This document shows, piece after piece, positions 1 through 64,000 of a stretch of 64,000 nt of DNA. A program made the position numbers and the translations under genes. Every line of letters starts with the position of its first letter. Position 1 is the stretch's first letter. This stretch comes from a virus. Its lineage: Duplodnaviria; Heunggongvirae; Uroviricota; Caudoviricetes. Below the pieces are notes generated by a model. It did no database searches. It saw only the letters and a list, made by a program, of their open reading frames with translations, and had not been told where the DNA came from. The DNA lies in the IMG/VR virus record IMGVR_UViG_2529292751_000001, positions 61,735 to 125,734 of that record; one strand, written 5' to 3'.

Positions 1-25
1 AGCTAATACTCAAAGTCATGGAGAA

Positions 26-793
26 ATGTCAGAGGCTATTGATGAGATTTCAGAAATGGTATCGTTTGACGAAGGTGCGGTTGGTACATTAGCAATTGAC
101 TCTGAAACTAAATTCTATCAGAACTTAACTGACTCTGCTCTTACAGTAGAAGAGAAGAAGGCAATTGCCAAAGGTAAGGACGTTATGGATTCAGCAGTTT
201 CTATGCGAGGCTATGGACGTATTAAGGCTGTAGCAACTAGATTACAAAACTTAAAGATTGACGTATCTGCTAAAGGTGTAAACGTAGTATCTATTGCACA
301 GATTGATGATATTAAAACTAAAGTTGGCGAGCAGTTCGTTAAAATTGGTGAGAAGCCTGTAATGCAGAAAAATTCAGAATATGACTATGATTTAGTTGTT
401 AAGCTATTTACTGAAGTAGATTCAAAAGGGAAGACAATTTACAAAGGCGAAATCAAAAAAGACCGTACTGGAGTTACTCAAGTTGGTCAAATCATTGAGA
501 ACCCAAGCTACAAAATTTGGCAGGCATATGTTGAAAGTCGTGACGGTGCGGATAAGATTGAATCTAAATTAGCTCAAGATGCAGGCAAATCTATGAAAGT
601 TCTTGAAAAAGAAGATGCTGAAAAAGAGAAGAGTTTATCAGATATCTTTAAAGAGCTTATGAGTAAATCAGAAGCTCATCAAAAACGAGGAATTGAGCTA
701 GTCAGAGAAAAGGGTATCAAGAACCCAATGAAACCAGAAGCTAACGAACATGATGCTTTGGAAGCAATTGTAAAAGAATTACAAGCTATCTAA
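26..793 (+). CDS. hypothetical protein (255 aa), first gene of the rightward replication module
   Basis: ORF track; GGAG SD upstream of ATG; no diagnostic motifs recognised. Confidence 0.55.
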   Translation: MSEAIDEISEMVSFDEGAVGTLAIDSETKFYQNLTDSALTVEEKKAIAKGKDVMDSAVSMRGYGRIKAVATRLQNLKIDVSAKGVNVVSIAQIDDIKTKVGEQFVKIGEKPVMQKNSEYDYDLVVKLFTEVDSKGKTIYKGEIKKDRTGVTQVGQIIENPSYKIWQAYVESRDGADKIESKLAQDAGKSMKVLEKEDAEKEKSLSDIFKELMSKSEAHQKRGIELVREKGIKNPMKPEANEHDALEAIVKELQAI

Positions 794-806
794 ATACAGA
801 AAGTTT

Positions 807-834
807 AAAGGGGAATCTTAATTGATTTCCCTTT
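807..834 (+). other. stem-loop (AAAGGGGAATC/GATTTCCCTTT) directly abutting motif copy 1; no U-tract
   Basis: inverted repeat read from the sequence. Confidence 0.5.
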
Positions 835-852
835 AAACAAAAGTATTGCAGA
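833..852 (+). promoter_or_regulatory. conserved 20-nt element TTAAACAAAAGTATTGCAGA, copy 1
   Basis: exact consensus; followed by GAAGGAG SD. Confidence 0.9.
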
Positions 853-869
853 AGGAGATGTTTTCATAT

Positions 870-1052
870 ATGATGAGAAGGCAGAGACAAAGGAAGCGAA
901 TTAAGAAGCGGTTCTTATTCTTGATTGGGAGCATATCTCTGGCAGTTATATTGCCATTATTGCTATGGCTAATTTTAAAATTACTTGAATTTGCATTTAT
1001 GGCGGTAATCGTCTTAGTCGATATATTAATGTTTATCTACAGATTGTTTTAG
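870..1052 (+). CDS. small hydrophobic membrane protein (~60 aa)
   Basis: ORF track 846..1052, but the TTG start lies inside the motif; ATG at 870 with SD 13 nt upstream preferred; one long hydrophobic stretch. Confidence 0.4.
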   Translation: MMRRQRQRKRIKKRFLFLIGSISLAVILPLLLWLILKLLEFAFMAVIVLVDILMFIYRLF

Positions 1053-1065
1053 GAGGAGATTTACA

Positions 1066-1749
1066 GTGGCAAAACCAAAAGCGAAGAAGCAGGAGAAGCC
1101 AATTAAATGCTATTACTGTGGGAAGATTATTGAACGAAGTAGTGAGCATGTTATTAAAAAAGTCCCATTGGCTACGAAAGCAGGTATCAGAAACTATAAG
1201 AGACAGCTTCATCTGAGCTGTGTCTCAAAATACAATGAGAAGCTTGAAGATACGGATTTAAGGGTGCAGGAGAACTCTGACTGGGATGCTGTATACCAAT
1301 ATTTTAGAGGTAATGTCTTAGGACTGGATTCAACAATCCCATTAGATGACCATACGATTCGTAGATTACAAGGTCTTCGCCTTGGTCAATTCTATCCCTC
1401 TGGGAACAATACCAGACTATTACCACGAGGGTATGATTTTAAAACGATTCTAGTTGCTATGAAAGTGGCTAACATAAAGATTCAACCCTATCTAAAGACA
1501 GCTAGTTTTAAGGACGGAAAACATCGCGTCAACACTATCATGAGATTTGTAACAGATGAAATCAATGATGTGGCAATGCGATTAGAATCACAACGTAAGG
1601 CTGTTGAGAAGCTTGAAAAAGATGAGGTTACAGAAACGTTTGATTACATATCTAAGCTGAAAGAGAAAAAGGAAACAGAAGCAAAACAAGTTGAAGAGAA
1701 AACGGAAACACAAAGTAATATTGAAGCATTATTTGGAGGTTTACTATGA
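1066..1749 (+). CDS. hypothetical Cys-containing protein (227 aa), GTG start
   Basis: ORF track; AGGAGGAG SD; CYYCGK...SCVSKY possible zinc-binding. Confidence 0.5.
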   Translation: MAKPKAKKQEKPIKCYYCGKIIERSSEHVIKKVPLATKAGIRNYKRQLHLSCVSKYNEKLEDTDLRVQENSDWDAVYQYFRGNVLGLDSTIPLDDHTIRRLQGLRLGQFYPSGNNTRLLPRGYDFKTILVAMKVANIKIQPYLKTASFKDGKHRVNTIMRFVTDEINDVAMRLESQRKAVEKLEKDEVTETFDYISKLKEKKETEAKQVEEKTETQSNIEALFGGLL

Positions 1750-3197
1750 GTACAACAGAACAGCGCAATGAGTTTAGAGAGATGTTAAAGAAAACTAAGA
1801 ATACAGCAGAGAGCTATATCGTACTTAGCATCTACAAGAAGCCAGATTTATATTTTGATAGCAATCTATCAGCAGATGATTTTCATGAGAATGAGTGGAA
1901 GATGTACTTTGCTGTTGCAGAGAAGCTTATCAAGCAAGAGAAGAAGGTTCTAGATGATATTGTAGTAGGATTATACGTATCAGAGAATGAGCTGTTACAG
2001 AAGATGTATGATGAATGTGGTGGATATCAGACAATCGCAAATGGGATTACATTCGTAAAAGAAGAAAACTTCCCAAGTTATCTAACCGATATTAAGAAGA
2101 CAAATGCATTAATTAAGCTACATGACTTAGGATTCCCTATCATGGAGAAATTTGAACACTATAAGGTAATGAGTGTCGATAAGATTCAAGAGGCATTAGA
2201 AGGAGTATTGGCTACTATTTTCGCTGATGTTGACGTTGAGGAGAAATTAGAAGATTTAAGCGACAATCTATTACAGGTTGTTGAAGATGCTCATGCAGGT
2301 AAAATGCGTGGATTCCCATATGCATCACCGTTACTTACTGATGCTGTAAATGGACAAGTATTAGGGAATATTACAATGTTATCAGCAAACTCTGGTATCG
2401 GTAAAACATTCTTAACTCTAGCACAAATTCTACCAAATATGATTGAGTTTCAAGAGAAACTATTAATCTTAGCCAATGAGGAAGATTCAGTAAAATGGAA
2501 GCGCGAAATTATCGTATGGGCAGTCAATAATATGACGGATGGAGACTTCCAAAAATCAAGATTTAACCGAGGAGAATTCTCTAATGAAGAGATGGCTACT
2601 CTTAAAGCAGGAGTAGATTGGTTAGATGACAAGATGAAGAAGGGGCTTATTAACTTCGTCAACTTTAATTCATTCAATATGAACAAGGCTATTAAGACGA
2701 TTAAGAAGCATTCTGCTATTCATGATGTTAAATACTATGTATTAGATACATTAAAGCTAGATAGCGATGCTACTAATGAAAATATGCAGGCATGGCTTCA
2801 ATTACAACAGAACATGGTTAAACTACATGATGTTGTAAAGCCATCTGCTCTGAACAGACACGTATGGGTGACATATCAGTTGGGTAAATCTGCTATGCTA
2901 ACACGCCATCTGAACCAGAACAGTTTAGGTGTTTCCAAGAACGTAGTAGACGTAGTAGCTACACTAATGCTTGTCCGTAAAGCTCTAGATTCTGAGAAAA
3001 AGGGCGGTAGTAACGAGGTAAAGGTAAAGACACCGAATGGTGCAATTGTTGAAATGAATCCAGATAAGGAATACTTCATTATCTTCCTTGGTAAAAACCG
3101 TAATGGTGAGACTCATAGACAGCTTGTATTAGAGGTTGATATTGGTCGAAATACGTTTAGCGACTTAGGAACATGTAATATTCCACTAGATATTTAA
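1746..3197 (+). CDS. DnaB-like replicative DNA helicase
   Basis: Walker A SANSGIGKTFLTLA; C-terminal KNRNGETHRQLVLEVD resembles the DnaB H4 motif; start overlaps the upstream stop (ATGA). Confidence 0.6.
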   Translation: MSTTEQRNEFREMLKKTKNTAESYIVLSIYKKPDLYFDSNLSADDFHENEWKMYFAVAEKLIKQEKKVLDDIVVGLYVSENELLQKMYDECGGYQTIANGITFVKEENFPSYLTDIKKTNALIKLHDLGFPIMEKFEHYKVMSVDKIQEALEGVLATIFADVDVEEKLEDLSDNLLQVVEDAHAGKMRGFPYASPLLTDAVNGQVLGNITMLSANSGIGKTFLTLAQILPNMIEFQEKLLILANEEDSVKWKREIIVWAVNNMTDGDFQKSRFNRGEFSNEEMATLKAGVDWLDDKMKKGLINFVNFNSFNMNKAIKTIKKHSAIHDVKYYVLDTLKLDSDATNENMQAWLQLQQNMVKLHDVVKPSALNRHVWVTYQLGKSAMLTRHLNQNSLGVSKNVVDVVATLMLVRKALDSEKKGGSNEVKVKTPNGAIVEMNPDKEYFIIFLGKNRNGETHRQLVLEVDIGRNTFSDLGTCNIPLDI

Positions 3198-3203
3198 AAT
3201 TTA

Positions 3204-3223
3204 TTAAACAAAAGTATTGCAGA
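3204..3223 (+). promoter_or_regulatory. conserved 20-nt element, copy 2 (its TTGCAG doubles as a -35)
   Basis: exact consensus immediately after the helicase stop. Confidence 0.9.
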
Positions 3224-3245
3224 GATGCTGTTAGTGTGATAGTAT
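3217..3245 (+). promoter_or_regulatory. sigma-A-type promoter (-35 TTGCAG, 17-nt spacer with TTAGTGTGAT, extended -10 TGaTAGTAT)
   Basis: hexamers and spacing read from the sequence; shares TTAGTGTGAT with the promoters at 17038 and 33327. Confidence 0.5.
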
Positions 3246-3283
3246 TACATTAACAGCAAAGCAATACAAAAGGAGAGAATGAT

Positions 3284-3688
3284 ATGAACGTTAAGGTCTT
3301 AGCGGATGTATTAGTGCAAGCTGAAGAGATTGGCTTAATCGGCAGGAAAGAATTAAGGATTAATGTAAAATACAAAATATTAAACAAAAGTATTAATAGA
3401 CTGTTAGGGAAAAGACATAAGGTCATGGAAACATTATTAAGCTTTGATTCGATAAGCGATTTATCATTCTACAAAGAATGCATAAAGACTCTCAATTCTA
3501 TGGATAGGCAGGAGGCTGTCATTTATATGATACAAAAGGATATTGATAGTAAATTATCTAAGCATAAAGACTCCATTCTTGCGGATGAGATGCTTAAGGA
3601 ATTACACAAGGTTGCAAGTGATTTTTCCAATAATGGGAAGAAAATGAGCATTGACATTGAAATCAAAATGCAAAAGGAGACGTTCTAA
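3284..3688 (+). CDS. hypothetical protein (134 aa)
   Basis: ORF track; AAGGAGAG SD. Confidence 0.5.
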   Translation: MNVKVLADVLVQAEEIGLIGRKELRINVKYKILNKSINRLLGKRHKVMETLLSFDSISDLSFYKECIKTLNSMDRQEAVIYMIQKDIDSKLSKHKDSILADEMLKELHKVASDFSNNGKKMSIDIEIKMQKETF

Positions 3689-3821
3689 TGGATAGTTGGG
3701 AACTAGCGGTTAAGATTCTCGCAAAAATTGAGGATAATCTTAAATGCGATAAGGATGATTTAACTGAAGAAGTTTATGAAGTAATCAATAAGTATCGAGA
3801 AGAATACTAGGAGGAAGAATT

Positions 3822-4004
3822 GTGGAATATACAGAGGTTTCAAAGGGTGAGAACAAAAAGCTTGATGAATCGTTAAGAAGCTTTCTAGATATCTTTGAAT
3901 TTAATAAGCATGGTGTAGCTTGGGAAATCTTTGACGATGAAGGATGTGGCGTTTTTGGTCTCATAGATTTGTCTACTGGCGAAGTATTGTGCTTGGGAAG
4001 ATAA
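3822..4004 (+). CDS. hypothetical small protein (60 aa)
   Basis: ORF track; AGGAGGAAG SD. Confidence 0.35.
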   Translation: MEYTEVSKGENKKLDESLRSFLDIFEFNKHGVAWEIFDDEGCGVFGLIDLSTGEVLCLGR

Positions 4005-4056
4005 CTAGACTTATCTAATAAAATCATCATTTTATCAATTCTTAGGAGGAATAGAA

Positions 4057-4686
4057 ATGAAAGTAACTGACGAGTTAAAAGCTGAATTGATTTATTCTCT
4101 ACCAAGTAGACGCATATTGGATGTTGTAAGTAATCTAGCCATAAGAAATCCATATACAAAAGAGTTGATTTTTCTAAAGCAACGACCATGTTACGAGAAT
4201 ACTCCAATAGAAGAGTATATCGAATACAATGAGAAACATGATATGCATCATGACTACAGAGAGCTAATTGCAGAACATGTAATTATAGACATTTCACTGT
4301 TACATCGAAGAGCAAAGATATCGCTATTTGAAGAGTGGCAAAAAGCAAACCCACCAAGATGTAATACTTGTAAAACTGAAATATCTATAAGTTTATCAGC
4401 GTTTGTAAATAAAGAGACTCTAAAATTGAAAGATGTTGATGGTGAAAAAGTTAAAGGATTGTTTTGTAAGGATTGCGTTGAGCAGGCTTGGAGCGATTTA
4501 ATAGAAAGTAGATTTGCTGAGAAATATAATGGTCGCAAAATCTATTGCAAAGATGGTAAATATTTCCCCTACTGGAACTGCGCTTATTACTTCAAAACAG
4601 TTGAGGAATGTAGAGTTAGAATCGATTACTATAATATTTCGATTGTAAAGCGTGGATTAGTTGATTTAAAAGGGGCTTTCTCATGA
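4057..4686 (+). CDS. hypothetical Cys-rich protein (209 aa; CNTCKTE...CKDCVEQ)
   Basis: ORF track; AGGAGGAATAG SD. Confidence 0.5.
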   Translation: MKVTDELKAELIYSLPSRRILDVVSNLAIRNPYTKELIFLKQRPCYENTPIEEYIEYNEKHDMHHDYRELIAEHVIIDISLLHRRAKISLFEEWQKANPPRCNTCKTEISISLSAFVNKETLKLKDVDGEKVKGLFCKDCVEQAWSDLIESRFAEKYNGRKIYCKDGKYFPYWNCAYYFKTVEECRVRIDYYNISIVKRGLVDLKGAFS

Positions 4687-4859
4687 GAAGAATCGATATG
4701 GTTAAAAACAAGAAGATGAAGAATATAAAGCATGCAGAGATTCTTGACAAGAAGAGAATCAAGATTGTATTCCAAAATAACGAAGAGATTATCTTGTCCG
4801 CAAGAATCGAAGGCTATGCAGAAGATAGTGGCATTTATATCGAAAAGGATAATATTTAG
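4683..4859 (+). CDS. hypothetical small protein (58 aa)
   Basis: ATGA start/stop overlap with the upstream gene; translated by eye. Confidence 0.3.
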   Translation: MRRIDMVKNKKMKNIKHAEILDKKRIKIVFQNNEEIILSARIEGYAEDSGIYIEKDNI

Positions 4860-4871
4860 GAGGGAATTACT

Positions 4872-5028
4872 ATGGGCTGGATGTCAGATATGACAATTGA
4901 ATCTATCGTAAAAGATATAGATAAAAAGATTAAAATTGAAAGTCTTAAAAATACTAATCCTCAGCAAGCAGAGTATATTGTACAAGGATTAAAGTTGGCA
5001 AAGGAAATAGTGGAAAGCCACTACTAAG
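4872..5028 (+). CDS. hypothetical small protein (51 aa)
   Basis: AGGAGGGAATTACT-ATG. Confidence 0.3.
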
Positions 5029-5040
5029 GAGGAGTAGAAA

Positions 5041-5202
5041 ATGAAGAAAATTGAGTATAGAGAAATTGGATTTCACAAGCTAACAAGACCGCATTATCAA
5101 GAGCTTGATATAGATAAGCTGAATCATCTTGGCAAGGATGGTTGGGAGCTTGTGACAGTTGTTAGTGGGAACTGCATATTTAAGAGAGAAGTGACAGTAT
5201 AA
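5041..5202 (+). CDS. small protein with a DUF4177-like GWELV motif (53 aa)
   Basis: AGGAGGAGTAGAAA-ATG; ...GKDGWELVTVV... Confidence 0.35.
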   Translation: MKKIEYREIGFHKLTRPHYQELDIDKLNHLGKDGWELVTVVSGNCIFKREVTV

Positions 5203-5203
5203 G

Positions 5204-5392
5204 ATGAAGATTATCTGTGTAGACAATTTTAATAGAGATACGCATAGCGATAGGCTAGTGTGCGAGAACATCGATAAATTCTATGGGGAAATTGTTGTAA
5301 AGTCCCTTAATGACAAGCTGTCTGGTGAGTATAGCGGTTCTTACTTCAGACTAGTTGAAGATGATTATAAATTATATAAATATGAGCTGTAA
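5204..5392 (+). CDS. hypothetical small protein (62 aa)
   Basis: ORF track; tightly packed. Confidence 0.4.
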   Translation: MKIICVDNFNRDTHSDRLVCENIDKFYGEIVVKSLNDKLSGEYSGSYFRLVEDDYKLYKYEL

Positions 5393-5589
5393 TGGAAGGA
5401 ATAATCAATATGGAGCTAATCGAGGTTGCAAAGAATCTCGCCACAATACGTCCTTATCCTACGGAGAACACCTTGGTTAATGAGGCGTATTACAGGGGTT
5501 TTCCAACTCTAGAAATAATCAAAGCATATGAGAAGTTGACCAAAGAAGAGTTGCCCTATGGTTATCTATATAAAAGAAGAGGCTATTAG
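5392..5589 (+). CDS. hypothetical small protein (65 aa)
   Basis: ORF track; ATGGAAGGAATAATCAATATG overlap. Confidence 0.4.
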   Translation: MEGIINMELIEVAKNLATIRPYPTENTLVNEAYYRGFPTLEIIKAYEKLTKEELPYGYLYKRRGY

Positions 5590-5606
5590 AAAAGGAGCTA
5601 ATTAAT

Positions 5607-5828
5607 ATGAATGAAATTTATCAGTACCATGTATATAACGAACATATGAATTTTATAGTTTCTGTTCCAGTTAAAGAAGACGAATACGCAAAAGGATTTG
5701 CTAGACGAGTAGCAATAGACTTTTACGAATATACAGAAGAACAAGTCCAAAATGCAAATGTTGAATATATCGTAAGTTTCTGGGGAGAGTCAGCAATTAA
5801 TTTAAAAAAGTTAAATTCAACAAAATAG
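5607..5828 (+). CDS. hypothetical small protein (73 aa)
   Basis: ORF track; AAAGGAG SD. Confidence 0.45.
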   Translation: MNEIYQYHVYNEHMNFIVSVPVKEDEYAKGFARRVAIDFYEYTEEQVQNANVEYIVSFWGESAINLKKLNSTK

Positions 5829-5857
5829 TTCATTGAAAAACGATATATGAATCAGAA

Positions 5858-6031
5858 ATGGGTGAAGTGATAGTGACTTGGGTTGTACTTAGCACAGGCG
5901 TTTTTAATGTAATATTATCTCTTATTACAAAAACAAATAACTTTAGCAGTTCATTATTATTCAAGGTTGCCCCATTCTTTCTTGGAATGGCGTGTATTAT
6001 CTGCTCGTTAAAAGAATTAAATATTATTTAA
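5858..6031 (+). CDS. small membrane protein (~57 aa, two hydrophobic segments)
   Basis: translated by eye; below the ORF-track size cutoff. Confidence 0.3.
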   Translation: MGEVIVTWVVLSTGVFNVILSLITKTNNFSSSLLFKVAPFFLGMACIICSLKELNII

Positions 6032-6048
6032 AGAGGTGAATCGTACTA

Positions 6049-6177
6049 TGGCACTTAGTATTTATTGTTCAAAATGTGATAGACAGGTAGAAATCACAAA
6101 ACATACTGTCTACAAAGAATATGGTTCAATTTGTATCAAATGTGATTATTGTGGCGACGAGGAGGATGCTGACTGAT
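6049..6177 (+). CDS. small zinc-ribbon protein (42 aa; CSKCD...CDYCGDE)
   Basis: translated by eye; AAAGAGGTGAATCGTACT-ATG. Confidence 0.3.
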
Positions 6178-6302
6178 GTGGAACTTTGCAAAGGAATATC
6201 CGTTCTTTTTTACGATAATAGTGCTACTTGTTCTAATCACAATTGACAGTGTTGTCGCTAATATTTGTAAGCTTTTATCAAACTAATCAAGGAGGAATTG
6301 TA

Positions 6303-6548
6303 ATGAAAAAACGTAATATTGAATTTTTAGCAAAAAAGGCAAAAGAAAAGAAGATTAATAGATTAAAGGTTGGTCGTAAAGGTATTATTGTTGGCAATAT
6401 AAAACATCTACATGCTTTTAAAAAGGATGACGAAGTAATTATTGTGAATGATGATATTAATTTTGGGAAGGAATGGGTAAACTGCAGACGACTAAAGGAT
6501 GGGTTGAAGCAAACTGTTCCAGTCGAAGACTTCTTAATCAAAGAGTAG
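6303..6548 (+). CDS. hypothetical protein (81 aa)
   Basis: ORF track 6243..6548; ATG at 6303 preceded by AGGAGGAATTGTA preferred. Confidence 0.4.
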   Translation: MKKRNIEFLAKKAKEKKINRLKVGRKGIIVGNIKHLHAFKKDDEVIIVNDDINFGKEWVNCRRLKDGLKQTVPVEDFLIKE

Positions 6549-6552
6549 AGCT

Positions 6553-6738
6553 ATGAAAGAATGGCTATATAACTCATATTTTGGATATAAACTAAGCCAA
6601 ATGAAATGGTTTAGAAAATGGTATGGTGGCACATGGCATAAAATTATACCAAAGCCATTCCCATATATGCACTTTTGGGCAAGAGAATACTATGTTAATA
6701 GAGAAATGGAAATTATAACAAATACAGAAGAATATTAA
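6553..6738 (+). CDS. hypothetical protein (61 aa, Trp/Tyr-rich)
   Basis: ORF track. Confidence 0.35.
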   Translation: MKEWLYNSYFGYKLSQMKWFRKWYGGTWHKIIPKPFPYMHFWAREYYVNREMEIITNTEEY

Positions 6739-6754
6739 ACTGGAGGAATTAAGT

Positions 6755-7174
6755 ATGAAAACTATTAAAGATGACATGATTACAGCTATGAAACTTAGAG
6801 ACAAAGTAAAGGTTGTAGCATTACGTATGCTGTTAGCTACATTTGAGAAAGAGCGTATTGCATTAAAAGTACCAGAGTTAAGTGAAGACCAAATTATCAC
6901 TTGCATCAATCGTGAAATCAAAGCAATTGACCAAGAGATTGAAGGATTAGTAAACGCAGGTCGCTCAACTTTAGACCAAGAATATCAAAAGACTGTACTG
7001 CAAGCATATTTACCGAAGCAATTAACTCAAGAAGAAGTTGTATCATTGATTACAGAGGTTGTTGGTCGTACATCTAATATGGGTATGGCAATGAAGGAAT
7101 TAACGCCTCAGCTAAAAGGTAAGGCTGATATGAAGAAGGTATCGCAATTAGTTAAAGAAGCTTTTTCAAAATAA
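6755..7174 (+). CDS. GatB/YqeY domain protein
   Basis: MKTIKDDMITAMKLRDKVKV..ALRMLLA matches the YqeY N-terminus pattern; size 139 aa. Confidence 0.6.
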   Translation: MKTIKDDMITAMKLRDKVKVVALRMLLATFEKERIALKVPELSEDQIITCINREIKAIDQEIEGLVNAGRSTLDQEYQKTVLQAYLPKQLTQEEVVSLITEVVGRTSNMGMAMKELTPQLKGKADMKKVSQLVKEAFSK

Positions 7175-7178
7175 ACAA

Positions 7179-7198
7179 TTAAACAAAATTATTGCATA
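7179..7198 (+). promoter_or_regulatory. conserved element, variant copy 3 (TTAAACAAAATTATTGCATA)
   Basis: 17/20 to consensus; between the YqeY stop and the ligase SD. Confidence 0.75.
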
Positions 7199-7216
7199 GA
7201 ACAGGAGACGATTAAT

Positions 7217-8113
7217 TTGGAACAGAAAAAATATCAAGATATTACTAGACTAGGACACAAAACAACTGTAGGCGTATTAAAAGAGGGAGATTACATCGTA
7301 ATTCAAGAGAAGCTAGATGGTGCTAATGCATCATTCCGCAGGGATGGAGATGTAATTCGCGCCTTCTCAAGAAACAAAGAGTTAGACGAGCATAATAACT
7401 TAGGCGGATTCTGGCAATGGACGCAAACTCTAGACGTTACAAAACTTCGTGAAGAGGGTATTTATTTTGGTGAATGGCTAAATCCTCATAAAGTAAAATA
7501 CCCAGAATACGCTAAAACATTCTGGTTGTATGATATTTTCGATACAGAAACTCAACGATACATTAACTTTAAATTAGTAAAGAAAGTTTCTAAACAATTG
7601 GGATTGAACTTAATCCCAGTATTCTACGAAGGCGAATATCAATCGTTTGAACATTTACAATCATTTGTCGGTAAAACTGCTTTAGGAGGAGTTCTTGGAG
7701 ATTCAGAGACTGGTGAAGGCATTGTTGTTAAGAACGTTGACTATGTAGACAGATTTGGGAATCAAAAGTTTGTTAAACTTGTTGCAGATGTATTCCGAGA
7801 AATTCAGTCTCAAAAAGCTCCTAAAGACCCTAAAAAGGCTCTTACTCAAGAACAATCATTTGTTAACCAAGTTGTTACGGAGGCTAGAATCGAGAAGTTC
7901 TTATACAAGTTTGTAGATGAGGGAATCATTGATGAGGAATTTGGAATCGAGGATATGGGAGTAATTCTTAAGAACATGAATACTCGTATCAAGGAAGATA
8001 TCTTGAAAGAAGAGTCTGAGATGCTTCCAGAAGGTTATGATGAAAAACAGTTATCTAAATCAATTGCTAGAGTAGTTGCTCAAAGTGTTAAGAAATTGAT
8101 TATTAACCGTTAA
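7217..8113 (+). CDS. ATP-dependent nucleotidyltransferase ligase, probably Rnl2-type RNA ligase (TTG start)
   Basis: motif I EKLDGANAS (KxDGxN), motif V GEGIVVK, FGEWL and DIFD motifs. Confidence 0.55.
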   Translation: MEQKKYQDITRLGHKTTVGVLKEGDYIVIQEKLDGANASFRRDGDVIRAFSRNKELDEHNNLGGFWQWTQTLDVTKLREEGIYFGEWLNPHKVKYPEYAKTFWLYDIFDTETQRYINFKLVKKVSKQLGLNLIPVFYEGEYQSFEHLQSFVGKTALGGVLGDSETGEGIVVKNVDYVDRFGNQKFVKLVADVFREIQSQKAPKDPKKALTQEQSFVNQVVTEARIEKFLYKFVDEGIIDEEFGIEDMGVILKNMNTRIKEDILKEESEMLPEGYDEKQLSKSIARVVAQSVKKLIINR

Positions 8114-8129
8114 ACAAAAGATTTGCAGA
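8110..8129 (+). promoter_or_regulatory. conserved element, variant copy 4 (TTAAACAAAAGATTTGCAGA)
   Basis: 18/20; immediately after the ligase stop. Confidence 0.8.
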
Positions 8130-8189
8130 GTTGCTGATATTGTGGTAAGATTACAGTATCAGCAATTTTATTGTATAGGTGATGAAATT

Positions 8190-9263
8190 ATGAATGCATA
8201 TGAAGTAAAAGAGTATTTAAAAGAAGACCTACAGAGAGTAGAGAAGCTTCTTGAAGAGGTTGGATGCCATGGCATGTGGCGTACTGGTGATGAAATTCGT
8301 TGCGCCCCACCAGATTCTCAAAGTCATACTGCTATCGCAGTGAATATAGATACAATGTATTGCTGTTGGTATAAGCAGGATGACACATTTAGAGGAGACA
8401 TCTTATCCCTTATTCAATTGTTGCGAAAAGAGCCATTTACAGAGAGTTTTAGATTTGTAAGAGGGTTATTCGGACTAGGCGGTTCATTCAAGAAGGAAGA
8501 CAAGAAAGACCTCTTGGCAATGTATAAAGAGATTAGAAAGCAACATAGAGTAATTGAAAACATTGATGAGATTGAGATTCCTAAGTTTGGCATGGAAACT
8601 CTAAGAGATTTCATTATGTTGCCTCATATGAGCTTATTCTACGAAGGGATTATGCCACAAACAGCAGAGTTGTTTAATGTTTGCTATGACCCGATGTTAG
8701 ATAGAGTTCTGTTCCCACATTCAAATTACGATGATAAGAACGCGATTGTAGGAATAACAGGCAGAACAACGCTTGACACAAAGGTTCTAAAAGAGATGAA
8801 GATACCTAAGTACTGGAATTACATAAAGGGATATAAGAAGATGTATAACTTATATGGATTCAGTCATTCAGTAGAATTCCTGCCAGAACACAAGAAGCTT
8901 ATTATATTTGAGGCGGAGAAGTCAGTATTGAAGAACTTCACCCAAACCAGAAATAAAGGATATAGCTGTGCTGTTGGCGGTCATGAGATTAGTGACGTAC
9001 AGGTTCAAATTATCCTGCAGAACGTCCCTATGGATGTTGAAATCATTATAGCGTTCGATAAGGATGTTATGACAATGGTTAACAAGGAAACAGGAGAACA
9101 TATTGGAGAGAAGTATCTTATTGATACAGCCAAACGCTTCTCCAAATTTAGAAAGACTAGTTACATTTATGATAATAATGACGTATTAGGCGAGAAGGAT
9201 TCGCCAATCGATTTAGGCTATAAGGTATTTTACGAACTGTTGGAGAATAGGAGAGTTGTATGA
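8190..9263 (+). CDS. DNA primase (DnaG-like zinc finger plus TOPRIM)
   Basis: CAPPDSQSHTAIAV..YCCWYKQDDTFRGDILSLI resembles the CHC2 zinc finger; FEAEKSVL TOPRIM-like; ORF track start 8142 trimmed to the ATG at 8190. Confidence 0.6.
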   Translation: MNAYEVKEYLKEDLQRVEKLLEEVGCHGMWRTGDEIRCAPPDSQSHTAIAVNIDTMYCCWYKQDDTFRGDILSLIQLLRKEPFTESFRFVRGLFGLGGSFKKEDKKDLLAMYKEIRKQHRVIENIDEIEIPKFGMETLRDFIMLPHMSLFYEGIMPQTAELFNVCYDPMLDRVLFPHSNYDDKNAIVGITGRTTLDTKVLKEMKIPKYWNYIKGYKKMYNLYGFSHSVEFLPEHKKLIIFEAEKSVLKNFTQTRNKGYSCAVGGHEISDVQVQIILQNVPMDVEIIIAFDKDVMTMVNKETGEHIGEKYLIDTAKRFSKFRKTSYIYDNNDVLGEKDSPIDLGYKVFYELLENRRVV

Positions 9264-9472
9264 TGAAGAAGATTTATGTTATCAAGTATACACATATTAT
9301 GACAGGACTAGGAAAAGATGAGGAGAGAACTCATTACTTTGACGAGTCTCAAAAGGCTCAATTTCTATCAAAATATACGATATTAAAAGAGGCTTGGTAT
9401 TGCTTTAATCTAGAAGCTTACAAGGCAGACAGTGTTTCAAAATTAGATGTAGATTCATTATTAGACTTTTAA
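9260..9472 (+). CDS. hypothetical protein (70 aa)
   Basis: ORF track; ATGA overlap with the primase. Confidence 0.4.
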   Translation: MMKKIYVIKYTHIMTGLGKDEERTHYFDESQKAQFLSKYTILKEAWYCFNLEAYKADSVSKLDVDSLLDF

Positions 9473-9488
9473 ACAAAAGTATTGCAGA
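9469..9488 (+). promoter_or_regulatory. conserved element, copy 5
   Basis: exact consensus; followed by AAGAAGGAATAGA-ATG. Confidence 0.9.
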
Positions 9489-9501
9489 AAGAAGGAATAG
9501 A

Positions 9502-10134
9502 ATGGCAAAGGTTTACTTCAGATATGGGACGATGGATTCGTCTAAAACAGCAAGATTAATTATGGATGCATATGATTATACGTCCAGAGGCGAGTTTGTA
9601 CTGCCTATTAAACCAGTAGCAGATTCTCGCTCTAAGAAAGGGAAGATTGAGAGTAGAACAGGATTGTCAGTTGACTGTCTTGATGTAGAGAAGGACTATC
9701 ATATTTATGGTCACATTGGGATGTTATTAAAGAACGATATCAACATTTCTTGTGTATTAGTTGATGAAGCGCAGTTCTTAACATCCGCACAAGTATTACA
9801 GCTTCGTCTTGTAGCAAACCACTTTGATATTCCGGTGATGTGTTATGGATTAAAGACGGATTTTAGAGGAAATATGTTTGAAGGTTCACAATCATTATTT
9901 ATCCATGCGAATCGATTAGAGGAAGTTAAGACGATTTGTCGTGAAGTAGGATGCAAACATAAAGCAATGTTCAATGTTCGATACTTTGATGGTCAACCAA
10001 CGTTTAAGGGTGACCAAATCCAAGTAGGGGATACAAAAGCAGAAGAGAAGGCTTATTATTATGTACCTAAATGTTCGGCTCATTTCCTTGAGAACTTTGA
10101 AGCACATTTAAAAGAGGAAGGTGTCGTACAGTGA
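9502..10134 (+). CDS. tdk: thymidine kinase
   Basis: P-loop GTMDSSKTARL; VDEAQF; C-terminal Zn cluster CREVGC...CSAHF typical of type II TK. Confidence 0.85.
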   Translation: MAKVYFRYGTMDSSKTARLIMDAYDYTSRGEFVLPIKPVADSRSKKGKIESRTGLSVDCLDVEKDYHIYGHIGMLLKNDINISCVLVDEAQFLTSAQVLQLRLVANHFDIPVMCYGLKTDFRGNMFEGSQSLFIHANRLEEVKTICREVGCKHKAMFNVRYFDGQPTFKGDQIQVGDTKAEEKAYYYVPKCSAHFLENFEAHLKEEGVVQ

Positions 10135-11405
10135 GATTAACTTATGAACAATTAAATATGATTAAAGAGAAAATGGGAGTAGACATGCTATGGTCATTCT
10201 CAAAAATGAGTACTTATTTGCAATGCTCTTGGCTATATAAGCTTAAGTATATTGACAAGATTAGATTAAAAGGGGATAACTGCTACACGCATTTCGGTAC
10301 GGTATCGCATGATGTTATCCAAGGGTTATATGATGAAGTTCATACATATGAACAGATGATTGACAAGTTTAACGATGAGGTTATCAAATGGCAAATCAAC
10401 GATGACCCTGCACTAAAATTCAATTCTGATAAAGAGCGCGATGGATATATAGAAAACCTTCGCCATTACTTTACCCACACAGAACAGATTCCTTATAAGG
10501 TAGTCAATGAAAAAGCTGTCTTAGCTGTATTTGAGGGTGCTAAGAAATACGTATTCCAAGGTTATATCGATTCCCAGTACACAGATGAAGATGGAATCTT
10601 TTATATTCTCGACTACAAAACTTCTAGTAAAAGCGGATTCACTGGCAAAGACTTGTTGAAAAAGGCTCAGCAGTTAATGATTTATGCAGTCGGTATCAAT
10701 CAGTTCCATAAGATTCCTATTGATAAGATTCGACTTCGTTACGATATGATGAAGTATTGTAATGTATCATTTATGCAGAAGAATGGCAAGATGAAGACGA
10801 CTAAAGCAGAGCGTAGCTTATGGGTTGCTCACATATCTAATCAGTTACGCAAAGACTTTGAGGATGTCGAGAAGAGTATCGAGAAGCATCAAAAGGAAAT
10901 TACAAAGATTGAGAAGAAAATCAAGCAGAAGAAGACTACTCCAGAAATGGCAGAGGAGTATCTGGCTATGATTAAGATTGAGGAAGAGTCTATTAATGAA
11001 CTAGAGAAGTTCGTATTTAATCCTCTTGAGATTAATGAAATGATGGACACAGCTATGAATAACAATACTCTAGAAAACCTACCTCAGTTTATTCAAGACA
11101 AGTATACGGTTGAGAACTGTTATATTGATGTTGAGCTGACAGAGGAGATTGTAGAGGAATTTAAGGCTGAATTAGTTTCTGTATTAGACAAAATTATTGC
11201 AAAGACAGAAGAAGGCAATGCTGATGAAGCATTTGACCGTAGCAGAATCGACAACTCTAATTCCTTCTATTGCAATACTTTATGCGATATGAAGAGTAAA
11301 TGTAAGTTCTATGAGGAATATAAAGAGAATAGCTCTATGTTTATAGAGAAGAAGGTTGACCAACCTAGCGATGAAGAGATAATGGCTATGTTTGGATTGA
11401 GTTAA
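10131..11405 (+). CDS. PD-(D/E)XK nuclease, Cas4/RecB-like, with Fe-S cysteines
   Basis: ILDYKTS motif; one N-terminal Cys plus C-terminal CNTLCDMKSKC cluster; GTG start overlapping the tdk stop. Confidence 0.55.
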   Translation: MRLTYEQLNMIKEKMGVDMLWSFSKMSTYLQCSWLYKLKYIDKIRLKGDNCYTHFGTVSHDVIQGLYDEVHTYEQMIDKFNDEVIKWQINDDPALKFNSDKERDGYIENLRHYFTHTEQIPYKVVNEKAVLAVFEGAKKYVFQGYIDSQYTDEDGIFYILDYKTSSKSGFTGKDLLKKAQQLMIYAVGINQFHKIPIDKIRLRYDMMKYCNVSFMQKNGKMKTTKAERSLWVAHISNQLRKDFEDVEKSIEKHQKEITKIEKKIKQKKTTPEMAEEYLAMIKIEEESINELEKFVFNPLEINEMMDTAMNNNTLENLPQFIQDKYTVENCYIDVELTEEIVEEFKAELVSVLDKIIAKTEEGNADEAFDRSRIDNSNSFYCNTLCDMKSKCKFYEEYKENSSMFIEKKVDQPSDEEIMAMFGLS

Positions 11406-11437
11406 GACGCGGAGAAATCTGCGTTTTTTCTTTTTTT
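11405..11437 (+). terminator. Rho-independent terminator (GACGC...GCGT stem plus T9)
   Basis: hairpin followed by TTTTTTCTTTTTTT. Confidence 0.6.
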
Positions 11438-11444
11438 AAATTTA

Positions 11445-11464
11445 TTAAACAAAAGTATTGCAGA
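11445..11464 (+). promoter_or_regulatory. conserved element, copy 6
   Basis: exact consensus. Confidence 0.9.
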
Positions 11465-11516
11465 TAATTTAAGGCTATGCTAATATTAACTTATCGAACA
11501 GAGAGGGGAAATAAAA

Positions 11517-11822
11517 ATGAAACAAGTTATCGATGCAACTAATTGTGTATTATTTATGAAGCCATCAGATATTATTGGAAGCAATGTTACTTATATTGGG
11601 AGCGCAACTACAGAGGTTGAACCTGTACGCGAAAACAAGTTACCAGATATCGATGAAGATTTCATTAACATGTCAGTTAGTGAAGTTATTTTAAAATACA
11701 TAAAACAAAAGTATTGCAAAGAATTCACTTGGGAACAGATTGTATTAGCAACTTATGGAGAAGCTGTTTTAATAGCTCCTTTATATTGGACAGCAATTGA
11801 ATACTTAAAGGAACATAAATAG
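11517..11822 (+). CDS. hypothetical protein (101 aa); contains an internal copy of the conserved element
   Basis: ORF track; GGGGAAATAAAA-ATG. Confidence 0.4.
   Translation: MKQVIDATNCVLFMKPSDIIGSNVTYIGSATTEVEPVRENKLPDIDEDFINMSVSEVILKYIKQKYCKEFTWEQIVLATYGEAVLIAPLYWTAIEYLKEHK
11701..11720 (+). promoter_or_regulatory. conserved element, internal copy 7 (TAAAACAAAAGTATTGCAAA) inside a CDS, 113 nt upstream of the PolIII alpha start
   Basis: 18/20 match, in gene orientation. Confidence 0.7.
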
Positions 11823-11832
11823 GGGGAATACG

Positions 11833-14800
11833 ATGTACGATACATTAACAGTAGTAGAAAAGACATATACACCGATACACCTACATGACCATCATAGCAA
11901 TATCAATATGGTCGAGGTGGTAACGAAATTTGAACAGTATGTAGAAAGAGCAATTGAACTTGGGCTTCCTACGATTGTATGTACGAATCATGGAGTTCTT
12001 ACAGGTTGGTATAACCGTAAAAAGCTTCTCGAATCGAAAAATATGAAGTACGTTCACGCTGTAGAAGCTTATGTCACTTGGGATTTAGAAAACAAGGCTC
12101 GTGATAATTTCCACTTATCATTATTTGCCAAGAACTTTGAAGGATTCAAGGAGCTGAATAAGCTAGTATCAAACTCATTTAATAGAAGCGACAATCACTT
12201 CTATTACAATCCTCGTATCGCATGGAAAGACATTAAGAATACGAGCGACAACATCTTAGTATCAACTGCATGTTTAGGGAGCTTTATTTGGAAGCTTAAG
12301 GATGATGATGAGAAGTATGCTGAAATCCTACAATGGATTGATAACAATAAGCATCGCGTATTCTTAGAGGTTCAGCCTCATCGACATTTAGAGCAGGCAA
12401 AACTAAATAGACATCTAATTAATTTGGCTAGAAACAACGGATGGAGAATCATTGCAGGCGGTGACGTTCACGCGTTAAACAAAGAGCATGATGAAGCTCG
12501 TAAGATTCTTCAGAAGTCCAAACGAGTTGAATTCGCGGATGAAGATAGCTTTGATTTAACATTAAAGAGCTATGATGAAATCTTCGAACAGTTCCAATCT
12601 CAAGGAGTATTAACAGGCGATGAAATTGCAGAGGCATTAAACAATACAAACGTATTATTAGATATGGTAGAGCCATTTAAGCTTGATTATTCTAAGAAGT
12701 ACCCTAAGTTACATGCTAATCCAGATAGAGTACTTCAAGAGAAGATTGCAGAGGGTATTAAGTTTCGTGGCATTGATAAGATACCTCATCATGAGAAGCT
12801 TATCTACGCACAGAGAATTCAGCATGAATTAGATACTTATAGAGCGAATGAAGCTGAGAATTACCTGCTACTAGAGGATATGGTTAAAACATATGCTAGG
12901 GAAAATGATATAGCATATGGATATGGTCGAGGCTCTGTAAGCGGAAGTATCATCGCATATCTAATGCAAATCACAGAAATGAATTCGATTAAACGAGGTC
13001 TTAACTTCGAGCGATTTATGAATAAAGAACGTATCAGTCTAGCCGATGTTGATTCGGACTACGACCCACAAAAACGTTACATGATTCAAGATTTCTTAAT
13101 GAATCATCCAGAGCTGTACTGCGCTCCAATCATGACATCTAATACAATCGCTATGAAAGGCGCTATCCGAGATATTGGTCGAGGTTTAGGCATGCCACTT
13201 AACGAGGTAGATGACATTGCTAAAGGCGTAGAGGAAGCAGAGCATTACTATCGTGATAGATATCCAGAGCTGTTTAAATATGTTGATATCGTATTGGGAA
13301 CAATCACATCAATTGGACAACATGCATGCGGTATCTGCGTATCTCCAATTCCACTAGATGAGAATATGGGATTAATCACAACTAAAGATTCTCCTTATCC
13401 ATTAACAATGCTTAATATGAAGGAAATCGATGACCAAAACTATGTAAAACTTGATATCTTAGGCTTAGATACTACCTCTGTAATCAGCGAGGTTTGTAGA
13501 TTAGCAGGAATAGACTTTGTAACTCCTCAGAACCTAGATTCGGAAGATGAGAAGGTTTGGAATAGTATCTTAGATAGCAATGTTGGTATTTTCCAGTGGG
13601 AAAGTGACTTCTCGCATCAGATATACAAAGACCTATTCAGCAAAGAAACAATTGCTAAGATTAAAGCGCAAAACCCTAACTTCTCATACATAGACTTATT
13701 CTCATTAGGTAACGCGATTCTGAGACCATCTGGTGCATCGTATCGTGAAAGTGTATGCCGAGGTGAATTCTATGATAATGGGCATCCTGCATTGAATGAA
13801 TTCTTAGCATCAACGCTTGGAAGATTAGTATATCAAGAGCAATTAATGGAGTTTCTGGTGAAATTCTGTGGATACACGATGGGACAGGCTGACTTAGTCA
13901 GACGCGGTATAGGTAAGAAGATTAAGACAATCATAGATACAGAAGTTCCTAAGATTGAAGCGAAATTCATTGAAACAATGACAAGAGACTATGGATTATC
14001 ATATGAAGAGGCAGAGCGAATCGCCAAGCCATTCATGCAGGTATTCTTAGATAGTGCCGATTATGGCTTCTCTGTAAACCACTCAGATGCTTATTCTTGG
14101 ATGGGATATGCCATGGCATGGCTAAGATATTACTATCCTATTGAATTCCTTACAGCATCGTTAAACGTGAACATAGGGAAGGAAGACAAGACTAATAAAC
14201 TAGTTGAATATGCAAAAGAGAAAGGTATTAAGCTAGATAGTATTAAATTCCGCTATTCTCGTGACGGTTATATGTTTAATAAGGAGACAAACTCTATCTA
14301 TCAAGGTATAGAACCTATTAAATTTCTTAACTCTCAAGTGGCAGAAGGATTGTATGAACTGCGTAATAAAGAGTATAAATGTTTTACAGATTTACTTGTT
14401 GACATTAAAGATGGTATGGTGTTACACTGTAACAGTAGCTCACAAGTGATAGATATTAAAGATTTACTTAAGATGTATGAGCCAAAAGAACTACAGAAGA
14501 TGGTTAAAGCAGAAGAAATTGTAACTGTCGGCTCTAATGAGGTTCAAATCAACTCTCGTCAAATGGCAATCTTGATATCTCTGAATTACTTCTCAGAGTT
14601 TGGGCAAAATAAGAAGTTATTACAACTATTTGAGTTCTTCGAGAAGACTTACAAAAAGACTCTCACACTCAAATCTAAAGCAGAGCGTTATGCAAAAGTA
14701 TTGCAGAAAGAACAGGAATTAGAAGATGAGAAGCTTTCATTAGTAGAACAATATGAAAGAGAGCTAGAATTCTTAGGGCATATTGAATCGAAAGATGAGT

Positions 14801-15078
14801 CAATGCCACCTAATATCATGTTTATCACCGAGGTCACTAAGACTAAGACTTATGTTCGTGCTAAAGCTCAACAGTTTCATAGCGGTGAATCAAGAGAGTT
14901 TAAGATTGGTACAAGAACATATGCTTATGTGCCATTCGAAGAGAAAGATGTAATTCAAATCAATCAAGCAAAAGTTAAACCAAAAAAGAAGAAAATCAAC
15001 GGAAAGTGGGCAGACAGCACAGAAAAAGAGCTATGGCTGACAGAAGTGAAGTTTGTTCGCAGGGGAGGAAATGAATAA
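11833..15078 (+). CDS. DNA polymerase III alpha subunit (DnaE-like, PHP domain N-terminus)
   Basis: 1081 aa; PHP-type H..H..D motifs (IHLHDHHSN), long Pol III alpha core. Confidence 0.85.
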   Translation: MYDTLTVVEKTYTPIHLHDHHSNINMVEVVTKFEQYVERAIELGLPTIVCTNHGVLTGWYNRKKLLESKNMKYVHAVEAYVTWDLENKARDNFHLSLFAKNFEGFKELNKLVSNSFNRSDNHFYYNPRIAWKDIKNTSDNILVSTACLGSFIWKLKDDDEKYAEILQWIDNNKHRVFLEVQPHRHLEQAKLNRHLINLARNNGWRIIAGGDVHALNKEHDEARKILQKSKRVEFADEDSFDLTLKSYDEIFEQFQSQGVLTGDEIAEALNNTNVLLDMVEPFKLDYSKKYPKLHANPDRVLQEKIAEGIKFRGIDKIPHHEKLIYAQRIQHELDTYRANEAENYLLLEDMVKTYARENDIAYGYGRGSVSGSIIAYLMQITEMNSIKRGLNFERFMNKERISLADVDSDYDPQKRYMIQDFLMNHPELYCAPIMTSNTIAMKGAIRDIGRGLGMPLNEVDDIAKGVEEAEHYYRDRYPELFKYVDIVLGTITSIGQHACGICVSPIPLDENMGLITTKDSPYPLTMLNMKEIDDQNYVKLDILGLDTTSVISEVCRLAGIDFVTPQNLDSEDEKVWNSILDSNVGIFQWESDFSHQIYKDLFSKETIAKIKAQNPNFSYIDLFSLGNAILRPSGASYRESVCRGEFYDNGHPALNEFLASTLGRLVYQEQLMEFLVKFCGYTMGQADLVRRGIGKKIKTIIDTEVPKIEAKFIETMTRDYGLSYEEAERIAKPFMQVFLDSADYGFSVNHSDAYSWMGYAMAWLRYYYPIEFLTASLNVNIGKEDKTNKLVEYAKEKGIKLDSIKFRYSRDGYMFNKETNSIYQGIEPIKFLNSQVAEGLYELRNKEYKCFTDLLVDIKDGMVLHCNSSSQVIDIKDLLKMYEPKELQKMVKAEEIVTVGSNEVQINSRQMAILISLNYFSEFGQNKKLLQLFEFFEKTYKKTLTLKSKAERYAKVLQKEQELEDEKLSLVEQYERELEFLGHIESKDESMPPNIMFITEVTKTKTYVRAKAQQFHSGESREFKIGTRTYAYVPFEEKDVIQINQAKVKPKKKKINGKWADSTEKELWLTEVKFVRRGGNE
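14695..14713 (+). promoter_or_regulatory. partial copy of the conserved element (CAAAAGTATTGCAGAAAGA) inside the polymerase CDS
   Basis: 19-nt match to the 3' part of the consensus. Confidence 0.4.
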
Positions 15079-15446
15079 TGACTAAGACAACTATCAAAAC
15101 AATCGAGAGCAACGTAACATTTATCCAAAAAGGTGACAAGGTTAAGAAGAATGGAGATATGTTCGTAATCTCATCAATGGGCAAACAGAATCCAAGTAGC
15201 GCTTTTGAAGGAAGAAATATTGTGAGAAACGAGCCAATTAACAGTGCATTATTTGGAAAAGAATCAACGCCAGCGTATGTAACACCAGTGTATGCAAGTC
15301 AAGCAATTGAAGTATATGCATTAGTAAGTATCACTACTGGAGAAAGATATTATCCTAACCCTTGTTCTTTAGAAGAGCTTGTCCATAAGATTTCAAAAGA
15401 TGGCTTTAAAAAAGTAAATGAAGTAGAGATTATTGAAAAATCATAA
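15078..15446 (+). CDS. hypothetical protein (122 aa)
   Basis: ORF track; ATGA overlap with the polymerase. Confidence 0.45.
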   Translation: MTKTTIKTIESNVTFIQKGDKVKKNGDMFVISSMGKQNPSSAFEGRNIVRNEPINSALFGKESTPAYVTPVYASQAIEVYALVSITTGERYYPNPCSLEELVHKISKDGFKKVNEVEIIEKS

Positions 15447-15463
15447 AACAAAAGTATTGCAGG
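15444..15463 (+). promoter_or_regulatory. conserved element, copy 8 (ATAAAACAAAAGTATTGCAG)
   Basis: core 16/16. Confidence 0.85.
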
Positions 15464-15475
15464 GGTGAATAAAGG

Positions 15476-15652
15476 ATGAGTCCAACAGTATTAGTAATAT
15501 TATCATTTGGAATTACATGCATTTCACCGTTCGTAGGAATAGCAATTGGAGCAATGTTGGATACCGATGGTATGGGAATGGCATTGCTCGCGTTCCTCAC
15601 AACGATATTAGGATTCTTTATAACAATAGCAATGATAGCAGTTAACTACTAA
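15476..15652 (+). CDS. small membrane protein (58 aa, 2 TM)
   Basis: translated by eye; GGGGTGAATAAAGG-ATG. Confidence 0.35.
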   Translation: MSPTVLVILSFGITCISPFVGIAIGAMLDTDGMGMALLAFLTTILGFFITIAMIAVNY

Positions 15653-15680
15653 AACATAAAACAAGAGGAGAATGACAATT

Positions 15681-16247
15681 ATGAAAAAGGTTTATATCGC
15701 AGGAGACATGTTAACGAAGGGTTCACAAATGTTACGAGCGCAGGAGCGTGAGCAAATCAAGGATATCGGATTACCTTTCTACAATCCAATGGATAACAAA
15801 GAAATCAATGACAAAGCTAATCTGGATAATAATGAAGGTCTTGCTGAGAAGATTGTGCGTCAAGATACGGATGCAATCAAAGAGAGTGATGTGATTATCA
15901 TTGAGCCACAACCATTTGCTATGGGTACGATGACTGAACTTGGTCAAATCAAAGGCATGAAAGATATGGCTAAAATGATTCTTGGATTAGCAGAAGAGGG
16001 TAACAATCCGTTAGTTATGTTAGGAGAAATCCTTCAATTAGCAGAGAAAGTTAATAACCAAAAGGTTCTACCGCATTATGAAGATATCCGTAGATTTGCA
16101 GGTGTAACTGAATCTGGAGACCGTAGAAGTCTTGGAATCAATCAATACGTATATGGTGTCTGCTTAGATTTAACAGATGGTAAAGGATTCTACGAATGGG
16201 ATGAAATCCTAGAAGAACTACAAAAAATCAAAAGCGAAGAAGTTTAA
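15681..16247 (+). CDS. nucleoside 2-deoxyribosyltransferase (NDT/DNPH1-fold)-like protein
   Basis: KKVYIAGDML resembles the N-terminus of NDT-family enzymes; weak. Confidence 0.35.
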   Translation: MKKVYIAGDMLTKGSQMLRAQEREQIKDIGLPFYNPMDNKEINDKANLDNNEGLAEKIVRQDTDAIKESDVIIIEPQPFAMGTMTELGQIKGMKDMAKMILGLAEEGNNPLVMLGEILQLAEKVNNQKVLPHYEDIRRFAGVTESGDRRSLGINQYVYGVCLDLTDGKGFYEWDEILEELQKIKSEEV

Positions 16248-16269
16248 TAGAAGAGGAGAATAGATAATT

Positions 16270-16992
16270 ATGGCAACTGCAACTAAAACAACAGCTAAAA
16301 AGGTAACAGCAACTAAGAAGGATATTGTTAAAGAAATTAATGAAGCACCAGAGGGTATTACACAAACTGCAACAAAGATTGATTTGAGTGGTAAGATTGC
16401 AACTGATGACCTAAAAGTCAAGGCAGGATTAGAAATTGGCGGAGGTAGTATTACAACTGGTACAATCAAAGCTAAAGACATTAAGATTCGTGGATTTGAA
16501 GTGGCAAAAGGATTCGAAGACAAAGGTATTAATCTACCAGAACGCCAAACAGCTAATTCAGCAGGGTATGATTTTGAAGCATCTGAAGATGTTGTAATTG
16601 AGCCTCTATGGAAAAACCTGTGGAATCTATTCCGTAAGTATACGTATGGTCAAGATACAAATGAAAAGATTTTAAAGCCAACTCTTGTCCCAACTGGAGT
16701 TAAATCATACATGCTAGAGAATGAATCTCTAGACTTATATAATCGCTCAAGCAATCCATTGAAACGATTCTTATTACTAGGTAATGGAGTAGGTCTAATC
16801 GATTCGGATTACTACAACAATCCAGATAATGATGGACATATCATGTTCCAATTCATCAACTTTGGTTTCTTCCCTCAAACAATTAAGAAGGGTGAACGAA
16901 TTGGGCAGGGCGTATTTCGTCCATTCCTTAAAGCAGATGGAGATAAGGCTACTGGTACACGTACTGGCGGTCATGGTTCTACTAAGAAGTAA
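16270..16992 (+). CDS. dut: dUTP diphosphatase with an ~85-aa N-terminal T/K/A-rich extension
   Basis: trimeric dUTPase motifs SAGYDF, RSSN, GLIDSDYYNN, ERIGQGVF, RTGGHGSTKK. Confidence 0.75.
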   Translation: MATATKTTAKKVTATKKDIVKEINEAPEGITQTATKIDLSGKIATDDLKVKAGLEIGGGSITTGTIKAKDIKIRGFEVAKGFEDKGINLPERQTANSAGYDFEASEDVVIEPLWKNLWNLFRKYTYGQDTNEKILKPTLVPTGVKSYMLENESLDLYNRSSNPLKRFLLLGNGVGLIDSDYYNNPDNDGHIMFQFINFGFFPQTIKKGERIGQGVFRPFLKADGDKATGTRTGGHGSTKK

Positions 16993-17002
16993 TTGAAAGA
17001 AG

Positions 17003-17040
17003 GGGAGGGTTTCCTCCCTAAATCTTTCTTTTTTTTATTG
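17003..17040 (+). terminator. Rho-independent terminator (GGGAGG/CCTCCC plus T-run)
   Basis: hairpin plus TTTCTTTTTTTTATT. Confidence 0.65.
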
Positions 17041-17067
17041 ACCATTAGTGTGATGGTGTGTTACTAT
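17038..17067 (+). promoter_or_regulatory. sigma-A promoter (TTGACC - 18 - TGtTACTAT) with TTAGTGTGAT in the spacer
   Basis: hexamers and spacing read from the sequence. Confidence 0.6.
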
Positions 17068-17136
17068 ATAATTATCGAGAGATGATTAGAAAATGAAGTA
17101 TTGGTACGAGTATAGATTAAGAGGAAGTGATGAATC

Positions 17137-17346
17137 ATGATAGATGTTGGTAGTAGGTTAAAATTGCTTCGTGAAAAGAAAGGTTTGCGACTGCAAGATG
17201 TCGCAGAGAAGTTAAACAGTAATACTTCTACATATGGAGGATACGAAACAAACTATAGGAGACCTAGCTATGAAGTTCTTTGTCAATTAGCAGATATATT
17301 CGATACAACTACAGATTTCATTCTAGGAAGAACGGATAGTCAATAA
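17137..17346 (+). CDS. Xre-family HTH protein (69 aa)
   Basis: LKLLREKKGLRLQDVAEKLNSNTSTYGGYE helix-turn-helix. Confidence 0.55.
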   Translation: MIDVGSRLKLLREKKGLRLQDVAEKLNSNTSTYGGYETNYRRPSYEVLCQLADIFDTTTDFILGRTDSQ

Positions 17347-17379
17347 AATTCTCATTTTAAACAAGGAAAGGTGAGCAAA

Positions 17380-17580
17380 ATGATAAGAAAATCCTTTACA
17401 GATATGGACGGAAAGAAAGGTCAAATTGGAAGCATTGTGCGAAATTGGATGAATGTTGATGATGAAAATAAAAATAAAACTGTTAAAGAGATAATTAGTA
17501 AAGGAGCAGGAGGGACAAGGATTTATTTTGAAGAAGGTGGTTACGATAAATCTTCACATTGCAAAATAATACGAAAATAA
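17380..17580 (+). CDS. hypothetical small protein
   Basis: ORF track 17371..17580; ATG at 17380 after AAGGAAAGGTGAG preferred. Confidence 0.4.
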   Translation: MIRKSFTDMDGKKGQIGSIVRNWMNVDDENKNKTVKEIISKGAGGTRIYFEEGGYDKSSHCKIIRK

Positions 17581-17627
17581 ATGGGATTGTATAAAAGTCT
17601 GATTTCATATAAGAGAGGAGAGGTATA

Positions 17628-17828
17628 ATGGCTAAGTTATCACGTAAATCGAAGGATATGGGTAAAGTGGTTGCTACTAAAACTATCAAATCAAACTTTG
17701 GTGAGTCTACTTACAATGTATACGAAGACTCTGGCATGACTTGGAAAGAGGGAGTCGAAGTGGATTATGTGGATTGTCAGAGAGTGGTGGTTACAACTAA
17801 AGCTGTAGATAGAGGAGGAGATAAGTGA
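17628..17828 (+). CDS. hypothetical small protein (66 aa)
   Basis: ORF track; GAGAGGAGAGG SD. Confidence 0.45.
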   Translation: MAKLSRKSKDMGKVVATKTIKSNFGESTYNVYEDSGMTWKEGVEVDYVDCQRVVVTTKAVDRGGDK

Positions 17829-18049
17829 TGAATAGGCTAAAGCAACTTGCTAAAGAGTTGGTATGGATGCAAGATGAGTTGGAGAAAGAAAGTCTTCCTG
17901 AGTGGGAGCGAGAAAATGTAAAAAAGCAAGCCGACGATATCAGAATGAAGGTTGTTTCTGAAGGTCACAGCGTTGACTTGTTCGTTCAGTATATGAAAGA
18001 GTATAAAAACGTTTCTGTTGCTGACTATAAAGATTGGATTAATAGTTAG
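17825..18049 (+). CDS. hypothetical small protein (74 aa)
   Basis: ORF track; start overlaps the upstream stop. Confidence 0.45.
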   Translation: MMNRLKQLAKELVWMQDELEKESLPEWERENVKKQADDIRMKVVSEGHSVDLFVQYMKEYKNVSVADYKDWINS

Positions 18050-18084
18050 ATAGTCTTTTATTTTATAAAAGGGAGCGTGTCTTG

Positions 18085-18336
18085 ATGGAGAGCTATGAGA
18101 AGCCAATGTGTGACTGTGGAGAAGAGCTAGTGTTCCAAGTTGAAGAATATGTATCAGCAACTTATAAAATAAAAAAGGATGGGAGACTTAGCAAGAAAAG
18201 AAAGTATGAACCAACTGGGACGTTAGTCAATTGGGGTAGATTATATTGTCAAAAATGCGGGAACTCTTATGAATATGATTATGACCTTAAGGGTGAAGAG
18301 AAGCTAAAATATAAGAGAAAAGAACTAATTTTCTAA
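18085..18336 (+). CDS. zinc-ribbon protein (CDCGEE...CQKCGN)
   Basis: ORF track; two CxxC pairs. Confidence 0.45.
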   Translation: MESYEKPMCDCGEELVFQVEEYVSATYKIKKDGRLSKKRKYEPTGTLVNWGRLYCQKCGNSYEYDYDLKGEEKLKYKRKELIF

Positions 18337-18387
18337 CGAGAGTAAATAATAAAAGCGCTGTTTTATTAATAAGGAGGGCGGACTAAT

Positions 18388-18603
18388 ATGGGAGCTTTAG
18401 AGATTACTATGTCAATCAAATGTGGAGAGTGTATTACGATTAGCAACTATTCATTGAAGCGTGACAATATGGATAATGTATTGCAATTATCTGATACAGT
18501 TAATGAGCATCATATGGGGCGTTTTGAAGCTAAGCAAACATATCCAGATGCAATTCATATTACATGTACGCAATGTGGTCATGAGGATGAATTGTATATT
18601 TAA
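18388..18603 (+). CDS. zinc-ribbon protein (CGECIT...CTQCGHEDE)
   Basis: ORF track; AAGGAGGGCGG SD. Confidence 0.45.
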   Translation: MGALEITMSIKCGECITISNYSLKRDNMDNVLQLSDTVNEHHMGRFEAKQTYPDAIHITCTQCGHEDELYI

Positions 18604-18628
18604 TTACAGAAGCAGGAGGATGAGTTAA

Positions 18629-18877
18629 ATGGGAATGCGTAAATGCGATTCTTGTAGCGGTTGGTACAATCAACAGGATAAGGAGAAACACTGTTGGTCA
18701 TGCCAAGAACAAGGTAAGGATAAGCCAGAAATGGTGCATTTAGTTTATGAAGAAGAAAGTATTGGACATTCAAAAGTAGTATTTGTTAGAAGAAATGAAG
18801 TTGATGCCAAGGCTGACGTTGATTTTCGCGTGAAGCAAAATATTAAATCTTGGTATGAGACACATTTCTTACGATAG
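18629..18877 (+). CDS. zinc-ribbon protein (CDSCSGW...CWSCQ)
   Basis: ORF track; AGGAGGATGAG SD. Confidence 0.45.
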   Translation: MGMRKCDSCSGWYNQQDKEKHCWSCQEQGKDKPEMVHLVYEEESIGHSKVVFVRRNEVDAKADVDFRVKQNIKSWYETHFLR

Positions 18878-18919
18878 GCTGACAATATAAGAGTTTTATC
18901 CAATAGGGAGGAATATATA

Positions 18920-19132
18920 ATGAATACAAATGAATGGAAAGTGGAATTTACGATAGGAGAAACAAAAATTAGTAGATTAGCAGATGTATCATCGTTAGAT
19001 GCTATTCAAGAAGAAGGGAAGAGAGTCATGGTAGTCAATAATGCTGTAAGCAAGATAAAAAAGGATACAGGCATAAATCTAAGAGATATTATAGAAGACG
19101 TTCATTCAAATGCTGTAATAAGATTAGTATAA
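18920..19132 (+). CDS. hypothetical small protein (70 aa)
   Basis: ORF track; AGGGAGGAA SD. Confidence 0.45.
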   Translation: MNTNEWKVEFTIGETKISRLADVSSLDAIQEEGKRVMVVNNAVSKIKKDTGINLRDIIEDVHSNAVIRLV

Positions 19133-19157
19133 TATTCTCATTTGATTTAAAGGAAGG

Positions 19158-19361
19158 ATGAATGATATGTGTAAAATTATTATTGAACTGAACAATGGAG
19201 ATTCTTATGAAAATGACTCATCACTAGGTATGAATTTAAGTGATGTAGATGAAATTAAAGATTGTTTAAATGAGTCTGGAAAATATGAATTGATTACAAA
19301 AGAGAAGAAATGGATTACCTTAAGACCAAGAGATATAAAAGATATTAAAATGGTTAAATAA
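19158..19361 (+). CDS. hypothetical small protein (67 aa)
   Basis: ORF track. Confidence 0.4.
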   Translation: MNDMCKIIIELNNGDSYENDSSLGMNLSDVDEIKDCLNESGKYELITKEKKWITLRPRDIKDIKMVK

Positions 19362-19401
19362 AGTCTAATTGTCTTTAAAATATAAAGGAGGGAAGAATAG
19401 C

Positions 19402-19536
19402 ATGGAAGAGCCGAAGCAAGAGAAGTTCTGGTGGGAAGAGCTGTACAATGCGGATGAAAACTGTGAACATGATATACAGCCTGCAAGTGGCGGTGGAGTA
19501 AAGTGTACAAAGTGTAGCGGTTGGTTCTGTTTTTAA
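19402..19536 (+). CDS. small zinc-ribbon protein (44 aa; CEHD...CTKCSGWFC)
   Basis: translated by eye; AAGGAGGGAAGAATAGC-ATG. Confidence 0.35.
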   Translation: MEEPKQEKFWWEELYNADENCEHDIQPASGGGVKCTKCSGWFCF

Positions 19537-19537
19537 T

Positions 19538-19590
19538 GTTTATAAAGAGATGGTTAACGCTGTCTCTCTATAAACTAATTTTTAAATCAC
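19538..19590 (+). terminator. terminator-like hairpin (GTTTATAAAGAGA/TCTCTCTATAAAC) plus AT-rich tail
   Basis: 12-13 bp inverted repeat. Confidence 0.45.
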
Positions 19591-19609
19591 CTTAAGCAAA
19601 ATTATTACT

Positions 19610-19630
19610 TGACGTAAATGAGAACAGGTG
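19610..19630 (+). promoter_or_regulatory. degenerate copy of the conserved element (CTTAAGCAAAATTATTAC) abutting a -35
   Basis: ~14/17 match; same placement as the degenerate copies at 22219 and 27156. Confidence 0.4.
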
Positions 19631-19657
19631 ATAATATTAAGAAGTCGTAAAGATAAA
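19629..19657 (+). promoter_or_regulatory. sigma-A promoter (TTGACG - 17 - TGaTAATAT)
   Basis: hexamers and spacing. Confidence 0.6.
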
Positions 19658-19693
19658 GATTTGCAACACATACACAATGGAGGAATATACATA

Positions 19694-19930
19694 ATGAAAA
19701 CAGTTGAAATAAACAAGGCAGAAGCAATCATGATTACACAATCATTATTAAATACATTGAAACAAGTTGCACCACATAAAATCAAAGATTACATTAATGG
19801 AGAACAATTCCAACAGTTTCAAGATGCGATGATTGAGCAGATTCCACAGCTCGGAAACGAAGAGGAGCAAGACGTAGTGATGAAGCAAATATTTAATAAC
19901 ATGTTTGATGCTATCGGTATTGCCAGATAG
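19694..19930 (+). CDS. hypothetical protein (79 aa)
   Basis: ORF track 19628..19930, but its 5' part overlaps the promoter; ATG at 19694 after GGAGGAATATACATA. Confidence 0.45.
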   Translation: MKTVEINKAEAIMITQSLLNTLKQVAPHKIKDYINGEQFQQFQDAMIEQIPQLGNEEEQDVVMKQIFNNMFDAIGIAR

Positions 19931-19944
19931 TTTTTCAACTACAA

Positions 19945-19964
19945 TTAAACAAAAGTATTGCATA
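19945..19964 (+). promoter_or_regulatory. conserved element, copy 9 (TTAAACAAAAGTATTGCATA)
   Basis: 19/20; followed by GGAGGGAATTT-ATG. Confidence 0.85.
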
Positions 19965-19975
19965 GGAGGGAATTT

Positions 19976-22222
19976 ATGACAACAATTAAAGGTATTGCCA
20001 CATTTAAGAGAGCTATATTCTCAAAAGGCGACTTCGTTATCGGAGCATTTGAGCCAGTGTCAATTGAAGAAGGCAAAGTAGAAGTTAACGAGTCGTTTGG
20101 CACTTTCTCGATGAAAGGTGAGATGCCTGCCATGCAGAAAGAAGCTCAATATCACTTTATAGCCGAAGAAGGTCAGAGACATCCTCAGTATGGGATTTCT
20201 TACGACTGTTGCTTTATTAGACAGGATATTAACCTTGAAAGTGGAGATAGCAAAGATATTAGAAGCTTTCTAGAGGTAATCTTAACGAAGAGACAAGTAG
20301 ATTCGCTGTATGAGGTATTTGAGAATCCGTTAGAGGTAATTAAGGAGAATAATCCAGAGAAGCTCACACAAGCAAGCGGAATAGGTTTAAAGACAGCCAA
20401 TCGCATTCTAAAGCATTACGACTCTCAAAAGGATTATACAGTTGCATATGTGGAACTTGGTAAATTTGGAATCACGCCAAACACTATTCGCAAAATCGTT
20501 GGCTTCTATGGCAGTCCAGAATTAGCAGTTCAGAAGATTAATAACAATCCATATGAGCTTATGAAGATTGATGGCTACGGATTTAAGACATGCGATGAGA
20601 TATTCTTTAAAATGGGCGGAGACCCTAATGATAAGATTCGCATTAAGTCATTCCTACTATTTGCATTACAAGAGGAAGCAGGAAGAGGGCATACATGGTC
20701 AGCTCCTTCAGACCTAATTCATACAGCGTTAGAGTTTATCCCAACTGCAGACCAATCATTAATAGGTCGAATCTTAATTGATAATGAAGATGATGAATTC
20801 TATCTAACACCAGATAAAAAACGTATCTCATTAAAGCCATTCCAAATGTTAGAAGAGCTTGTAGCAGGGCAGTTATATCGCGTTCTTACAGCTAATAACA
20901 CATTCGAATACGATGGATGGGAAGATGAAGTTGCTAAAGCCGAAGAAGAGCAAGGTTGGAGATTCACAGACCAACAGAAGGAAGCGATGCAGATGATGCT
21001 AGAGAATAACGTTTCTATCTTGCAAGGTTATGGTGGTACTGGTAAAACGACAAGCTTAAAAGCTGTTGCAGATATCTTAGAAATGGTTGGTTACATTTAT
21101 GCACAATGCGCTTTAAGTGGTAAGGCATCAAATAACTTGGCTCTGGTAACAGGTCGAGAAAGTAGTACTATTCATAGATTACTAGGCTTTGATGTTGGTA
21201 GCGGTGGATTCCACTACAATCACAAAAATCCGTTACCATATGACATTATTATTGTCGATGAGGTGTCTATGGTGGATGCTCGACTATTTGGTCATTTATT
21301 ACTAGCAATTCGCTCTGGTGCAAAACTAATCATGCTAGGGGATAGCCAACAGTTAGAGTCTATTGGTATTCCAGTTATGATGCCGATGCTAGACAGTCAT
21401 ATGATACCTACAATGACATTGACTCAGATTCATAGACAAGCACAAAAATCTGCTGTCGTAACGGATTCTATTGCGATTCGACAAGGTAAGCAGGTTGTGA
21501 AAGAGTCTATAGGGCGCGTAGTCCATGGAGAACTACAGGATTTAGAATATGAGCTAGTAGAATCAGACGATGATATCTTCCTTAATGTTGTGAGAGAGTT
21601 TCATAAACATATTCAAGTAGAAGATATTAAGGACGTTCAAATCCTTTCTCAGACTCGTAATAAGGGCAAAAACTCATGCCTAGCAATCAATAAAGCATGT
21701 CAAAAGATTTATAATCCAGAGTCGGAAGATAAGGATGAAATTCAAGTTGGTAAGGAAGACACTGGCTACGTATTACGACAGGGCGACAAGGTTATCAATA
21801 TCAGAAATAACTATCAAGCTGTTGACGAGCATGATATGAGTTGTCCTGTATTCAATGGTAATATTGGTATTCTAGAAGGTTTCTATACGGATGACGATGG
21901 AGATAACTATATGCTTATCGACTTTGAGGGTATTGGACGATTAAAGATTTACGAAGACAAGTATAGCACAATCGAATTAGCATATTGTATTACCGTACAT
22001 AAGAGCCAAGGTTCTGCTTCTAAGATTATTATCGTAGCATTTCCATATCATTTCTTATTAAATAGTCGCCAATTAATTTATACAGCAATTACTCGTACAC
22101 GAAAACACTGTGTAGTTATTGCCACTAAAAAGACTCTTGTGAAAGCAATTCAGAAAGATGATGTGTCAAATAAGCGCACATACCTTGCCGAATACCTTCA
22201 TAAGCTTGACAATTCTAATTAA
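19976..22222 (+). CDS. RecD-like ATP-dependent DNA helicase
   Basis: HhH GIGLKTANRILKHY; Walker A GYGGTGKTTS; Walker B IIIVDEVSM; C-terminal SH3-like region; ORF track start 19958 trimmed. Confidence 0.75.
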   Translation: MTTIKGIATFKRAIFSKGDFVIGAFEPVSIEEGKVEVNESFGTFSMKGEMPAMQKEAQYHFIAEEGQRHPQYGISYDCCFIRQDINLESGDSKDIRSFLEVILTKRQVDSLYEVFENPLEVIKENNPEKLTQASGIGLKTANRILKHYDSQKDYTVAYVELGKFGITPNTIRKIVGFYGSPELAVQKINNNPYELMKIDGYGFKTCDEIFFKMGGDPNDKIRIKSFLLFALQEEAGRGHTWSAPSDLIHTALEFIPTADQSLIGRILIDNEDDEFYLTPDKKRISLKPFQMLEELVAGQLYRVLTANNTFEYDGWEDEVAKAEEEQGWRFTDQQKEAMQMMLENNVSILQGYGGTGKTTSLKAVADILEMVGYIYAQCALSGKASNNLALVTGRESSTIHRLLGFDVGSGGFHYNHKNPLPYDIIIVDEVSMVDARLFGHLLLAIRSGAKLIMLGDSQQLESIGIPVMMPMLDSHMIPTMTLTQIHRQAQKSAVVTDSIAIRQGKQVVKESIGRVVHGELQDLEYELVESDDDIFLNVVREFHKHIQVEDIKDVQILSQTRNKGKNSCLAINKACQKIYNPESEDKDEIQVGKEDTGYVLRQGDKVINIRNNYQAVDEHDMSCPVFNGNIGILEGFYTDDDGDNYMLIDFEGIGRLKIYEDKYSTIELAYCITVHKSQGSASKIIIVAFPYHFLLNSRQLIYTAITRTRKHCVVIATKKTLVKAIQKDDVSNKRTYLAEYLHKLDNSN

Positions 22223-22238
22223 ACAAAAATATTGCACA
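22219..22238 (+). promoter_or_regulatory. degenerate copy of the conserved element (TTAAACAAAAATATTGCACA), copy 10, just upstream of a -35
   Basis: 18/20. Confidence 0.7.
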
Positions 22239-22244
22239 AAAATG

Positions 22245-22274
22245 TTTACAAGATGTATGTATGGATGGTATAAT
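22245..22274 (+). promoter_or_regulatory. sigma-A promoter (TTTACA - 18 - TATAAT)
   Basis: hexamers and spacing. Confidence 0.6.
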
Positions 22275-22316
22275 TGATTTTGTAGTGATGCTTAGGCGTC
22301 TATTTCAATTATACCA

Positions 22317-22336
22317 TTAAACAAAAGTATTGCAGA
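22317..22336 (+). promoter_or_regulatory. conserved element, copy 11, in the predicted 5' leader
   Basis: exact consensus; followed by GAGGTGTAAA-ATG. Confidence 0.9.
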
Positions 22337-22344
22337 GGTGTAAA

Positions 22345-22746
22345 ATGATAACAATAGCTTACGCGTCATTAACAAACAACGTAAAGAGTTTCGTAGAAAG
22401 ACTGAAGGAAGAGCTACCAGAAGCAAAGGTAGTTAAGATTGACAAGGAAACAGTTATCAATGAGAAGTTTGTTCTTATTACATATACAACTGGATTTGGT
22501 CAAGTTCCTAAGGAAGTAGTATCTATGCTCAAAAAGAATAGAGAGAACATCGTTGCTGTAGCAGGTAGTGGTAATCGGAACTGGGGTTCAGACAACTTCT
22601 GCAGAGCAACTGATATTATATCACAGCAGTACAACGTTCCATTGCTTCATAAGTTTGAAGTAAGAGGACTTAAGAGCGATGTGGATATTGTAGCAACAAA
22701 GATTAAGAAAGGAATGAAGCAGTATTGGCAAAATATATCGAATTAA
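22345..22746 (+). CDS. nrdI: NrdI flavodoxin-like protein
   Basis: MITIAYASLTNNVKSFVERL N-terminus typical of NrdI; sits upstream of nrdE. Confidence 0.7.
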   Translation: MITIAYASLTNNVKSFVERLKEELPEAKVVKIDKETVINEKFVLITYTTGFGQVPKEVVSMLKKNRENIVAVAGSGNRNWGSDNFCRATDIISQQYNVPLLHKFEVRGLKSDVDIVATKIKKGMKQYWQNISN

Positions 22747-24836
22747 ATAATGAGGTCAAAATTCCAGATGAAAATGGTAGACTTCAGTATCACAAAGACA
22801 AAGAGGCGGTTCACTCATACTTCCTAGACCATGTAAATGAAAAGATGCGTTACTTCCACGACAGAGAAGAACAGCTTGATTACATGTTCAAAAATGACTA
22901 CTATGACAAGGCTATTTTCGACCAGTATTCATCAGCAGAGGTTAATGAAATCTTCAACATGATTTATGGAGAAAAATTCCGATTCCAGTCATTCATGAGT
23001 GCGTATAAATTCTACAACAACTACGCTTTAAAAGATAACAAAGGCATTAAGTATCTAGAACGATATGAAGACCGATTAGCTGTAGTAGCATTATTCTTGG
23101 CTCAAGGTGACTTTGAAAAGGCACAAGAGTTTGCTGAGGTACTTGTCAAACAGGGTTATCAACCTGCTACACCAACATTCTTAAATGCAGGACGCTCAAG
23201 AGCAGGGGAATTAGTATCATGTTTCCTAATCGAAGTTCCAGACAGTACAGAAGGTATTATGTATGCATCTGAAGCATCTGCTCAACTTAGTCGTATGGGT
23301 GGAGGAGTTGCACTTAACTTATCTAAACTGCGCGGTGCAGGAGACGCAATCAAGGACATCGAGGATGTATCAACTTCAATCGTAGGTATTGCTAAGATTC
23401 TAGAAGGTATATTTAACAAGTTTAATCAGCTTGGACAGCGACAAGGTAGCGGTGCTGTATATTTAAATGTATTCCATAGTGATGTCATGGACTTGCTAGA
23501 TACAAAGAAAATCAATGTTGATGACAATATTCGTCTTAAAACATTGTCTGTAGGATTAATCATGCCAGATAAGTTCTATGAGTTAGCAGAGAAGAACGAG
23601 CCATTCTTCACATTTTACCCTTACAGCGTATTTAAGGAGTATGGCGTACACTTAGACGACATGGATATGAGTGTTATGTACGATGAGTTATTAAACAACC
23701 CTAACGTTCGTAAGAAGCAAATGATGAATCCTCGTAAGTTCTTAACAGAGATTGCTAAGACTCAAATTGAAAGTGGATATCCATATCTTATGAACCGAGA
23801 CAACGTTAAGAAAGCTCACTTGCTAAATGATATTGGTGAAGTTAAAATGTCGAATTTGTGCGTGGAAATCCTTCAGCTTCAGCTTCCAAGTGACATTCAG
23901 AGCTATAAAGGTGTAGATACTTTTGGTAGAGATATCTCTTGTAACTTAGGCTCATTAAACATTGTAAGTGTTATGGAATCTGGTATCTTTGCAAAAACTG
24001 TAAGAGCATCAATGGACATGCTTAATGCAGTGGCAGACATGACTTCAATTAGCGAAGTTCCTACGGTTAAATTGGCTAATGACGACTTCCATTCTGTTGG
24101 ATTAGGTGCAATGAATCTGCATGGCTACCTTGCTAAAAACTCTATCTCATATGAATCTGAAGAGGCAAAGGACTTTGCAAATACATTCTTTATGATGGTT
24201 CGATTCTATGCTTTACAGCGCTCTATGGAGATTGCTAGAGAGAAAGGAACTGAAAAGAAGAGTAAGCCATTCAAGGGATTCGAAAAGTCGGATTATGCAA
24301 AAGGTACTGCATTAACAAAGTATATCGAGAATAGTTATGCTCCTAAAACAGCTAAAGTAGCTCAGTTATTCGAAGGAATCTATATTCCAAATCAAACTGA
24401 CTGGAGCAACCTAAATCATGAAATTATGACTCATGGTATTTATAATGCTTATATTATGGCAATCGCTCCAACTGGCTCAATCTCATACGTACATAACGCT
24501 ACTCCATCTGTTATGCCGATTGTAGAGAAGATTGAGACAAGAACATATGGAGATTCAACAACGCATTATCCGATGCCATATCTATCTCCTAAGACATTCT
24601 GGTTCTATAAATCAGCTTATGACATGGACATGTTCAAAGTAATCGACCTTATTGCAACGATTCAAGAACACGTTGACCAAGGTATTTCATTTACATTGTT
24701 CGTAGATGGAGATGAGATTACCACTGGTAAACTCGCTAGAAATTACATTTACGCTCACAAAAAAGGTATTAAAACACTGTACTACACTCGTACTAAGAAG
24801 TCTTCAAATGAAGAATGCTTATCTTGCGTAGTCTGA
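22725..24836 (+). CDS. nrdE: ribonucleotide reductase class Ib alpha subunit
   Basis: long collinear similarity to Bacillus NrdE (LNNE...; SYESEEAKDFANTFFMMV; C-terminal CLSCVV); no intein or intron interruption apparent. Confidence 0.9.
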   Translation: MAKYIELNNEVKIPDENGRLQYHKDKEAVHSYFLDHVNEKMRYFHDREEQLDYMFKNDYYDKAIFDQYSSAEVNEIFNMIYGEKFRFQSFMSAYKFYNNYALKDNKGIKYLERYEDRLAVVALFLAQGDFEKAQEFAEVLVKQGYQPATPTFLNAGRSRAGELVSCFLIEVPDSTEGIMYASEASAQLSRMGGGVALNLSKLRGAGDAIKDIEDVSTSIVGIAKILEGIFNKFNQLGQRQGSGAVYLNVFHSDVMDLLDTKKINVDDNIRLKTLSVGLIMPDKFYELAEKNEPFFTFYPYSVFKEYGVHLDDMDMSVMYDELLNNPNVRKKQMMNPRKFLTEIAKTQIESGYPYLMNRDNVKKAHLLNDIGEVKMSNLCVEILQLQLPSDIQSYKGVDTFGRDISCNLGSLNIVSVMESGIFAKTVRASMDMLNAVADMTSISEVPTVKLANDDFHSVGLGAMNLHGYLAKNSISYESEEAKDFANTFFMMVRFYALQRSMEIAREKGTEKKSKPFKGFEKSDYAKGTALTKYIENSYAPKTAKVAQLFEGIYIPNQTDWSNLNHEIMTHGIYNAYIMAIAPTGSISYVHNATPSVMPIVEKIETRTYGDSTTHYPMPYLSPKTFWFYKSAYDMDMFKVIDLIATIQEHVDQGISFTLFVDGDEITTGKLARNYIYAHKKGIKTLYYTRTKKSSNEECLSCVV

Positions 24837-24839
24837 TAA

Positions 24840-24864
24840 AAGAGGGGTTACTTTTAACCCTCTT
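24840..24864 (+). other. stem-loop (AGAGGGGTTA/TAACCCTCT) abutting motif copy 12
   Basis: inverted repeat; no U-tract. Confidence 0.5.
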
Positions 24865-24882
24865 AAACAAAAGTATTGCAGA
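24863..24882 (+). promoter_or_regulatory. conserved element, copy 12 (between nrdE and nrdF)
   Basis: exact consensus. Confidence 0.9.
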
Positions 24883-24898
24883 GGGGTAATTAATAAAC

Positions 24899-25870
24899 AT
24901 GACAAAACGAATTCATAAGGCAGTAAATTGGAATAAGAAAACAGATGACTTTACATTGATGTTCTGGAAGCAGAATATTGCTCAAATGTGGACGGACGAA
25001 GAGTTCTCTCCTGCAAAGGATGAATCAGATTGGGCGAAGCTGTCTCCACAGCAACAAGATGTTTATAAGAAAGTATTGGCAGGATTGACTCTATTAGATA
25101 CGAAGCAATCTGAAGTTGGTATGCCATGTATTAAGCGACATATTGAAGACTCGCAACGTAAAGGCGTTTTATCATTCATGGAGTTTATGGAAGCAATGCA
25201 TGCAAAATCATATTCTACTATCTTCACAACATTGCTACCAGACCACGAGATTTCTGATATCTTAGAAGAGTTTGTAGAGAGCAATCAATATCTACAATAC
25301 AAAGCAGAGCATATCTCCCATTACTATGAAAATATCACATCTAAAAAGTCTTTATATCTAGCTATGGTGGCATCAGTCTTCCTAGAAAGCTTCTTATTCT
25401 ATAGTGGGTTCTTCTATCCATTGTATCTAGCAGGACAGGGACGTATGGTAGCTTCTGGAGAGATTATCAATCTTATTTTACGTGATGAGTCAATTCATGG
25501 GGTTTATATTTCAATGTTAGCGCAGGAGTTATATCAAGAATTAACTCCGCAAGAGCAAGAGGAAGTAGATTATGAGACTAAAGCATTGCTTGAGGAGTTA
25601 ATGGAGAACGAATTGAAGTATACGGAAGAGATTTATGCTCCAATTAACCTTGACCATGATGTAAAGAACTTCCTTTACTATAATGCAAACAAAGCAATGA
25701 TGAATTTAGGTAAAGAGCCTCATTATGAGGAGAAGAAAATCAATCCAATCGTAATGAATGGCTTAAGCACAGAAGGTAAGAACCACGACTTCTTCTCTGT
25801 GAAAGGTAACAGCTATGTTAAGGCTGTACACGAAGATTTAACAGACGCAGATTTCGTATTCGCTATCTAG
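24899..25870 (+). CDS. nrdF: ribonucleotide reductase class Ib beta subunit
   Basis: di-iron ligand motifs (EAMHAKSY; LRDESIHGV) and C-terminal tail. Confidence 0.9.
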   Translation: MTKRIHKAVNWNKKTDDFTLMFWKQNIAQMWTDEEFSPAKDESDWAKLSPQQQDVYKKVLAGLTLLDTKQSEVGMPCIKRHIEDSQRKGVLSFMEFMEAMHAKSYSTIFTTLLPDHEISDILEEFVESNQYLQYKAEHISHYYENITSKKSLYLAMVASVFLESFLFYSGFFYPLYLAGQGRMVASGEIINLILRDESIHGVYISMLAQELYQELTPQEQEEVDYETKALLEELMENELKYTEEIYAPINLDHDVKNFLYYNANKAMMNLGKEPHYEEKKINPIVMNGLSTEGKNHDFFSVKGNSYVKAVHEDLTDADFVFAI

Positions 25871-25887
25871 AGGCATGGAGGTATGAA

Positions 25888-26103
25888 ATGAATAAACAAT
25901 TATTAATTCAGATAAGAAATGAATTCTTTAAAGAAATGGGAAGTAGTCGTTTGAAGAGGGTGTTATTCTGCACCTTCTTCATCGCTAACATATGGTGCTT
26001 CGCTGATTTATTAAGTGGCAGTTTAAGCATCAATTTATGGCACGATTTAATATGCCTCGTACTTGGAATAGTATCTGAAAGACTGATTCCTTGGGGTAAA
26101 TAA
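25888..26103 (+). CDS. hypothetical small membrane protein (71 aa)
   Basis: ORF track. Confidence 0.35.
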   Translation: MNKQLLIQIRNEFFKEMGSSRLKRVLFCTFFIANIWCFADLLSGSLSINLWHDLICLVLGIVSERLIPWGK

Positions 26104-26176
26104 CACACGCTTTAATATGTAATTTTTACATAACTAGCAAATAAACTAAAACAATCGAAAAGGGGATTATCCAACT

Positions 26177-26449
26177 ATGAAATTAATCAAATTTGAACAA
26201 GACAACTGTACACCATGCAAAATGTTAGCAAAGGCTCTTAAAGAAGATTTTGGCAAAGTAATCGAAGTAGATGAAGTACATAACCTTACTACAGGTAATG
26301 ATGAAACATTTATGTTAGCAGGAGAGTTTGGCATTGAGAAAACACCTGTATTGCTATTACTCGATGATAATGGCAAAGAAATTGACCGTCATAAAGGTGT
26401 AGGCATTACTGGAGTATCACGCGTATTATCTAAGCGAGGATTAATCTAA
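26177..26449 (+). CDS. NrdH/thioredoxin-like redoxin (CTPC active site)
   Basis: N-terminal CxxC, size 90 aa, RNR operon context. Confidence 0.55.
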   Translation: MKLIKFEQDNCTPCKMLAKALKEDFGKVIEVDEVHNLTTGNDETFMLAGEFGIEKTPVLLLLDDNGKEIDRHKGVGITGVSRVLSKRGLI

Positions 26450-26697
26450 TGAGAGAGCATATTAATATCAAATTCCAAACAGGAACAGTCCAAGAGCATG
26501 GAGTAAATGGCGCACAAATTGAAGATGTAATTGATGTATTAGTAGAACGATTAGAAGGATTCCAGAAGGGTGGATATCCTTGCAGAGAGAATGCATTAGC
26601 TATCACTAAGCTAGAAGAGGCTAGAATGTGGCTAAATGAGCGCACACGTAAGCGTCAAGAGCAAGGTGTAGAAGGTAAGTATACTAATCACAAGTAA
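26449..26697 (+). CDS. hypothetical protein (82 aa)
   Basis: ORF track; ATGA overlap. Confidence 0.4.
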   Translation: MREHINIKFQTGTVQEHGVNGAQIEDVIDVLVERLEGFQKGGYPCRENALAITKLEEARMWLNERTRKRQEQGVEGKYTNHK

Positions 26698-26757
26698 ATA
26701 GTAGGGAGATTAATTTCTCCCTATTTTTTATACCCAAAAAGAAGAGGAGAAACCGAC

Positions 26758-27159
26758 ATGAAAAAAGGATTAGAACTATTTGAAGAGGTATTTGGAGAAG
26801 ACGTTACAATCGAAGAGGTTCGAGGCGAAGAGATTGAAGGTGCTGAAATATCATATGAGAATGAAGACCATAATGGATGGTGGATTTATCAAGATGTAAT
26901 CGTAGACTATAAAGGTAAGAAATATTCATTCAGATATAGAGAGCATGCATCAGATAACTGCTGTGACAACGATTGCTATATTGATACATTTGTAGAAGTC
27001 GAGAAATCTTTTAAGCTAGAATTGAGCCAAGATGAATACGATTTAATTCGCGAGATGTGTGAAGGAGCATATTATTCAGCAAAAGACGATGGCAATGCAG
27101 AGAAGATGGGTAAGGTAAATAAGCTAGAGAATAGACTAATTGAGCTATATTTAAATTAA
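26758..27159 (+). CDS. hypothetical acidic protein (133 aa)
   Basis: ORF track. Confidence 0.45.
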   Translation: MKKGLELFEEVFGEDVTIEEVRGEEIEGAEISYENEDHNGWWIYQDVIVDYKGKKYSFRYREHASDNCCDNDCYIDTFVEVEKSFKLELSQDEYDLIREMCEGAYYSAKDDGNAEKMGKVNKLENRLIELYLN

Positions 27160-27175
27160 AACAAAAGATTTGCGA
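27156..27175 (+). promoter_or_regulatory. degenerate copy of the conserved element (TTAAAACAAAAGATTTGCGA), copy 13, just upstream of a -35
   Basis: variant with an extra A and GATTTGCG. Confidence 0.65.
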
Positions 27176-27181
27176 AAAGTG

Positions 27182-27210
27182 TTGACCTATCTCACTAACA
27201 TGTGTATAAT
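27182..27210 (+). promoter_or_regulatory. sigma-A promoter (TTGACC - 17 - TATAAT)
   Basis: hexamers match the consensus at optimal spacing. Confidence 0.7.
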
Positions 27211-27225
27211 CAAGTTATAAGTTAA

Positions 27226-27245
27226 TTAAACAAAAGTATTGCAAA
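27226..27245 (+). promoter_or_regulatory. conserved element, copy 14, ~10 nt downstream of the predicted TSS
   Basis: TTAAACAAAAGTATTGCAAA. Confidence 0.85.
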
Positions 27246-27271
27246 AAGAGGAACTTACAGGAGGAAATATA

Positions 27272-28345
27272 ATGTCTAAAACAGTAGATACATTAAAGGA
27301 TTCGGAATCATTAGAAATGATGATGGCAAAGGAGTTAGCACAAGAGAAGGTCAAAGTGTTCTCTCATAATGATTTAGATGGAGTAGGTTGCGGTATTGTA
27401 GCTTTGATGGCACATCCAACAGCAGATGTTGAATATTGTGCCTACCACGATATTAATGACAAGGTTAAAGCGTTTATTATGACTAAGGGTTATGAGATGT
27501 ATGACCGAATTTATATCACAGATATCTCAGTAAACGAAGAGGTTGCAGAGTTAATTGAAGAGCATTGCCCTACCAAAGTTAGACTTCTAGACCATCATGG
27601 TACTGCTACATGGTTAGATGACAAGTATTTCTGGGCTTTAGTTGAAGAGAAGCGAGAGGATGGCAGTATTAATAGCGGTACAAACTTACTGTTTGAAGAG
27701 CTTCAATTACAAGGATACTTCAAGGGTGAACGATATCAAGATGCATTAACTATCTTCGTAGAAATGGTTAGGCGCTATGATTCATGGGAATGGAAGAACA
27801 TCTATGATGACCAGAACCCAATGCAGTTAAACAATCTATTCTTCTTAGTTGGTATTAATAAGTTTGTAAAACGATACGTTGACCGATTCAATACACTTGA
27901 ATTATTCACTGTTAGAGAAGGTTACTGGATGGAGATGTTTGACGAGACAGATGTTGCTGTATTAACAATCGATAACAAGAAGAAGGAAGCCTACATTAAG
28001 CGCAAAGAGAAGCAAATGATTAAGGCTAATCTGATTGGATACGATGTTGGCGTAGTATTTGCAGAGCAATATATTAGTGAGTTAGGCAACGAATTATCTG
28101 AGAGAAACCAAGACTTAGAGTTTATTGTTATTATAGATATGGGAGCTAAGAAGGTGTCTTATCGCACAATTCATGCTCATATTAATCTAGGTAAAGACGT
28201 AGCAGGATTCTTTGGTGGCGGAGGTCATCCTAAAGCATCTGGTAGCATGTTTAACGAACGAGTATTAACATGGGCATACAAAGTTATATTCGGTTTAGGC
28301 TTTATCGGAAAATTCAAAAATATTGTTGACAGATTTAAAAAGTAG
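27272..28345 (+). CDS. DHH/DHHA1-family phosphoesterase (NrnA-like)
   Basis: motifs HNDLDG, DHHGT, DHHA1 GGGHPKASG; ORF track start 27239 lies inside the motif, so trimmed to the ATG at 27272. Confidence 0.6.
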   Translation: MSKTVDTLKDSESLEMMMAKELAQEKVKVFSHNDLDGVGCGIVALMAHPTADVEYCAYHDINDKVKAFIMTKGYEMYDRIYITDISVNEEVAELIEEHCPTKVRLLDHHGTATWLDDKYFWALVEEKREDGSINSGTNLLFEELQLQGYFKGERYQDALTIFVEMVRRYDSWEWKNIYDDQNPMQLNNLFFLVGINKFVKRYVDRFNTLELFTVREGYWMEMFDETDVAVLTIDNKKKEAYIKRKEKQMIKANLIGYDVGVVFAEQYISELGNELSERNQDLEFIVIIDMGAKKVSYRTIHAHINLGKDVAGFFGGGGHPKASGSMFNERVLTWAYKVIFGLGFIGKFKNIVDRFKK

Positions 28346-28355
28346 TAGTAAAATA

Positions 28356-28394
28356 GAAGGTGAGGTTAATAGGTTAGCCTTTTAGCTTCACCTT
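28356..28394 (+). other. stem-loop abutting motif copy 15
   Basis: GAAGGTGAG...CTCACCTT. Confidence 0.4.
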
Positions 28395-28412
28395 AAGCAA
28401 AAGATTTGCAAG
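28393..28412 (+). promoter_or_regulatory. conserved element, variant copy 15 (TTAAGCAAAAGATTTGCAAG)
   Basis: 16/20. Confidence 0.7.
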
Positions 28413-28450
28413 AGGAGGTGAGAAAAACAATAAAAGAAGAGGAGATTCAT

Positions 28451-28625
28451 TATGAAAGAAATGATTAAACAATGGGGGACAAGTGAGATTGTAGAGTTCC
28501 TAAATTCATATAATAGAGTTTTAGAAGTACATAAAGAGGTATCAGAGCCTTGGAAGGTATGGTACACAGTAGCAAGGCAAGAACTTGATAACAGAAATCC
28601 ATTAATAGCTATGCTATATAAGTAG
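28451..28625 (+). CDS. hypothetical small protein (57 aa)
   Basis: translated by eye; AGAGGAGATTCATT-ATG. Confidence 0.3.
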
Positions 28626-28634
28626 GAGGACGTT

Positions 28635-28913
28635 ATGAAACTAGAAATCTTAAATAATATGCTACATCAAAATTTAACATTAAATACAGGCGACTTAATA
28701 ATCGCTGAAAGACGCAATAAATACAGACACTATCAAATCATACAGGATGGAGAAAGTGGTGGGTATAAACTGCTTCACCTTGAGAGTATGACGGTGTTAG
28801 CAACGTTTAATTCACACGAACCTAGTGATGCAGTAAAGTTTGTAAAAGAAGGACTTGCAATGAATATAGTGTCGGTTATTCGCTCAAAGAATATTAAGAT
28901 GGGGTTGGTATAG
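28635..28913 (+). CDS. hypothetical protein (92 aa)
   Basis: ORF track. Confidence 0.45.
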   Translation: MKLEILNNMLHQNLTLNTGDLIIAERRNKYRHYQIIQDGESGGYKLLHLESMTVLATFNSHEPSDAVKFVKEGLAMNIVSVIRSKNIKMGLV

Positions 28914-29230
28914 TGGGTAATCATAATGATATTATCGTAAACAAACCAAAATTAGATACGCATCAAATTCAGTCATTTGACGGAAGGGGCGTATGCGAAT
29001 ACGTTGCTCATAAGTTACGATGCGAGGCAGATGTTGTTGAAGATGTAATCATAGAGCATATGATGGTAGATAAGGAATATGGACTTGATGGCATGCTAGT
29101 AGAGTTGATAATCGAAGAAGAAGAATACTGTAACGATGAAGGCACTTATCATGCTATCAAAAGAGTTATTGCAGAAGACTTTGGTGGTCACATCAATATC
29201 AATTTCTTAAACAGTACAGCTTATATGTAG
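28913..29230 (+). CDS. hypothetical protein (105 aa)
   Basis: ORF track. Confidence 0.45.
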   Translation: MGNHNDIIVNKPKLDTHQIQSFDGRGVCEYVAHKLRCEADVVEDVIIEHMMVDKEYGLDGMLVELIIEEEEYCNDEGTYHAIKRVIAEDFGGHININFLNSTAYM

Positions 29231-29299
29231 AAACATCTATAATTTCATTTACCGTAAGGTTAATAATAGAAAAACAGTAAATAAATAGGGGGATTAGCG

Positions 29300-29557
29300 A
29301 TGGTGAAGGTTACGAGACAGATGTGTATGAAAAGTATGCGCCTTGATAGAAACGGTACTTTTATTGAAGGGAAGAAGTATTGGTGTAGACATTCAAGATT
29401 TGGAACTTCAATTTTGATGCTAAGTGAAGAGAAACAATGGATTAGAGTAATGGATTCCAAGATGACAACAGGCATTCAGCCCATATCTTACTTCACATCT
29501 ACCGATACATTCTTTGTAAAAGACAAGAAAGAACTAAACGAATTAATTCAAAACTAA
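29300..29557 (+). CDS. hypothetical protein (85 aa)
   Basis: ORF track. Confidence 0.4.
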   Translation: MVKVTRQMCMKSMRLDRNGTFIEGKKYWCRHSRFGTSILMLSEEKQWIRVMDSKMTTGIQPISYFTSTDTFFVKDKKELNELIQN

Positions 29558-29577
29558 TATAGCAGGAGGCATTTATT

Positions 29578-29943
29578 ATGTATACGAATATTGACAAGGT
29601 GATTGCAGAACGCGTTATGGGATGGAATCACAATGGTGAGTATCATACTTACTATGTTGCAGGTAGTAATTTAGAATTTTCGCCATCAACTGATATGAAT
29701 CATACTCTATTGGTAATGGAGAAGTTAAAGGAGCTTGGATTCAGCACATTACTTCGAGATTGCTCAAATGAAGATTGTGGGATAGTGAAAAGTAAAGAAG
29801 CTACTCGTGATGATTATTACTGTAGTATTAGCACTGGTAGTATATATAGTGAGAAATTTAGATTCAAGAGCATTGCTAAAACGCCTCAGATGGCTGTTTG
29901 CTTATCTGCATTAAAGGCAGTGGGAGTGATTGATAATGACTGA
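29578..29943 (+). CDS. hypothetical protein (121 aa)
   Basis: ORF track; AGGAGGCATTTATT-ATG. Confidence 0.45.
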   Translation: MYTNIDKVIAERVMGWNHNGEYHTYYVAGSNLEFSPSTDMNHTLLVMEKLKELGFSTLLRDCSNEDCGIVKSKEATRDDYYCSISTGSIYSEKFRFKSIAKTPQMAVCLSALKAVGVIDND

Positions 29944-30244
29944 AAGAGTTGTAGTTGTTGTGTTTGTAGAAAACAGCAAGCAAATGGAAAGTTATTTTAA
30001 ACTATTCAAGCTTATGGTAAAAGATAATATACAAAAAGCATATCTAAGTAAAAACACAGCGTTTATTGAAAGTGATAAATTCCACATTGGGTTTCATATA
30101 TTAGGTATTCATTCTCGTGGAATTAGAGCGCATTACGTTATTAACTTGGTTCAAAACAAGGATATGCATCATCAAATTGCGCTACCATCAACTGTTATCC
30201 ACTATTACCTAAAAGATGACCCTAAGTGGGCAGAGTTATTCTAG
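29930..30244 (+). CDS. hypothetical protein (104 aa)
   Basis: ORF track. Confidence 0.4.
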   Translation: MIMTERVVVVVFVENSKQMESYFKLFKLMVKDNIQKAYLSKNTAFIESDKFHIGFHILGIHSRGIRAHYVINLVQNKDMHHQIALPSTVIHYYLKDDPKWAELF

Positions 30245-30286
30245 TTAATAAAATCCATATTTTAATAACTATTAGGAGGAAATATC

Positions 30287-30523
30287 GTGAAGTCACGTAT
30301 TGAAGAATTGAGAGCGAATGGAATAGCTAGACGGTTAAATGAAACTGCTAAAAAACTAAATGTCGAATTTAGAGTTAAATACAATCTCTTTGATGATGAA
30401 GCCCTTGTCAGAATCAAAATGTGTGATAACGCATCTGAATTCGCAAACTATGCAAGTAATAAGATACTTGATAATGAACTTGCTAGAAGTGTTAGATTCA
30501 CCTACCCAAAACATCGATTATAA
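30287..30523 (+). CDS. hypothetical protein (78 aa), GTG start
   Basis: ORF track; AGGAGGAAATATC SD. Confidence 0.4.
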   Translation: MKSRIEELRANGIARRLNETAKKLNVEFRVKYNLFDDEALVRIKMCDNASEFANYASNKILDNELARSVRFTYPKHRL

Positions 30524-30540
30524 AATTGGAGGAAAACAAT

Positions 30541-30693
30541 ATGACAGTTGAAGAGCTTATTGAGGAACTAAAGCAGTTAAATCCTAAGGAAACGCCTTTC
30601 TGGGTTGATGAGTACGGAAATAAACGTATTATCAGCTCTGTATATGAAATTGATGGCGAGACAATGTTTGACTTAGATTACGAAGAAGAATAA
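30541..30693 (+). CDS. hypothetical small acidic protein (50 aa)
   Basis: translated by eye; TGGAGGAAAACAAT-ATG. Confidence 0.3.
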   Translation: MTVEELIEELKQLNPKETPFWVDEYGNKRIISSVYEIDGETMFDLDYEEE

Positions 30694-30704
30694 ATCAAAT
30701 TCCA

Positions 30705-30724
30705 TTAAACAAAAGTATTGCAAA
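30705..30724 (+). promoter_or_regulatory. conserved element, copy 16
   Basis: TTAAACAAAAGTATTGCAAA. Confidence 0.85.
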
Positions 30725-30750
30725 AAATAAACGAAAGAGGTATAATAACT

Positions 30751-31107
30751 ATGACAACAAAAGCTGAACTTAAAAGAGAGCAAATTTTAACACGATTACG
30801 TAACCGAGGAGAGGTTGGAGCTACTAATGCAGAGCTTTCACATATCTCATTACGATATGGGGCGCATCTTGGCACGTTATATCAATTAGGATACAAAATC
30901 GAGAAGGAATCTCTTGGAGAAGGTTTGTACCGCTACATCTTAAAAGAAGAGCCAGAAGAAGGATTTGCTAAGATGCCAAAAGCATTAGAAGCTCTAAAGC
31001 AAAAGTTATTAAATAACGGATATCCGTTCCTAGCTAAGAATATCGAGCTTATGCTAGATGATGCAGGAATTGCAGTAAAATACAAACCAAACACTTATAA
31101 CAACTAA
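30751..31107 (+). CDS. hypothetical protein, possible winged-helix (118 aa)
   Basis: ORF track 30718..31107 uses a TTG inside the motif; ATG at 30751 after GAAAGAGG preferred. Confidence 0.4.
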   Translation: MTTKAELKREQILTRLRNRGEVGATNAELSHISLRYGAHLGTLYQLGYKIEKESLGEGLYRYILKEEPEEGFAKMPKALEALKQKLLNNGYPFLAKNIELMLDDAGIAVKYKPNTYNN

Positions 31108-31123
31108 TCTGGAGGATGATAGT

Positions 31124-31402
31124 ATGAAACGCACTATGGATGATTTAACTAACTGTTTTAATGAAGCTAGTAAAGCAAATTCAAATTATGTATGTGTAGT
31201 AGTAAGCATGGCAGGATTCCCAAAAGAGGAACTTATCATTAATCAAAGAGAGAACTTTGAAGGCAAGCTAAAGTACTATCAAAACGTGTATGACAAAGGC
31301 TTAGACCATAAGCATGCCACAGGAGTTCGAATCATTGGATTCGCACATGGCAACACATTGAATCAGATTCACAAAGAGCTAGTTCTCAAAAACTTACTAT
31401 AA
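31124..31402 (+). CDS. hypothetical protein (92 aa)
   Basis: ORF track. Confidence 0.45.
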   Translation: MKRTMDDLTNCFNEASKANSNYVCVVVSMAGFPKEELIINQRENFEGKLKYYQNVYDKGLDHKHATGVRIIGFAHGNTLNQIHKELVLKNLL

Positions 31403-31419
31403 AACAAAAGTATTGCAGA
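31399..31419 (+). promoter_or_regulatory. conserved element, copy 17
   Basis: TATAAAACAAAAGTATTGCAGA. Confidence 0.85.
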
Positions 31420-31430
31420 AGAGGTGCAAC

Positions 31431-31571
31431 ATGTTTTCATTACTAGTGCTTATAGCGTTATTCATATCCCTTCTTGTAGGGGTATGGTATGCGCTAGGTA
31501 AATTAAACGTATTCGAGAAGGTCGGAAATTTCATTTTAAATCTAACAAATCTATTTAACGAAAAGGAGTAA
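31431..31571 (+). CDS. small membrane peptide (46 aa), possible NfeD-like partner of the SPFH protein
   Basis: translated by eye; one TM helix; immediately upstream of the SPFH gene. Confidence 0.35.
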   Translation: MFSLLVLIALFISLLVGVWYALGKLNVFEKVGNFILNLTNLFNEKE

Positions 31572-31577
31572 TCAATT

Positions 31578-32432
31578 ATGTTTAACGAAAAAGCAAAGTC
31601 ATCAGTAGCTAAAAAGGTAGGAGCGGTAGTAATTGCAGGAGGAATCTTAGTAGGCGGTATCGTAACAGCGATGTCAGTATCAGTGATTAATCAAGGTCAT
31701 GCAGGTGTTATCTACTCTCGCTCATCTGGTGTACAGGATGAGACGTTACGTGACGGATGGCACATGGTTAGTCCGTTCAAGCGTGTTACAGAATACCCAA
31801 TCGCAACATCAACAGTAGATGTTGACACATTTAAGGCACAAACGAAAGACGGTAAGGCTCTAGAAGTAAGTATGTCTTACGACTACTCAAATGATTTAGA
31901 CAAGCTACCTTATATCTATACTAAATTTAGAGGTCAAAAACCAGAATCAATTGAAGAAACTTGGCTACAAAAACGTATTAAGAAAGCTACATTAAACGTG
32001 TTTTCTCAATACTCAGTTCTAGATGTATTCCAAAAACAAGGTGAAATTAACGAAAAGATTGAGAAAGAATTTAAGTCGATGGTGTCTAAGCATGGATTTG
32101 AGGTTGATTCTGTAACAGTTAACTCTCCAGACCCAGATAAGAAGACTCGTCAAGCAATTCAAGGAGTAGTAGATGCTCAACAAGAACTTGAGAAATCTGA
32201 AATCAAGAAGAAGCAAGCTATCGTAGATGCAGATAAAAAAGTTGAAGAAGCTCGTGGTGAAGCTGAAGCAGAACGAGTTAAGGCTGAAGGTACTGCAAAA
32301 GCAAACGAATTACTTCGTCAATCATTAACTCCAGAAGTAATTCAGAACAAAACTATTGAGAAGTGGGACGGTAAATTACCACAGGTAACTGGTGGCTCAA
32401 CGCCAATGATTACAGTTCCACAAGCTAAGTAA
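31578..32432 (+). CDS. SPFH/band-7 (stomatin/prohibitin-like) membrane protein
   Basis: N-terminal TM helix plus SPFH-like core and coiled-coil C-terminus. Confidence 0.65.
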   Translation: MFNEKAKSSVAKKVGAVVIAGGILVGGIVTAMSVSVINQGHAGVIYSRSSGVQDETLRDGWHMVSPFKRVTEYPIATSTVDVDTFKAQTKDGKALEVSMSYDYSNDLDKLPYIYTKFRGQKPESIEETWLQKRIKKATLNVFSQYSVLDVFQKQGEINEKIEKEFKSMVSKHGFEVDSVTVNSPDPDKKTRQAIQGVVDAQQELEKSEIKKKQAIVDADKKVEEARGEAEAERVKAEGTAKANELLRQSLTPEVIQNKTIEKWDGKLPQVTGGSTPMITVPQAK

Positions 32433-32549
32433 TGAAGAAGAGAAATAAGAGCAAGGGGAGCGCCATTGGGGCGTTCTTCGAGCTTCTTGGAGTATTTTTA
32501 GAAGTTATATTCGAAGGATTATTCAAGATATTCGATTGAGGTGATTGAA

Positions 32550-32711
32550 TTGGAAGAAAAGACAGTGACAATGAGTCTTAATAAGCAGGAGATACTTATT
32601 ATCTCTAAAGCTTTGACTAAAGAGCAGTTATCGAAGATGCAATTTGACCCAGAGTTAGATGAGGTTACAACTAAGATGGCTGTATCATATATGGAATTAA
32701 CAAAAGAATAA
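32550..32711 (+). CDS. hypothetical small protein
   Basis: translated by eye; TTG or internal ATG start. Confidence 0.3.
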   Translation: MEEKTVTMSLNKQEILIISKALTKEQLSKMQFDPELDEVTTKMAVSYMELTKE

Positions 32712-32729
32712 AGAAGGGAGAGGAAGGCT

Positions 32730-33299
32730 CTGAAGCAGTTTTTAATACGCTATGATGAACTTCCTCCTTCTGTAAACAGCTACATTAAACCGAGTGCAAA
32801 GGTGATAGGTGGCAAGGCAATTGTACATATGTACGAAACGTCTCAAGCAAAGGATTTTAAAAAGAGATTTCAAGCTTATTTAAAGCGAGAGGTGGCTAAA
32901 CAGGGATGGGATAAATCATCCACTGCAGAAGGACACTTTTACTTGGATTGTGTATTTTATCAGTCTAGAACAAATCAAGATAATAATAACTACTATAAAA
33001 TACTGTGTGACGCACTTACTGGAATCGTAATTGAGGATGATAAGAACATTCTAATCCGCACTCAATGGGTTATGTATGATGCTAAAAATCCGCGATTTAT
33101 GGCTGTATTGCGACCAGTTGAATACAAAGGAATATTTAGAAATCATGAGTCCTATGGCAGATTCTTTGAGGACAACTGCTTTAATTGCAAGAAAGATAGC
33201 GAAAAATGTGCTATTCTTCGTAGGGCAAAGGAAGGTAGAATTCAAGAAGATATCGAACAGGATAGCAAAGGGTTTGTTTGTAAAAAGAGGAAGAGATAA
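32730..33299 (+). CDS. RusA-family Holliday junction resolvase, probable CTG start
   Basis: N-terminus ...YDELPPSVNSY and the DNNNYYKILCDALTGIVIEDD motif typical of RusA; frame open from 32712 with no ATG, GTG or TTG before the ORF-track GTG at 32802. Confidence 0.5.
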   Translation: MKQFLIRYDELPPSVNSYIKPSAKVIGGKAIVHMYETSQAKDFKKRFQAYLKREVAKQGWDKSSTAEGHFYLDCVFYQSRTNQDNNNYYKILCDALTGIVIEDDKNILIRTQWVMYDAKNPRFMAVLRPVEYKGIFRNHESYGRFFEDNCFNCKKDSEKCAILRRAKEGRIQEDIEQDSKGFVCKKRKR

Positions 33300-33316
33300 T
33301 CTTTCTCTTTTTTTTA
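33291..33316 (+). terminator. weak terminator (AAGAGA/TCTCTT plus T8)
   Basis: short hairpin plus T-run. Confidence 0.4.
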
Positions 33317-33326
33317 TCGACTATAG

Positions 33327-33355
33327 TTGATTCTTGTGTGTTAGTGTGATACTAT
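33327..33355 (+). promoter_or_regulatory. sigma-A promoter (TTGATT - 17 - TGaTACTAT) with TTAGTGTGAT in the spacer
   Basis: hexamers and spacing. Confidence 0.6.
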
Positions 33356-33389
33356 GTAATTAGAACATGAGGTTAGGAGAGGGTGATAA

Positions 33390-34433
33390 ATGGTAACAGA
33401 AATTGAGAAGATGCTTCTAATCGATAATAGAACCAAGAAGCGAATCGGTAGCAATATCTTCTCTCGTGCATCCACAAGAAAAGGTGGGACTAACCAAGCG
33501 TTAAGAACACCATATTTATATATGTCTACAAAAGAACGTAAGGCACTAAATGGGGAGGTCAAGAGATACAATATGAATGATATTATTTCTTACAAAGAGT
33601 TTAAAACAAAAGATTTACAAGAGAAAAGAAGGTTAATGAACCACTGGAGAGACAATTATAAAGTTGTTGAAATCAAGAAGCAAATGGGTGGAATCACTGA
33701 TTATATTTTCTACAAGATATTAGATGAGCTTGATATGAATAGAACTTCTTCTGGAGGAGGAGACACTAGAGAATTATTAGAGATATCACCAGAAGAGATT
33801 GAACAATATAAGAAAGAATTTATAGACTATGAAATGTTCAAACATCTCCCTAGAGAGACTCAGTATGAGCTATTTAATGCTTACTATGCTAAGACACCTG
33901 TTGTTAGCGAACTTGCTAGACAGTGGGAAGGCGCAGAGGCAGGTTATTTATATAATGTCAAAAGTAAGTGGATGAAATTTATTAAGGAGCAGAAGGTTGA
34001 AAAGGATGCTAAAGAAGATTCCAAATCAAAAGAGACTCTAGAAATCAAGAAAGAAAAACCTGTTGCTAAAGCAGATACAGATAGTTCTATCGAAGAGAAA
34101 TCCCCAGAATTATTCAAATTTGACCTTAAGCCAGAACCAGAGAAAGTAGAGACAAAAGTAGTTGAAGAAACCTCTGAAGAGGCAGTGTTATTAGAGAAAG
34201 GCGCGGAAGAATCGTCCGAACCAGTAGAAGAAGCTCCAGTAGAGAAGGTTGAAGAGAAAGAAATCAAAGAAGACAAGGAAGATAAGTCTTCTTCAAATAA
34301 GAATAAATTATCATTTGAGCTAAAAGGGAACTACAGCACAAAAGCTATTATGAAATGTCTTCAATTTACTTTGGAAACTCTAGAAGAAGAAGAATCATTG
34401 ACAGATATAGAAATCAAGGTTAAGAAGAAATAG
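33390..34433 (+). CDS. hypothetical HTH-containing protein with a long acidic E/K-rich low-complexity C-terminus (347 aa)
   Basis: LPRETQYELFNAYYAKTPVVSELARQW HTH-like segment; has its own early-type promoter. Confidence 0.45.
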   Translation: MVTEIEKMLLIDNRTKKRIGSNIFSRASTRKGGTNQALRTPYLYMSTKERKALNGEVKRYNMNDIISYKEFKTKDLQEKRRLMNHWRDNYKVVEIKKQMGGITDYIFYKILDELDMNRTSSGGGDTRELLEISPEEIEQYKKEFIDYEMFKHLPRETQYELFNAYYAKTPVVSELARQWEGAEAGYLYNVKSKWMKFIKEQKVEKDAKEDSKSKETLEIKKEKPVAKADTDSSIEEKSPELFKFDLKPEPEKVETKVVEETSEEAVLLEKGAEESSEPVEEAPVEKVEEKEIKEDKEDKSSSNKNKLSFELKGNYSTKAIMKCLQFTLETLEEEESLTDIEIKVKKK

Positions 34434-34442
34434 GGGATAGAT

Positions 34443-34871
34443 ATGGTTGAAATGCTGAAAATTAACTATGAAGAAAGTGTCAGAGTACACAAAGAGAATT
34501 TAAGAAGGATAGAGAAGAAGATGTGCTATAACAACGTCTTTAATGTGATGTCCTATGTTGATGACAAATTCCATAGTGGAGAATGGCGTGTAGCCTACGG
34601 TTATTGGACTGCAATAGATGGTATTATGGCTCGACACTGCTATATAGTTGATAAGGACAACAGAGTAATTGACCCTACAGCACCATTCTCTACTACTAAA
34701 GACATTAGGAATGTAGATTATCTTACGTTCAAGATATTTGAAGATGCTGACGAATATCTTGAACTTTTATGGGAGCATGACAGAGAGCCTGCCTTATACA
34801 AAGCTTTTCTAGAAGAAGAAAAGAAAGCTCATGAGTATGCTATGAAGAATAACTTAATCCTAATCCAGTAA
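34443..34871 (+). CDS. hypothetical protein (142 aa)
   Basis: ORF track. Confidence 0.45.
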   Translation: MVEMLKINYEESVRVHKENLRRIEKKMCYNNVFNVMSYVDDKFHSGEWRVAYGYWTAIDGIMARHCYIVDKDNRVIDPTAPFSTTKDIRNVDYLTFKIFEDADEYLELLWEHDREPALYKAFLEEEKKAHEYAMKNNLILIQ

Positions 34872-34921
34872 GTAGCATCTGTAGCTATCAATGTCATGAA
34901 GCCTATTGTATAAGAATTGGC

Positions 34922-34972
34922 TTTGTGACATAATATGGTTACAGATATACTATACAGTATATACTGTTACCA
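34922..34972 (+). promoter_or_regulatory. promoter/operator region of the TA module: direct repeats ACAGATATACT / ACAGTATATACT within the inverted repeat GGTTACAG...CTGTTACC
   Basis: repeats read directly from the sequence, upstream of the antitoxin SD. Confidence 0.5.
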
Positions 34973-34998
34973 TTAGAGACACTAAGGAGGATACGAGT

Positions 34999-35166
34999 AT
35001 GAGTAGCAAAAAGAGAGTACTCAATCCAGTAGAAATTAAAAAAGATGTAGATTACATTCCACTAGGAAGAGCATTCGATTTCTGGAACAACGAGGGAGAC
35101 GATATTTATGACGAAGTCTATGGGGAAGACAGTGAAGCAGGGCGAGGTATGGATAGCAAACGTTAA
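34999..35166 (+). CDS. putative antitoxin (55 aa)
   Basis: AAGGAGGATACGAGT-ATG; overlaps the toxin start; ORF track extends it upstream to 34906. Confidence 0.45.
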   Translation: MSSKKRVLNPVEIKKDVDYIPLGRAFDFWNNEGDDIYDEVYGEDSEAGRGMDSKR

Positions 35167-35452
35167 GTTCGTCCAAGATAATCAAACTAAAGTCAGACCA
35201 GTCTTGGCAATAAGCTTAGAAATCGATGGGGATGACGATGTTGTCGTCCTCCCTGTCACTTCTCAGAATCCAAGAAATGACTACGATGTAGAAGTTTCGG
35301 ATTACAAAGGGACTGGATTGTTAAAACAACCATCATACATAAGAACATCAAAGCCATTAACAATCGAAAAGAGAGAGCTTAAAAGAAAAATAGGCGAAAT
35401 CAAAGATGTTGACCTAGCGAACGCATTGGAAAAGTTTCGTTCATTATTTTAA
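35108..35452 (+). CDS. MazF/PemK-family endoribonuclease toxin
   Basis: GEVWIANV...VRPVLAIS...VVLPVTSQ typical of PemK/MazF; start at 35108 or 35120. Confidence 0.65.
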   Translation: MTKSMGKTVKQGEVWIANVKFVQDNQTKVRPVLAISLEIDGDDDVVVLPVTSQNPRNDYDVEVSDYKGTGLLKQPSYIRTSKPLTIEKRELKRKIGEIKDVDLANALEKFRSLF

Positions 35453-35457
35453 GCAGA

Positions 35458-35500
35458 AAAGATGGAAGATTCATAGTCTTTCATCTTTTTATTTTTCTCT
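35458..35500 (+). terminator. Rho-independent terminator
   Basis: AAGATGGAAG...CTTTCATCTT plus TTTTTATTTTT. Confidence 0.55.
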
Positions 35501-35501
35501 G

Positions 35502-35605
35502 ATATCTCAAAAGACAAGTATTCTCTACTCTATGAGATATGATACCAATTTCATAATTATACTTAATATCTCATAAATATAAGTAATGTAGTCTCTATGA
35601 GATGG
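35502..35605. repeat. four copies of the 9-mer ATATCTCAT in alternating orientation at ~30-35 bp spacing (35502, 35532, 35566, 35598), including the 11-mer CTCTATGAGAT twice
   Basis: read directly from the sequence; region is non-coding and bounded by terminators. Confidence 0.7.
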
Positions 35606-35675
35606 GATTTTCTTACATTTTACAACTGCCGATAATAAAGGTTATGTAAACTAACTAAAAGTAAGTAGGTAAATA

Positions 35676-35716
35676 AAGCAAAACCCTCCTGCATGAACAG
35701 GAAGGCTGTTTTGGGA
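35676..35716. terminator. bidirectional terminator (CCCTCCTG/CAGGAAGG stem flanked by A-run and T-run)
   Basis: hairpin with U-tracts on both strands. Confidence 0.55.
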
Positions 35717-35778
35717 TTCTGTATATTTTGTTGTATATTTGTTATGTAGATTTTATATAGCTATATGCTACCAGAGCG

Positions 35779-35807
35779 TCCTCTGGTGTATCGATACTCC
35801 CCTATTG
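35779..35807. repeat. two adjacent palindromes (ACCAGAG..CTCTGGT and GTATCGATAC)
   Basis: read directly from the sequence. Confidence 0.6.
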
Positions 35808-35835
35808 TACTAAATGAGAGAGCTAATATCAATAT

Positions 35836-35997
35836 CTAATTTTTAGTTGCTTTCTTAGCAATATTATTAAATTTCTTAACTTCCTCAATATTCAAATCTT
35901 TTAGTTCTACATCTCTAACAGAACCATCCGTATATATTCCTACAGGTATAAGATGACCTTTCTCATCTTTTCTTGCTCCGATAGTTACTCTAATCAT
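35836..35997 (-). CDS. hypothetical small protein (53 aa), divergent from the Xre gene
   Basis: translated by eye; GGAGAGGTGAAGTATAA-ATG on the minus strand. Confidence 0.4.
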   Translation of the reverse strand: MIRVTIGARKDEKGHLIPVGIYTDGSVRDVELKDLNIEEVKKFNNIAKKATKN

Positions 35998-36051
35998 TTA
36001 TACTTCACCTCTCCTCATTTTATATAATAGCAAAAAATAGCCCCGCTCACT

Positions 36052-36093
36052 AACTTAACTTTTCTTGACCGATTGGTTAAGTTTTGTTAAGAT
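36052..36093 (+). promoter_or_regulatory. promoter (TTGACC - 17 - TAAGAT) bracketed by the 8-bp inverted repeat AACTTAAC/GTTAAGTT plus a third GTTAAG half-site; candidate Xre operator
   Basis: read directly from the sequence. Confidence 0.45.
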
Positions 36094-36125
36094 AGCCTTA
36101 CTATATTTTACAAAGGAGAATCTAC

Positions 36126-36479
36126 ATGTCCGATATTGCTCATGTCACCGCTAAAAGAGTTAAAATGTTAAGATTAAAGAAAGGATTGACTCAAAAGAGT
36201 CTTGGGGAATTGGTTGGAGTATCTGAAGCATTTATATCCATGATAGAATCTAGGTCATCTACTAACAAGAGACCATCTGGGAAAACTATATCTCTTATAG
36301 CAGAAGCCTTAAACGTATCAACTGATTACTTATTAGGGCTATCTAATACAGAAGATTTATTACCTTACTCTGATACAAGGAGAGAATTTGAAGTAATTAT
36401 TGAAAAGGTCGAGCAGTTGGATGAGGATAAGCGTGTAATGGTTATAAAGATGATTCAATCTATGGTCAAAACATTATAG
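36126..36479 (+). CDS. Xre-family HTH transcriptional regulator (117 aa)
   Basis: LRLKKGLTQKSLGELVGVSEAFISMIE helix-turn-helix. Confidence 0.6.
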   Translation: MSDIAHVTAKRVKMLRLKKGLTQKSLGELVGVSEAFISMIESRSSTNKRPSGKTISLIAEALNVSTDYLLGLSNTEDLLPYSDTRREFEVIIEKVEQLDEDKRVMVIKMIQSMVKTL

Positions 36480-36533
36480 TTGCTGTTAACGCATAATATT
36501 ACGATGCAATGGATACACTCTTATTGGAGGTGT

Positions 36534-36773
36534 ATGATGCTATTCAGACGGGGCAAATCCAATAAAAAAGAAAAAGAGTTTAAGGCAATTGAAAATATGT
36601 TAATTGATGCCAAGATGAAAATCGACTCCTATAATCTCGATTTAAAAAACGTAGAATATACTGAGACAAAAGAGTTGTTAAATAGAGAAATCCGTCATCT
36701 AAGAGAGTTTATAGATACACTAAAGATTACATATACTGAGTACGAAAAGAACATGCAACGCAAAGAAAGATAG
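36534..36773 (+). CDS. hypothetical small coiled-coil protein (~79 aa)
   Basis: ORF track 36480..36773; ATG at 36534 after TGGAGGTGT preferred. Confidence 0.35.
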   Translation: MMLFRRGKSNKKEKEFKAIENMLIDAKMKIDSYNLDLKNVEYTETKELLNREIRHLREFIDTLKITYTEYEKNMQRKER

Positions 36774-36811
36774 TATGGTATAATATGTATGAGTCGCGTC
36801 ATTTTTCATTG

Positions 36812-36850
36812 CCTTGGCTAATCCCCAAGGTTTCTTTTTATTTTTCTTAA
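36812..36850 (+). terminator. Rho-independent terminator (CCTTGG/CCAAGG plus T-run)
   Basis: hairpin plus TTTCTTTTTATTTTT. Confidence 0.6.
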
Positions 36851-36955
36851 TATTCTGAATAATATTGAAAAATAAGGCTATTTCACTTTCACTTCATTCC
36901 CCTACTATATAATAGGAAGAAACATGACATATATATATGGATGAAGGAGGATACT

Positions 36956-38050
36956 ATGAACGTCCCAGTCAAAGGAAACGAAAAGATTACGCAGTTATTA
37001 AACGAATGGTACATTGAAATTCGTGCCAGACGAATTGGTCAAGCTCATAGATTGAAAGAAGAGATTGATAAAAAGATTGATAGTATAGAAAAAGACCAAA
37101 CTCTACTATTATACTACTCTCTCTTAGATTTTCGATTTCAGTACATTGTAGATAATCTAGGAGTCTCTGCCAACAGTTTTGATAAGGTTGAAGAGTTTGA
37201 GATTCCAACAAACAACTTTTTGACTTATTACTACCACTTCTTTAAGGCTATTCATGCTTCTGGTATTGGTAACTACATGATTGCAAAAGAACACTTTGAC
37301 AAAGCTGAATCTCTTCTTGAATTAGTTCCAGATGAGATTGAAAAAGCTGAGTTCTACTACAAATTAGGCGCTTTCCACTATGACATCTACGAATCACTCC
37401 AATCAATTAAGTATGTTAACAAAGCAAAAGAAATCTTTGAACAAAATGAAAACTATGAGCGAAATGTTGGATTCTGTGAGAACCTTCTTGGAACTGCTTG
37501 TACAAAGCTAAGAGAATGGGCTTTATCAGAGGAACATCTTATTAAAGCTATGGATATTTTCAGCAAGATTGATGAGGAAAAGTATACTTTAATGGTTAGA
37601 CATAACCTAGGGTATATGTATTCTAGTCAGAACTTATCTCCACTGGCAATTAGATATTTATCAGAGGTAACAAGTCACAATCCTAGACATCACAAAGCTC
37701 TGTTCTTACAAGCTAGAGAGCATTACAAATTAGATGAGATGGATATCGCAAAAGATTTGGCTGATAGAGGATATAGTATCTGTCTTGAGCTAGGGAATAT
37801 GGAGTATAAACACCTTTTTGCAATTCTGAAATGCCTTATATCTAATGTGTCTGGCGATGAATTGGAGAAGGTTGCAATTGAAGGAATATCTTACTTTGAA
37901 AGCGAATCACTATATGAGTATATAGAAGAGAGCCAAGAGTATATGGCTGTTAAGTTCTATGAGGAAGGCAACCATACTAAATCTAGTGAATACTTCTATC
38001 TAGCTTCAAAAACGAGACAAAAAATCAAGGAAAGGGAGTCTTTAAAATGA
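36956..38050 (+). CDS. rap: Rap-family TPR response-regulator aspartate phosphatase / quorum-sensing receptor
   Basis: N-terminus KITQLLNEWYIEIRARRIGQAHRLKEEIDKKIDSIEKDQTLLLYYSLLDFRF closely resembles Bacillus Rap proteins; TPR-like repeats throughout; ATGA overlap with the phr gene. Confidence 0.75.
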   Translation: MNVPVKGNEKITQLLNEWYIEIRARRIGQAHRLKEEIDKKIDSIEKDQTLLLYYSLLDFRFQYIVDNLGVSANSFDKVEEFEIPTNNFLTYYYHFFKAIHASGIGNYMIAKEHFDKAESLLELVPDEIEKAEFYYKLGAFHYDIYESLQSIKYVNKAKEIFEQNENYERNVGFCENLLGTACTKLREWALSEEHLIKAMDIFSKIDEEKYTLMVRHNLGYMYSSQNLSPLAIRYLSEVTSHNPRHHKALFLQAREHYKLDEMDIAKDLADRGYSICLELGNMEYKHLFAILKCLISNVSGDELEKVAIEGISYFESESLYEYIEESQEYMAVKFYEEGNHTKSSEYFYLASKTRQKIKERESLK

Positions 38051-38181
38051 AAAAAGTAGTATTGGGCTTAATGGGAATTTTAACAGCTTTAACTATGATT
38101 GTGGGCGTTCAGTCTAATAGCGATAGTAAGCCTGCGTCTCCTACTATTATGATGATGGAACATGGAGACCATGGTGGTTGA
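38047..38181 (+). CDS. phr: Phr-type secreted signalling peptide precursor (44 aa, signal sequence)
   Basis: MKKVVLGLMGILTALTMIVGV hydrophobic signal; overlaps the rap stop; below the ORF-track cutoff. Confidence 0.55.
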   Translation: MKKVVLGLMGILTALTMIVGVQSNSDSKPASPTIMMMEHGDHGG

Positions 38182-38187
38182 TAAGAG

Positions 38188-38258
38188 GACAAAATAAAAA
38201 TAATAGCCAACCTCCTACCTTATATAGAGTGGGATTGGCTATTATTTTCTTTAAATTT
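38188..38258. terminator. bidirectional terminator (12-bp perfect inverted repeat AATAATAGCCAA/TTGGCTATTATT)
   Basis: flanked by an A-run on one side and a T-run on the other; overlaps the last codons of the minus-strand 171-aa gene. Confidence 0.6.
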
Positions 38259-38735
38259 CTTTACGTATTTTATAAAATCGTATAGTTGGTTTGGTGTCAT
38301 ATCTATTCCACGAGTTCCGCCTCTAAGAGAAAGTTCTTTTAAAGTGCCTGCCTCTTCCAATACGACAAATACTAGCTCGGAGCATATATAATTATTAGGA
38401 TTATTAAATTTATTCCTACCCTTTAATCTTAATAACTTGCTAATCATATACCAGATAATTTGCATATAATCGTATTTTTTACCAACCATTTTCGTGCCTA
38501 CATCTACTACCCTACTTCTCTCTTCTTTATTAAGCTCTAAATCAATTACTTCTATTATATTATATTGTTCCTTATCGAATGGGACTATAGAAACTCTTGT
38601 ATCAAAATCCGCCTCTAATATATGAGTATCAGACATGGCGATTGCTACATGACTAAATGTTCCATTATCGAAGAATCGTACAGCTTTTGATATAAAGCTT
38701 TTGCCTTGTAAAAATACTACGTCACCTTGTTTCAA
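38220..38735 (-). CDS. YiiX/DUF830-like permuted papain-fold (NlpC/P60 superfamily) peptidase
   Basis: GDVVFLQGKSFISKAVRFF..GTFSHVAIAM (His) and YICSELVFVVLEEAG (Cys) pattern. Confidence 0.45.
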   Translation of the reverse strand: MKQGDVVFLQGKSFISKAVRFFDNGTFSHVAIAMSDTHILEADFDTRVSIVPFDKEQYNIIEVIDLELNKEERSRVVDVGTKMVGKKYDYMQIIWYMISKLLRLKGRNKFNNPNNYICSELVFVVLEEAGTLKELSLRGGTRGIDMTPNQLYDFIKYVKKFKENNSQSHSI

Positions 38736-38749
38736 AGGAATCTTCCTTT

Positions 38750-39031
38750 CTATTTGCGCTTACGATATTTTAATAGCAATGAAAATTCAATCGAACATAA
38801 AGTTAATGCAATCGTATTTGTAATCATAAATGCTCCTGCTGTATGAAGAACGAACCACATATAAATGGCATAAGCCTCCATAAACGCTACGCCTAAACAG
38901 ATTCCGCCTAGATAGGTTACACTAAAGTCGTCTACCGATTTTGTACGAATGAATTTAATGATTTGAGGAATATATCCGAAACTTAATATTAATCCTCCTA
39001 TTAGCTGTAAAGTGTTAAAAAATTCTGTCAT
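38750..39031 (-). CDS. holin candidate; 3-TM PQ-loop/SemiSWEET-like membrane protein (93 aa)
   Basis: immediately downstream of the amidase; LIGGLILSFGYIPQIIKFIRTKS PQ-motif; hydrophobic segments. Confidence 0.5.
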   Translation of the reverse strand: MTEFFNTLQLIGGLILSFGYIPQIIKFIRTKSVDDFSVTYLGGICLGVAFMEAYAIYMWFVLHTAGAFMITNTIALTLCSIEFSLLLKYRKRK

Positions 39032-39123
39032 TGTTTATATATCTCCTTATCTTTTCTTTCATTTAAAAGGTTCGAACATAGCGTTAGCTACATCCGAACC
39101 AATAGATTAATAAAATCTAAGTT

Positions 39124-40095
39124 TTATTGCTTAACGTGAACGTAAGCAGGACTTGCAGTAATGTAGAAATACTTACATCTGTACATCTTAGAACCGTTAA
39201 CTGTTAATTCCTCAAGTATTGTAAATGCTTCACCCTTCGGAACAGTTTTTTCTTTTGCATTCCAATCTGGAGCTGAGTAAACCCATAACTCTGGAGCGTC
39301 TACTACAACTAATTTCCCTACATTGCTAGTCTGTCTACGTGCAAAACGAGTGTAGCTAGGGTCTCCATATACCCATGAATTACCAACATTTAACCAACCG
39401 TCTTGTTCAGCCCATACAACATAGCTTTCTGGAGCGTTTAATTTACGAATTACTTCACCGCTTGTACTTGGAGTCTTACGTAGATTCACGTTTGTTCCAG
39501 TGATATAAACGATACCTAAACCTTCTGTTCCTGCATCTCCATTATTAGTTGGAGGAGCGATTGTATTACCGCCACCAGAACCATTGCTACCTTGAACCAT
39601 GTTTTTGAATCCTTCGAATCCACCTGCACGATTTAAGATTGGTCGTGGGCAATATTTACCAGACCAACGTTGGTGAGGAACTACATTTCCAATGCCGATA
39701 CCAGTTTGTCCCATTAAGAACTTCACTAATTTAGCAACGTTTGCTAATGCTTTCTCAAAGTTGCCATCTGAATTTTCAGCAGTTTCGATACCAATTGATT
39801 GGCGGTTACCTGTTCCACTATTACCGTCTCCTGCATGCCAACCATTTTCATTAATCGGTAAATGTTGAACGATACGATTACTATCTACTGTAAAATGCCA
39901 AGACTTTCCGTCTCCACCGTTAACTAAGTAGTTCGCATGCGCTCTAGCATCTGCACCTTTTTCTGTATTTTCAGTTGTGTGAACCGTAATATAATTAGGA
40001 CTCATAGGATACTGAGGTCTATTGTTATTACTTGCAGGAATAATCTTCGTTTCAAAAGGTACTCCACCGATGTTGCTTACATTAAATACTGTCAT
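39124..40095 (-). CDS. N-acetylmuramoyl-L-alanine amidase endolysin (PGRP/Amidase_2 plus C-terminal cell-wall-binding domain)
   Basis: NYITVHTTEN...WHF..WHAGDGN...GIE...CP motifs of Amidase_2; ORF track start 40125 trimmed to the ATG at 40095 after AAAAGGAGAG. Confidence 0.8.
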   Translation of the reverse strand: MTVFNVSNIGGVPFETKIIPASNNNRPQYPMSPNYITVHTTENTEKGADARAHANYLVNGGDGKSWHFTVDSNRIVQHLPINENGWHAGDGNSGTGNRQSIGIETAENSDGNFEKALANVAKLVKFLMGQTGIGIGNVVPHQRWSGKYCPRPILNRAGGFEGFKNMVQGSNGSGGGNTIAPPTNNGDAGTEGLGIVYITGTNVNLRKTPSTSGEVIRKLNAPESYVVWAEQDGWLNVGNSWVYGDPSYTRFARRQTSNVGKLVVVDAPELWVYSAPDWNAKEKTVPKGEAFTILEELTVNGSKMYRCKYFYITASPAYVHVKQ

Positions 40096-40194
40096 AAATA
40101 CTCTCCTTTTCTTGCCTTTTGGCAAGCTCTTATTTTTTTGTTTTATATATAATAGGAAGAAACTCGTTTTAAATTAGCTCTCCCTACCGATATT

Positions 40195-40214
40195 TCTGCA
40201 ATACTTTTGTTTAA
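40195..40214 (-). promoter_or_regulatory. conserved element, copy 18 (minus strand), upstream of the amidase
   Basis: exact consensus on the minus strand. Confidence 0.9.
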
Positions 40215-40218
40215 TAAT

Positions 40219-40857
40219 CTATTTTGTATAAGTGATTTTTAACTGAGGCGCACCCCAATCGCCATACCCATTGAAAATACCGTAGTATTCTCCTGCTCCA
40301 GTATTAGCAAATATACTAACACCCTTGTAATAGCCATCTCGAATTCCATAACCCAGAGCTACTGGAAGATTAACCCATCCTGCAGTTCCTCTATCATAAA
40401 ATTTCTGATAAGCTTTACCGTATTCTGAATGGCTGAATGTATTTGGCTTACTAGAGTGATTGTGAAATCCTGCAACTACAGTACCACCTGCATAATAGTA
40501 CCAATGCTCATTCTGCAGATATAGCTCTACCTTATCAATACGCGCCCCTTGTAATTCATTCCGAATTCTAGCTCCATCATCAAATCCAATTAAAGAACGC
40601 ATAATCCCCCAAGGTTCATAAACATATCGACCTTGACAAATCTTTTCACTACGATAGTCGGTACGCTTTGTCCCTGCTTCACGATAAGTTTGAGTAAATG
40701 TACAGCCCCACGTTTTTGTATACGTCTGAGAGGTCATATTAGACCATCCAGAGCCATTCCATTTATAAACTTTAGCATCCTGCCAACTAGAACCATTCCA
40801 TGATTTCACGCTTGCATCGTACCATTCAGAACCGCTCCATCTCTTGATATTACTCAC
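40219..40857 (-). CDS. hypothetical tail/fiber-associated protein with W-rich repeats (212 aa)
   Basis: ORF track; tail-module context. Confidence 0.45.
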   Translation of the reverse strand: MSNIKRWSGSEWYDASVKSWNGSSWQDAKVYKWNGSGWSNMTSQTYTKTWGCTFTQTYREAGTKRTDYRSEKICQGRYVYEPWGIMRSLIGFDDGARIRNELQGARIDKVELYLQNEHWYYYAGGTVVAGFHNHSSKPNTFSHSEYGKAYQKFYDRGTAGWVNLPVALGYGIRDGYYKGVSIFANTGAGEYYGIFNGYGDWGAPQLKITYTK

Positions 40858-40872
40858 GCTAACACTCCCTCT

Positions 40873-42243
40873 CTACACTTGAATCCAAATGTCTCCATAA
40901 GAAGCGCTAGATGGAGCATCCCCTCGAATATGAAGTCTTTTACCTTGTATTTTAATCTGGTTATTGAATTCGATAGAGCTTTCATTTCTATTTGCTGTAA
41001 AGAAGTATCTATCATGTTGCCAATCATACAATCCCATTTGCTTTGAATTGTTATTCATGTAGAATCCCATACCAACATCACTATCATTCGCTTTGAAATG
41101 AACTCTTGTCTCCTTGTTCTTACTATTAAATTCAATTCCATAATCAGATGTAATAACCCCATCCCCTCGAACTCTCATATCTCCATAGAATTGAGAGCGA
41201 AGAACTAGAGTACCAGTATTATCAACGAATACACGACCAATCTCACCATTTCCCCCTTCCGCAAATACAAGGTCTCCAGAATTCATAGAGCCTGCAGGCG
41301 CGCGAAGAATGATATCTTTACCATTAGTCATGATAAGATTTTGTTGGAAGTTTGGTTCTGAATCAACTCTAGCGAATGAACTAGCATGGATACCATCTAG
41401 CTTATCAGCATCTAAGCCACTCATATGACCTTGGTTTCCTGTGTGCCAAACAGAATGCTCATCTGTACCATCATAGAACTTTAGAGTCTTCTTAGTACTA
41501 GTATGAATAACCGTTTGAGCATTCGTATCACCAATAATAACCGCATTTGCTGTGCTAATTCTACCGATGTTTATCTCTGCACCACCTGTATTCTTGCCAG
41601 AGAAAGATTTATTATTAGCCATAGAAATATTGCCAGTTACTGTGCCACCAGTTAGCTTAACATAAGTGCCATCATGGTTATGATTAGTAATATCTTTATT
41701 TAACTGAGAGATGGCTGACGCATTGTCTGATGCTTTCTTTAGAGCCATATCGACTTCTGTTTGAACCTCATTAACTGCGTTTACAACGCTATTCTTATCA
41801 GAAGTTTTTAAGTTTGCTATTGAGCCGATATTTGCATTAATAGTAGCGATTGCATCGTTCGTTTTCTTACCGCCTGCACTCCATGAACTAACTGTAGAAC
41901 CTACAATTGCTCTTTGATGAGTATCATTCCCTGCATGGTCGTAAAATGTTTGTAAAACAACTGTATCTACAGCGTCTACTCTCATAAGATAAACAGTTGT
42001 GGCTACCATTCCAGATGGAGCATTTGTACAGCCTTTAACTCGGTACAATCCATTTTCTTTAACTGTATTTAGGTTTACTCCTTGAATGAGCTTCCCTGTA
42101 AGGAACATTTCATTAAAATCCGATGTAATGCCACTAGCACCCATGATTTTAACTTGTTCCGCTTGCGTTTCATAATGGAGCGTATCATAGCTTGTCCCAT
42201 TATGAATATTAGCTTTAGACTTTTTAATCACCAAGCCTATCAT
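40873..42243 (-). CDS. tail fiber / receptor-binding protein
   Basis: GLDADKLDGIHASSF motif common in phage tail fibers; Gly/Asn/Thr-rich beta-type sequence. Confidence 0.55.
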   Translation of the reverse strand: MIGLVIKKSKANIHNGTSYDTLHYETQAEQVKIMGASGITSDFNEMFLTGKLIQGVNLNTVKENGLYRVKGCTNAPSGMVATTVYLMRVDAVDTVVLQTFYDHAGNDTHQRAIVGSTVSSWSAGGKKTNDAIATINANIGSIANLKTSDKNSVVNAVNEVQTEVDMALKKASDNASAISQLNKDITNHNHDGTYVKLTGGTVTGNISMANNKSFSGKNTGGAEINIGRISTANAVIIGDTNAQTVIHTSTKKTLKFYDGTDEHSVWHTGNQGHMSGLDADKLDGIHASSFARVDSEPNFQQNLIMTNGKDIILRAPAGSMNSGDLVFAEGGNGEIGRVFVDNTGTLVLRSQFYGDMRVRGDGVITSDYGIEFNSKNKETRVHFKANDSDVGMGFYMNNNSKQMGLYDWQHDRYFFTANRNESSIEFNNQIKIQGKRLHIRGDAPSSASYGDIWIQV

Positions 42244-42252
42244 TCTCCTTTC

Positions 42253-42639
42253 TTACTCAATTTCTAATATTACGTTGATTGGCTTTTGCAATTCTTCGTC
42301 CCATAATTGCTCTATAGAACTTACGATTCTATCCTCAATAGGGTCATAGATATGAAACATATCTTTATGAAGAGATGAGATTACTCCTTGCACAATCTTC
42401 TGAGCGTTATTATTCCCAATGTCCTGTACGATTACGATATCATCTACATCTATAAATGAAACTAGATTGTAAGGTATGATACATTCAGATTCACTGCCAA
42501 GAACTTCAACAATACATCGAAGACCTTTTACATCTCTTACAATGCCAGTATATGACTTTGTAAAGTTTACATTTTTAAGTCTTTCACCTGCTAGAATTTG
42601 AACCGTTTCTAACAGGCTTTGTTGAATATCCTTTATCAT
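42253..42639 (-). CDS. small tail-module protein (128 aa), paralog of the next gene
   Basis: shares LQ.SL..A.QI....K....YT....G.V....G..CIVE..G.....IP..L....V.DIVIVQD..NN..QK.VQ with 42636..42911. Confidence 0.45.
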   Translation of the reverse strand: MIKDIQQSLLETVQILAGERLKNVNFTKSYTGIVRDVKGLRCIVEVLGSESECIIPYNLVSFIDVDDIVIVQDIGNNNAQKIVQGVISSLHKDMFHIYDPIEDRIVSSIEQLWDEELQKPINVILEIE

Positions 42640-42911
42640 TGCTTCGCACCAATCTTACTCTGTACGAATTTTTGAACGCTATTATTGTACAGGTCTTGTA
42701 CGATTACAATATCTCCTACACCAATTTGTGTATGGAGATGTTCTGGAACTTTACACGTTGTATCATTTCCATATAGCTCAACAATGCAATCAAATCCCAT
42801 TAACTTCTTAACAAGACCAACATGAGAAGATGTGTAAGATGTACTCTTAACCGCCTCATCTACCATGATTTGAATAGCATCTATCAGGCTAGTCTGCAGG
42901 GTTTTATCCAC
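42636..42911 (-). CDS. small tail-module protein (91 aa), tandem paralog
   Basis: see above. Confidence 0.45.
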   Translation of the reverse strand: MDKTLQTSLIDAIQIMVDEAVKSTSYTSSHVGLVKKLMGFDCIVELYGNDTTCKVPEHLHTQIGVGDIVIVQDLYNNSVQKFVQSKIGAKQ

Positions 42912-42925
42912 CTCACATCACCTCT

Positions 42926-43618
42926 TTAGTCAATAATTTCAATCCACATCAAACCCTCTTGCTTAACAGTAGGAGCAGTCTTACTTGCAATAAATCTATC
43001 AAATAAGAACCAATATGCCGAATCAGTAGGCGCTTTACCTGCTGTTGTATCCGTAGAGCAATAGAATAAGTTTCCTTGATAAGATACTGCATCCCCTACT
43101 TTATAAGTAGCAGTTGCACTGTATTGTCCTCGGTAATAGGTATTTAATCCCACATCCCCCTTATCACCTTTCGTAGAAATCTTCTGCCAGTAGCCAGTGT
43201 TTGTTGGAACTGTACCTGCAGGTGTATTCTTCGTACATAGGTATAGGTCGCCATTATACGTAACCATATTTTGGAACTTATATGCTACAGATGCACTGTA
43301 CACACCTTTGTGAACAAAATCATTTACGTATGTAGCCCATTCTGCCTGTTTCGTATTGATGTATCCATCTACCTTATCTTTAAAGAACGTTTCTACGTTG
43401 ACGATACAATCAGCCATCTTATTCCATGTTTCTGGAGTAATGATATAGCTATTTAATTGAGTTGTTAAACCATTTAATTCATTTTGCTCCGTCTGATTTA
43501 ACGTAGGCTTAAGCTTTAATTCTTGATATCGCTTAGCTTGATTAAACTTACTAGGAGGCATGTCATAAAGCTCGACAAATGAATCTACTTTACTTGGAAA
43601 TTGACTTCTATTAGCCAA
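42926..43618 (-). CDS. tail fiber-associated protein with two Y.GDLY.C...AG..P....YW repeats
   Basis: internal duplicated motif (YNGDLYLCTKNTPAGTVPTNTGYW / YQGNLFYCSTDTTAGKAPTDSAYW). Confidence 0.45.
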   Translation of the reverse strand: MANRSQFPSKVDSFVELYDMPPSKFNQAKRYQELKLKPTLNQTEQNELNGLTTQLNSYIITPETWNKMADCIVNVETFFKDKVDGYINTKQAEWATYVNDFVHKGVYSASVAYKFQNMVTYNGDLYLCTKNTPAGTVPTNTGYWQKISTKGDKGDVGLNTYYRGQYSATATYKVGDAVSYQGNLFYCSTDTTAGKAPTDSAYWFLFDRFIASKTAPTVKQEGLMWIEIID

Positions 43619-43632
43619 GATATCTCATCCCT

Positions 43633-43652
43633 TCTGCAAATCTTTTGTTTAA
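43633..43652 (-). promoter_or_regulatory. conserved element, variant copy 19 (TTAAACAAAAGATTTGCAGA, minus strand)
   Basis: 18/20; followed by GAAGGGATGAG-ATG of the 230-aa gene. Confidence 0.8.
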
Positions 43653-43688
43653 TAACCTCCATACGACACCGTTCAAATGTCTATTACA

Positions 43689-43717
43689 ATGATATCATAT
43701 TTTGGAGGTCATTGCAA
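43689..43717 (-). promoter_or_regulatory. sigma-A-like promoter on the minus strand (-35 TTGCAA supplied by motif copy 20, 17-nt spacer, TGaTATCAT)
   Basis: hexamers and spacing. Confidence 0.45.
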
Positions 43718-43731
43718 TACTTTTGTTTTAA
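43712..43731 (-). promoter_or_regulatory. conserved element, copy 20 (TTAAAACAAAAGTATTGCAAT, minus strand)
   Basis: core 16/16. Confidence 0.8.
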
Positions 43732-43733
43732 AT

Positions 43734-45854
43734 TTATGGACGGTCAAATTCGATAGAGAATCCATAAGATATGATACCATTTGCTTCACTATTTTTGAAA
43801 ATATCTTCAGCATTTAATGGAACTGTTCCGCGATGGTCTGAGCCACCGATTGAACCAGTATCTAATTCATCACCTGTTAGATTTAACGATACACCTGTCT
43901 TCACATAGTTAACTGCATTAGCAGAGAAGTTATTTACAAAGTCTGTAAATGTACCAAATGGTGTATGAGCCACAATAGCATCTTTAATTAATTCGTTTGC
44001 CTTATAACCCCTCTTATCAGAGTCCTTTATGTGCTTCATAATATCCTTCATAGTTTTACCGCTAGAAAGATTCTTATCTAAATACTTCATGATAATGTAT
44101 CCCGCTCCATAATCATCTGATAAGCTCTCCCATTGTCCGCCATTCAACAGCCTTGTAGCTCTTGCGATTAAAGCATTCAGTCTCGTATCGGAAATTTTAC
44201 CGCCCTCAACAATAATAGTCTTTAATCGCTCATCAGCACCATGAATAAACTCACCAGAACCTTCTTTAAACCATTCTTGCATATACATCGTTTTATCCAT
44301 GCCAAATGCATTATTCATAACAGCATGAACCATTTCGTGACCGAGAATACGGTCATTATGGTCGCCTTTACCCAATTCATTATCCCCACTCTCTCCTACT
44401 CCTGTGCCGAAATCTGCTAGGTCAATAGTCAAGGTTTGGATATCAAATCCTAAGTATCCAGTTACATATGCTGTCGTGCCACCTACTGATTGATGCTCAA
44501 ATCTTATAACTATCTTAGATTTATTTCCTTCTAATCCATAGAAGTCTTTAATTCTTTTTTCTCCTAATGAGAGCCACCCTTTGTTTTCAATGCCATCGAT
44601 AACTAGTTCGATAGATTCCTTATACTTCTCAGAAGCATCTTCCCCATCAAAAGCAGTATCATAATACATCTTATGACAGCCTATCTGCATCGTATCGCTA
44701 ACTCCTAGACCGATAGAAATTGATTCTACTAGATATTCTTCAAGTTCTTTCGTGGCATGATTAGTTACAAGAATAATATTATTTGCATCTAAGTAATAGA
44801 TAGGCAACGAATCAATATTCAACTTTTCTTGCATATTACTATTCTTAAATAGTTCGAATCTAGCGCGAGATTGGCATTGTTCTGGTGAACTATAGTTTCC
44901 ATCAGATACAACCATCTTTCTTAGACCTATTTCATCTTCATGGAAAGGAGATTCTTTGTTTGTAATAGATGAATCTGCTTTGGGCGTAATACCAGTTTCA
45001 CTATTTACTTGACCAACTACAACTACTTTGTTTTTTACACTTTTATACGAAAATGTCTCAGAGAAGCTTGTAATTAAATCGCCCTCATCTGAAAAGTTCC
45101 ACATGATAGGCTCTCCGCCCTTTTTCTGGATTTTCATCTTTCTAAAAATGAACTTTCCGCTCACATCGTAGAACGCTTCCCAATCCATATATAAGTCTCT
45201 TATCTTTGTGATAATATCTATAACATTTTGACCTTCATTGAATTCTAGCGCATAAGGAACTGTAAGGTCTGTCCATTCTATAGATGTATTAAATTCTCCA
45301 TTCTGATTTAATACCATGCTCATCGCAATATGAATAGGAGTTCCTGCAGGAATAGCAACCTTATTCTCTAAAGGAGAATCTTCCCATTTCATCATGTAAT
45401 CCTGTAGGTCTATTGTTATCGAACGACTGTCGTTCCCAATACTAATGCTAGGCTCTGTAATAAAAAATGTTCCTAAGCAGAAGTGTGTAACCGTATTGTC
45501 TTGTGTTGCCAAATTTTCGATACCTGCATAAACGCGAATTTTATTCGTCATCCATAAGAGACTTTGTTTTCTTGGTAACAGAGAGTCAAAGAGGACGAAG
45601 GACAGAGAGCCTGTCCGTCTAATTAGGCTACCGCCCTCAATATTAATATTCCCACCTGTCGATAAGCCTTGAATAGTCTCAATAACCCTATCGTTTTTAT
45701 CAATTACCTCTACTGTGATATGAAGTCTTCTAATGGATTGTAAATGCAAGTTCGCATATTCGACTATCTTACTATGAACATCTTGATTATTCATAACGAT
45801 ATTACCTTGAATATAATTGCTAGATTGCACTAATGATTTCCCCCTCATCATCAA
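43734..45854 (-). CDS. tail protein with an embedded zincin-like metallopeptidase motif (HEMVH...E)
   Basis: 706 aa; HExxH at GHEMVHAVMN; position after TMP/Dit-like genes; start at 45854 or 45794. Confidence 0.5.
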   Translation of the reverse strand: MMMRGKSLVQSSNYIQGNIVMNNQDVHSKIVEYANLHLQSIRRLHITVEVIDKNDRVIETIQGLSTGGNINIEGGSLIRRTGSLSFVLFDSLLPRKQSLLWMTNKIRVYAGIENLATQDNTVTHFCLGTFFITEPSISIGNDSRSITIDLQDYMMKWEDSPLENKVAIPAGTPIHIAMSMVLNQNGEFNTSIEWTDLTVPYALEFNEGQNVIDIITKIRDLYMDWEAFYDVSGKFIFRKMKIQKKGGEPIMWNFSDEGDLITSFSETFSYKSVKNKVVVVGQVNSETGITPKADSSITNKESPFHEDEIGLRKMVVSDGNYSSPEQCQSRARFELFKNSNMQEKLNIDSLPIYYLDANNIILVTNHATKELEEYLVESISIGLGVSDTMQIGCHKMYYDTAFDGEDASEKYKESIELVIDGIENKGWLSLGEKRIKDFYGLEGNKSKIVIRFEHQSVGGTTAYVTGYLGFDIQTLTIDLADFGTGVGESGDNELGKGDHNDRILGHEMVHAVMNNAFGMDKTMYMQEWFKEGSGEFIHGADERLKTIIVEGGKISDTRLNALIARATRLLNGGQWESLSDDYGAGYIIMKYLDKNLSSGKTMKDIMKHIKDSDKRGYKANELIKDAIVAHTPFGTFTDFVNNFSANAVNYVKTGVSLNLTGDELDTGSIGGSDHRGTVPLNAEDIFKNSEANGIISYGFSIEFDRP

Positions 45855-46773
45855 ATGTAAACTTTCCTAATTCAGCAGTTGAAATCAAATCATTCTTAAG
45901 CATATTACTAAAGTTTAATTCGCCAATTTCTGTGTAGTCAAAGGTTACTGTTGCTAGGTCTCTTAAAGCGCCTTCCTTATGCTGAGATGAGACGTTTTGT
46001 GTAGCAATTAGAATAAGTACCCCACTATCCATTCGCAATACTTTTGCTTTATGGTTATTTAAGAAATCAAGCCAGTCTTGACGATTGATTTGCTCTGCCA
46101 ATTTGTCAATTCCTCCACCTGCCATAGCAATTGTTTCTTTTGACAATGGTAAGGTTGATAGATTACCGCTTCTGTAATTACTATTGCCAAATGTTACAAT
46201 TGGATATGCACCATTAATAGGCTGGTTTACACTAGATGCTTGGTTATATGTTACATCCCCTAATGAGATATCATATTCAAGTCTCTTATTTTCTTTTCTA
46301 TCCGTTAGGAAAATACCTTCGTACTCCGACTTAATCTGGTCTGATTTAAGCATATCTCCAATAACTTCATTTGCTACTGGGACAATTGCGTACTGGTATG
46401 TAGCCCCATTCTGGACGTATCTATCAACGTAATTGTACACATTGTACTCTTTGTTATAATCAAATTGTGCGACTAAATCCCACTTATTACTTCCATACAC
46501 AGAGCGATACAACTGAATGTGAGTTACTTTAAATCCTTCTGCACCAATAGAGCCTGCATCTAAGTCTCCTGTAAACTTGGAATCCATGATAGTAGTCAGT
46601 GTCCACATGAATGGCTTCGCTGTATCATTCGCGATTTGCGTGTTTAAGTCGATATAGATTTCATCGTATGTACCTTCATTAATATTTAACTCATCCATCA
46701 TATCTGTACACACTGGAGTATCAAATATAGTCCCACCATGTTCATAATTAAAGAAGTTGTATCCAATAATCAC
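45820..46773 (-). CDS. tail structural protein (317 aa)
   Basis: ORF track; module context. Confidence 0.45.
   Translation of the reverse strand: MIIGYNFFNYEHGGTIFDTPVCTDMMDELNINEGTYDEIYIDLNTQIANDTAKPFMWTLTTIMDSKFTGDLDAGSIGAEGFKVTHIQLYRSVYGSNKWDLVAQFDYNKEYNVYNYVDRYVQNGATYQYAIVPVANEVIGDMLKSDQIKSEYEGIFLTDRKENKRLEYDISLGDVTYNQASSVNQPINGAYPIVTFGNSNYRSGNLSTLPLSKETIAMAGGGIDKLAEQINRQDWLDFLNNHKAKVLRMDSGVLILIATQNVSSQHKEGALRDLATVTFDYTEIGELNFSNMLKNDLISTAELGKFTFDDEGEIISAI
46026..46046 (-). promoter_or_regulatory. partial copy of the conserved element (AAAGCAAAAGTATTGCGAATGG) inside a CDS
   Basis: 14-nt core match. Confidence 0.3.
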
Positions 46774-46786
46774 ATTATCACCTCTC

Positions 46787-47881
46787 TTATAAAATCTTTA
46801 ATTCTAAATCGATTCTATGTTCTATGACTTTTACATAAAGCATAAAAGCAGTTCCCTTAGGGATTGTCACGATATTTGAACAATATCTTGCTTTGACCCC
46901 CTTATATTCTTTGATAGCAAGAACTCTATCCTTATACTTCCATAGTTGGATAGGGAGGTCATTTTTAGTGCCTTTTTGACTCATCTCCATAAACATAGTG
47001 TCGTTTGGAATATCTTTGCACCAAACCTTCATAACGAAGTCTGAGGCGCGGTTCATTCCTAATCCTTTAAACATGATTGGTCTTTCTTTTGGAACGACAA
47101 TCCAATCATTGTCGATATACTCATAGTTATTACTATCCATACCATCGTCATCTACTTGTGGCGTACCTTCTACTTGCGTACCAAGAATTTGTTTTAAGTT
47201 GGATGTAATTCTAACGAATCCTTCTTCAGAATCGTTTCTGGTAGATATGACACCGTTAATAGATGGAACGATGTATAAAGGGATAAACCTCTCTCTGTGT
47301 GAGTGGACAAATCCATTCGTAGTCTCTACGATACATTCTATAAAGTATCCTTTACTCTTCTCTAATCCAGTTACTGTTTCCGTTAATCGATTTGGAGAGT
47401 CTATGGGCATTCTTAAAGGGAATTTCTCAATCACATCTTCATGCTCATCATACAGGATGAATCTATAATTCTTTACAGCTTCACCATTCGCCTGTGAATA
47501 CTTAGCTATGAAAGTTACATTAGCATTATATACATGCCCTAGACCATCGATATTATCAATGTCAAGAATAGGAGTCTTGACTGTCGCAAACACTACTTCT
47601 TGTGAATAAGGAGAGTATGTTGAATCGGAGAATTTCACTCTGATTTTCGCTACATATTTCTTACCGTTTTGTAATGCTCCGTCTGGTATATGATGAACTC
47701 GTTCAAAGCTACTCCACTCATGGTCATATACAGCCATACCTGTGTTCTTGTCGTAAATATGAAGATTGTTGACCATCGACTGTTGACTACCAGTGTATGT
47801 GAAGTAAACACTTGTACCTTTTGTTGCATCAAACGGTTCTATTCTTTGTAAAAATGGTTGAATGTCTTGAATCTCTGCCAT
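46787..47881 (-). CDS. tail component immediately downstream of the tape measure (distal-tail-protein position)
   Basis: gene order only. Confidence 0.45.
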   Translation of the reverse strand: MAEIQDIQPFLQRIEPFDATKGTSVYFTYTGSQQSMVNNLHIYDKNTGMAVYDHEWSSFERVHHIPDGALQNGKKYVAKIRVKFSDSTYSPYSQEVVFATVKTPILDIDNIDGLGHVYNANVTFIAKYSQANGEAVKNYRFILYDEHEDVIEKFPLRMPIDSPNRLTETVTGLEKSKGYFIECIVETTNGFVHSHRERFIPLYIVPSINGVISTRNDSEEGFVRITSNLKQILGTQVEGTPQVDDDGMDSNNYEYIDNDWIVVPKERPIMFKGLGMNRASDFVMKVWCKDIPNDTMFMEMSQKGTKNDLPIQLWKYKDRVLAIKEYKGVKARYCSNIVTIPKGTAFMLYVKVIEHRIDLELKIL

Positions 47882-47893
47882 TTAAACACCCTC

Positions 47894-47913
47894 TCTGCAA
47901 TACTTTTGTTTTA
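47894..47913 (-). promoter_or_regulatory. conserved element, copy 21 (minus strand)
   Basis: TAAAACAAAAGTATTGCAGA; GAGGGTG SD follows. Confidence 0.85.
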
Positions 47914-47937
47914 GGGGAGTAATTAAACTCCCCTAAG
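47913..47937 (-). other. perfect 9-bp stem-loop (TAGGGGAGT/ACTCCCCTA) abutting motif copy 21
   Basis: read directly from the sequence. Confidence 0.55.
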
Positions 47938-47943
47938 CATCAA

Positions 47944-50900
47944 TTATAGTTTATTCTTGCTCTTTTGTAAAGCAATTTGTGGAAGAGATAGAATCGCATC
48001 CTTAATTCCATCAGCAGTCTTAATGTTAGGGAATTCAATATTATCGATAGTGATTTGAGTTGGAGAACTCGCAACACTTCTAGATACTGCCTGTGCATTA
48101 AACGTATTTGGCAATCGAGACAGCAACGCATCCGCGAACACCTTTCCTAGCTCACTGCTGATTTCAGTGAATGTCTTTTTCAATTCCTTGTTAAAGTCAT
48201 TAGAAATAGGCTTCATAATGTCTTCTACTGGCAATTTAGACAACACATCTTCGTTACCTTTGATGTATTTAGAATACGCATCAACTAACTCTTTTACGTA
48301 ATCTGATTGGATTTGCGGGAAGTCTCCCAAGATAGATTCGAATGCATCGCCAAGTTCTTTAATTGCATTTTCAAACTCTTTAACAGTTTCGTAATCTCCA
48401 TCTTTAGCATTAGAAAGAATCTTATCTAATTGGCTCAAGTAATCCTCTCTTGCCTTTTCCTCCATTTTCTGAAGTTCTAGTTTGGCTTTTTCAAGGTCTT
48501 CTTTCGCCTTATCAAGTTCCTTCTGGTCAGCTTCATAAACCCAATCCCATTGACCAAATTCGTTCTGCTTTAATGTCTGAACTTTCTTCTCTTGGTTAAG
48601 ATTATTAATCTTATTCTGAAGCTCAACAATATCAAGCTGTTTGTTTAGGTAGTCCATTTCGAACTTGCTTAGTTTCTCTTGCTTATCAAGAAGAGCTAGT
48701 TTATCCTCGTTAATAGAAGTTCCAAGGTCAGCCATTCTCTTATACATTTTCTCTAATGCAATTTCTCGTTCTAATCCTTCTATCCACAGCTCTTGATGTT
48801 GTTTCCAAGCTTTCTGAGTTTTCCCTCCGAACAGCTCTTTTTCCATCTTGTCGGTGATATTATTGAATGAGTTATCCATAATATTCTTGTTAATCTGAAG
48901 CAGTTCTTTATTACTATCGTTAAGTTGCTTATTGTATTGCTCAACTTGTGCATTGATTAGATTCCACTCGAAACTTCCTTTCTCATACAGACCAAGCTGT
49001 TGATTTAAGTAGTTTAGAGACTTCTTGATTTCAGCATTCTTATTTTGCTCCACATTAAGCTGTTCACCTAGAATAGTACCCTTTGTTGTTGTATTATTCT
49101 TGTCTAGTAAGTTGACGATACTTGTGAGGTAATCTAGACTAGCAGATGCCTTATCATACTCTTTAACAGCTTTGCTAAGTAGGCTAAATTCAAATTCGAA
49201 TCGCTTCTTAATAGAATCTTTAATGCTATTTTGAGCGCCTACATTATCCTTTTCATAAGTAGAAATTTGCTGTTTAATTTTTTCAACTTGGTCATCTGTT
49301 AAGCTTGTATCCTGTAACTGACGATTCAATTCTTCAATTGCCTCATTGTTACCTTGGATGTTCGCTCTCAGATACTTCTCTTGTAGCTTCATGCTGTCGA
49401 TAATATATTTATTAGTTAGAGAGTCTTTTTCATCTGGGTTTAGAGCTGAAGCGAGATTGCGTTCGTATTCTTTTAGAAGTGCCGACTGCTCTTTCTGAAC
49501 TTCTTTAATATACTTCGTAAGTTGTCCTGCTACAAGAGTACCGTATCCTGCATCAATCTTATTGATATCACCCATATCTCCCAACACTGAAGACGATACT
49601 CTTGACATCGATAAGTCTTGACCGTTCTTGTAAGCATATTCTAATCCTAAAAGCTGATTATACATTTGTTTATTGATATCTAATATGGAATTAGCAACCC
49701 ACTCTGTTCTCTCAACGTTTTTCTTAGCATATCCTGCTAACGCTTCTTGAACTTCTTTTTCGAGATTAATACGCTCTATAGCCATTTGCTGAAGTCTATT
49801 ATCTCTAGATAGGTCAAGCTCAGTAATATTGGAACTGTATAAGTCTCCAACTCCAGTTCTGCTTAAAAGACCATCTTGCAAGTTCTTTACAACATTATCA
49901 ATCTTAGTGTTATTTTCATCGATTGCAGAATTGAATTTGTTCATATCTTCGGTGATACGACTAATTTCAATATCGTTCATCGCTTGACGATACTTTATAA
50001 CAGCATCTGCCTGAGCTAGAATTGCAGAACTAACTTTCTGTAGCTGAGATTGAATTTGAGAGCCATTCTCCTTGAATTGTACTGACATAGTAGATAGGCG
50101 ATTAAACTCATTAATCAATTCAGACATGTTCTGCTTAGATTCATTTAAAGCTCTTGCGTTAAGATGTAAGGCAAGTTCCTTATCCTGTGAGCCAACGAAA
50201 CCAAGCTTTCTAGAAGTTATAGCATCTGAATTCGTTACTTTCGTAAGAATTGCATCTACTCTCTTCATTGTAGGCTCAAGGTTTTTTAGCTCTTCTGTAA
50301 TTTTAGCTTTCTCGATAGTGTCATCAAGACCTTTGACGTTAGAATTTAAGTTGGCAATGGTATCCTGCAATCCACCTATTTCGGTATAAAGGGATTTCCA
50401 TCTATTTAGCAATTCCTCTGCTTTTTGAGCAGACTCTCCTTTAAGGTCTTTAGCATGATACAGATTGTTAATATTATTAGTATCTGTATCTACCCAAAAT
50501 CCATAATCACTAAGCTTATTAAGGACTTCATCCAACTCTTTATCTTTGTAGTAAGATAAAATTTCATTATGAGACACTTGTTTTTTCAAAAGAGCTTGCT
50601 GTTGTTTGTAGAGCGGAATAAGCTTCGACTGGTCGTCCTTCGCTTCATTGATGGCGATAGTAAGGTTTTTCAGCTCTTTTTCAATGCTTGCACCCCTATA
50701 CATTTCTTGCCCCCAATAACGCCAAACAGACTCACTCACCGTAGCATTTTCATTCGCAGAGTTATAATCTCTGTCCGAATTATACTTAGAAACTCCCGAT
50801 ACGCTTCTACCAACACCTTTCACTGGGACTCCATTAGCACTTATAGAAGAGCTTTGACTAGAAGAGACGTTGCTCGCTACACTTGAAGACTTTCCTTGCT

Positions 50901-53900
50901 CTGGGGTAGATGATACAGACGCATCAACTTTCGCACCAGTTCCACTTCCTCTAATCTTATCTAGCAAACTCTTAGCTGATTTAGCCTTTTCAATTACCCA
51001 ATCTAGACCTTCGGCAACAACACTAGTTACAACTTTTGCAGGGATATCTTTATATGCCCCATTTAAAATGCCAATATCTTTTTCTGTATCCTTAGCTTGC
51101 TTACCACTTCTGTCAATTTCTTTCTGAACTTCTTGCTCTTTGTTTATGTGTTGACCAATAGCTATTAAGGCTTCCTCAGCAGTCTTAATAGTCGTGCCTT
51201 TTTCTTTTATCTTGGCATCAATATTATTTTGGATTTCTTTTTGTAAATTTTTGTCAGCCGCAATTTTTTCTGGGGCAATACCTGCATATTGCTTAAGTTC
51301 TCCGCCTAATGCTTCCACTTCATCTGCAGACAACTTGTGACCCTCAGCAACTTTCTTCTGAATATTAGCCAATTTATCAGAGGAGTCTCTCATATTACGA
51401 TATTGGCTAATCATAGCAGGATAAACCGCAGTTGCTTGCTCTGCTGTCAAGTTTGAAGCCTTCATATTCTTACCTTGTTTTAATAAAGCTTCCGCAGATG
51501 CATTAATAGAATGTTGCGCGGTCTCATATTCCTTACCTGCACTATTAATTTTCTTGCCCAATCCATCATACTCACCTTGCAACGTCTTAAGTGTCGCTTG
51601 CCACATCTTACGCTTTTGGTCATCTTCTGGAGAAGTCCCCAGTTTGCCCATAGCTGTGTTAATCTCGTCCATTTTACCTTTAACGACTTCCTGTTCACCT
51701 TTTAACTCCGCAATGGTTTGTTGGGACTCTTTCAGTTTCTCCCAGTCACCAGTCATCTGAGAGGCGATTTCGATAGTAGATTTTTCAGCTAATTCATCTT
51801 TCTTTTTCTTTAACTCATCTAGCTTAGCCTGCACTTCCTCGTAGCTATTAACTGTAACCTTAATATCTACCCCAAGGTCTTGACCCTGTTTCTCTATTTC
51901 ATCTTTAATCTTCATAAACTCGTCTTGTTCCATCCAAGCTTGTGTACCTTCTTGATTAGGGTCTTTATCAGTCTGCTTTGATTTGTCTATTTTCTCTTGC
52001 AACTTATCAAGGTTGGCTTGAGTTTTTTCAATCATACCATTAACTATAAAGTTTGTTGATTCAAATTTCTTAACCGACTGTTCATACTCTAAGGCTTGTT
52101 TTTCAGCACTCTTGAATAAATTGTCGTAAGCCCTACCCATATTATCGAACACAGGGACTCCAACGAAATCTAATAATAGTAAAGCGTCACCAACTAACGG
52201 AATCATTCCAAGCAGTTTACCAATACCCTTACCTACTGCAGAGATTTTGCTACTAGTTCCCTCTAGGACTGCGCCTGCGTTACTTGCACTTTGCACAGCA
52301 TTCCTAGTGCTATTGTTATTTCTGTTAGAGTCAGCGTTATTATTACTGTTATTATTCCTACCACCAGAATTAACGTTTCTAGAACCACCGTTGTTGATAT
52401 CTACAGTAGAAACATTAGAAACTCTTGCTTCTTTATTAAATAGTCGCGTTGCCCTTGTAGCTTCACCAATTTTACCTGTAAGAGTTCCGAAGTAGCTACC
52501 TACTTGAGACAAGTCCCTCATAATACCGCTTGCACCAGTTTTCATAGTATCAGTTAATTGTCTCATGCCATTACTCATAGCATGAATACCAACAGCAAAT
52601 GCAGTGAATTTTAATGCTTCCATGAATTTTTCATTCGTTGCTACATCTGCAAGTTTTTGAAGTGCTACAGTTACTGCATCGACCAATCCTGTTAAACCTG
52701 TAGAGTTTCCGATATTATTCATTAACTCCATCCAAGCGTTCTTAAGCTCTACCATTTTGAATTTAAGTGATGACGCTTGTTTTGCATGCTCTAAGTACGC
52801 AGAACCATTCGTGCCTTTCCCAAACTGTTCGTTGGTTTCTTTTGAAACCTCTTCAACTCGCTCCCACTGGTCAATGATACCACCAAGAATTTCGGCATGC
52901 TCTTTACCTGCTAAATAGAACTTCGCAGTACCCTTTTGCTCTTGAGAAAGAGAATCCCATTTTTTAACTAGGTCTCCTAAGATTGCGCTACCCTCACGCA
53001 TCTGACCATTAGAATCCTTAAAGTCTACTCCAATTTGCTTGAACCATGCAAATTTCTTTTGAGTGTCTGGAGTTAACTGAGAAGTGATATTAGTCATGTT
53101 CATGGAAATCGTTTTAATACCTGTACCAATACGCTCTCCACCCTTACGAGTAGCTTCCTGCGCTCCTGTAATCATACCTGTTAAATATCCAAAATCGATA
53201 CCAGTATCTTTTGCAGTATTCGCAGAACGAACGTAAGCTTTTCCGAGGTCATCCATTTCAATGGCGTGATTATTGGCAGTTTCGTTCATTACGTTGATTA
53301 CGTCATTCGTTTCAAGACCTTGCTTTCTAAATGCAAGCAAAGGAACTTCCATGTACTTAACCATGTCATCTGGTTTTAAGTTACCTACGAAAGAACCGAT
53401 TAGTGATACCTTCGCTTTTTCTTGCGCTTTTATAAACGTTTCACCAGATGTTACCCATGTTTCTACAGCTTTCATATAGTCATTGGCAGTTACACCAAGA
53501 GTAGAACCGACATCAAATGCAGTATCTTTAAAGCGATTTAAATCATCTTCTGAAGCCTGTGCAACCTTTGATACACCAATAAATGCCTCATCAAGCTCTC
53601 GCATAGGTTCTAAGACAGCTCGGATACCTTGTTCAAAGTTCGCGTATGTAGAATAGAAATCAACAACGCCATGAGCATCGTTGCTCATTCTATCTTTCTC
53701 TCTAGCTTCTGAACGAAGACGATTTAATCTTTGCTGAGCAGTTTGAGCCTGTTCAATAGCGTGAATTTCTCTCATTCGTTCTTGAACTAGAGAATTCTGG
53801 GCTGACAATGATGTCTTAATCGCGTCTGCCTTTGCTCTTTCGCTTGATAGCGCTCTTTCAATTTCAGCTCTTTCTCTTGTTCCTGCAAAAGCTAAATCTC

Positions 53901-55476
53901 TACTAAGCTGATTAATATTTCTTACCACAGCTTCATATTCTTTAAGTTTAGAAGTAACTGCATCTTGTTCAGCTTTATGTTTGGCTGTAATTTGGCTACG
54001 TTCCATCTCTTGCTGATTAATCTTGCCTGCTTCAGTTAATTGCTTCTGCATTTCACGAGTAACAAGCTGAACACTTTCAAACATTTGTCTGTTTGCTTGT
54101 TGGTTTCGTTCTGCGAGTACAAGCTGTTCGCGTAATGCTCTTAATTGAGAATTTTCCGCAACACCTAGACCACCCATATTCTTTCTAGTGTCTAGTTCTG
54201 CAATCTTCATCTTTAAGCGATGCACATCTTGAAGGTCTGCTTTCATAACAGCTAGTGCTTCTTTTTGCTCTTGCTTAGTTTTTCTCTCCTCTTCAGTAAG
54301 TCTCTTAGCATCAGCTAACGCTTGCTTCTTAGCTTCCGCCTGTTGAACCTGTAGCATACCAATTGTTCTAAGATTGTCCATCTCATCTTTTTGAGAAGAG
54401 TTCATTTTCTCTTGAAGACTATGTTTTTCTTTAATCTTATTTTGAGCCTTCTCATAATGACCATACAGTTCTTGAAGAGAAGCTTTTTCTTTCTCTGTCG
54501 CATTAACCATTTGTACAGCAAGAGAGTTTTTCTTAGCCTCTAACTGAGCAACTTTTGATACAGCCTGTGCAATTTCATTATTAGCTTGTTTTTCTTGTTG
54601 CTTTAAAGCTAATATAGTTTTTGCCTCTAAAGCCAATTCTTGCTGACGCTTAAGCTCTTTTAGCGAGTTGTTATCAGTAGCATTCTGAGCATATCTTAAT
54701 CTATACTCGTATTGAAGCATCTCCAATTGCTCTTTCTGAATTCCTCTTTCTCTTTCAAGGAGTTGGAAGTGCTTACCTTGAGCATTTACTTGTTCCATTT
54801 CAATCTGATGGATTCTTCTAGTAACACCCTCGATTTCTTTCATCGCTCGCATTTTATCTTCGACAACTTTAACGTCTTGCGTACCATCTGGCTTGTTGGT
54901 CGTTGTTTTAGATACACCAGAGCCAACATTCTCTGTTACAACCTTTGTTTTTAATGTTGTAACACTGCCATCTTGATTTCTAACCTGTCGAGACAAGTTG
55001 CTAATCTTCGTCCATTCTCCTGCTTGCTCTTTTAGCGCCTGCGTTTCTCCCTTAGTCTTAGACTTGAGGCTATCCATAGCATCATTCATTCGCTTAGCAT
55101 CGCTAAGAACTTCTTTTAGAGGAGCATCCAAATCAATGCCTTTAACATCTATTTTCAATTCGCGCTTCTTAGTTAATTCTTGGTCAAGTTGTTTCAATTC
55201 TCTATGAAAAGTATTTATAGCCTTTAAAGCATTGCTAACATCTGTCTTTAACTTAATTTCAAAAGCATCTTCTTTTAACGCTGATTTAATTTTGGCTCTT
55301 ACACTTTTTAGGCTATTGCCATCAATATCGATGTTAATCTTACCTTCGAAACCATTTTTTACTTTCGCCCATTTCTGAGCTAATTGAGCCTGTAGTTCTC
55401 CAACCGTAGGGAATTCGACACCAACTTCAATTCCTATTTTATTCGCCACTAAGCTAACACCTTCCCTTCTTAGCAA
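47944..55476 (-). CDS. tail tape measure protein (2510 aa)
   Basis: size, extensive coiled-coil K/E/Q-rich sequence, position in the tail operon; contains an N/S-rich low-complexity segment (~52250-52400). Confidence 0.85.
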   Translation of the reverse strand: MLRREGVSLVANKIGIEVGVEFPTVGELQAQLAQKWAKVKNGFEGKINIDIDGNSLKSVRAKIKSALKEDAFEIKLKTDVSNALKAINTFHRELKQLDQELTKKRELKIDVKGIDLDAPLKEVLSDAKRMNDAMDSLKSKTKGETQALKEQAGEWTKISNLSRQVRNQDGSVTTLKTKVVTENVGSGVSKTTTNKPDGTQDVKVVEDKMRAMKEIEGVTRRIHQIEMEQVNAQGKHFQLLERERGIQKEQLEMLQYEYRLRYAQNATDNNSLKELKRQQELALEAKTILALKQQEKQANNEIAQAVSKVAQLEAKKNSLAVQMVNATEKEKASLQELYGHYEKAQNKIKEKHSLQEKMNSSQKDEMDNLRTIGMLQVQQAEAKKQALADAKRLTEEERKTKQEQKEALAVMKADLQDVHRLKMKIAELDTRKNMGGLGVAENSQLRALREQLVLAERNQQANRQMFESVQLVTREMQKQLTEAGKINQQEMERSQITAKHKAEQDAVTSKLKEYEAVVRNINQLSRDLAFAGTRERAEIERALSSERAKADAIKTSLSAQNSLVQERMREIHAIEQAQTAQQRLNRLRSEAREKDRMSNDAHGVVDFYSTYANFEQGIRAVLEPMRELDEAFIGVSKVAQASEDDLNRFKDTAFDVGSTLGVTANDYMKAVETWVTSGETFIKAQEKAKVSLIGSFVGNLKPDDMVKYMEVPLLAFRKQGLETNDVINVMNETANNHAIEMDDLGKAYVRSANTAKDTGIDFGYLTGMITGAQEATRKGGERIGTGIKTISMNMTNITSQLTPDTQKKFAWFKQIGVDFKDSNGQMREGSAILGDLVKKWDSLSQEQKGTAKFYLAGKEHAEILGGIIDQWERVEEVSKETNEQFGKGTNGSAYLEHAKQASSLKFKMVELKNAWMELMNNIGNSTGLTGLVDAVTVALQKLADVATNEKFMEALKFTAFAVGIHAMSNGMRQLTDTMKTGASGIMRDLSQVGSYFGTLTGKIGEATRATRLFNKEARVSNVSTVDINNGGSRNVNSGGRNNNSNNNADSNRNNNSTRNAVQSASNAGAVLEGTSSKISAVGKGIGKLLGMIPLVGDALLLLDFVGVPVFDNMGRAYDNLFKSAEKQALEYEQSVKKFESTNFIVNGMIEKTQANLDKLQEKIDKSKQTDKDPNQEGTQAWMEQDEFMKIKDEIEKQGQDLGVDIKVTVNSYEEVQAKLDELKKKKDELAEKSTIEIASQMTGDWEKLKESQQTIAELKGEQEVVKGKMDEINTAMGKLGTSPEDDQKRKMWQATLKTLQGEYDGLGKKINSAGKEYETAQHSINASAEALLKQGKNMKASNLTAEQATAVYPAMISQYRNMRDSSDKLANIQKKVAEGHKLSADEVEALGGELKQYAGIAPEKIAADKNLQKEIQNNIDAKIKEKGTTIKTAEEALIAIGQHINKEQEVQKEIDRSGKQAKDTEKDIGILNGAYKDIPAKVVTSVVAEGLDWVIEKAKSAKSLLDKIRGSGTGAKVDASVSSTPEQGKSSSVASNVSSSQSSSISANGVPVKGVGRSVSGVSKYNSDRDYNSANENATVSESVWRYWGQEMYRGASIEKELKNLTIAINEAKDDQSKLIPLYKQQQALLKKQVSHNEILSYYKDKELDEVLNKLSDYGFWVDTDTNNINNLYHAKDLKGESAQKAEELLNRWKSLYTEIGGLQDTIANLNSNVKGLDDTIEKAKITEELKNLEPTMKRVDAILTKVTNSDAITSRKLGFVGSQDKELALHLNARALNESKQNMSELINEFNRLSTMSVQFKENGSQIQSQLQKVSSAILAQADAVIKYRQAMNDIEISRITEDMNKFNSAIDENNTKIDNVVKNLQDGLLSRTGVGDLYSSNITELDLSRDNRLQQMAIERINLEKEVQEALAGYAKKNVERTEWVANSILDINKQMYNQLLGLEYAYKNGQDLSMSRVSSSVLGDMGDINKIDAGYGTLVAGQLTKYIKEVQKEQSALLKEYERNLASALNPDEKDSLTNKYIIDSMKLQEKYLRANIQGNNEAIEELNRQLQDTSLTDDQVEKIKQQISTYEKDNVGAQNSIKDSIKKRFEFEFSLLSKAVKEYDKASASLDYLTSIVNLLDKNNTTTKGTILGEQLNVEQNKNAEIKKSLNYLNQQLGLYEKGSFEWNLINAQVEQYNKQLNDSNKELLQINKNIMDNSFNNITDKMEKELFGGKTQKAWKQHQELWIEGLEREIALEKMYKRMADLGTSINEDKLALLDKQEKLSKFEMDYLNKQLDIVELQNKINNLNQEKKVQTLKQNEFGQWDWVYEADQKELDKAKEDLEKAKLELQKMEEKAREDYLSQLDKILSNAKDGDYETVKEFENAIKELGDAFESILGDFPQIQSDYVKELVDAYSKYIKGNEDVLSKLPVEDIMKPISNDFNKELKKTFTEISSELGKVFADALLSRLPNTFNAQAVSRSVASSPTQITIDNIEFPNIKTADGIKDAILSLPQIALQKSKNKL

Positions 55477-55489
55477 TACTTTTGTTTAA
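55470..55489 (-). promoter_or_regulatory. conserved element, copy 22 (TTAAACAAAAGTATTGCTAA, minus strand) between the recombinase stop and the TMP start
   Basis: 18/20. Confidence 0.8.
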
Positions 55490-55490
55490 G

Positions 55491-55511
55491 GGAGGGTATT
55501 ACTCCTCCCTG
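55491..55511 (-). other. stem-loop (AGGGAGG...CCTCCCT) abutting motif copy 22
   Basis: read directly from the sequence. Confidence 0.5.
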
Positions 55512-56530
55512 TTTTGTTTTCTAACCTGCTTTAGCTTATCACGAATCTCAGCCTTGGATTTAGGCTTAACATAATGTTTTTGAGTCGTGGATACATCGGA
55601 ATGGTTAAGAAATTCTTGAGCCAGTGTTAAATCACCTGTCTCATCAACGATTCTGTTCCCTGCTGTTTTACGAAGACAGTGAGGATGCAAGTCTGGCAAC
55701 CCTAAGATTGTACCAATCTTTCTAACTCTCATATAGATTGAAGTCTGAGACATCTTTCTATATTCTCCATCTTTCTTAACAAGGAAAATCCCATCGCACT
55801 CTAGATTGTCCATTGGTTTTCGTTTTTCTTTCCATTCTTCTAACAACTTAGCAGAACCCTCTTCGAACGCTACTTCTACCATCTTACCGCGCTTCTCTCT
55901 AATATCTAAGAACATCATATTCTCAACATCTAGACTAGACCACGTAAGTTTAGAGATAGCTCCGTTTCGATTTCCACTTTCAATCATGATGTGCCAGATT
56001 AATAGGTCTTGAATATCAAACTTTCTTCCCTTTTCTTTCTGGTAATCTTCATGAAGATGCTTTGTTACAATATCAATCTGCTCTTGAGTTAAGAAATAGT
56101 GATTAATAAGTTTCTCATCATTAGCACCCTTCATTCTATCTAGCTTTCTATCAAATGGGTGAGCCTCGATAATACCGCGCTTCATAGCCCACAAGTAGTA
56201 ACTAGATACAGCAGAAAGCTTTGTGTTAATTACTTTCTTATTATTCCCAAGCGTATCTTGACAGAAGCCAATGTAACCTTCCATAATATCTACAGCGTTT
56301 TCCATATATTCTTCATCATGAATGAAAATATTCTCCCATTCTTCTTCCAAATAAACAAGAAATTGATTGAAGTAATTCTGGTAAACCTTGTATGTTGTTT
56401 CCTTTACATCTTTGTTTTTGATAATGTTAGAACGAAGATATTTTTCATAAGCTTTAACGCTCTTCTTATTAACCTTCTCCAACTTATCTTTTGTAAAATA
56501 ACGTTTATAAACTCTTTTCTGAGCCATCAA
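55499..56530 (-). CDS. tyrosine recombinase / phage-integrase family protein embedded in the tail operon
   Basis: N-terminal SAM-like domain; C-terminal catalytic-type residues: HCLRKT (H-x-x-R), NHSD (His), QKHYV (Tyr). Confidence 0.8.
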   Translation of the reverse strand: MMAQKRVYKRYFTKDKLEKVNKKSVKAYEKYLRSNIIKNKDVKETTYKVYQNYFNQFLVYLEEEWENIFIHDEEYMENAVDIMEGYIGFCQDTLGNNKKVINTKLSAVSSYYLWAMKRGIIEAHPFDRKLDRMKGANDEKLINHYFLTQEQIDIVTKHLHEDYQKEKGRKFDIQDLLIWHIMIESGNRNGAISKLTWSSLDVENMMFLDIREKRGKMVEVAFEEGSAKLLEEWKEKRKPMDNLECDGIFLVKKDGEYRKMSQTSIYMRVRKIGTILGLPDLHPHCLRKTAGNRIVDETGDLTLAQEFLNHSDVSTTQKHYVKPKSKAEIRDKLKQVRKQNREE

Positions 56531-56571
56531 TACACCTCTATTCTTGAGTAGTATGATAGCCTCCTAAATTC

Positions 56572-57075
56572 CTAAAATACCTTTACGTCCCATCCTTCTC
56601 TACGAAGAGCCATTGCTAATTCTTTAGGGATGTCAGCATCTAATTTATGATAAGATTTCTCCATATAATGAGCGCCATCTCTATCCCATAGAGAACCACT
56701 TGTACCTTCTTCAATCCACATTGGAATGTATTCACTAGTATCTTCTGTATATGAAACGTCCGCATGGGCATTCCATCCAACTCCACCAAAAGCACCATTT
56801 CTGTTATACGCATTGATTTTGTCGGTATCCATGATAATTTCAAATGTAGCAAATTTAGTTCCAATCTTTAGATTGTCAATGGTTACACTGTTCATTAGCT
56901 CGAATGTTCTATCATAAGCGTATTCACCTTTAGGCATATACGTATCATAAACATTCTTCTTTACATTCTCCTGCACAACCTTAATGCAGATGTTCGTAAT
57001 CTGATTCTGTATAGTATCTATAATGGAACGTTTTAAATGAGCATGGAGAGCAGAGACGCTATCAAACTTCCGCAC
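56572..57075 (-). CDS. tail-module protein (167 aa), GTG start
   Basis: ORF track; overlaps the upstream gene by 14 nt. Confidence 0.45.
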   Translation of the reverse strand: MRKFDSVSALHAHLKRSIIDTIQNQITNICIKVVQENVKKNVYDTYMPKGEYAYDRTFELMNSVTIDNLKIGTKFATFEIIMDTDKINAYNRNGAFGGVGWNAHADVSYTEDTSEYIPMWIEEGTSGSLWDRDGAHYMEKSYHKLDADIPKELAMALRREGWDVKVF

Positions 57076-57706
57076 CGTCTGCTACCTCATGCTCTGTTTT
57101 CCCAGTTTTTAATTGAATTGTATCTGCTGTTTGAGTAATAGTTGATTCTGCATTTTTTAATTTTTCTTCTCTGCTCAATAATTCTGTTTTAGCGAGATTC
57201 TCAATGTCTTTTGTAGTCTGTTCAATCTTATCTAAGTTTTCTTTTACCTTTGGATTATAATTAGCATGATTTAATAATGCTGAAGGGATAGAATTGATTA
57301 ATTCTGATTGAGCCAAGATGCTATCCGCGCTTATGATTTCAGACTTCATATTTTCAGCATAAAGCTTATTAATCTCTGAGATAATTTGAGCTACTACATT
57401 TTGTGCAATCAACAGATGGACTGAAGGATTATCAATAGTCTTATTAATTTCCTCATCTGACATTCCACTAACATCAATATTCGTTAGTAATGGAAATACA
57501 TCTTTCATCATTGTCATTCCATCAAAGATAATTTTGTCATTTTCTAAGCCCATTCCCTTTGCGTTCTGCAAATCGATGATTGCATTTGCGTCAACTAGAG
57601 TTGGTTCGTAAATTTCAATATTCCCTTGTGGAGCATTAACGTATTCACGAATTTTTCGAACACCCTCTTGAGCTACTTGAAGTGAATCTAATTTAATTTT
57701 TGTCAT
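57062..57706 (-). CDS. tail-module protein (214 aa), possible major tail or chaperone-like protein
   Basis: ORF track; AAGGAGG SD; position upstream of the TMP. Confidence 0.45.
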   Translation of the reverse strand: MTKIKLDSLQVAQEGVRKIREYVNAPQGNIEIYEPTLVDANAIIDLQNAKGMGLENDKIIFDGMTMMKDVFPLLTNIDVSGMSDEEINKTIDNPSVHLLIAQNVVAQIISEINKLYAENMKSEIISADSILAQSELINSIPSALLNHANYNPKVKENLDKIEQTTKDIENLAKTELLSREEKLKNAESTITQTADTIQLKTGKTEHEVADGAEV

Positions 57707-57724
57707 AATTGTGTATCCTCCTTG

Positions 57725-57744
57725 TTTGCAAATCTTTTGCTTAA
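57725..57744 (-). promoter_or_regulatory. conserved element, variant copy 23 (TTAAGCAAAAGATTTGCAAA, minus strand)
   Basis: 16/20; predicted TSS of the adjacent promoter falls at its 5' edge. Confidence 0.7.
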
Positions 57745-57748
57745 TTAA

Positions 57749-57777
57749 ATAATATCAAAAAAGATGGCATGCGTCAA
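57749..57777 (-). promoter_or_regulatory. sigma-A promoter on the minus strand (TTGACG - 17 - TATTAT)
   Basis: hexamers and spacing. Confidence 0.6.
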
Positions 57778-57802
57778 CACATACCATCAAACTTTTCGAT
57801 AT

Positions 57803-57817
57803 TATGCAAATCTTTCG
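57803..57817 (-). promoter_or_regulatory. degenerate partial copy of the conserved element upstream of the -35
   Basis: CGAAAGATTTGCATAA on the minus strand. Confidence 0.35.
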
Positions 57818-57944
57818 TTCAACCTAACAGCTTACAACGCTCACTGTAGTTTGCGCTTGGGTTTTCCCATATGTAATGAGGCAGGGTTACTGGTTTGTCG
57901 AACTACTACTACTAACCCTTATTCGTAATAAAACCGCTCTTTTA

Positions 57945-58409
57945 TTAGCTCTTCTTTTCCGTCTCATCTATCGAATCAAATTTACCATCTTTAAAAGTAG
58001 CGCGGTCTCCGCCTCTACCCTTAACCTGTGACAGTCTATCAACGAACCCTTGAGGGATTGGGACTCCTAAAGAAGCTAAGTTTTCGAGTACAGATACTCC
58101 CTCTACGAAGATATAGAACCATACAGCACCTGTTCTAAGTACTGGTGCAGTCTCTGGCATCAACCCATCAAAGAGTGTAGCTAACATAATTACAATGAAG
58201 TATCCAACTTTTGTTGAAAATCCTTCTCTCATTCTTTGGCTAGAGAAGTTTTTATCTCTCCATCCCTTTATCATACCTGTTGCAATATCTATGATGACAC
58301 AAGCAACAATTACCTGTAATGGCTTATCCCATCCTCCAAGTAATGCTGTTAATCCTGTCATACCGCCTGCAAAAATAACAGATACCTCATTTAAGTTTTC
58401 GAACTTCAA
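57945..58409 (-). CDS. holin, Phage_holin_4_1 family (TTG start)
   Basis: MKFENLN...GGMTGLTALLGGWD...DIATG...VGYFIV...ENLASLGVPIP matches the 4_1 holin family pattern; 3-4 TM segments. Confidence 0.55.
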   Translation of the reverse strand: MKFENLNEVSVIFAGGMTGLTALLGGWDKPLQVIVACVIIDIATGMIKGWRDKNFSSQRMREGFSTKVGYFIVIMLATLFDGLMPETAPVLRTGAVWFYIFVEGVSVLENLASLGVPIPQGFVDRLSQVKGRGGDRATFKDGKFDSIDETEKKS

Positions 58410-58493
58410 ATCATAACACCCTTCCGTTTTATAATAACCATCTCTTTATCTATTAATGGATATTAATGATTGCAGGGTCTCCTATATCTCGCT

Positions 58494-58633
58494 TAGTTCT
58501 TGCTATTCTTTAATTCTTCAATTTCTTGTTGCTGTGTAAAGATAACTGCATCTTTAACAGCATTATCTCTAGTCAATTCTGCAACTCTAGTACTCAAGCT
58601 GTCAATTACTTTGGTAAGGTCAACATTCATCAT
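58494..58633 (-). CDS. small coiled-coil protein (~46 aa), possible XhlA-like lysis accessory
   Basis: translated by eye; immediately upstream of the holin; coordinates approximate. Confidence 0.25.
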
Positions 58634-58634
58634 G

Positions 58635-59192
58635 TTATTCACTTGTTTCACCTACTTTCTCTAATATCGGTTCTTTTTTCTCTTCTTTCTTTGGTGGCTC
58701 ATCCCAAGTTACAGCAACAATTTCCGCATGAGTTTTAGCATCTGAAATCTTTTTCTTTCGTTCACTATACTTAAATAGTTGAGCTTTTTTATGCATAAAT
58801 GCTTCTCTATACACCTGATTAAGCCATTCTTCTCGTGGATGTACGACATAGTCAGCATCTTCCGTTAACCAAGGAATTGTCTCGGTCTCTTTATCAAAGA
58901 AGATTAGCTCATGAGCTTGTCCTATGAAGTTAATCTGGTCATCCTCTCTCATTCTATAGGTATGACCATTCGTAGATTTGAATCCAGTAATAATAACCTC
59001 ATCGCACTTCTCTGATAAGATGGCGCTCTTCAATTTCTTATGGTGATTTAAGATATATTCATCTGTAATATGAGAGAGAACTGCTCCCTCCTTTCTTGCT
59101 AATGTCGTAATAAGTTCGTTCTTTTGTTCCATATTCATATTGTCGAAACCAACGCTGACTAGTTGTTTCTCAATCTGAGAGTCGAAAAGCAC
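58635..59192 (-). CDS. hypothetical protein (185 aa)
   Basis: ORF track. Confidence 0.45.
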   Translation of the reverse strand: MLFDSQIEKQLVSVGFDNMNMEQKNELITTLARKEGAVLSHITDEYILNHHKKLKSAILSEKCDEVIITGFKSTNGHTYRMREDDQINFIGQAHELIFFDKETETIPWLTEDADYVVHPREEWLNQVYREAFMHKKAQLFKYSERKKKISDAKTHAEIVAVTWDEPPKKEEKKEPILEKVGETSE

Positions 59193-59206
59193 TATTAACC
59201 ATCTCC

Positions 59207-62200
59207 TTATTTATTATTTATTTTTTCATTCAAGTATTTAACTTGTTCAGAAAGTTCTTGAATAGCCTTCCAAGCCAATGTTGTCATACCGTAGCCATCA
59301 ACTGATTTCCCATCTCTACCTTGTACTAATTGTGGTGCTTCTTCTGCAATTAATCCAATGTTCAGTTTTTCACTGTCATCTTGGTTATTGTAGTGGTAAA
59401 GTCTAGCTTTAGATGCGTTAATAATATCTAACGCGCTTCCACCAAAGTGAGATATATTCTTTTTATAATCTCTAGATGAAGCATTTTCTACAATACCTGC
59501 CACTCTCGACCAGTTTGTATCATCACCGTTACGAAACTCAAAGCGCCCTTGATTCTTTTGCCATTTAATGATACCTTGTCCTGCAAATTGCTGAACATAG
59601 TTGGCATCGCCTTGTTTCCAAATAGCAAAGATACGCTCGTTATTATGACTAAATGCATGACCACCGCCATACGAAGCATATTCAGTGGTTTGCGATGACC
59701 CTTTACCAATTCCTGTTAAATATCTAAGGCGACCATCAGCATCTTTAATTGACCACGTAGCATCACTACCTGCATAAGCCCCACCTTTGATATTCCCGAA
59801 ACCATCGAAGAAAATTGATGCACTAGGTTCGAATTGAATTGATGCATATTGAGTTCCGTTTTTGTTCTTAACAAGAATACCGCTTTGTCCTTCTAGACGT
59901 AGCCCATAACCGTTACCACCATCACTGCTTGTAACATCAAATGTCACCGTACCTGTCATGTTCGGAACCCAAAATCTTAGTTCGGAAGGTTCAAATGCTG
60001 AACTTCTTGAACCTTGCTGTGCGTTAAATCTAGCAGGTTCAAGATAAGCTTTCTTATCTCCAAATGGCGAACCACTTTCAGCCATTTCAAATACAGATAT
60101 ACCGCCATCTTTCATCTCGGCATAGTTCTGTTTCTTCGCTGTTGTATCCATTGCACCATAGCTTTTAATAGAATTACCTTCTAATACTAATTTAATAGAA
60201 GAGTTTGAGGCATTAATACTTTCATATCTAATACCCTTAATTGTTCCACCGACAAGCTTATCAGCACTTACAGTCTGAGCTTTAAGATTATTGATAAACG
60301 CAGTGTTAGCAAATAGATTCGCAACATCAATTTGAACTGCTTTGACGCTTCCTGTCTCAATTTGAGCGCCATTAATAGTTGTCTTATTAGGGAATATCCA
60401 AGGTTTAATAGTATTGTTTACCCCATTAGCTGTTCCTTGAGCGCTATCAGCTAATGATTTAGCTTTCTCATTGATTACCTTGACTAGCTGTGACTTCTTA
60501 TCATAGTAATCATCAAATTGACCTCGGAAGGTAGCTCCAGTAACAGCAGAAGTCGTTGTCATATTCGTTAAAATACCGCCAGTACCATTAAGTACAGTAT
60601 TTAGAGTGTTGTAAGCATTGACAAAGTTTGTCTTCTCTGCCCCTATGCCATATGTTGTAGCTAGGACTTCGTACTGAGGTTTCTCAGATGCCATAACCGC
60701 CCATTCTTTTTTCAATTGGACTTTTTCTACTGGAGTAATCTTACTGTCAGAAGACATGTCTGCAATAGAGTTTTTAACCTCTTGCGCCTTTGCATCTGCA
60801 CCAGTTCCAATACTTCTAGATAACTCATTAATCTTTCTGACTAGTTGCGCTTTTTTATCGTAATAGTCATCAAACGTATTTCTAAATGTTTGACCATTAA
60901 CATCACTTGTTGTAGTAATGTTAGAGATAAGAGGCGAAAGAAGAGTATTTAACGTATTATAAGAGTTGACGTAATTTGTCTTTTCAGTAGTGATACCAAA
61001 TGTATTTGATAATGCTTCATACTGAGGTTTTTCTGCCGAAATCGTTGCCCACTCTTTTTTCAATTGCTGTTTTTCAAGCGGAGTAAGCTTATTATCATTA
61101 GACATGTCTGTAATAGAATAATCATAGTCTGTCGCATCAATAACTGTAGCGTATGCAATATGCCAAGTTAAAGGTAACGTTCCGCCCTCTATATTGAAGA
61201 AGTTCGTTGAGCTGAAAGTTCCTGTTGAACCACATTCTAGTCTAAATAAGTACTCTTCCCATTTACCTGTGCCTGCTACTGGAGTTAACCATTCTGACTT
61301 GCCACCTGTTCCAGTTGAATTACTAGCAAAGACAAGCTTAGAACCGACAGGTATTTTCGCGACAATTCTAGTTACAAAAATAGCATTTGCTCTAGACATA
61401 GTCTGGAATGAGAATCCACCGTATGAAGGAGAGATAGGTAATGCAAGAGACTTTACCTCCAAGACATGTGTTGAATTTGTTGGGGCATCACTTGGCTTAG
61501 CAACTCTGTTTATTGTTACATTTGAGTTGGCTGAGTTGTTATACACCTTAACGTCATTAAGCCCATTCCTAAACATTGGGTCGCTGTATAATACCTTTCC
61601 ATTCAGCCCTTGAGTCAATATTCTAGACAACTCATTAATCTTTCTGACTAGTTGAGATTTTCTATCATAGTAATCATCAAACTGCGCTCTAAATGTTGCG
61701 CCAGTCACACTAGAAGTTGTCGTCATGTTTGTAAGTATTCCGCCACTTCCATTTAATACTGTATTCAGAGTATTGTACGCATTAACGTAATTATTCTTCT
61801 CTCCAGTAACACCAAACCCATTTGCCAAGGCTTCAAATTGAGGCTTCTCAGCAACCATTACAGCCCATTCCTTTTTAAGCTGAACCTTTTCTACAGGAGT
61901 AATTTTGCTATCGCTAGACATATCCGCAATAGAGTTCTGAGCTGATTGAGCTTTGCTTTCTGCGCTAGTACCAATGCTTCTAGCTAGTTCGTTAATTTTT
62001 TTAACCAATTGTGACTGCTTGTCATAGTAATCATCAAAAGTATTTCTGAATGTCGACCCATTTATATCACTAGTAATACTTGCGTTAGAAATGATAGGCG
62101 ATATTGCTGTATTCAAAGCATTATAAGCATTAATATAGTTGGTTTTCTCAGTAGTAACTCCATACGTATTAGCAAGGGCTTCATAGTTTGGCTTTTCAGC

Positions 62201-63850
62201 AGTAATTGTCGCCCATTCTTTCTTTAATTGTTGCTTTTCAATCGGAGTTGCTTTATTGTCGTTTGACATATCAGCAATTGCATTTTTGCTCGCTGTAGCT
62301 TTCTCATCAACGCCAGTAAATAGATTTTGAATATCTCCAGATGAAATTGTCCAATCCATTGGCTTATTACCTTTGTATAGAGCGACCCAATCTACCGTAG
62401 ATGCAGTAGTATTACTTGGATAGTTATAAAGACCTAATGTCTTTGTGTGGCTTCCTGCAGGAGTTACAGCTTTAAATGTTACATATGTCACACCGTCAGC
62501 GTATTTTGTCGTTGCATAACCAACGTTATTTGCCCCACCATTCATCCAAATACCAAACTTCTGACCTGCAGGAACAGTTCCTTTAATTACAAAGGTATAT
62601 TCTTGACCTGCAACCCAATTCTCAGTCAATGTATACGTAGCTATCTGATACTCAGTAGTCGAATAATCTGCATGAGAATTTAATAGTAAGTTGTTGCCAC
62701 CAATAGACATATTATCAATGGCGTTTTGACTATCTTGAGCTTTCTTGTTAACTTCAGAAAGCAACTTATCATAATCCTCAGGGGCTAAAGTGAAATCAGT
62801 TTTTCTATTACCTTTTTCGAGTTGCATTCTCTTAATAAAGAAGTCAACCCCAGACACAACTGCTGTCGTATAGAAGATAGCCGTTCCATTCCCTGCTCCA
62901 GTCCCTTTGAATGTATGAGAATATTCTCTCCAAGTAGTATCAACGTCTACTGTTTTAACATCAAGACTCTCTGCGCCAATTTGTAGTTTATGACTTCCAG
63001 TGCTTGCCTTCATCATTACGCTAACTGTATATTCTTGGTCTTTTTCAAACACTCTGGTAGCAGAAACACCGCCACCTAATCTTTGATATATGCCTGCTCG
63101 ACCTGCACCGCTATTCGGAGTAAACTTGAAAGCTTTGTCTTCGCCATCATCTACAACTGCTGTTTGAGCCACATTTGAATACCAATTAGTAGCTCCTTGC
63201 AGTAGCCCTGCATTTAGGAATATGTTTCTGCCACCAAATGAAATGTTATTAATCATCTCATCAATGTCCTCTTGAGCCAATGTAAAGTCTGTGACTACGT
63301 TACCAAGTTCCCCTTTTACATTTCTGATTTTAAACGTAACAGGCGTACCACTATTATTAACTAATCCAATGTTAGATTGGTCATATAGGTCGGTGTTTGA
63401 ATTATCTTTGTTCTTCCAAGTAAACCAACATTTCGTCCATGTATTAGCCTTTAGACTCTTACTAGAAGTTTTCCTCATTGCAATATCATCATTATCATTC
63501 GTTGTAGATGTGCCAGTAACAGGAAAGTTATTTACATCAGCATTCCAATTGGCATCAATAGGAGAATAGATTTCAAAGCTAATTGTAAACCAACTTCCAA
63601 TTGGGACTACAGATGTTTTATCAGTTATTCTTACACCTGCTCCCCATGAACCCCCTGCCCCGCTATTGGCAGTTAAAGTCCAAGTATTTGTAGCCTCATC
63701 ATATGACGAAGATGCTACATTGATAGGAGTTATCTGCTTCTTTCTAATGATGTTTTTCATACCAAATTGCATTCCATCAATCTGATTCTTAGCATCAGCA
63801 CCTGCATTAACTTTGCTTTGCATAGAAGGGTCTAAACTCTGGAATGTCAC
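59207..63850 (-). CDS. giant modular tail fiber / receptor-binding protein with a C-terminal intramolecular-chaperone (peptidase S74-like) domain; the N-terminus may extend beyond the window
   Basis: C-terminus ...SSRDYKKNISHFGGSALDIINASKARLYHYN...YGMTTLAWKAIQEL typical of tail-spike autoproteolytic chaperone domains; the frame stays open upstream of the GTG at 63850 for the 13 codons checked. Confidence 0.7.
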   Translation of the reverse strand: MTFQSLDPSMQSKVNAGADAKNQIDGMQFGMKNIIRKKQITPINVASSSYDEATNTWTLTANSGAGGSWGAGVRITDKTSVVPIGSWFTISFEIYSPIDANWNADVNNFPVTGTSTTNDNDDIAMRKTSSKSLKANTWTKCWFTWKNKDNSNTDLYDQSNIGLVNNSGTPVTFKIRNVKGELGNVVTDFTLAQEDIDEMINNISFGGRNIFLNAGLLQGATNWYSNVAQTAVVDDGEDKAFKFTPNSGAGRAGIYQRLGGGVSATRVFEKDQEYTVSVMMKASTGSHKLQIGAESLDVKTVDVDTTWREYSHTFKGTGAGNGTAIFYTTAVVSGVDFFIKRMQLEKGNRKTDFTLAPEDYDKLLSEVNKKAQDSQNAIDNMSIGGNNLLLNSHADYSTTEYQIATYTLTENWVAGQEYTFVIKGTVPAGQKFGIWMNGGANNVGYATTKYADGVTYVTFKAVTPAGSHTKTLGLYNYPSNTTASTVDWVALYKGNKPMDWTISSGDIQNLFTGVDEKATASKNAIADMSNDNKATPIEKQQLKKEWATITAEKPNYEALANTYGVTTEKTNYINAYNALNTAISPIISNASITSDINGSTFRNTFDDYYDKQSQLVKKINELARSIGTSAESKAQSAQNSIADMSSDSKITPVEKVQLKKEWAVMVAEKPQFEALANGFGVTGEKNNYVNAYNTLNTVLNGSGGILTNMTTTSSVTGATFRAQFDDYYDRKSQLVRKINELSRILTQGLNGKVLYSDPMFRNGLNDVKVYNNSANSNVTINRVAKPSDAPTNSTHVLEVKSLALPISPSYGGFSFQTMSRANAIFVTRIVAKIPVGSKLVFASNSTGTGGKSEWLTPVAGTGKWEEYLFRLECGSTGTFSSTNFFNIEGGTLPLTWHIAYATVIDATDYDYSITDMSNDNKLTPLEKQQLKKEWATISAEKPQYEALSNTFGITTEKTNYVNSYNTLNTLLSPLISNITTTSDVNGQTFRNTFDDYYDKKAQLVRKINELSRSIGTGADAKAQEVKNSIADMSSDSKITPVEKVQLKKEWAVMASEKPQYEVLATTYGIGAEKTNFVNAYNTLNTVLNGTGGILTNMTTTSAVTGATFRGQFDDYYDKKSQLVKVINEKAKSLADSAQGTANGVNNTIKPWIFPNKTTINGAQIETGSVKAVQIDVANLFANTAFINNLKAQTVSADKLVGGTIKGIRYESINASNSSIKLVLEGNSIKSYGAMDTTAKKQNYAEMKDGGISVFEMAESGSPFGDKKAYLEPARFNAQQGSRSSAFEPSELRFWVPNMTGTVTFDVTSSDGGNGYGLRLEGQSGILVKNKNGTQYASIQFEPSASIFFDGFGNIKGGAYAGSDATWSIKDADGRLRYLTGIGKGSSQTTEYASYGGGHAFSHNNERIFAIWKQGDANYVQQFAGQGIIKWQKNQGRFEFRNGDDTNWSRVAGIVENASSRDYKKNISHFGGSALDIINASKARLYHYNNQDDSEKLNIGLIAEEAPQLVQGRDGKSVDGYGMTTLAWKAIQELSEQVKYLNEKINNK
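60450..62300 (-). repeat. internal protein-coding repeats in the fiber gene: two (A-B) pairs of ~105-120-aa units (DMSNDNK..TP.EKQQLKKEWA... / IADMSSDSKITPVEKVQLKKEWAVM...)
   Basis: near-identical DNA blocks at ~62290-61990, 61960-61630, 61120-60820 and 60780-60450. Confidence 0.8.
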
Positions 63851-64000
63851 CGCACCAGTAATATCAAGATGTTTACCAAGGATTTTAACGCCTTCCTCAC
63901 TAGCATTAATAGAAGTTTTTACATTCCCCTTTTTAACAACGTTGACAGCAACCTCTTCAGCAGTTTGTTTAATTTGAGTTCCTTGAGATTCAACAGTTGT

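Follow-up and report, generated by a model that had tools for sequence, protein, structure and literature searches.

A tyrosine recombinase in the tail operon of an SPbeta-like plasmid-prophage and a candidate dif-like site on the same replicon

The recombinase gene lies inside the tail operon

The window (the whole 64,000-nucleotide stretch analyzed, positions 61,735 to 125,734 of IMG/VR record IMGVR_UViG_2529292751_000001) is part of a ~127-kb SPbeta-like plasmid-prophage and carries a tyrosine recombinase gene at 55499–56527 on the minus strand. The initial annotation had recognized this recombinase as a 343-aa product of 55499–56530; the recombinase stands, its length does not. A GAGGTG Shine-Dalgarno motif lies 5 nt upstream of the ATG at 56527, and the 342-aa product from this ATG matches a B. 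cereus protein in NCBI exactly, which fixes the gene at 55499–56527. An alternative TTG at 56530, immediately before the ATG, would lengthen the protein by one codon.

The gene lies within the tail block and not at a prophage end. Directly upstream lies a YomN-family gene (56572–57075, minus strand; 167 aa, PF27376), which shares 25% identity with SPbeta YomN and whose counterparts in related phages are labelled tail completion or neck proteins. It overlaps by 14 nt a 214-aa gene at the YomO position (57062–57706, minus strand), which opens the local unit and is preceded on the same strand by a copy of an 18-nt repeated element (57727–57744), a promoter-like site (57749–57777), and a terminator-like hairpin that follows the holin gene (57763–57788). 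Downstream lies the tape measure protein (TMP) gene (47944–55476, minus strand; PF10145), listed at 2,510 aa and with a likely start at a GTG near 55452. No terminator-like site was found on the minus strand within this four-gene run, whose layout suggests that the 214-aa gene, the YomN gene, the recombinase, and the TMP are transcribed together and that the recombinase is made late.

Gaps of 44 nt to the upstream gene and 22–46 nt to the TMP start leave no attP-sized non-coding DNA beside the recombinase gene, as had been noted at first; both flanks consist of Shine-Dalgarno and element sequence. The TMP-side gap is filled by an element copy, TTAAACAAAAGTATTGCt (55472–55489, minus strand), and the Shine-Dalgarno motif of the TMP gene. 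This copy is part of the TMP leader, and in relatives the recombinase stop codon falls inside it. A hairpin with a 7-bp stem, AGGGAGG-N8-CCTCCCT (55489–55510), spans the stop codon in the window. It occurs once and is not conserved in close relatives, and we therefore rejected it as a recombination site.

The protein is a two-domain Xer/Cre-like recombinase

Residues 146–323 match Pfam Phage_integrase (PF00589) with an E-value of 2.5e-22 and 79.9 bits (cut-off 27.1), and the N-terminus matches a SAM-like N-domain (E 3.8e-5). The HCLRKT, NHSD, and QKHYV motifs are all found. Six catalytic residues (R187, K212, H283, R286, H309, and Y319) are invariant across 40 homologues of 54–95% identity, and the catalytic residues are kept in 19 of 20 more distant homologues. 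K212 is carried by a β-hairpin (strands E205-210 and E216-220 in the AF2 model), with K215 also in the hairpin turn. The one departure from the canonical set is the acidic residue (D/E) three positions past the first Arg, which is replaced by Ala190 throughout the family, invariantly or nearly so.

The AF2 model (pLDDT 87.6) shows a core-binding plus catalytic two-domain fold, which Foldseek matches with probability 1.00 to XerA, Tn1549 Int, IntI, XerH, Cre, and the core of lambda Int, the arm domain of the last being excluded. An arm-binding domain is absent from the 342-aa protein; both the Pfam search and the model show a helical core-binding domain alone at the N-terminus. The nearest solved relatives are XerA, XerC-like, and XerD proteins. 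Scores against the NCBIfam equivalogs XerA (94 bits against a cut-off of 220), XerC (93/335), XerD (68/330), and XerS (52/267) all fall below threshold, although the XerA, XerC, and XerD matches span the full length, which makes the protein Xer-like but not an orthologue of any of these. The protein is thus a two-domain Xer/Cre-like tyrosine recombinase with an intact active site, and its residues predict that it is catalytically active.

The same results bear on an earlier suggestion that the protein is a non-catalytic regulator of the MrpR (YopR) type that recognizes the 18–20-nt element. Recombinase folds have been co-opted as repressors in SPbeta-like phages, and MrpR, which binds SPBRE, keeps only three of seven catalytic residues (PMC10516654). 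MrpR and YopP belong to the same fold class and phage lineage as the window recombinase, and an element copy abuts the recombinase gene. However, the window protein retains all its catalytic residues, lies outside the lysogeny module, has no similarity to YopR (BLASTP E 0.12), and is structurally nearest to active recombinases. The element itself is asymmetric, and its 26 copies are always oriented in the direction of transcription; a late gene is also an unlikely home for a lysogeny repressor, and the related plasmids carry a separate YopP-type gene. We regard a regulatory role as very improbable.

The recombinase is the most conserved gene shared with circular phage-plasmids

The recombinase is a core gene of a ~125–140-kb SPbeta-like siphovirus lineage. 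The window shares 27 ORFs with two related plasmids, one from B. wiedmannii and one from B. velezensis, and the recombinase heads them in conservation, with 79–80% identity versus 37–72% for the other shared ORFs. It is more strongly constrained than any other shared gene of the window, which disposes of the idea that it is a captured remnant. Both relatives are circular phage-plasmids of 130–138 kb. Circular plasmids of 129–148 kb from Bacillus, Vagococcus, Limosilactobacillus, and Ligilactobacillus carry homologues; across these four genera, at least six sequenced relatives have been deposited in circular plasmid form. No serine integrase is annotated in either of the two Bacillus plasmids, and the sole other recombinase-fold gene in both is the YopP-like one (HxxK) in the early region. 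The related elements are true phage-plasmids without another competent recombinase. Near-identical phage DNA was not found in the phage collection searched.

Placement behind a YomN or tail-completion gene and ahead of the TMP gene, all on one strand, is shared by LC76P1, Sundance, KKP_3916, Vagococcus, L. reuteri, B. wiedmannii, and B. velezensis, and spans Bacillales and Lactobacillales. A YomN-type gene likewise lies directly upstream of the recombinase in Kirov, Sundance, LC76P1, Vagococcus, and L. reuteri. YomN, YomO, or TMP neighbors are detectable at 23 of 80 IMG/VR recombinase loci; only 10 of 76 have a long open frame in the 700 nt that follow, a low count because one to three small genes (yomL/K/J-like) often intervene before the TMP. 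Relatives of the recombinase also include a gut-metagenome group of 48–51% identity.

This placement is already known from other phages. [quoted passage not shown] The window gene occupies the same structural-module slot and, like gp50, is presumably co-transcribed with late genes. Similarity to the Kirov protein is 32% identity in the catalytic C-terminus, detectable over only ~110 residues. Tyroviruses differ in having two further Xer-like genes and an 11-6-11 inverted repeat directly after gp50, called 'attP' (PMC9703825); this repeat follows the stop codon in Kirov, whereas the window has only the non-conserved 7-8-7 hairpin and its close relatives none.

A parallel with yomM of SPbeta, drawn in the initial annotation, is borne out by gene order. 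SPbeta has yomO-yomN-yomM-(yomL)-yomK-yomJ-yomI, and yomM, like the window gene, follows yomO-yomN and precedes the TMP block. Viral contigs close to SPbeta carry a window-type recombinase (60% identity) in the exact yomM slot. YomM itself differs: it shares just 27% identity over 109 aa and has Lys where the window protein has its second catalytic Arg (R286), and SPbeta integrates by the serine recombinase SprA. We found no literature on yomM, on which the MrpR paper (PMC10516654) is silent, and nothing relevant in the SPbeta virion literature on YomN, YomU, YomI, and YonB.

Fiber genes 3 kb upstream of the recombinase raise a role as an invertase or shufflon-type enzyme switching tail-fiber or host-range genes, which had also been proposed. 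The fiber gene contains internal repeats, its length differs from strain to strain, and in Funu1 a homologue follows fiber genes that include an opposite-strand ORF. However, inverted repeats in the 54.5–64-kb region occur only at chance level, with no credible pair near the fiber genes; the fiber repeats are direct and in frame; and the Funu1 search gave nothing convincing, returning chance-level pairs only. Such a switch is the most improbable role that we considered.

A dif-like core lies beside repeats 20 kb from the recombinase gene

A 28-bp core with an 11-6-11 layout, ACTGCCGATAA-TAAAGG-TTATGTAAACT, is present at 35625–35652 on the plus strand, inside a toxin-antitoxin/lysogeny island 20 kb from the recombinase gene. 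It is flanked by two ~39-bp dyad units (ATCTCA-N22-TGAGAT; 35502–35606), possibly its accessory sequences, and lies beside a PemK/MazF toxin gene (35108–35452, plus strand), a plasmid-maintenance context. Compared with B. subtilis dif (sequence from PMC3025954), 19 of 22 arm positions match, whereas 100 shuffles gave no more than 18.

The core is syntenic in the B. wiedmannii and B. velezensis plasmids. It is the sole Xer-type core found in the window and, of the non-coding 28-mers conserved between both plasmids, the sole one built of two arms around a 6-bp spacer; no further non-coding dyad with a 6–8-bp spacer was found to be conserved in the two. Scanning the window and both plasmids for 11-N(5-9)-11 dyads returned mostly terminator-like hairpins, none common except the dif-like box, and an Rfam search of 35.3–36.3 kb gave nothing meaningful. 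Palindromes of 17 bp beside RepA were rejected as a recombinase core: they have a 1-nt spacer, are missing from the window, and resemble ori/par sites instead. The dif-like core beside the 35.5-kb repeats, syntenic in both related plasmids, is new here.

The layout of dyads plus core recurs in many Bacillus plasmids. In the B. velezensis plasmid, the arms of the site are identical to those of B. subtilis dif, and the left arm of the window site is shared with a dif-like site in the B. thuringiensis phage IEBH, a plasmid prophage with no recombinase in Table 1 of PMC8026635. The arms thus track the host dif, which fits use of the site by host XerCD; by analogy with the B. subtilis/B. velezensis pair and with IEBH, the window site may likewise mimic the dif of its host in B. 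cereus. In every element examined, the 6-bp center is unlike that of the B. subtilis chromosomal dif. The site is absent from the integrative SPbeta.

These properties also bear on whether the recombinase is the lineage's chromosomal integrase, classical or dif-targeting (IMEX-like), when the element is not a plasmid. Homologues of 57–58% identity do occur on 0.4–0.7-Mb contigs, fusobacterial homologues lie near prophage ends adjoining another integrase, and a dif-like attP could target the host dif. Against this, the recombinase has neither an arm-binding domain nor an adjacent attP, related elements are deposited as circular plasmids, and the central 6 bp are unlike those of B. subtilis chromosomal dif. 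In assemblies containing the window phage, moreover, the longest contigs are 126–127.6 kb and the dif region is uninterrupted in every one. We consider an integrase role improbable.

The recombinase may interconvert genome forms, possibly at the dif-like site

The reading that we favor, plausible though short of probable, is that the recombinase converts the phage genome between circular, multimeric, and monomeric forms and may do so at the dif-like site. A recombinase of the simple core-binding plus catalytic type, made late with the tail genes, would recombine, in trans, a site carried by the phage itself and in this way resolve multimeric plasmid prophage or replicated DNA, circularize the incoming genome, or both. 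It would not integrate the phage beside its own gene. This role best explains the invariant catalytic residues, the Xer/Cre fold, the exceptional conservation, and the circular plasmid relatives, of which the two in Bacillus have no annotated serine integrase and only a YopP-like gene as a further recombinase fold. Relatives of the gene in the Lactococcus 949 phages, which are said to be virulent (PMC9703825) and in which plasmid maintenance would be irrelevant, argue against a plasmid role, and Ala in place of the conserved acidic active-site residue also counts against this explanation.

That the enzyme acts on the site at 35625–35652 in particular is a tentative proposal, which we hold to be rather doubtful. 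Action on the 35.5-kb repeats had been raised initially; those repeats flank the dif-like core and give the best lead, and the link between enzyme and site is a candidate only. The site would be used by the recombinase alone, as by XerS, XerH, or Cre, or jointly with host XerD. In favor of the link are the arm match to dif, the synteny in both plasmids, and the uniqueness of the two-arm 28-mer, together with integrative SPbeta, which has no such site and whose YomM has Lys for R286. The XerS/difSL, XerH/difH, XerA/dif, and P1 Cre systems share with the window a two-domain recombinase fold; the P1 replicon is, likewise, a plasmid prophage; and, as in the dif systems, a 28-bp 11-6-11 site, here only a candidate target, lies on the same replicon as the recombinase. 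In Cre/loxP, XerS/difSL, XerH/difH, and integrase/attP, the gene adjoins its site. The window gene differs from these single-recombinase systems in lying 20 kb from its candidate site, inside a late tail operon, and this distance argues against the link, as do arms that follow the host dif, the site in recombinase-less IEBH, and the Vagococcus plasmid with the gene and no site.

Other plasmids also speak for the link. The Bacillus megaplasmids pBMB400 and pBMX_1 carry the dyad-plus-core module 0.9 kb from a plasmid xerS gene. Phage c-st, like the window phage a large siphovirus kept as a circular plasmid with a dif-like site, encodes a homologous Xer recombinase (25% identity over 97% of the query). 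It is a proven plasmid prophage, and dimer resolution by such recombinases is 'believed' (PMC8026635). Its Xer gene differs in position, lying among replication genes 1.3 kb from the dif-like site and not before the TMP.

A rival reading, possible but on the unlikely side, assigns the dif-like site to host XerC/XerD and gives the recombinase another lytic-cycle role at a different site, such as processing replicated genomes, or joining them, ahead of packaging, or a reaction at terminal repeats. It accommodates the host-tracking arms and the IEBH site. The complete Vagococcus plasmid retains the recombinase before the TMP without any dif-like site; at its maintenance junction lies another recombinase, of 183 aa, which has an inverted repeat of its own. 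Structural-module placement is conserved across the two bacterial orders, and the Tyrovirus authors, who describe an 11-6-11 inverted repeat directly behind gp50, came to the same view (PMC9703825). What weighs against it is that the searches turned up no alternative site: the inverted repeat at the stop codon is not conserved in the window lineage, and the two related plasmids hold no other conserved dyad with a 6–8-bp spacer.

The two readings differ in what they would mean for a recombinase that recurs in the tail module of SPbeta relatives, Tyroviruses, and 949-type phages, all of them large siphoviruses of Firmicutes. The dif-like core and its accessory dyads, recurrent in many Bacillus plasmids, offer a concrete candidate site. 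If the link to this site is true, it would show how a widespread ~130-kb phage-plasmid group stays monomeric or circularizes; if false, the recombinase would have a lytic-cycle role worth finding.

A further variant of the genome-form role, which we think quite improbable, has the late-made recombinase loaded into the virion beside the TMP, where it would close the linear genome into a plasmid prophage on entry. It would pair with host XerD on the host-mimicking dif or act on a terminal-repeat site, forming a hybrid phage-host Xer machine, a tail-delivered functional analogue of Mu N or P1 Cre. Virion delivery, if true, would explain both the top conservation of the gene and its TMP-adjacent position even in phages without lysogeny.

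Recombinase type and conservation

The tyrosine recombinase ORF described in the initial annotation (55499..56530, minus strand), with a Shine-Dalgarno upstream and a repeated element downstream, was confirmed. Its TTG start immediately precedes ATG 56527, which lies 5 nt downstream of a GAGGTG Shine-Dalgarno, and the 342-aa product from the ATG is identical to a B. cereus protein present on several assemblies. The protein matches Pfam Phage_integrase (E 2.5e-22, 79.9 bits, cut-off 27.1) and a SAM-like N-domain, and is assigned by PHROGs to integrase families. XerA, XerC and XerD profiles align over its whole length with scores far under the equivalog cut-offs, and the nearest solved sequences are an XerC-like chain, XerA and XerD. 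In the AlphaFold model (pLDDT 87.6), a linker joins a helical core-binding domain to a catalytic domain, and an arm-binding domain is absent; the top Foldseek hits are XerA, Tn1549 Int, IntI, XerH, Cre and the lambda Int core. Alignment of 40 homologues (54-95% identity) revealed invariant R187, K212, H283, R286, H309 and Y319. In a wider alignment including Sundance, Funu1, c-st, phiCD211 and SPbeta YomM, the sole departure is SPbeta YomM, with Lys at 286. The canonical acidic residue after the first Arg is absent family-wide, replaced by Ala190. The gene is clearly functional. The proposed MrpR-type repressor is rejected on the invariance of these six residues and the lack of similarity to MrpR/YopR.

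Homologues with ~80% identity are encoded on circular plasmids of B. wiedmannii (137.6 kb) and B. velezensis (129.7 and 148.2 kb), and homologues with 43-49% identity on 108-138-kb plasmids of Vagococcus, Limosilactobacillus and Ligilactobacillus. The two related Bacillus phage-plasmids, of B. wiedmannii and B. velezensis, are collinear with the window and encode terminase, head and tail genes, nrd genes, HU, toxin-antitoxin, RepA and a PHP-domain (DNA polymerase III alpha-like) protein. No serine integrase is annotated on either, and the recombinase fold recurs in just one further gene, a YopP homologue carrying HxxK. Assemblies carrying proteins identical to those of the window yield 126-127.6 kb contigs. 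The window is therefore part of an SPbeta-like phage-plasmid, extrachromosomal and ~127 kb in size, from the B. cereus group. Both Bacillus plasmids have homologues of 27 window ORFs; of these, the recombinase ranks first in conservation (79% and 80% identity), followed by an ORF at 72/68%, NrdE at ~67-69%, the PHP-domain protein at 57-61%, YomN at 50-53% and the TMP at 42-43%. Judged by these sequence identities, the recombinase is under strong purifying selection, and its rank among the shared ORFs rejects the suggestion of a captured remnant.

The yomM position and the late gene block

Genes on the minus strand are ordered tail fibre (1547 aa), DUF4376 protein, a 52-aa ORF, holin, a 214-aa gene, a YomN-family gene, recombinase, tape measure protein (TMP, 2510 aa), distal tail genes and endolysin. 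A terminator-like hairpin and a promoter-like site lie ahead of the 214-aa gene, and no terminator-like site was found on this strand from this gene to the TMP start. The holin gene (57945-58409) separates the fibre genes from the YomO/YomN/recombinase/TMP unit, and the endolysin gene (39124-40125), ~18 kb away, ends the late block. The tail-fibre gene (59207-63850) contains in-frame direct repeats with periods of 357 and 1164 nt, and the fibre varies in length among strains (1547, 1776, at least 2092 and 2149 aa).

The recombinase has little room beside it, as initially noted, being separated by 44 nt from the gene upstream and by 22-46 nt from the TMP; the TMP Shine-Dalgarno and one copy of an 18-nt element, TTAAACAAAAGTATTGCA, fill the latter gap. 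This element occurs 26 times in the window (0.27 expected), from 833 to 57744 (for example at 3204-3221, 19945-19962, 40197-40214 and 55472-55489), with no copy in the 32-40 kb interval. All copies are co-oriented with local genes, shortly ahead of a Shine-Dalgarno and start codon, and some are followed by a hairpin (3227, 8133). The element looks like a phage promoter/leader signal or an SPBRE-like operator.

The SPbeta order, yomO-yomN-yomM-(yomL, opposite strand)-yomK-yomJ-yomI(TMP), makes the recombinase the positional counterpart of yomM, bearing out the parallel drawn earlier. The same arrangement is present in Lysinibacillus phage LC76P1 (recombinase 51% identity), Brevibacillus phage Sundance (31%), Alicyclobacillus phage KKP_3916 (annotated CDS shorter, match split in two) and Bacillus phage Kirov, and on plasmids of B. 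wiedmannii, B. velezensis, Vagococcus fluvialis and Limosilactobacillus reuteri. Most of 222 relatives in IMG/VR lie on 120-140 kb contigs. On contigs close to SPbeta, the gene between the YomN and yomL/K/J/I homologues encodes the window-type protein (60% identity), so SPbeta YomM is a divergent allele of this slot. Homologues in c-st, phiCD211 and fusobacterial prophages are located elsewhere. On the B. wiedmannii plasmid, the annotated 365-nt recombinase-TMP gap (L013, 10931-11296) is artefactual; homology places the beginning of the TMP frame ~36 nt past the recombinase stop.

No discussion of yomM was found in the literature searched. Tyrovirus gp50, an Xer-like recombinase between a neck protein and the TMP, has exactly this arrangement, termed "especially curious" and also noted in phage Perkons and Lactococcus 949-type phages; its co-transcription with structural genes was inferred, its function left open, and an 11-6-11 inverted repeat after its stop codon proposed as attP (PMC9703825). 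This repeat is seen after the stop in Tyrovirus phage Kirov, whereas the window has no counterpart.

A dif-like candidate site

No conserved site adjoining the recombinase gene was found; a 7-8-7 hairpin over its stop is missing in close relatives, where the stop runs directly into the 18-nt element. The suggested tail-fibre switch is unsupported, with no credible inverted repeats bracketing the fibre genes. A scan for 28-mers shared by the two Bacillus plasmids, whose aligned stretches are 64-73% identical, revealed few in non-coding DNA: 18-nt element copies, 17-bp palindromes by RepA and one two-arm box with a 6-bp centre, homologous to the 35.6-kb region of the window. The box matches the B. 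subtilis dif site, ACTTCCTAGAATATATATTATGTAAACT (PMC3025954). The window core (35625-35652, plus strand) is composed of left arm ACTGCCGATAA, centre TAAAGG and right arm TTATGTAAACT; the B. velezensis and B. wiedmannii cores share this right arm and a TATATG centre, with left arms ACTTCCTAGAA and TGTGCTTAGAA, respectively. The window core equals B. subtilis dif at 19/22 arm positions; with three alternative left arms permitted in each, none of 100 shuffles scored above 18. The adjoining "repeat-rich site" (35502-35606) is made up of a pair of ~39-bp dyad units, ATCTCA-N22-TGAGAT. Their arms co-vary between elements, and they may serve as accessory sequences or form a small structured RNA. The units, as TCTCA-N21-23-TGAGA, have a conserved centre, AGTATaCTTGT, here and in L038-L040 (near position 6000).

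The site lies within a plasmid-maintenance/lysogeny island (35108-38050) that comprises a PemK/MazF toxin gene, a bidirectional terminator (~35680-35715), a conserved box common to other Bacillus plasmids (TATCGATACACCAGAGGACGCTCTGG, ~35770-35800), a minus-strand 52-aa ORF, an HTH_3 regulator gene and a RapH_N/TPR (Rap-type) receptor gene that has a 44-aa ORF behind it in related contigs, a pair resembling Rap-Phr or arbitrium systems. Dyad units precede dif-like cores in many B. cereus-group plasmids; the layout is present in 141 PLSDB plasmids (131 from Bacillus) and lies ~0.9 kb from plasmid xerS in pBMB400 and pBMX_1. Cores also occur in plasmid prophage IEBH, Brevibacillus phages Sundance and Jenst (in the latter 5.3 kb from an XerD-like gene) and phage c-st (1.3 kb from its own Xer gene). 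SPbeta, which integrates with SprA and whose YomM lacks R286, has no dif-like site above chance in its complete genome.

Possible roles of the recombinase

An active recombinase made together with late genes would manage phage genome topology, through multimer resolution and/or circularisation; we tentatively consider this the most likely mechanism. In plasmid prophages, Xer-like recombinases are "believed" to act in dimer resolution (PMC8026635). The dif-like cores in plasmid prophages, and SPbeta without site or R286, favour Xer-type multimer resolution in plasmid forms and its link to the recombinase. That the site at 35625-35652 is the target is itself rather improbable. Nearly as likely as topology management, and likewise doubtful, is use of the site by host XerCD, with the recombinase acting on a different lytic-cycle substrate. 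Three observations weigh against a link between site and recombinase. Core arms track the host, as expected if host XerCD is the enzyme: those of the B. velezensis plasmid equal B. subtilis dif, and IEBH, a B. thuringiensis phage, has the same left arm as the window core. IEBH carries a site, but no recombinase is listed for it (Table 1, PMC8026635). The complete Vagococcus plasmid retains a YomM-type gene before the TMP and lacks a dif-like site. The value of the finding lies in the strength of constraint on the recombinase and in a concrete candidate site.

Vagococcus p35B2_c1 (L248, 24022-24771) encodes a 183-aa tyrosine recombinase beside a RelB antitoxin, at the junction where Bacillus plasmids carry the dif-like site, with an inverted repeat, AGTTCACTAT-N10-ATAGTGAACT, upstream of the gene. 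A cluster of about 25 Mycobacterium smegmatis phages match the dif-like core region over 35 nt (86% identity), at ~40.2-40.7 kb in their genomes. The perfect 17-bp palindrome, GAGACGAT-N-ATCGTCTC, absent from the window, is present in three copies beside RepA and conserved between the two plasmids (L015, ~19736-19884, B. wiedmannii plasmid 119.7 kb; L023, ~49539-49610; L024, ~334); it is probably an origin or partition site. Stretches of ~2.6 kb without a listed CDS occupy equivalent places in the phage-plasmids of B. wiedmannii (L015, 8515-11122), B. velezensis (L024, 8458-11050) and Vagococcus (L249, 23938-26546), and could contain a gene missing from the listing, a pseudogene or a large non-coding feature.
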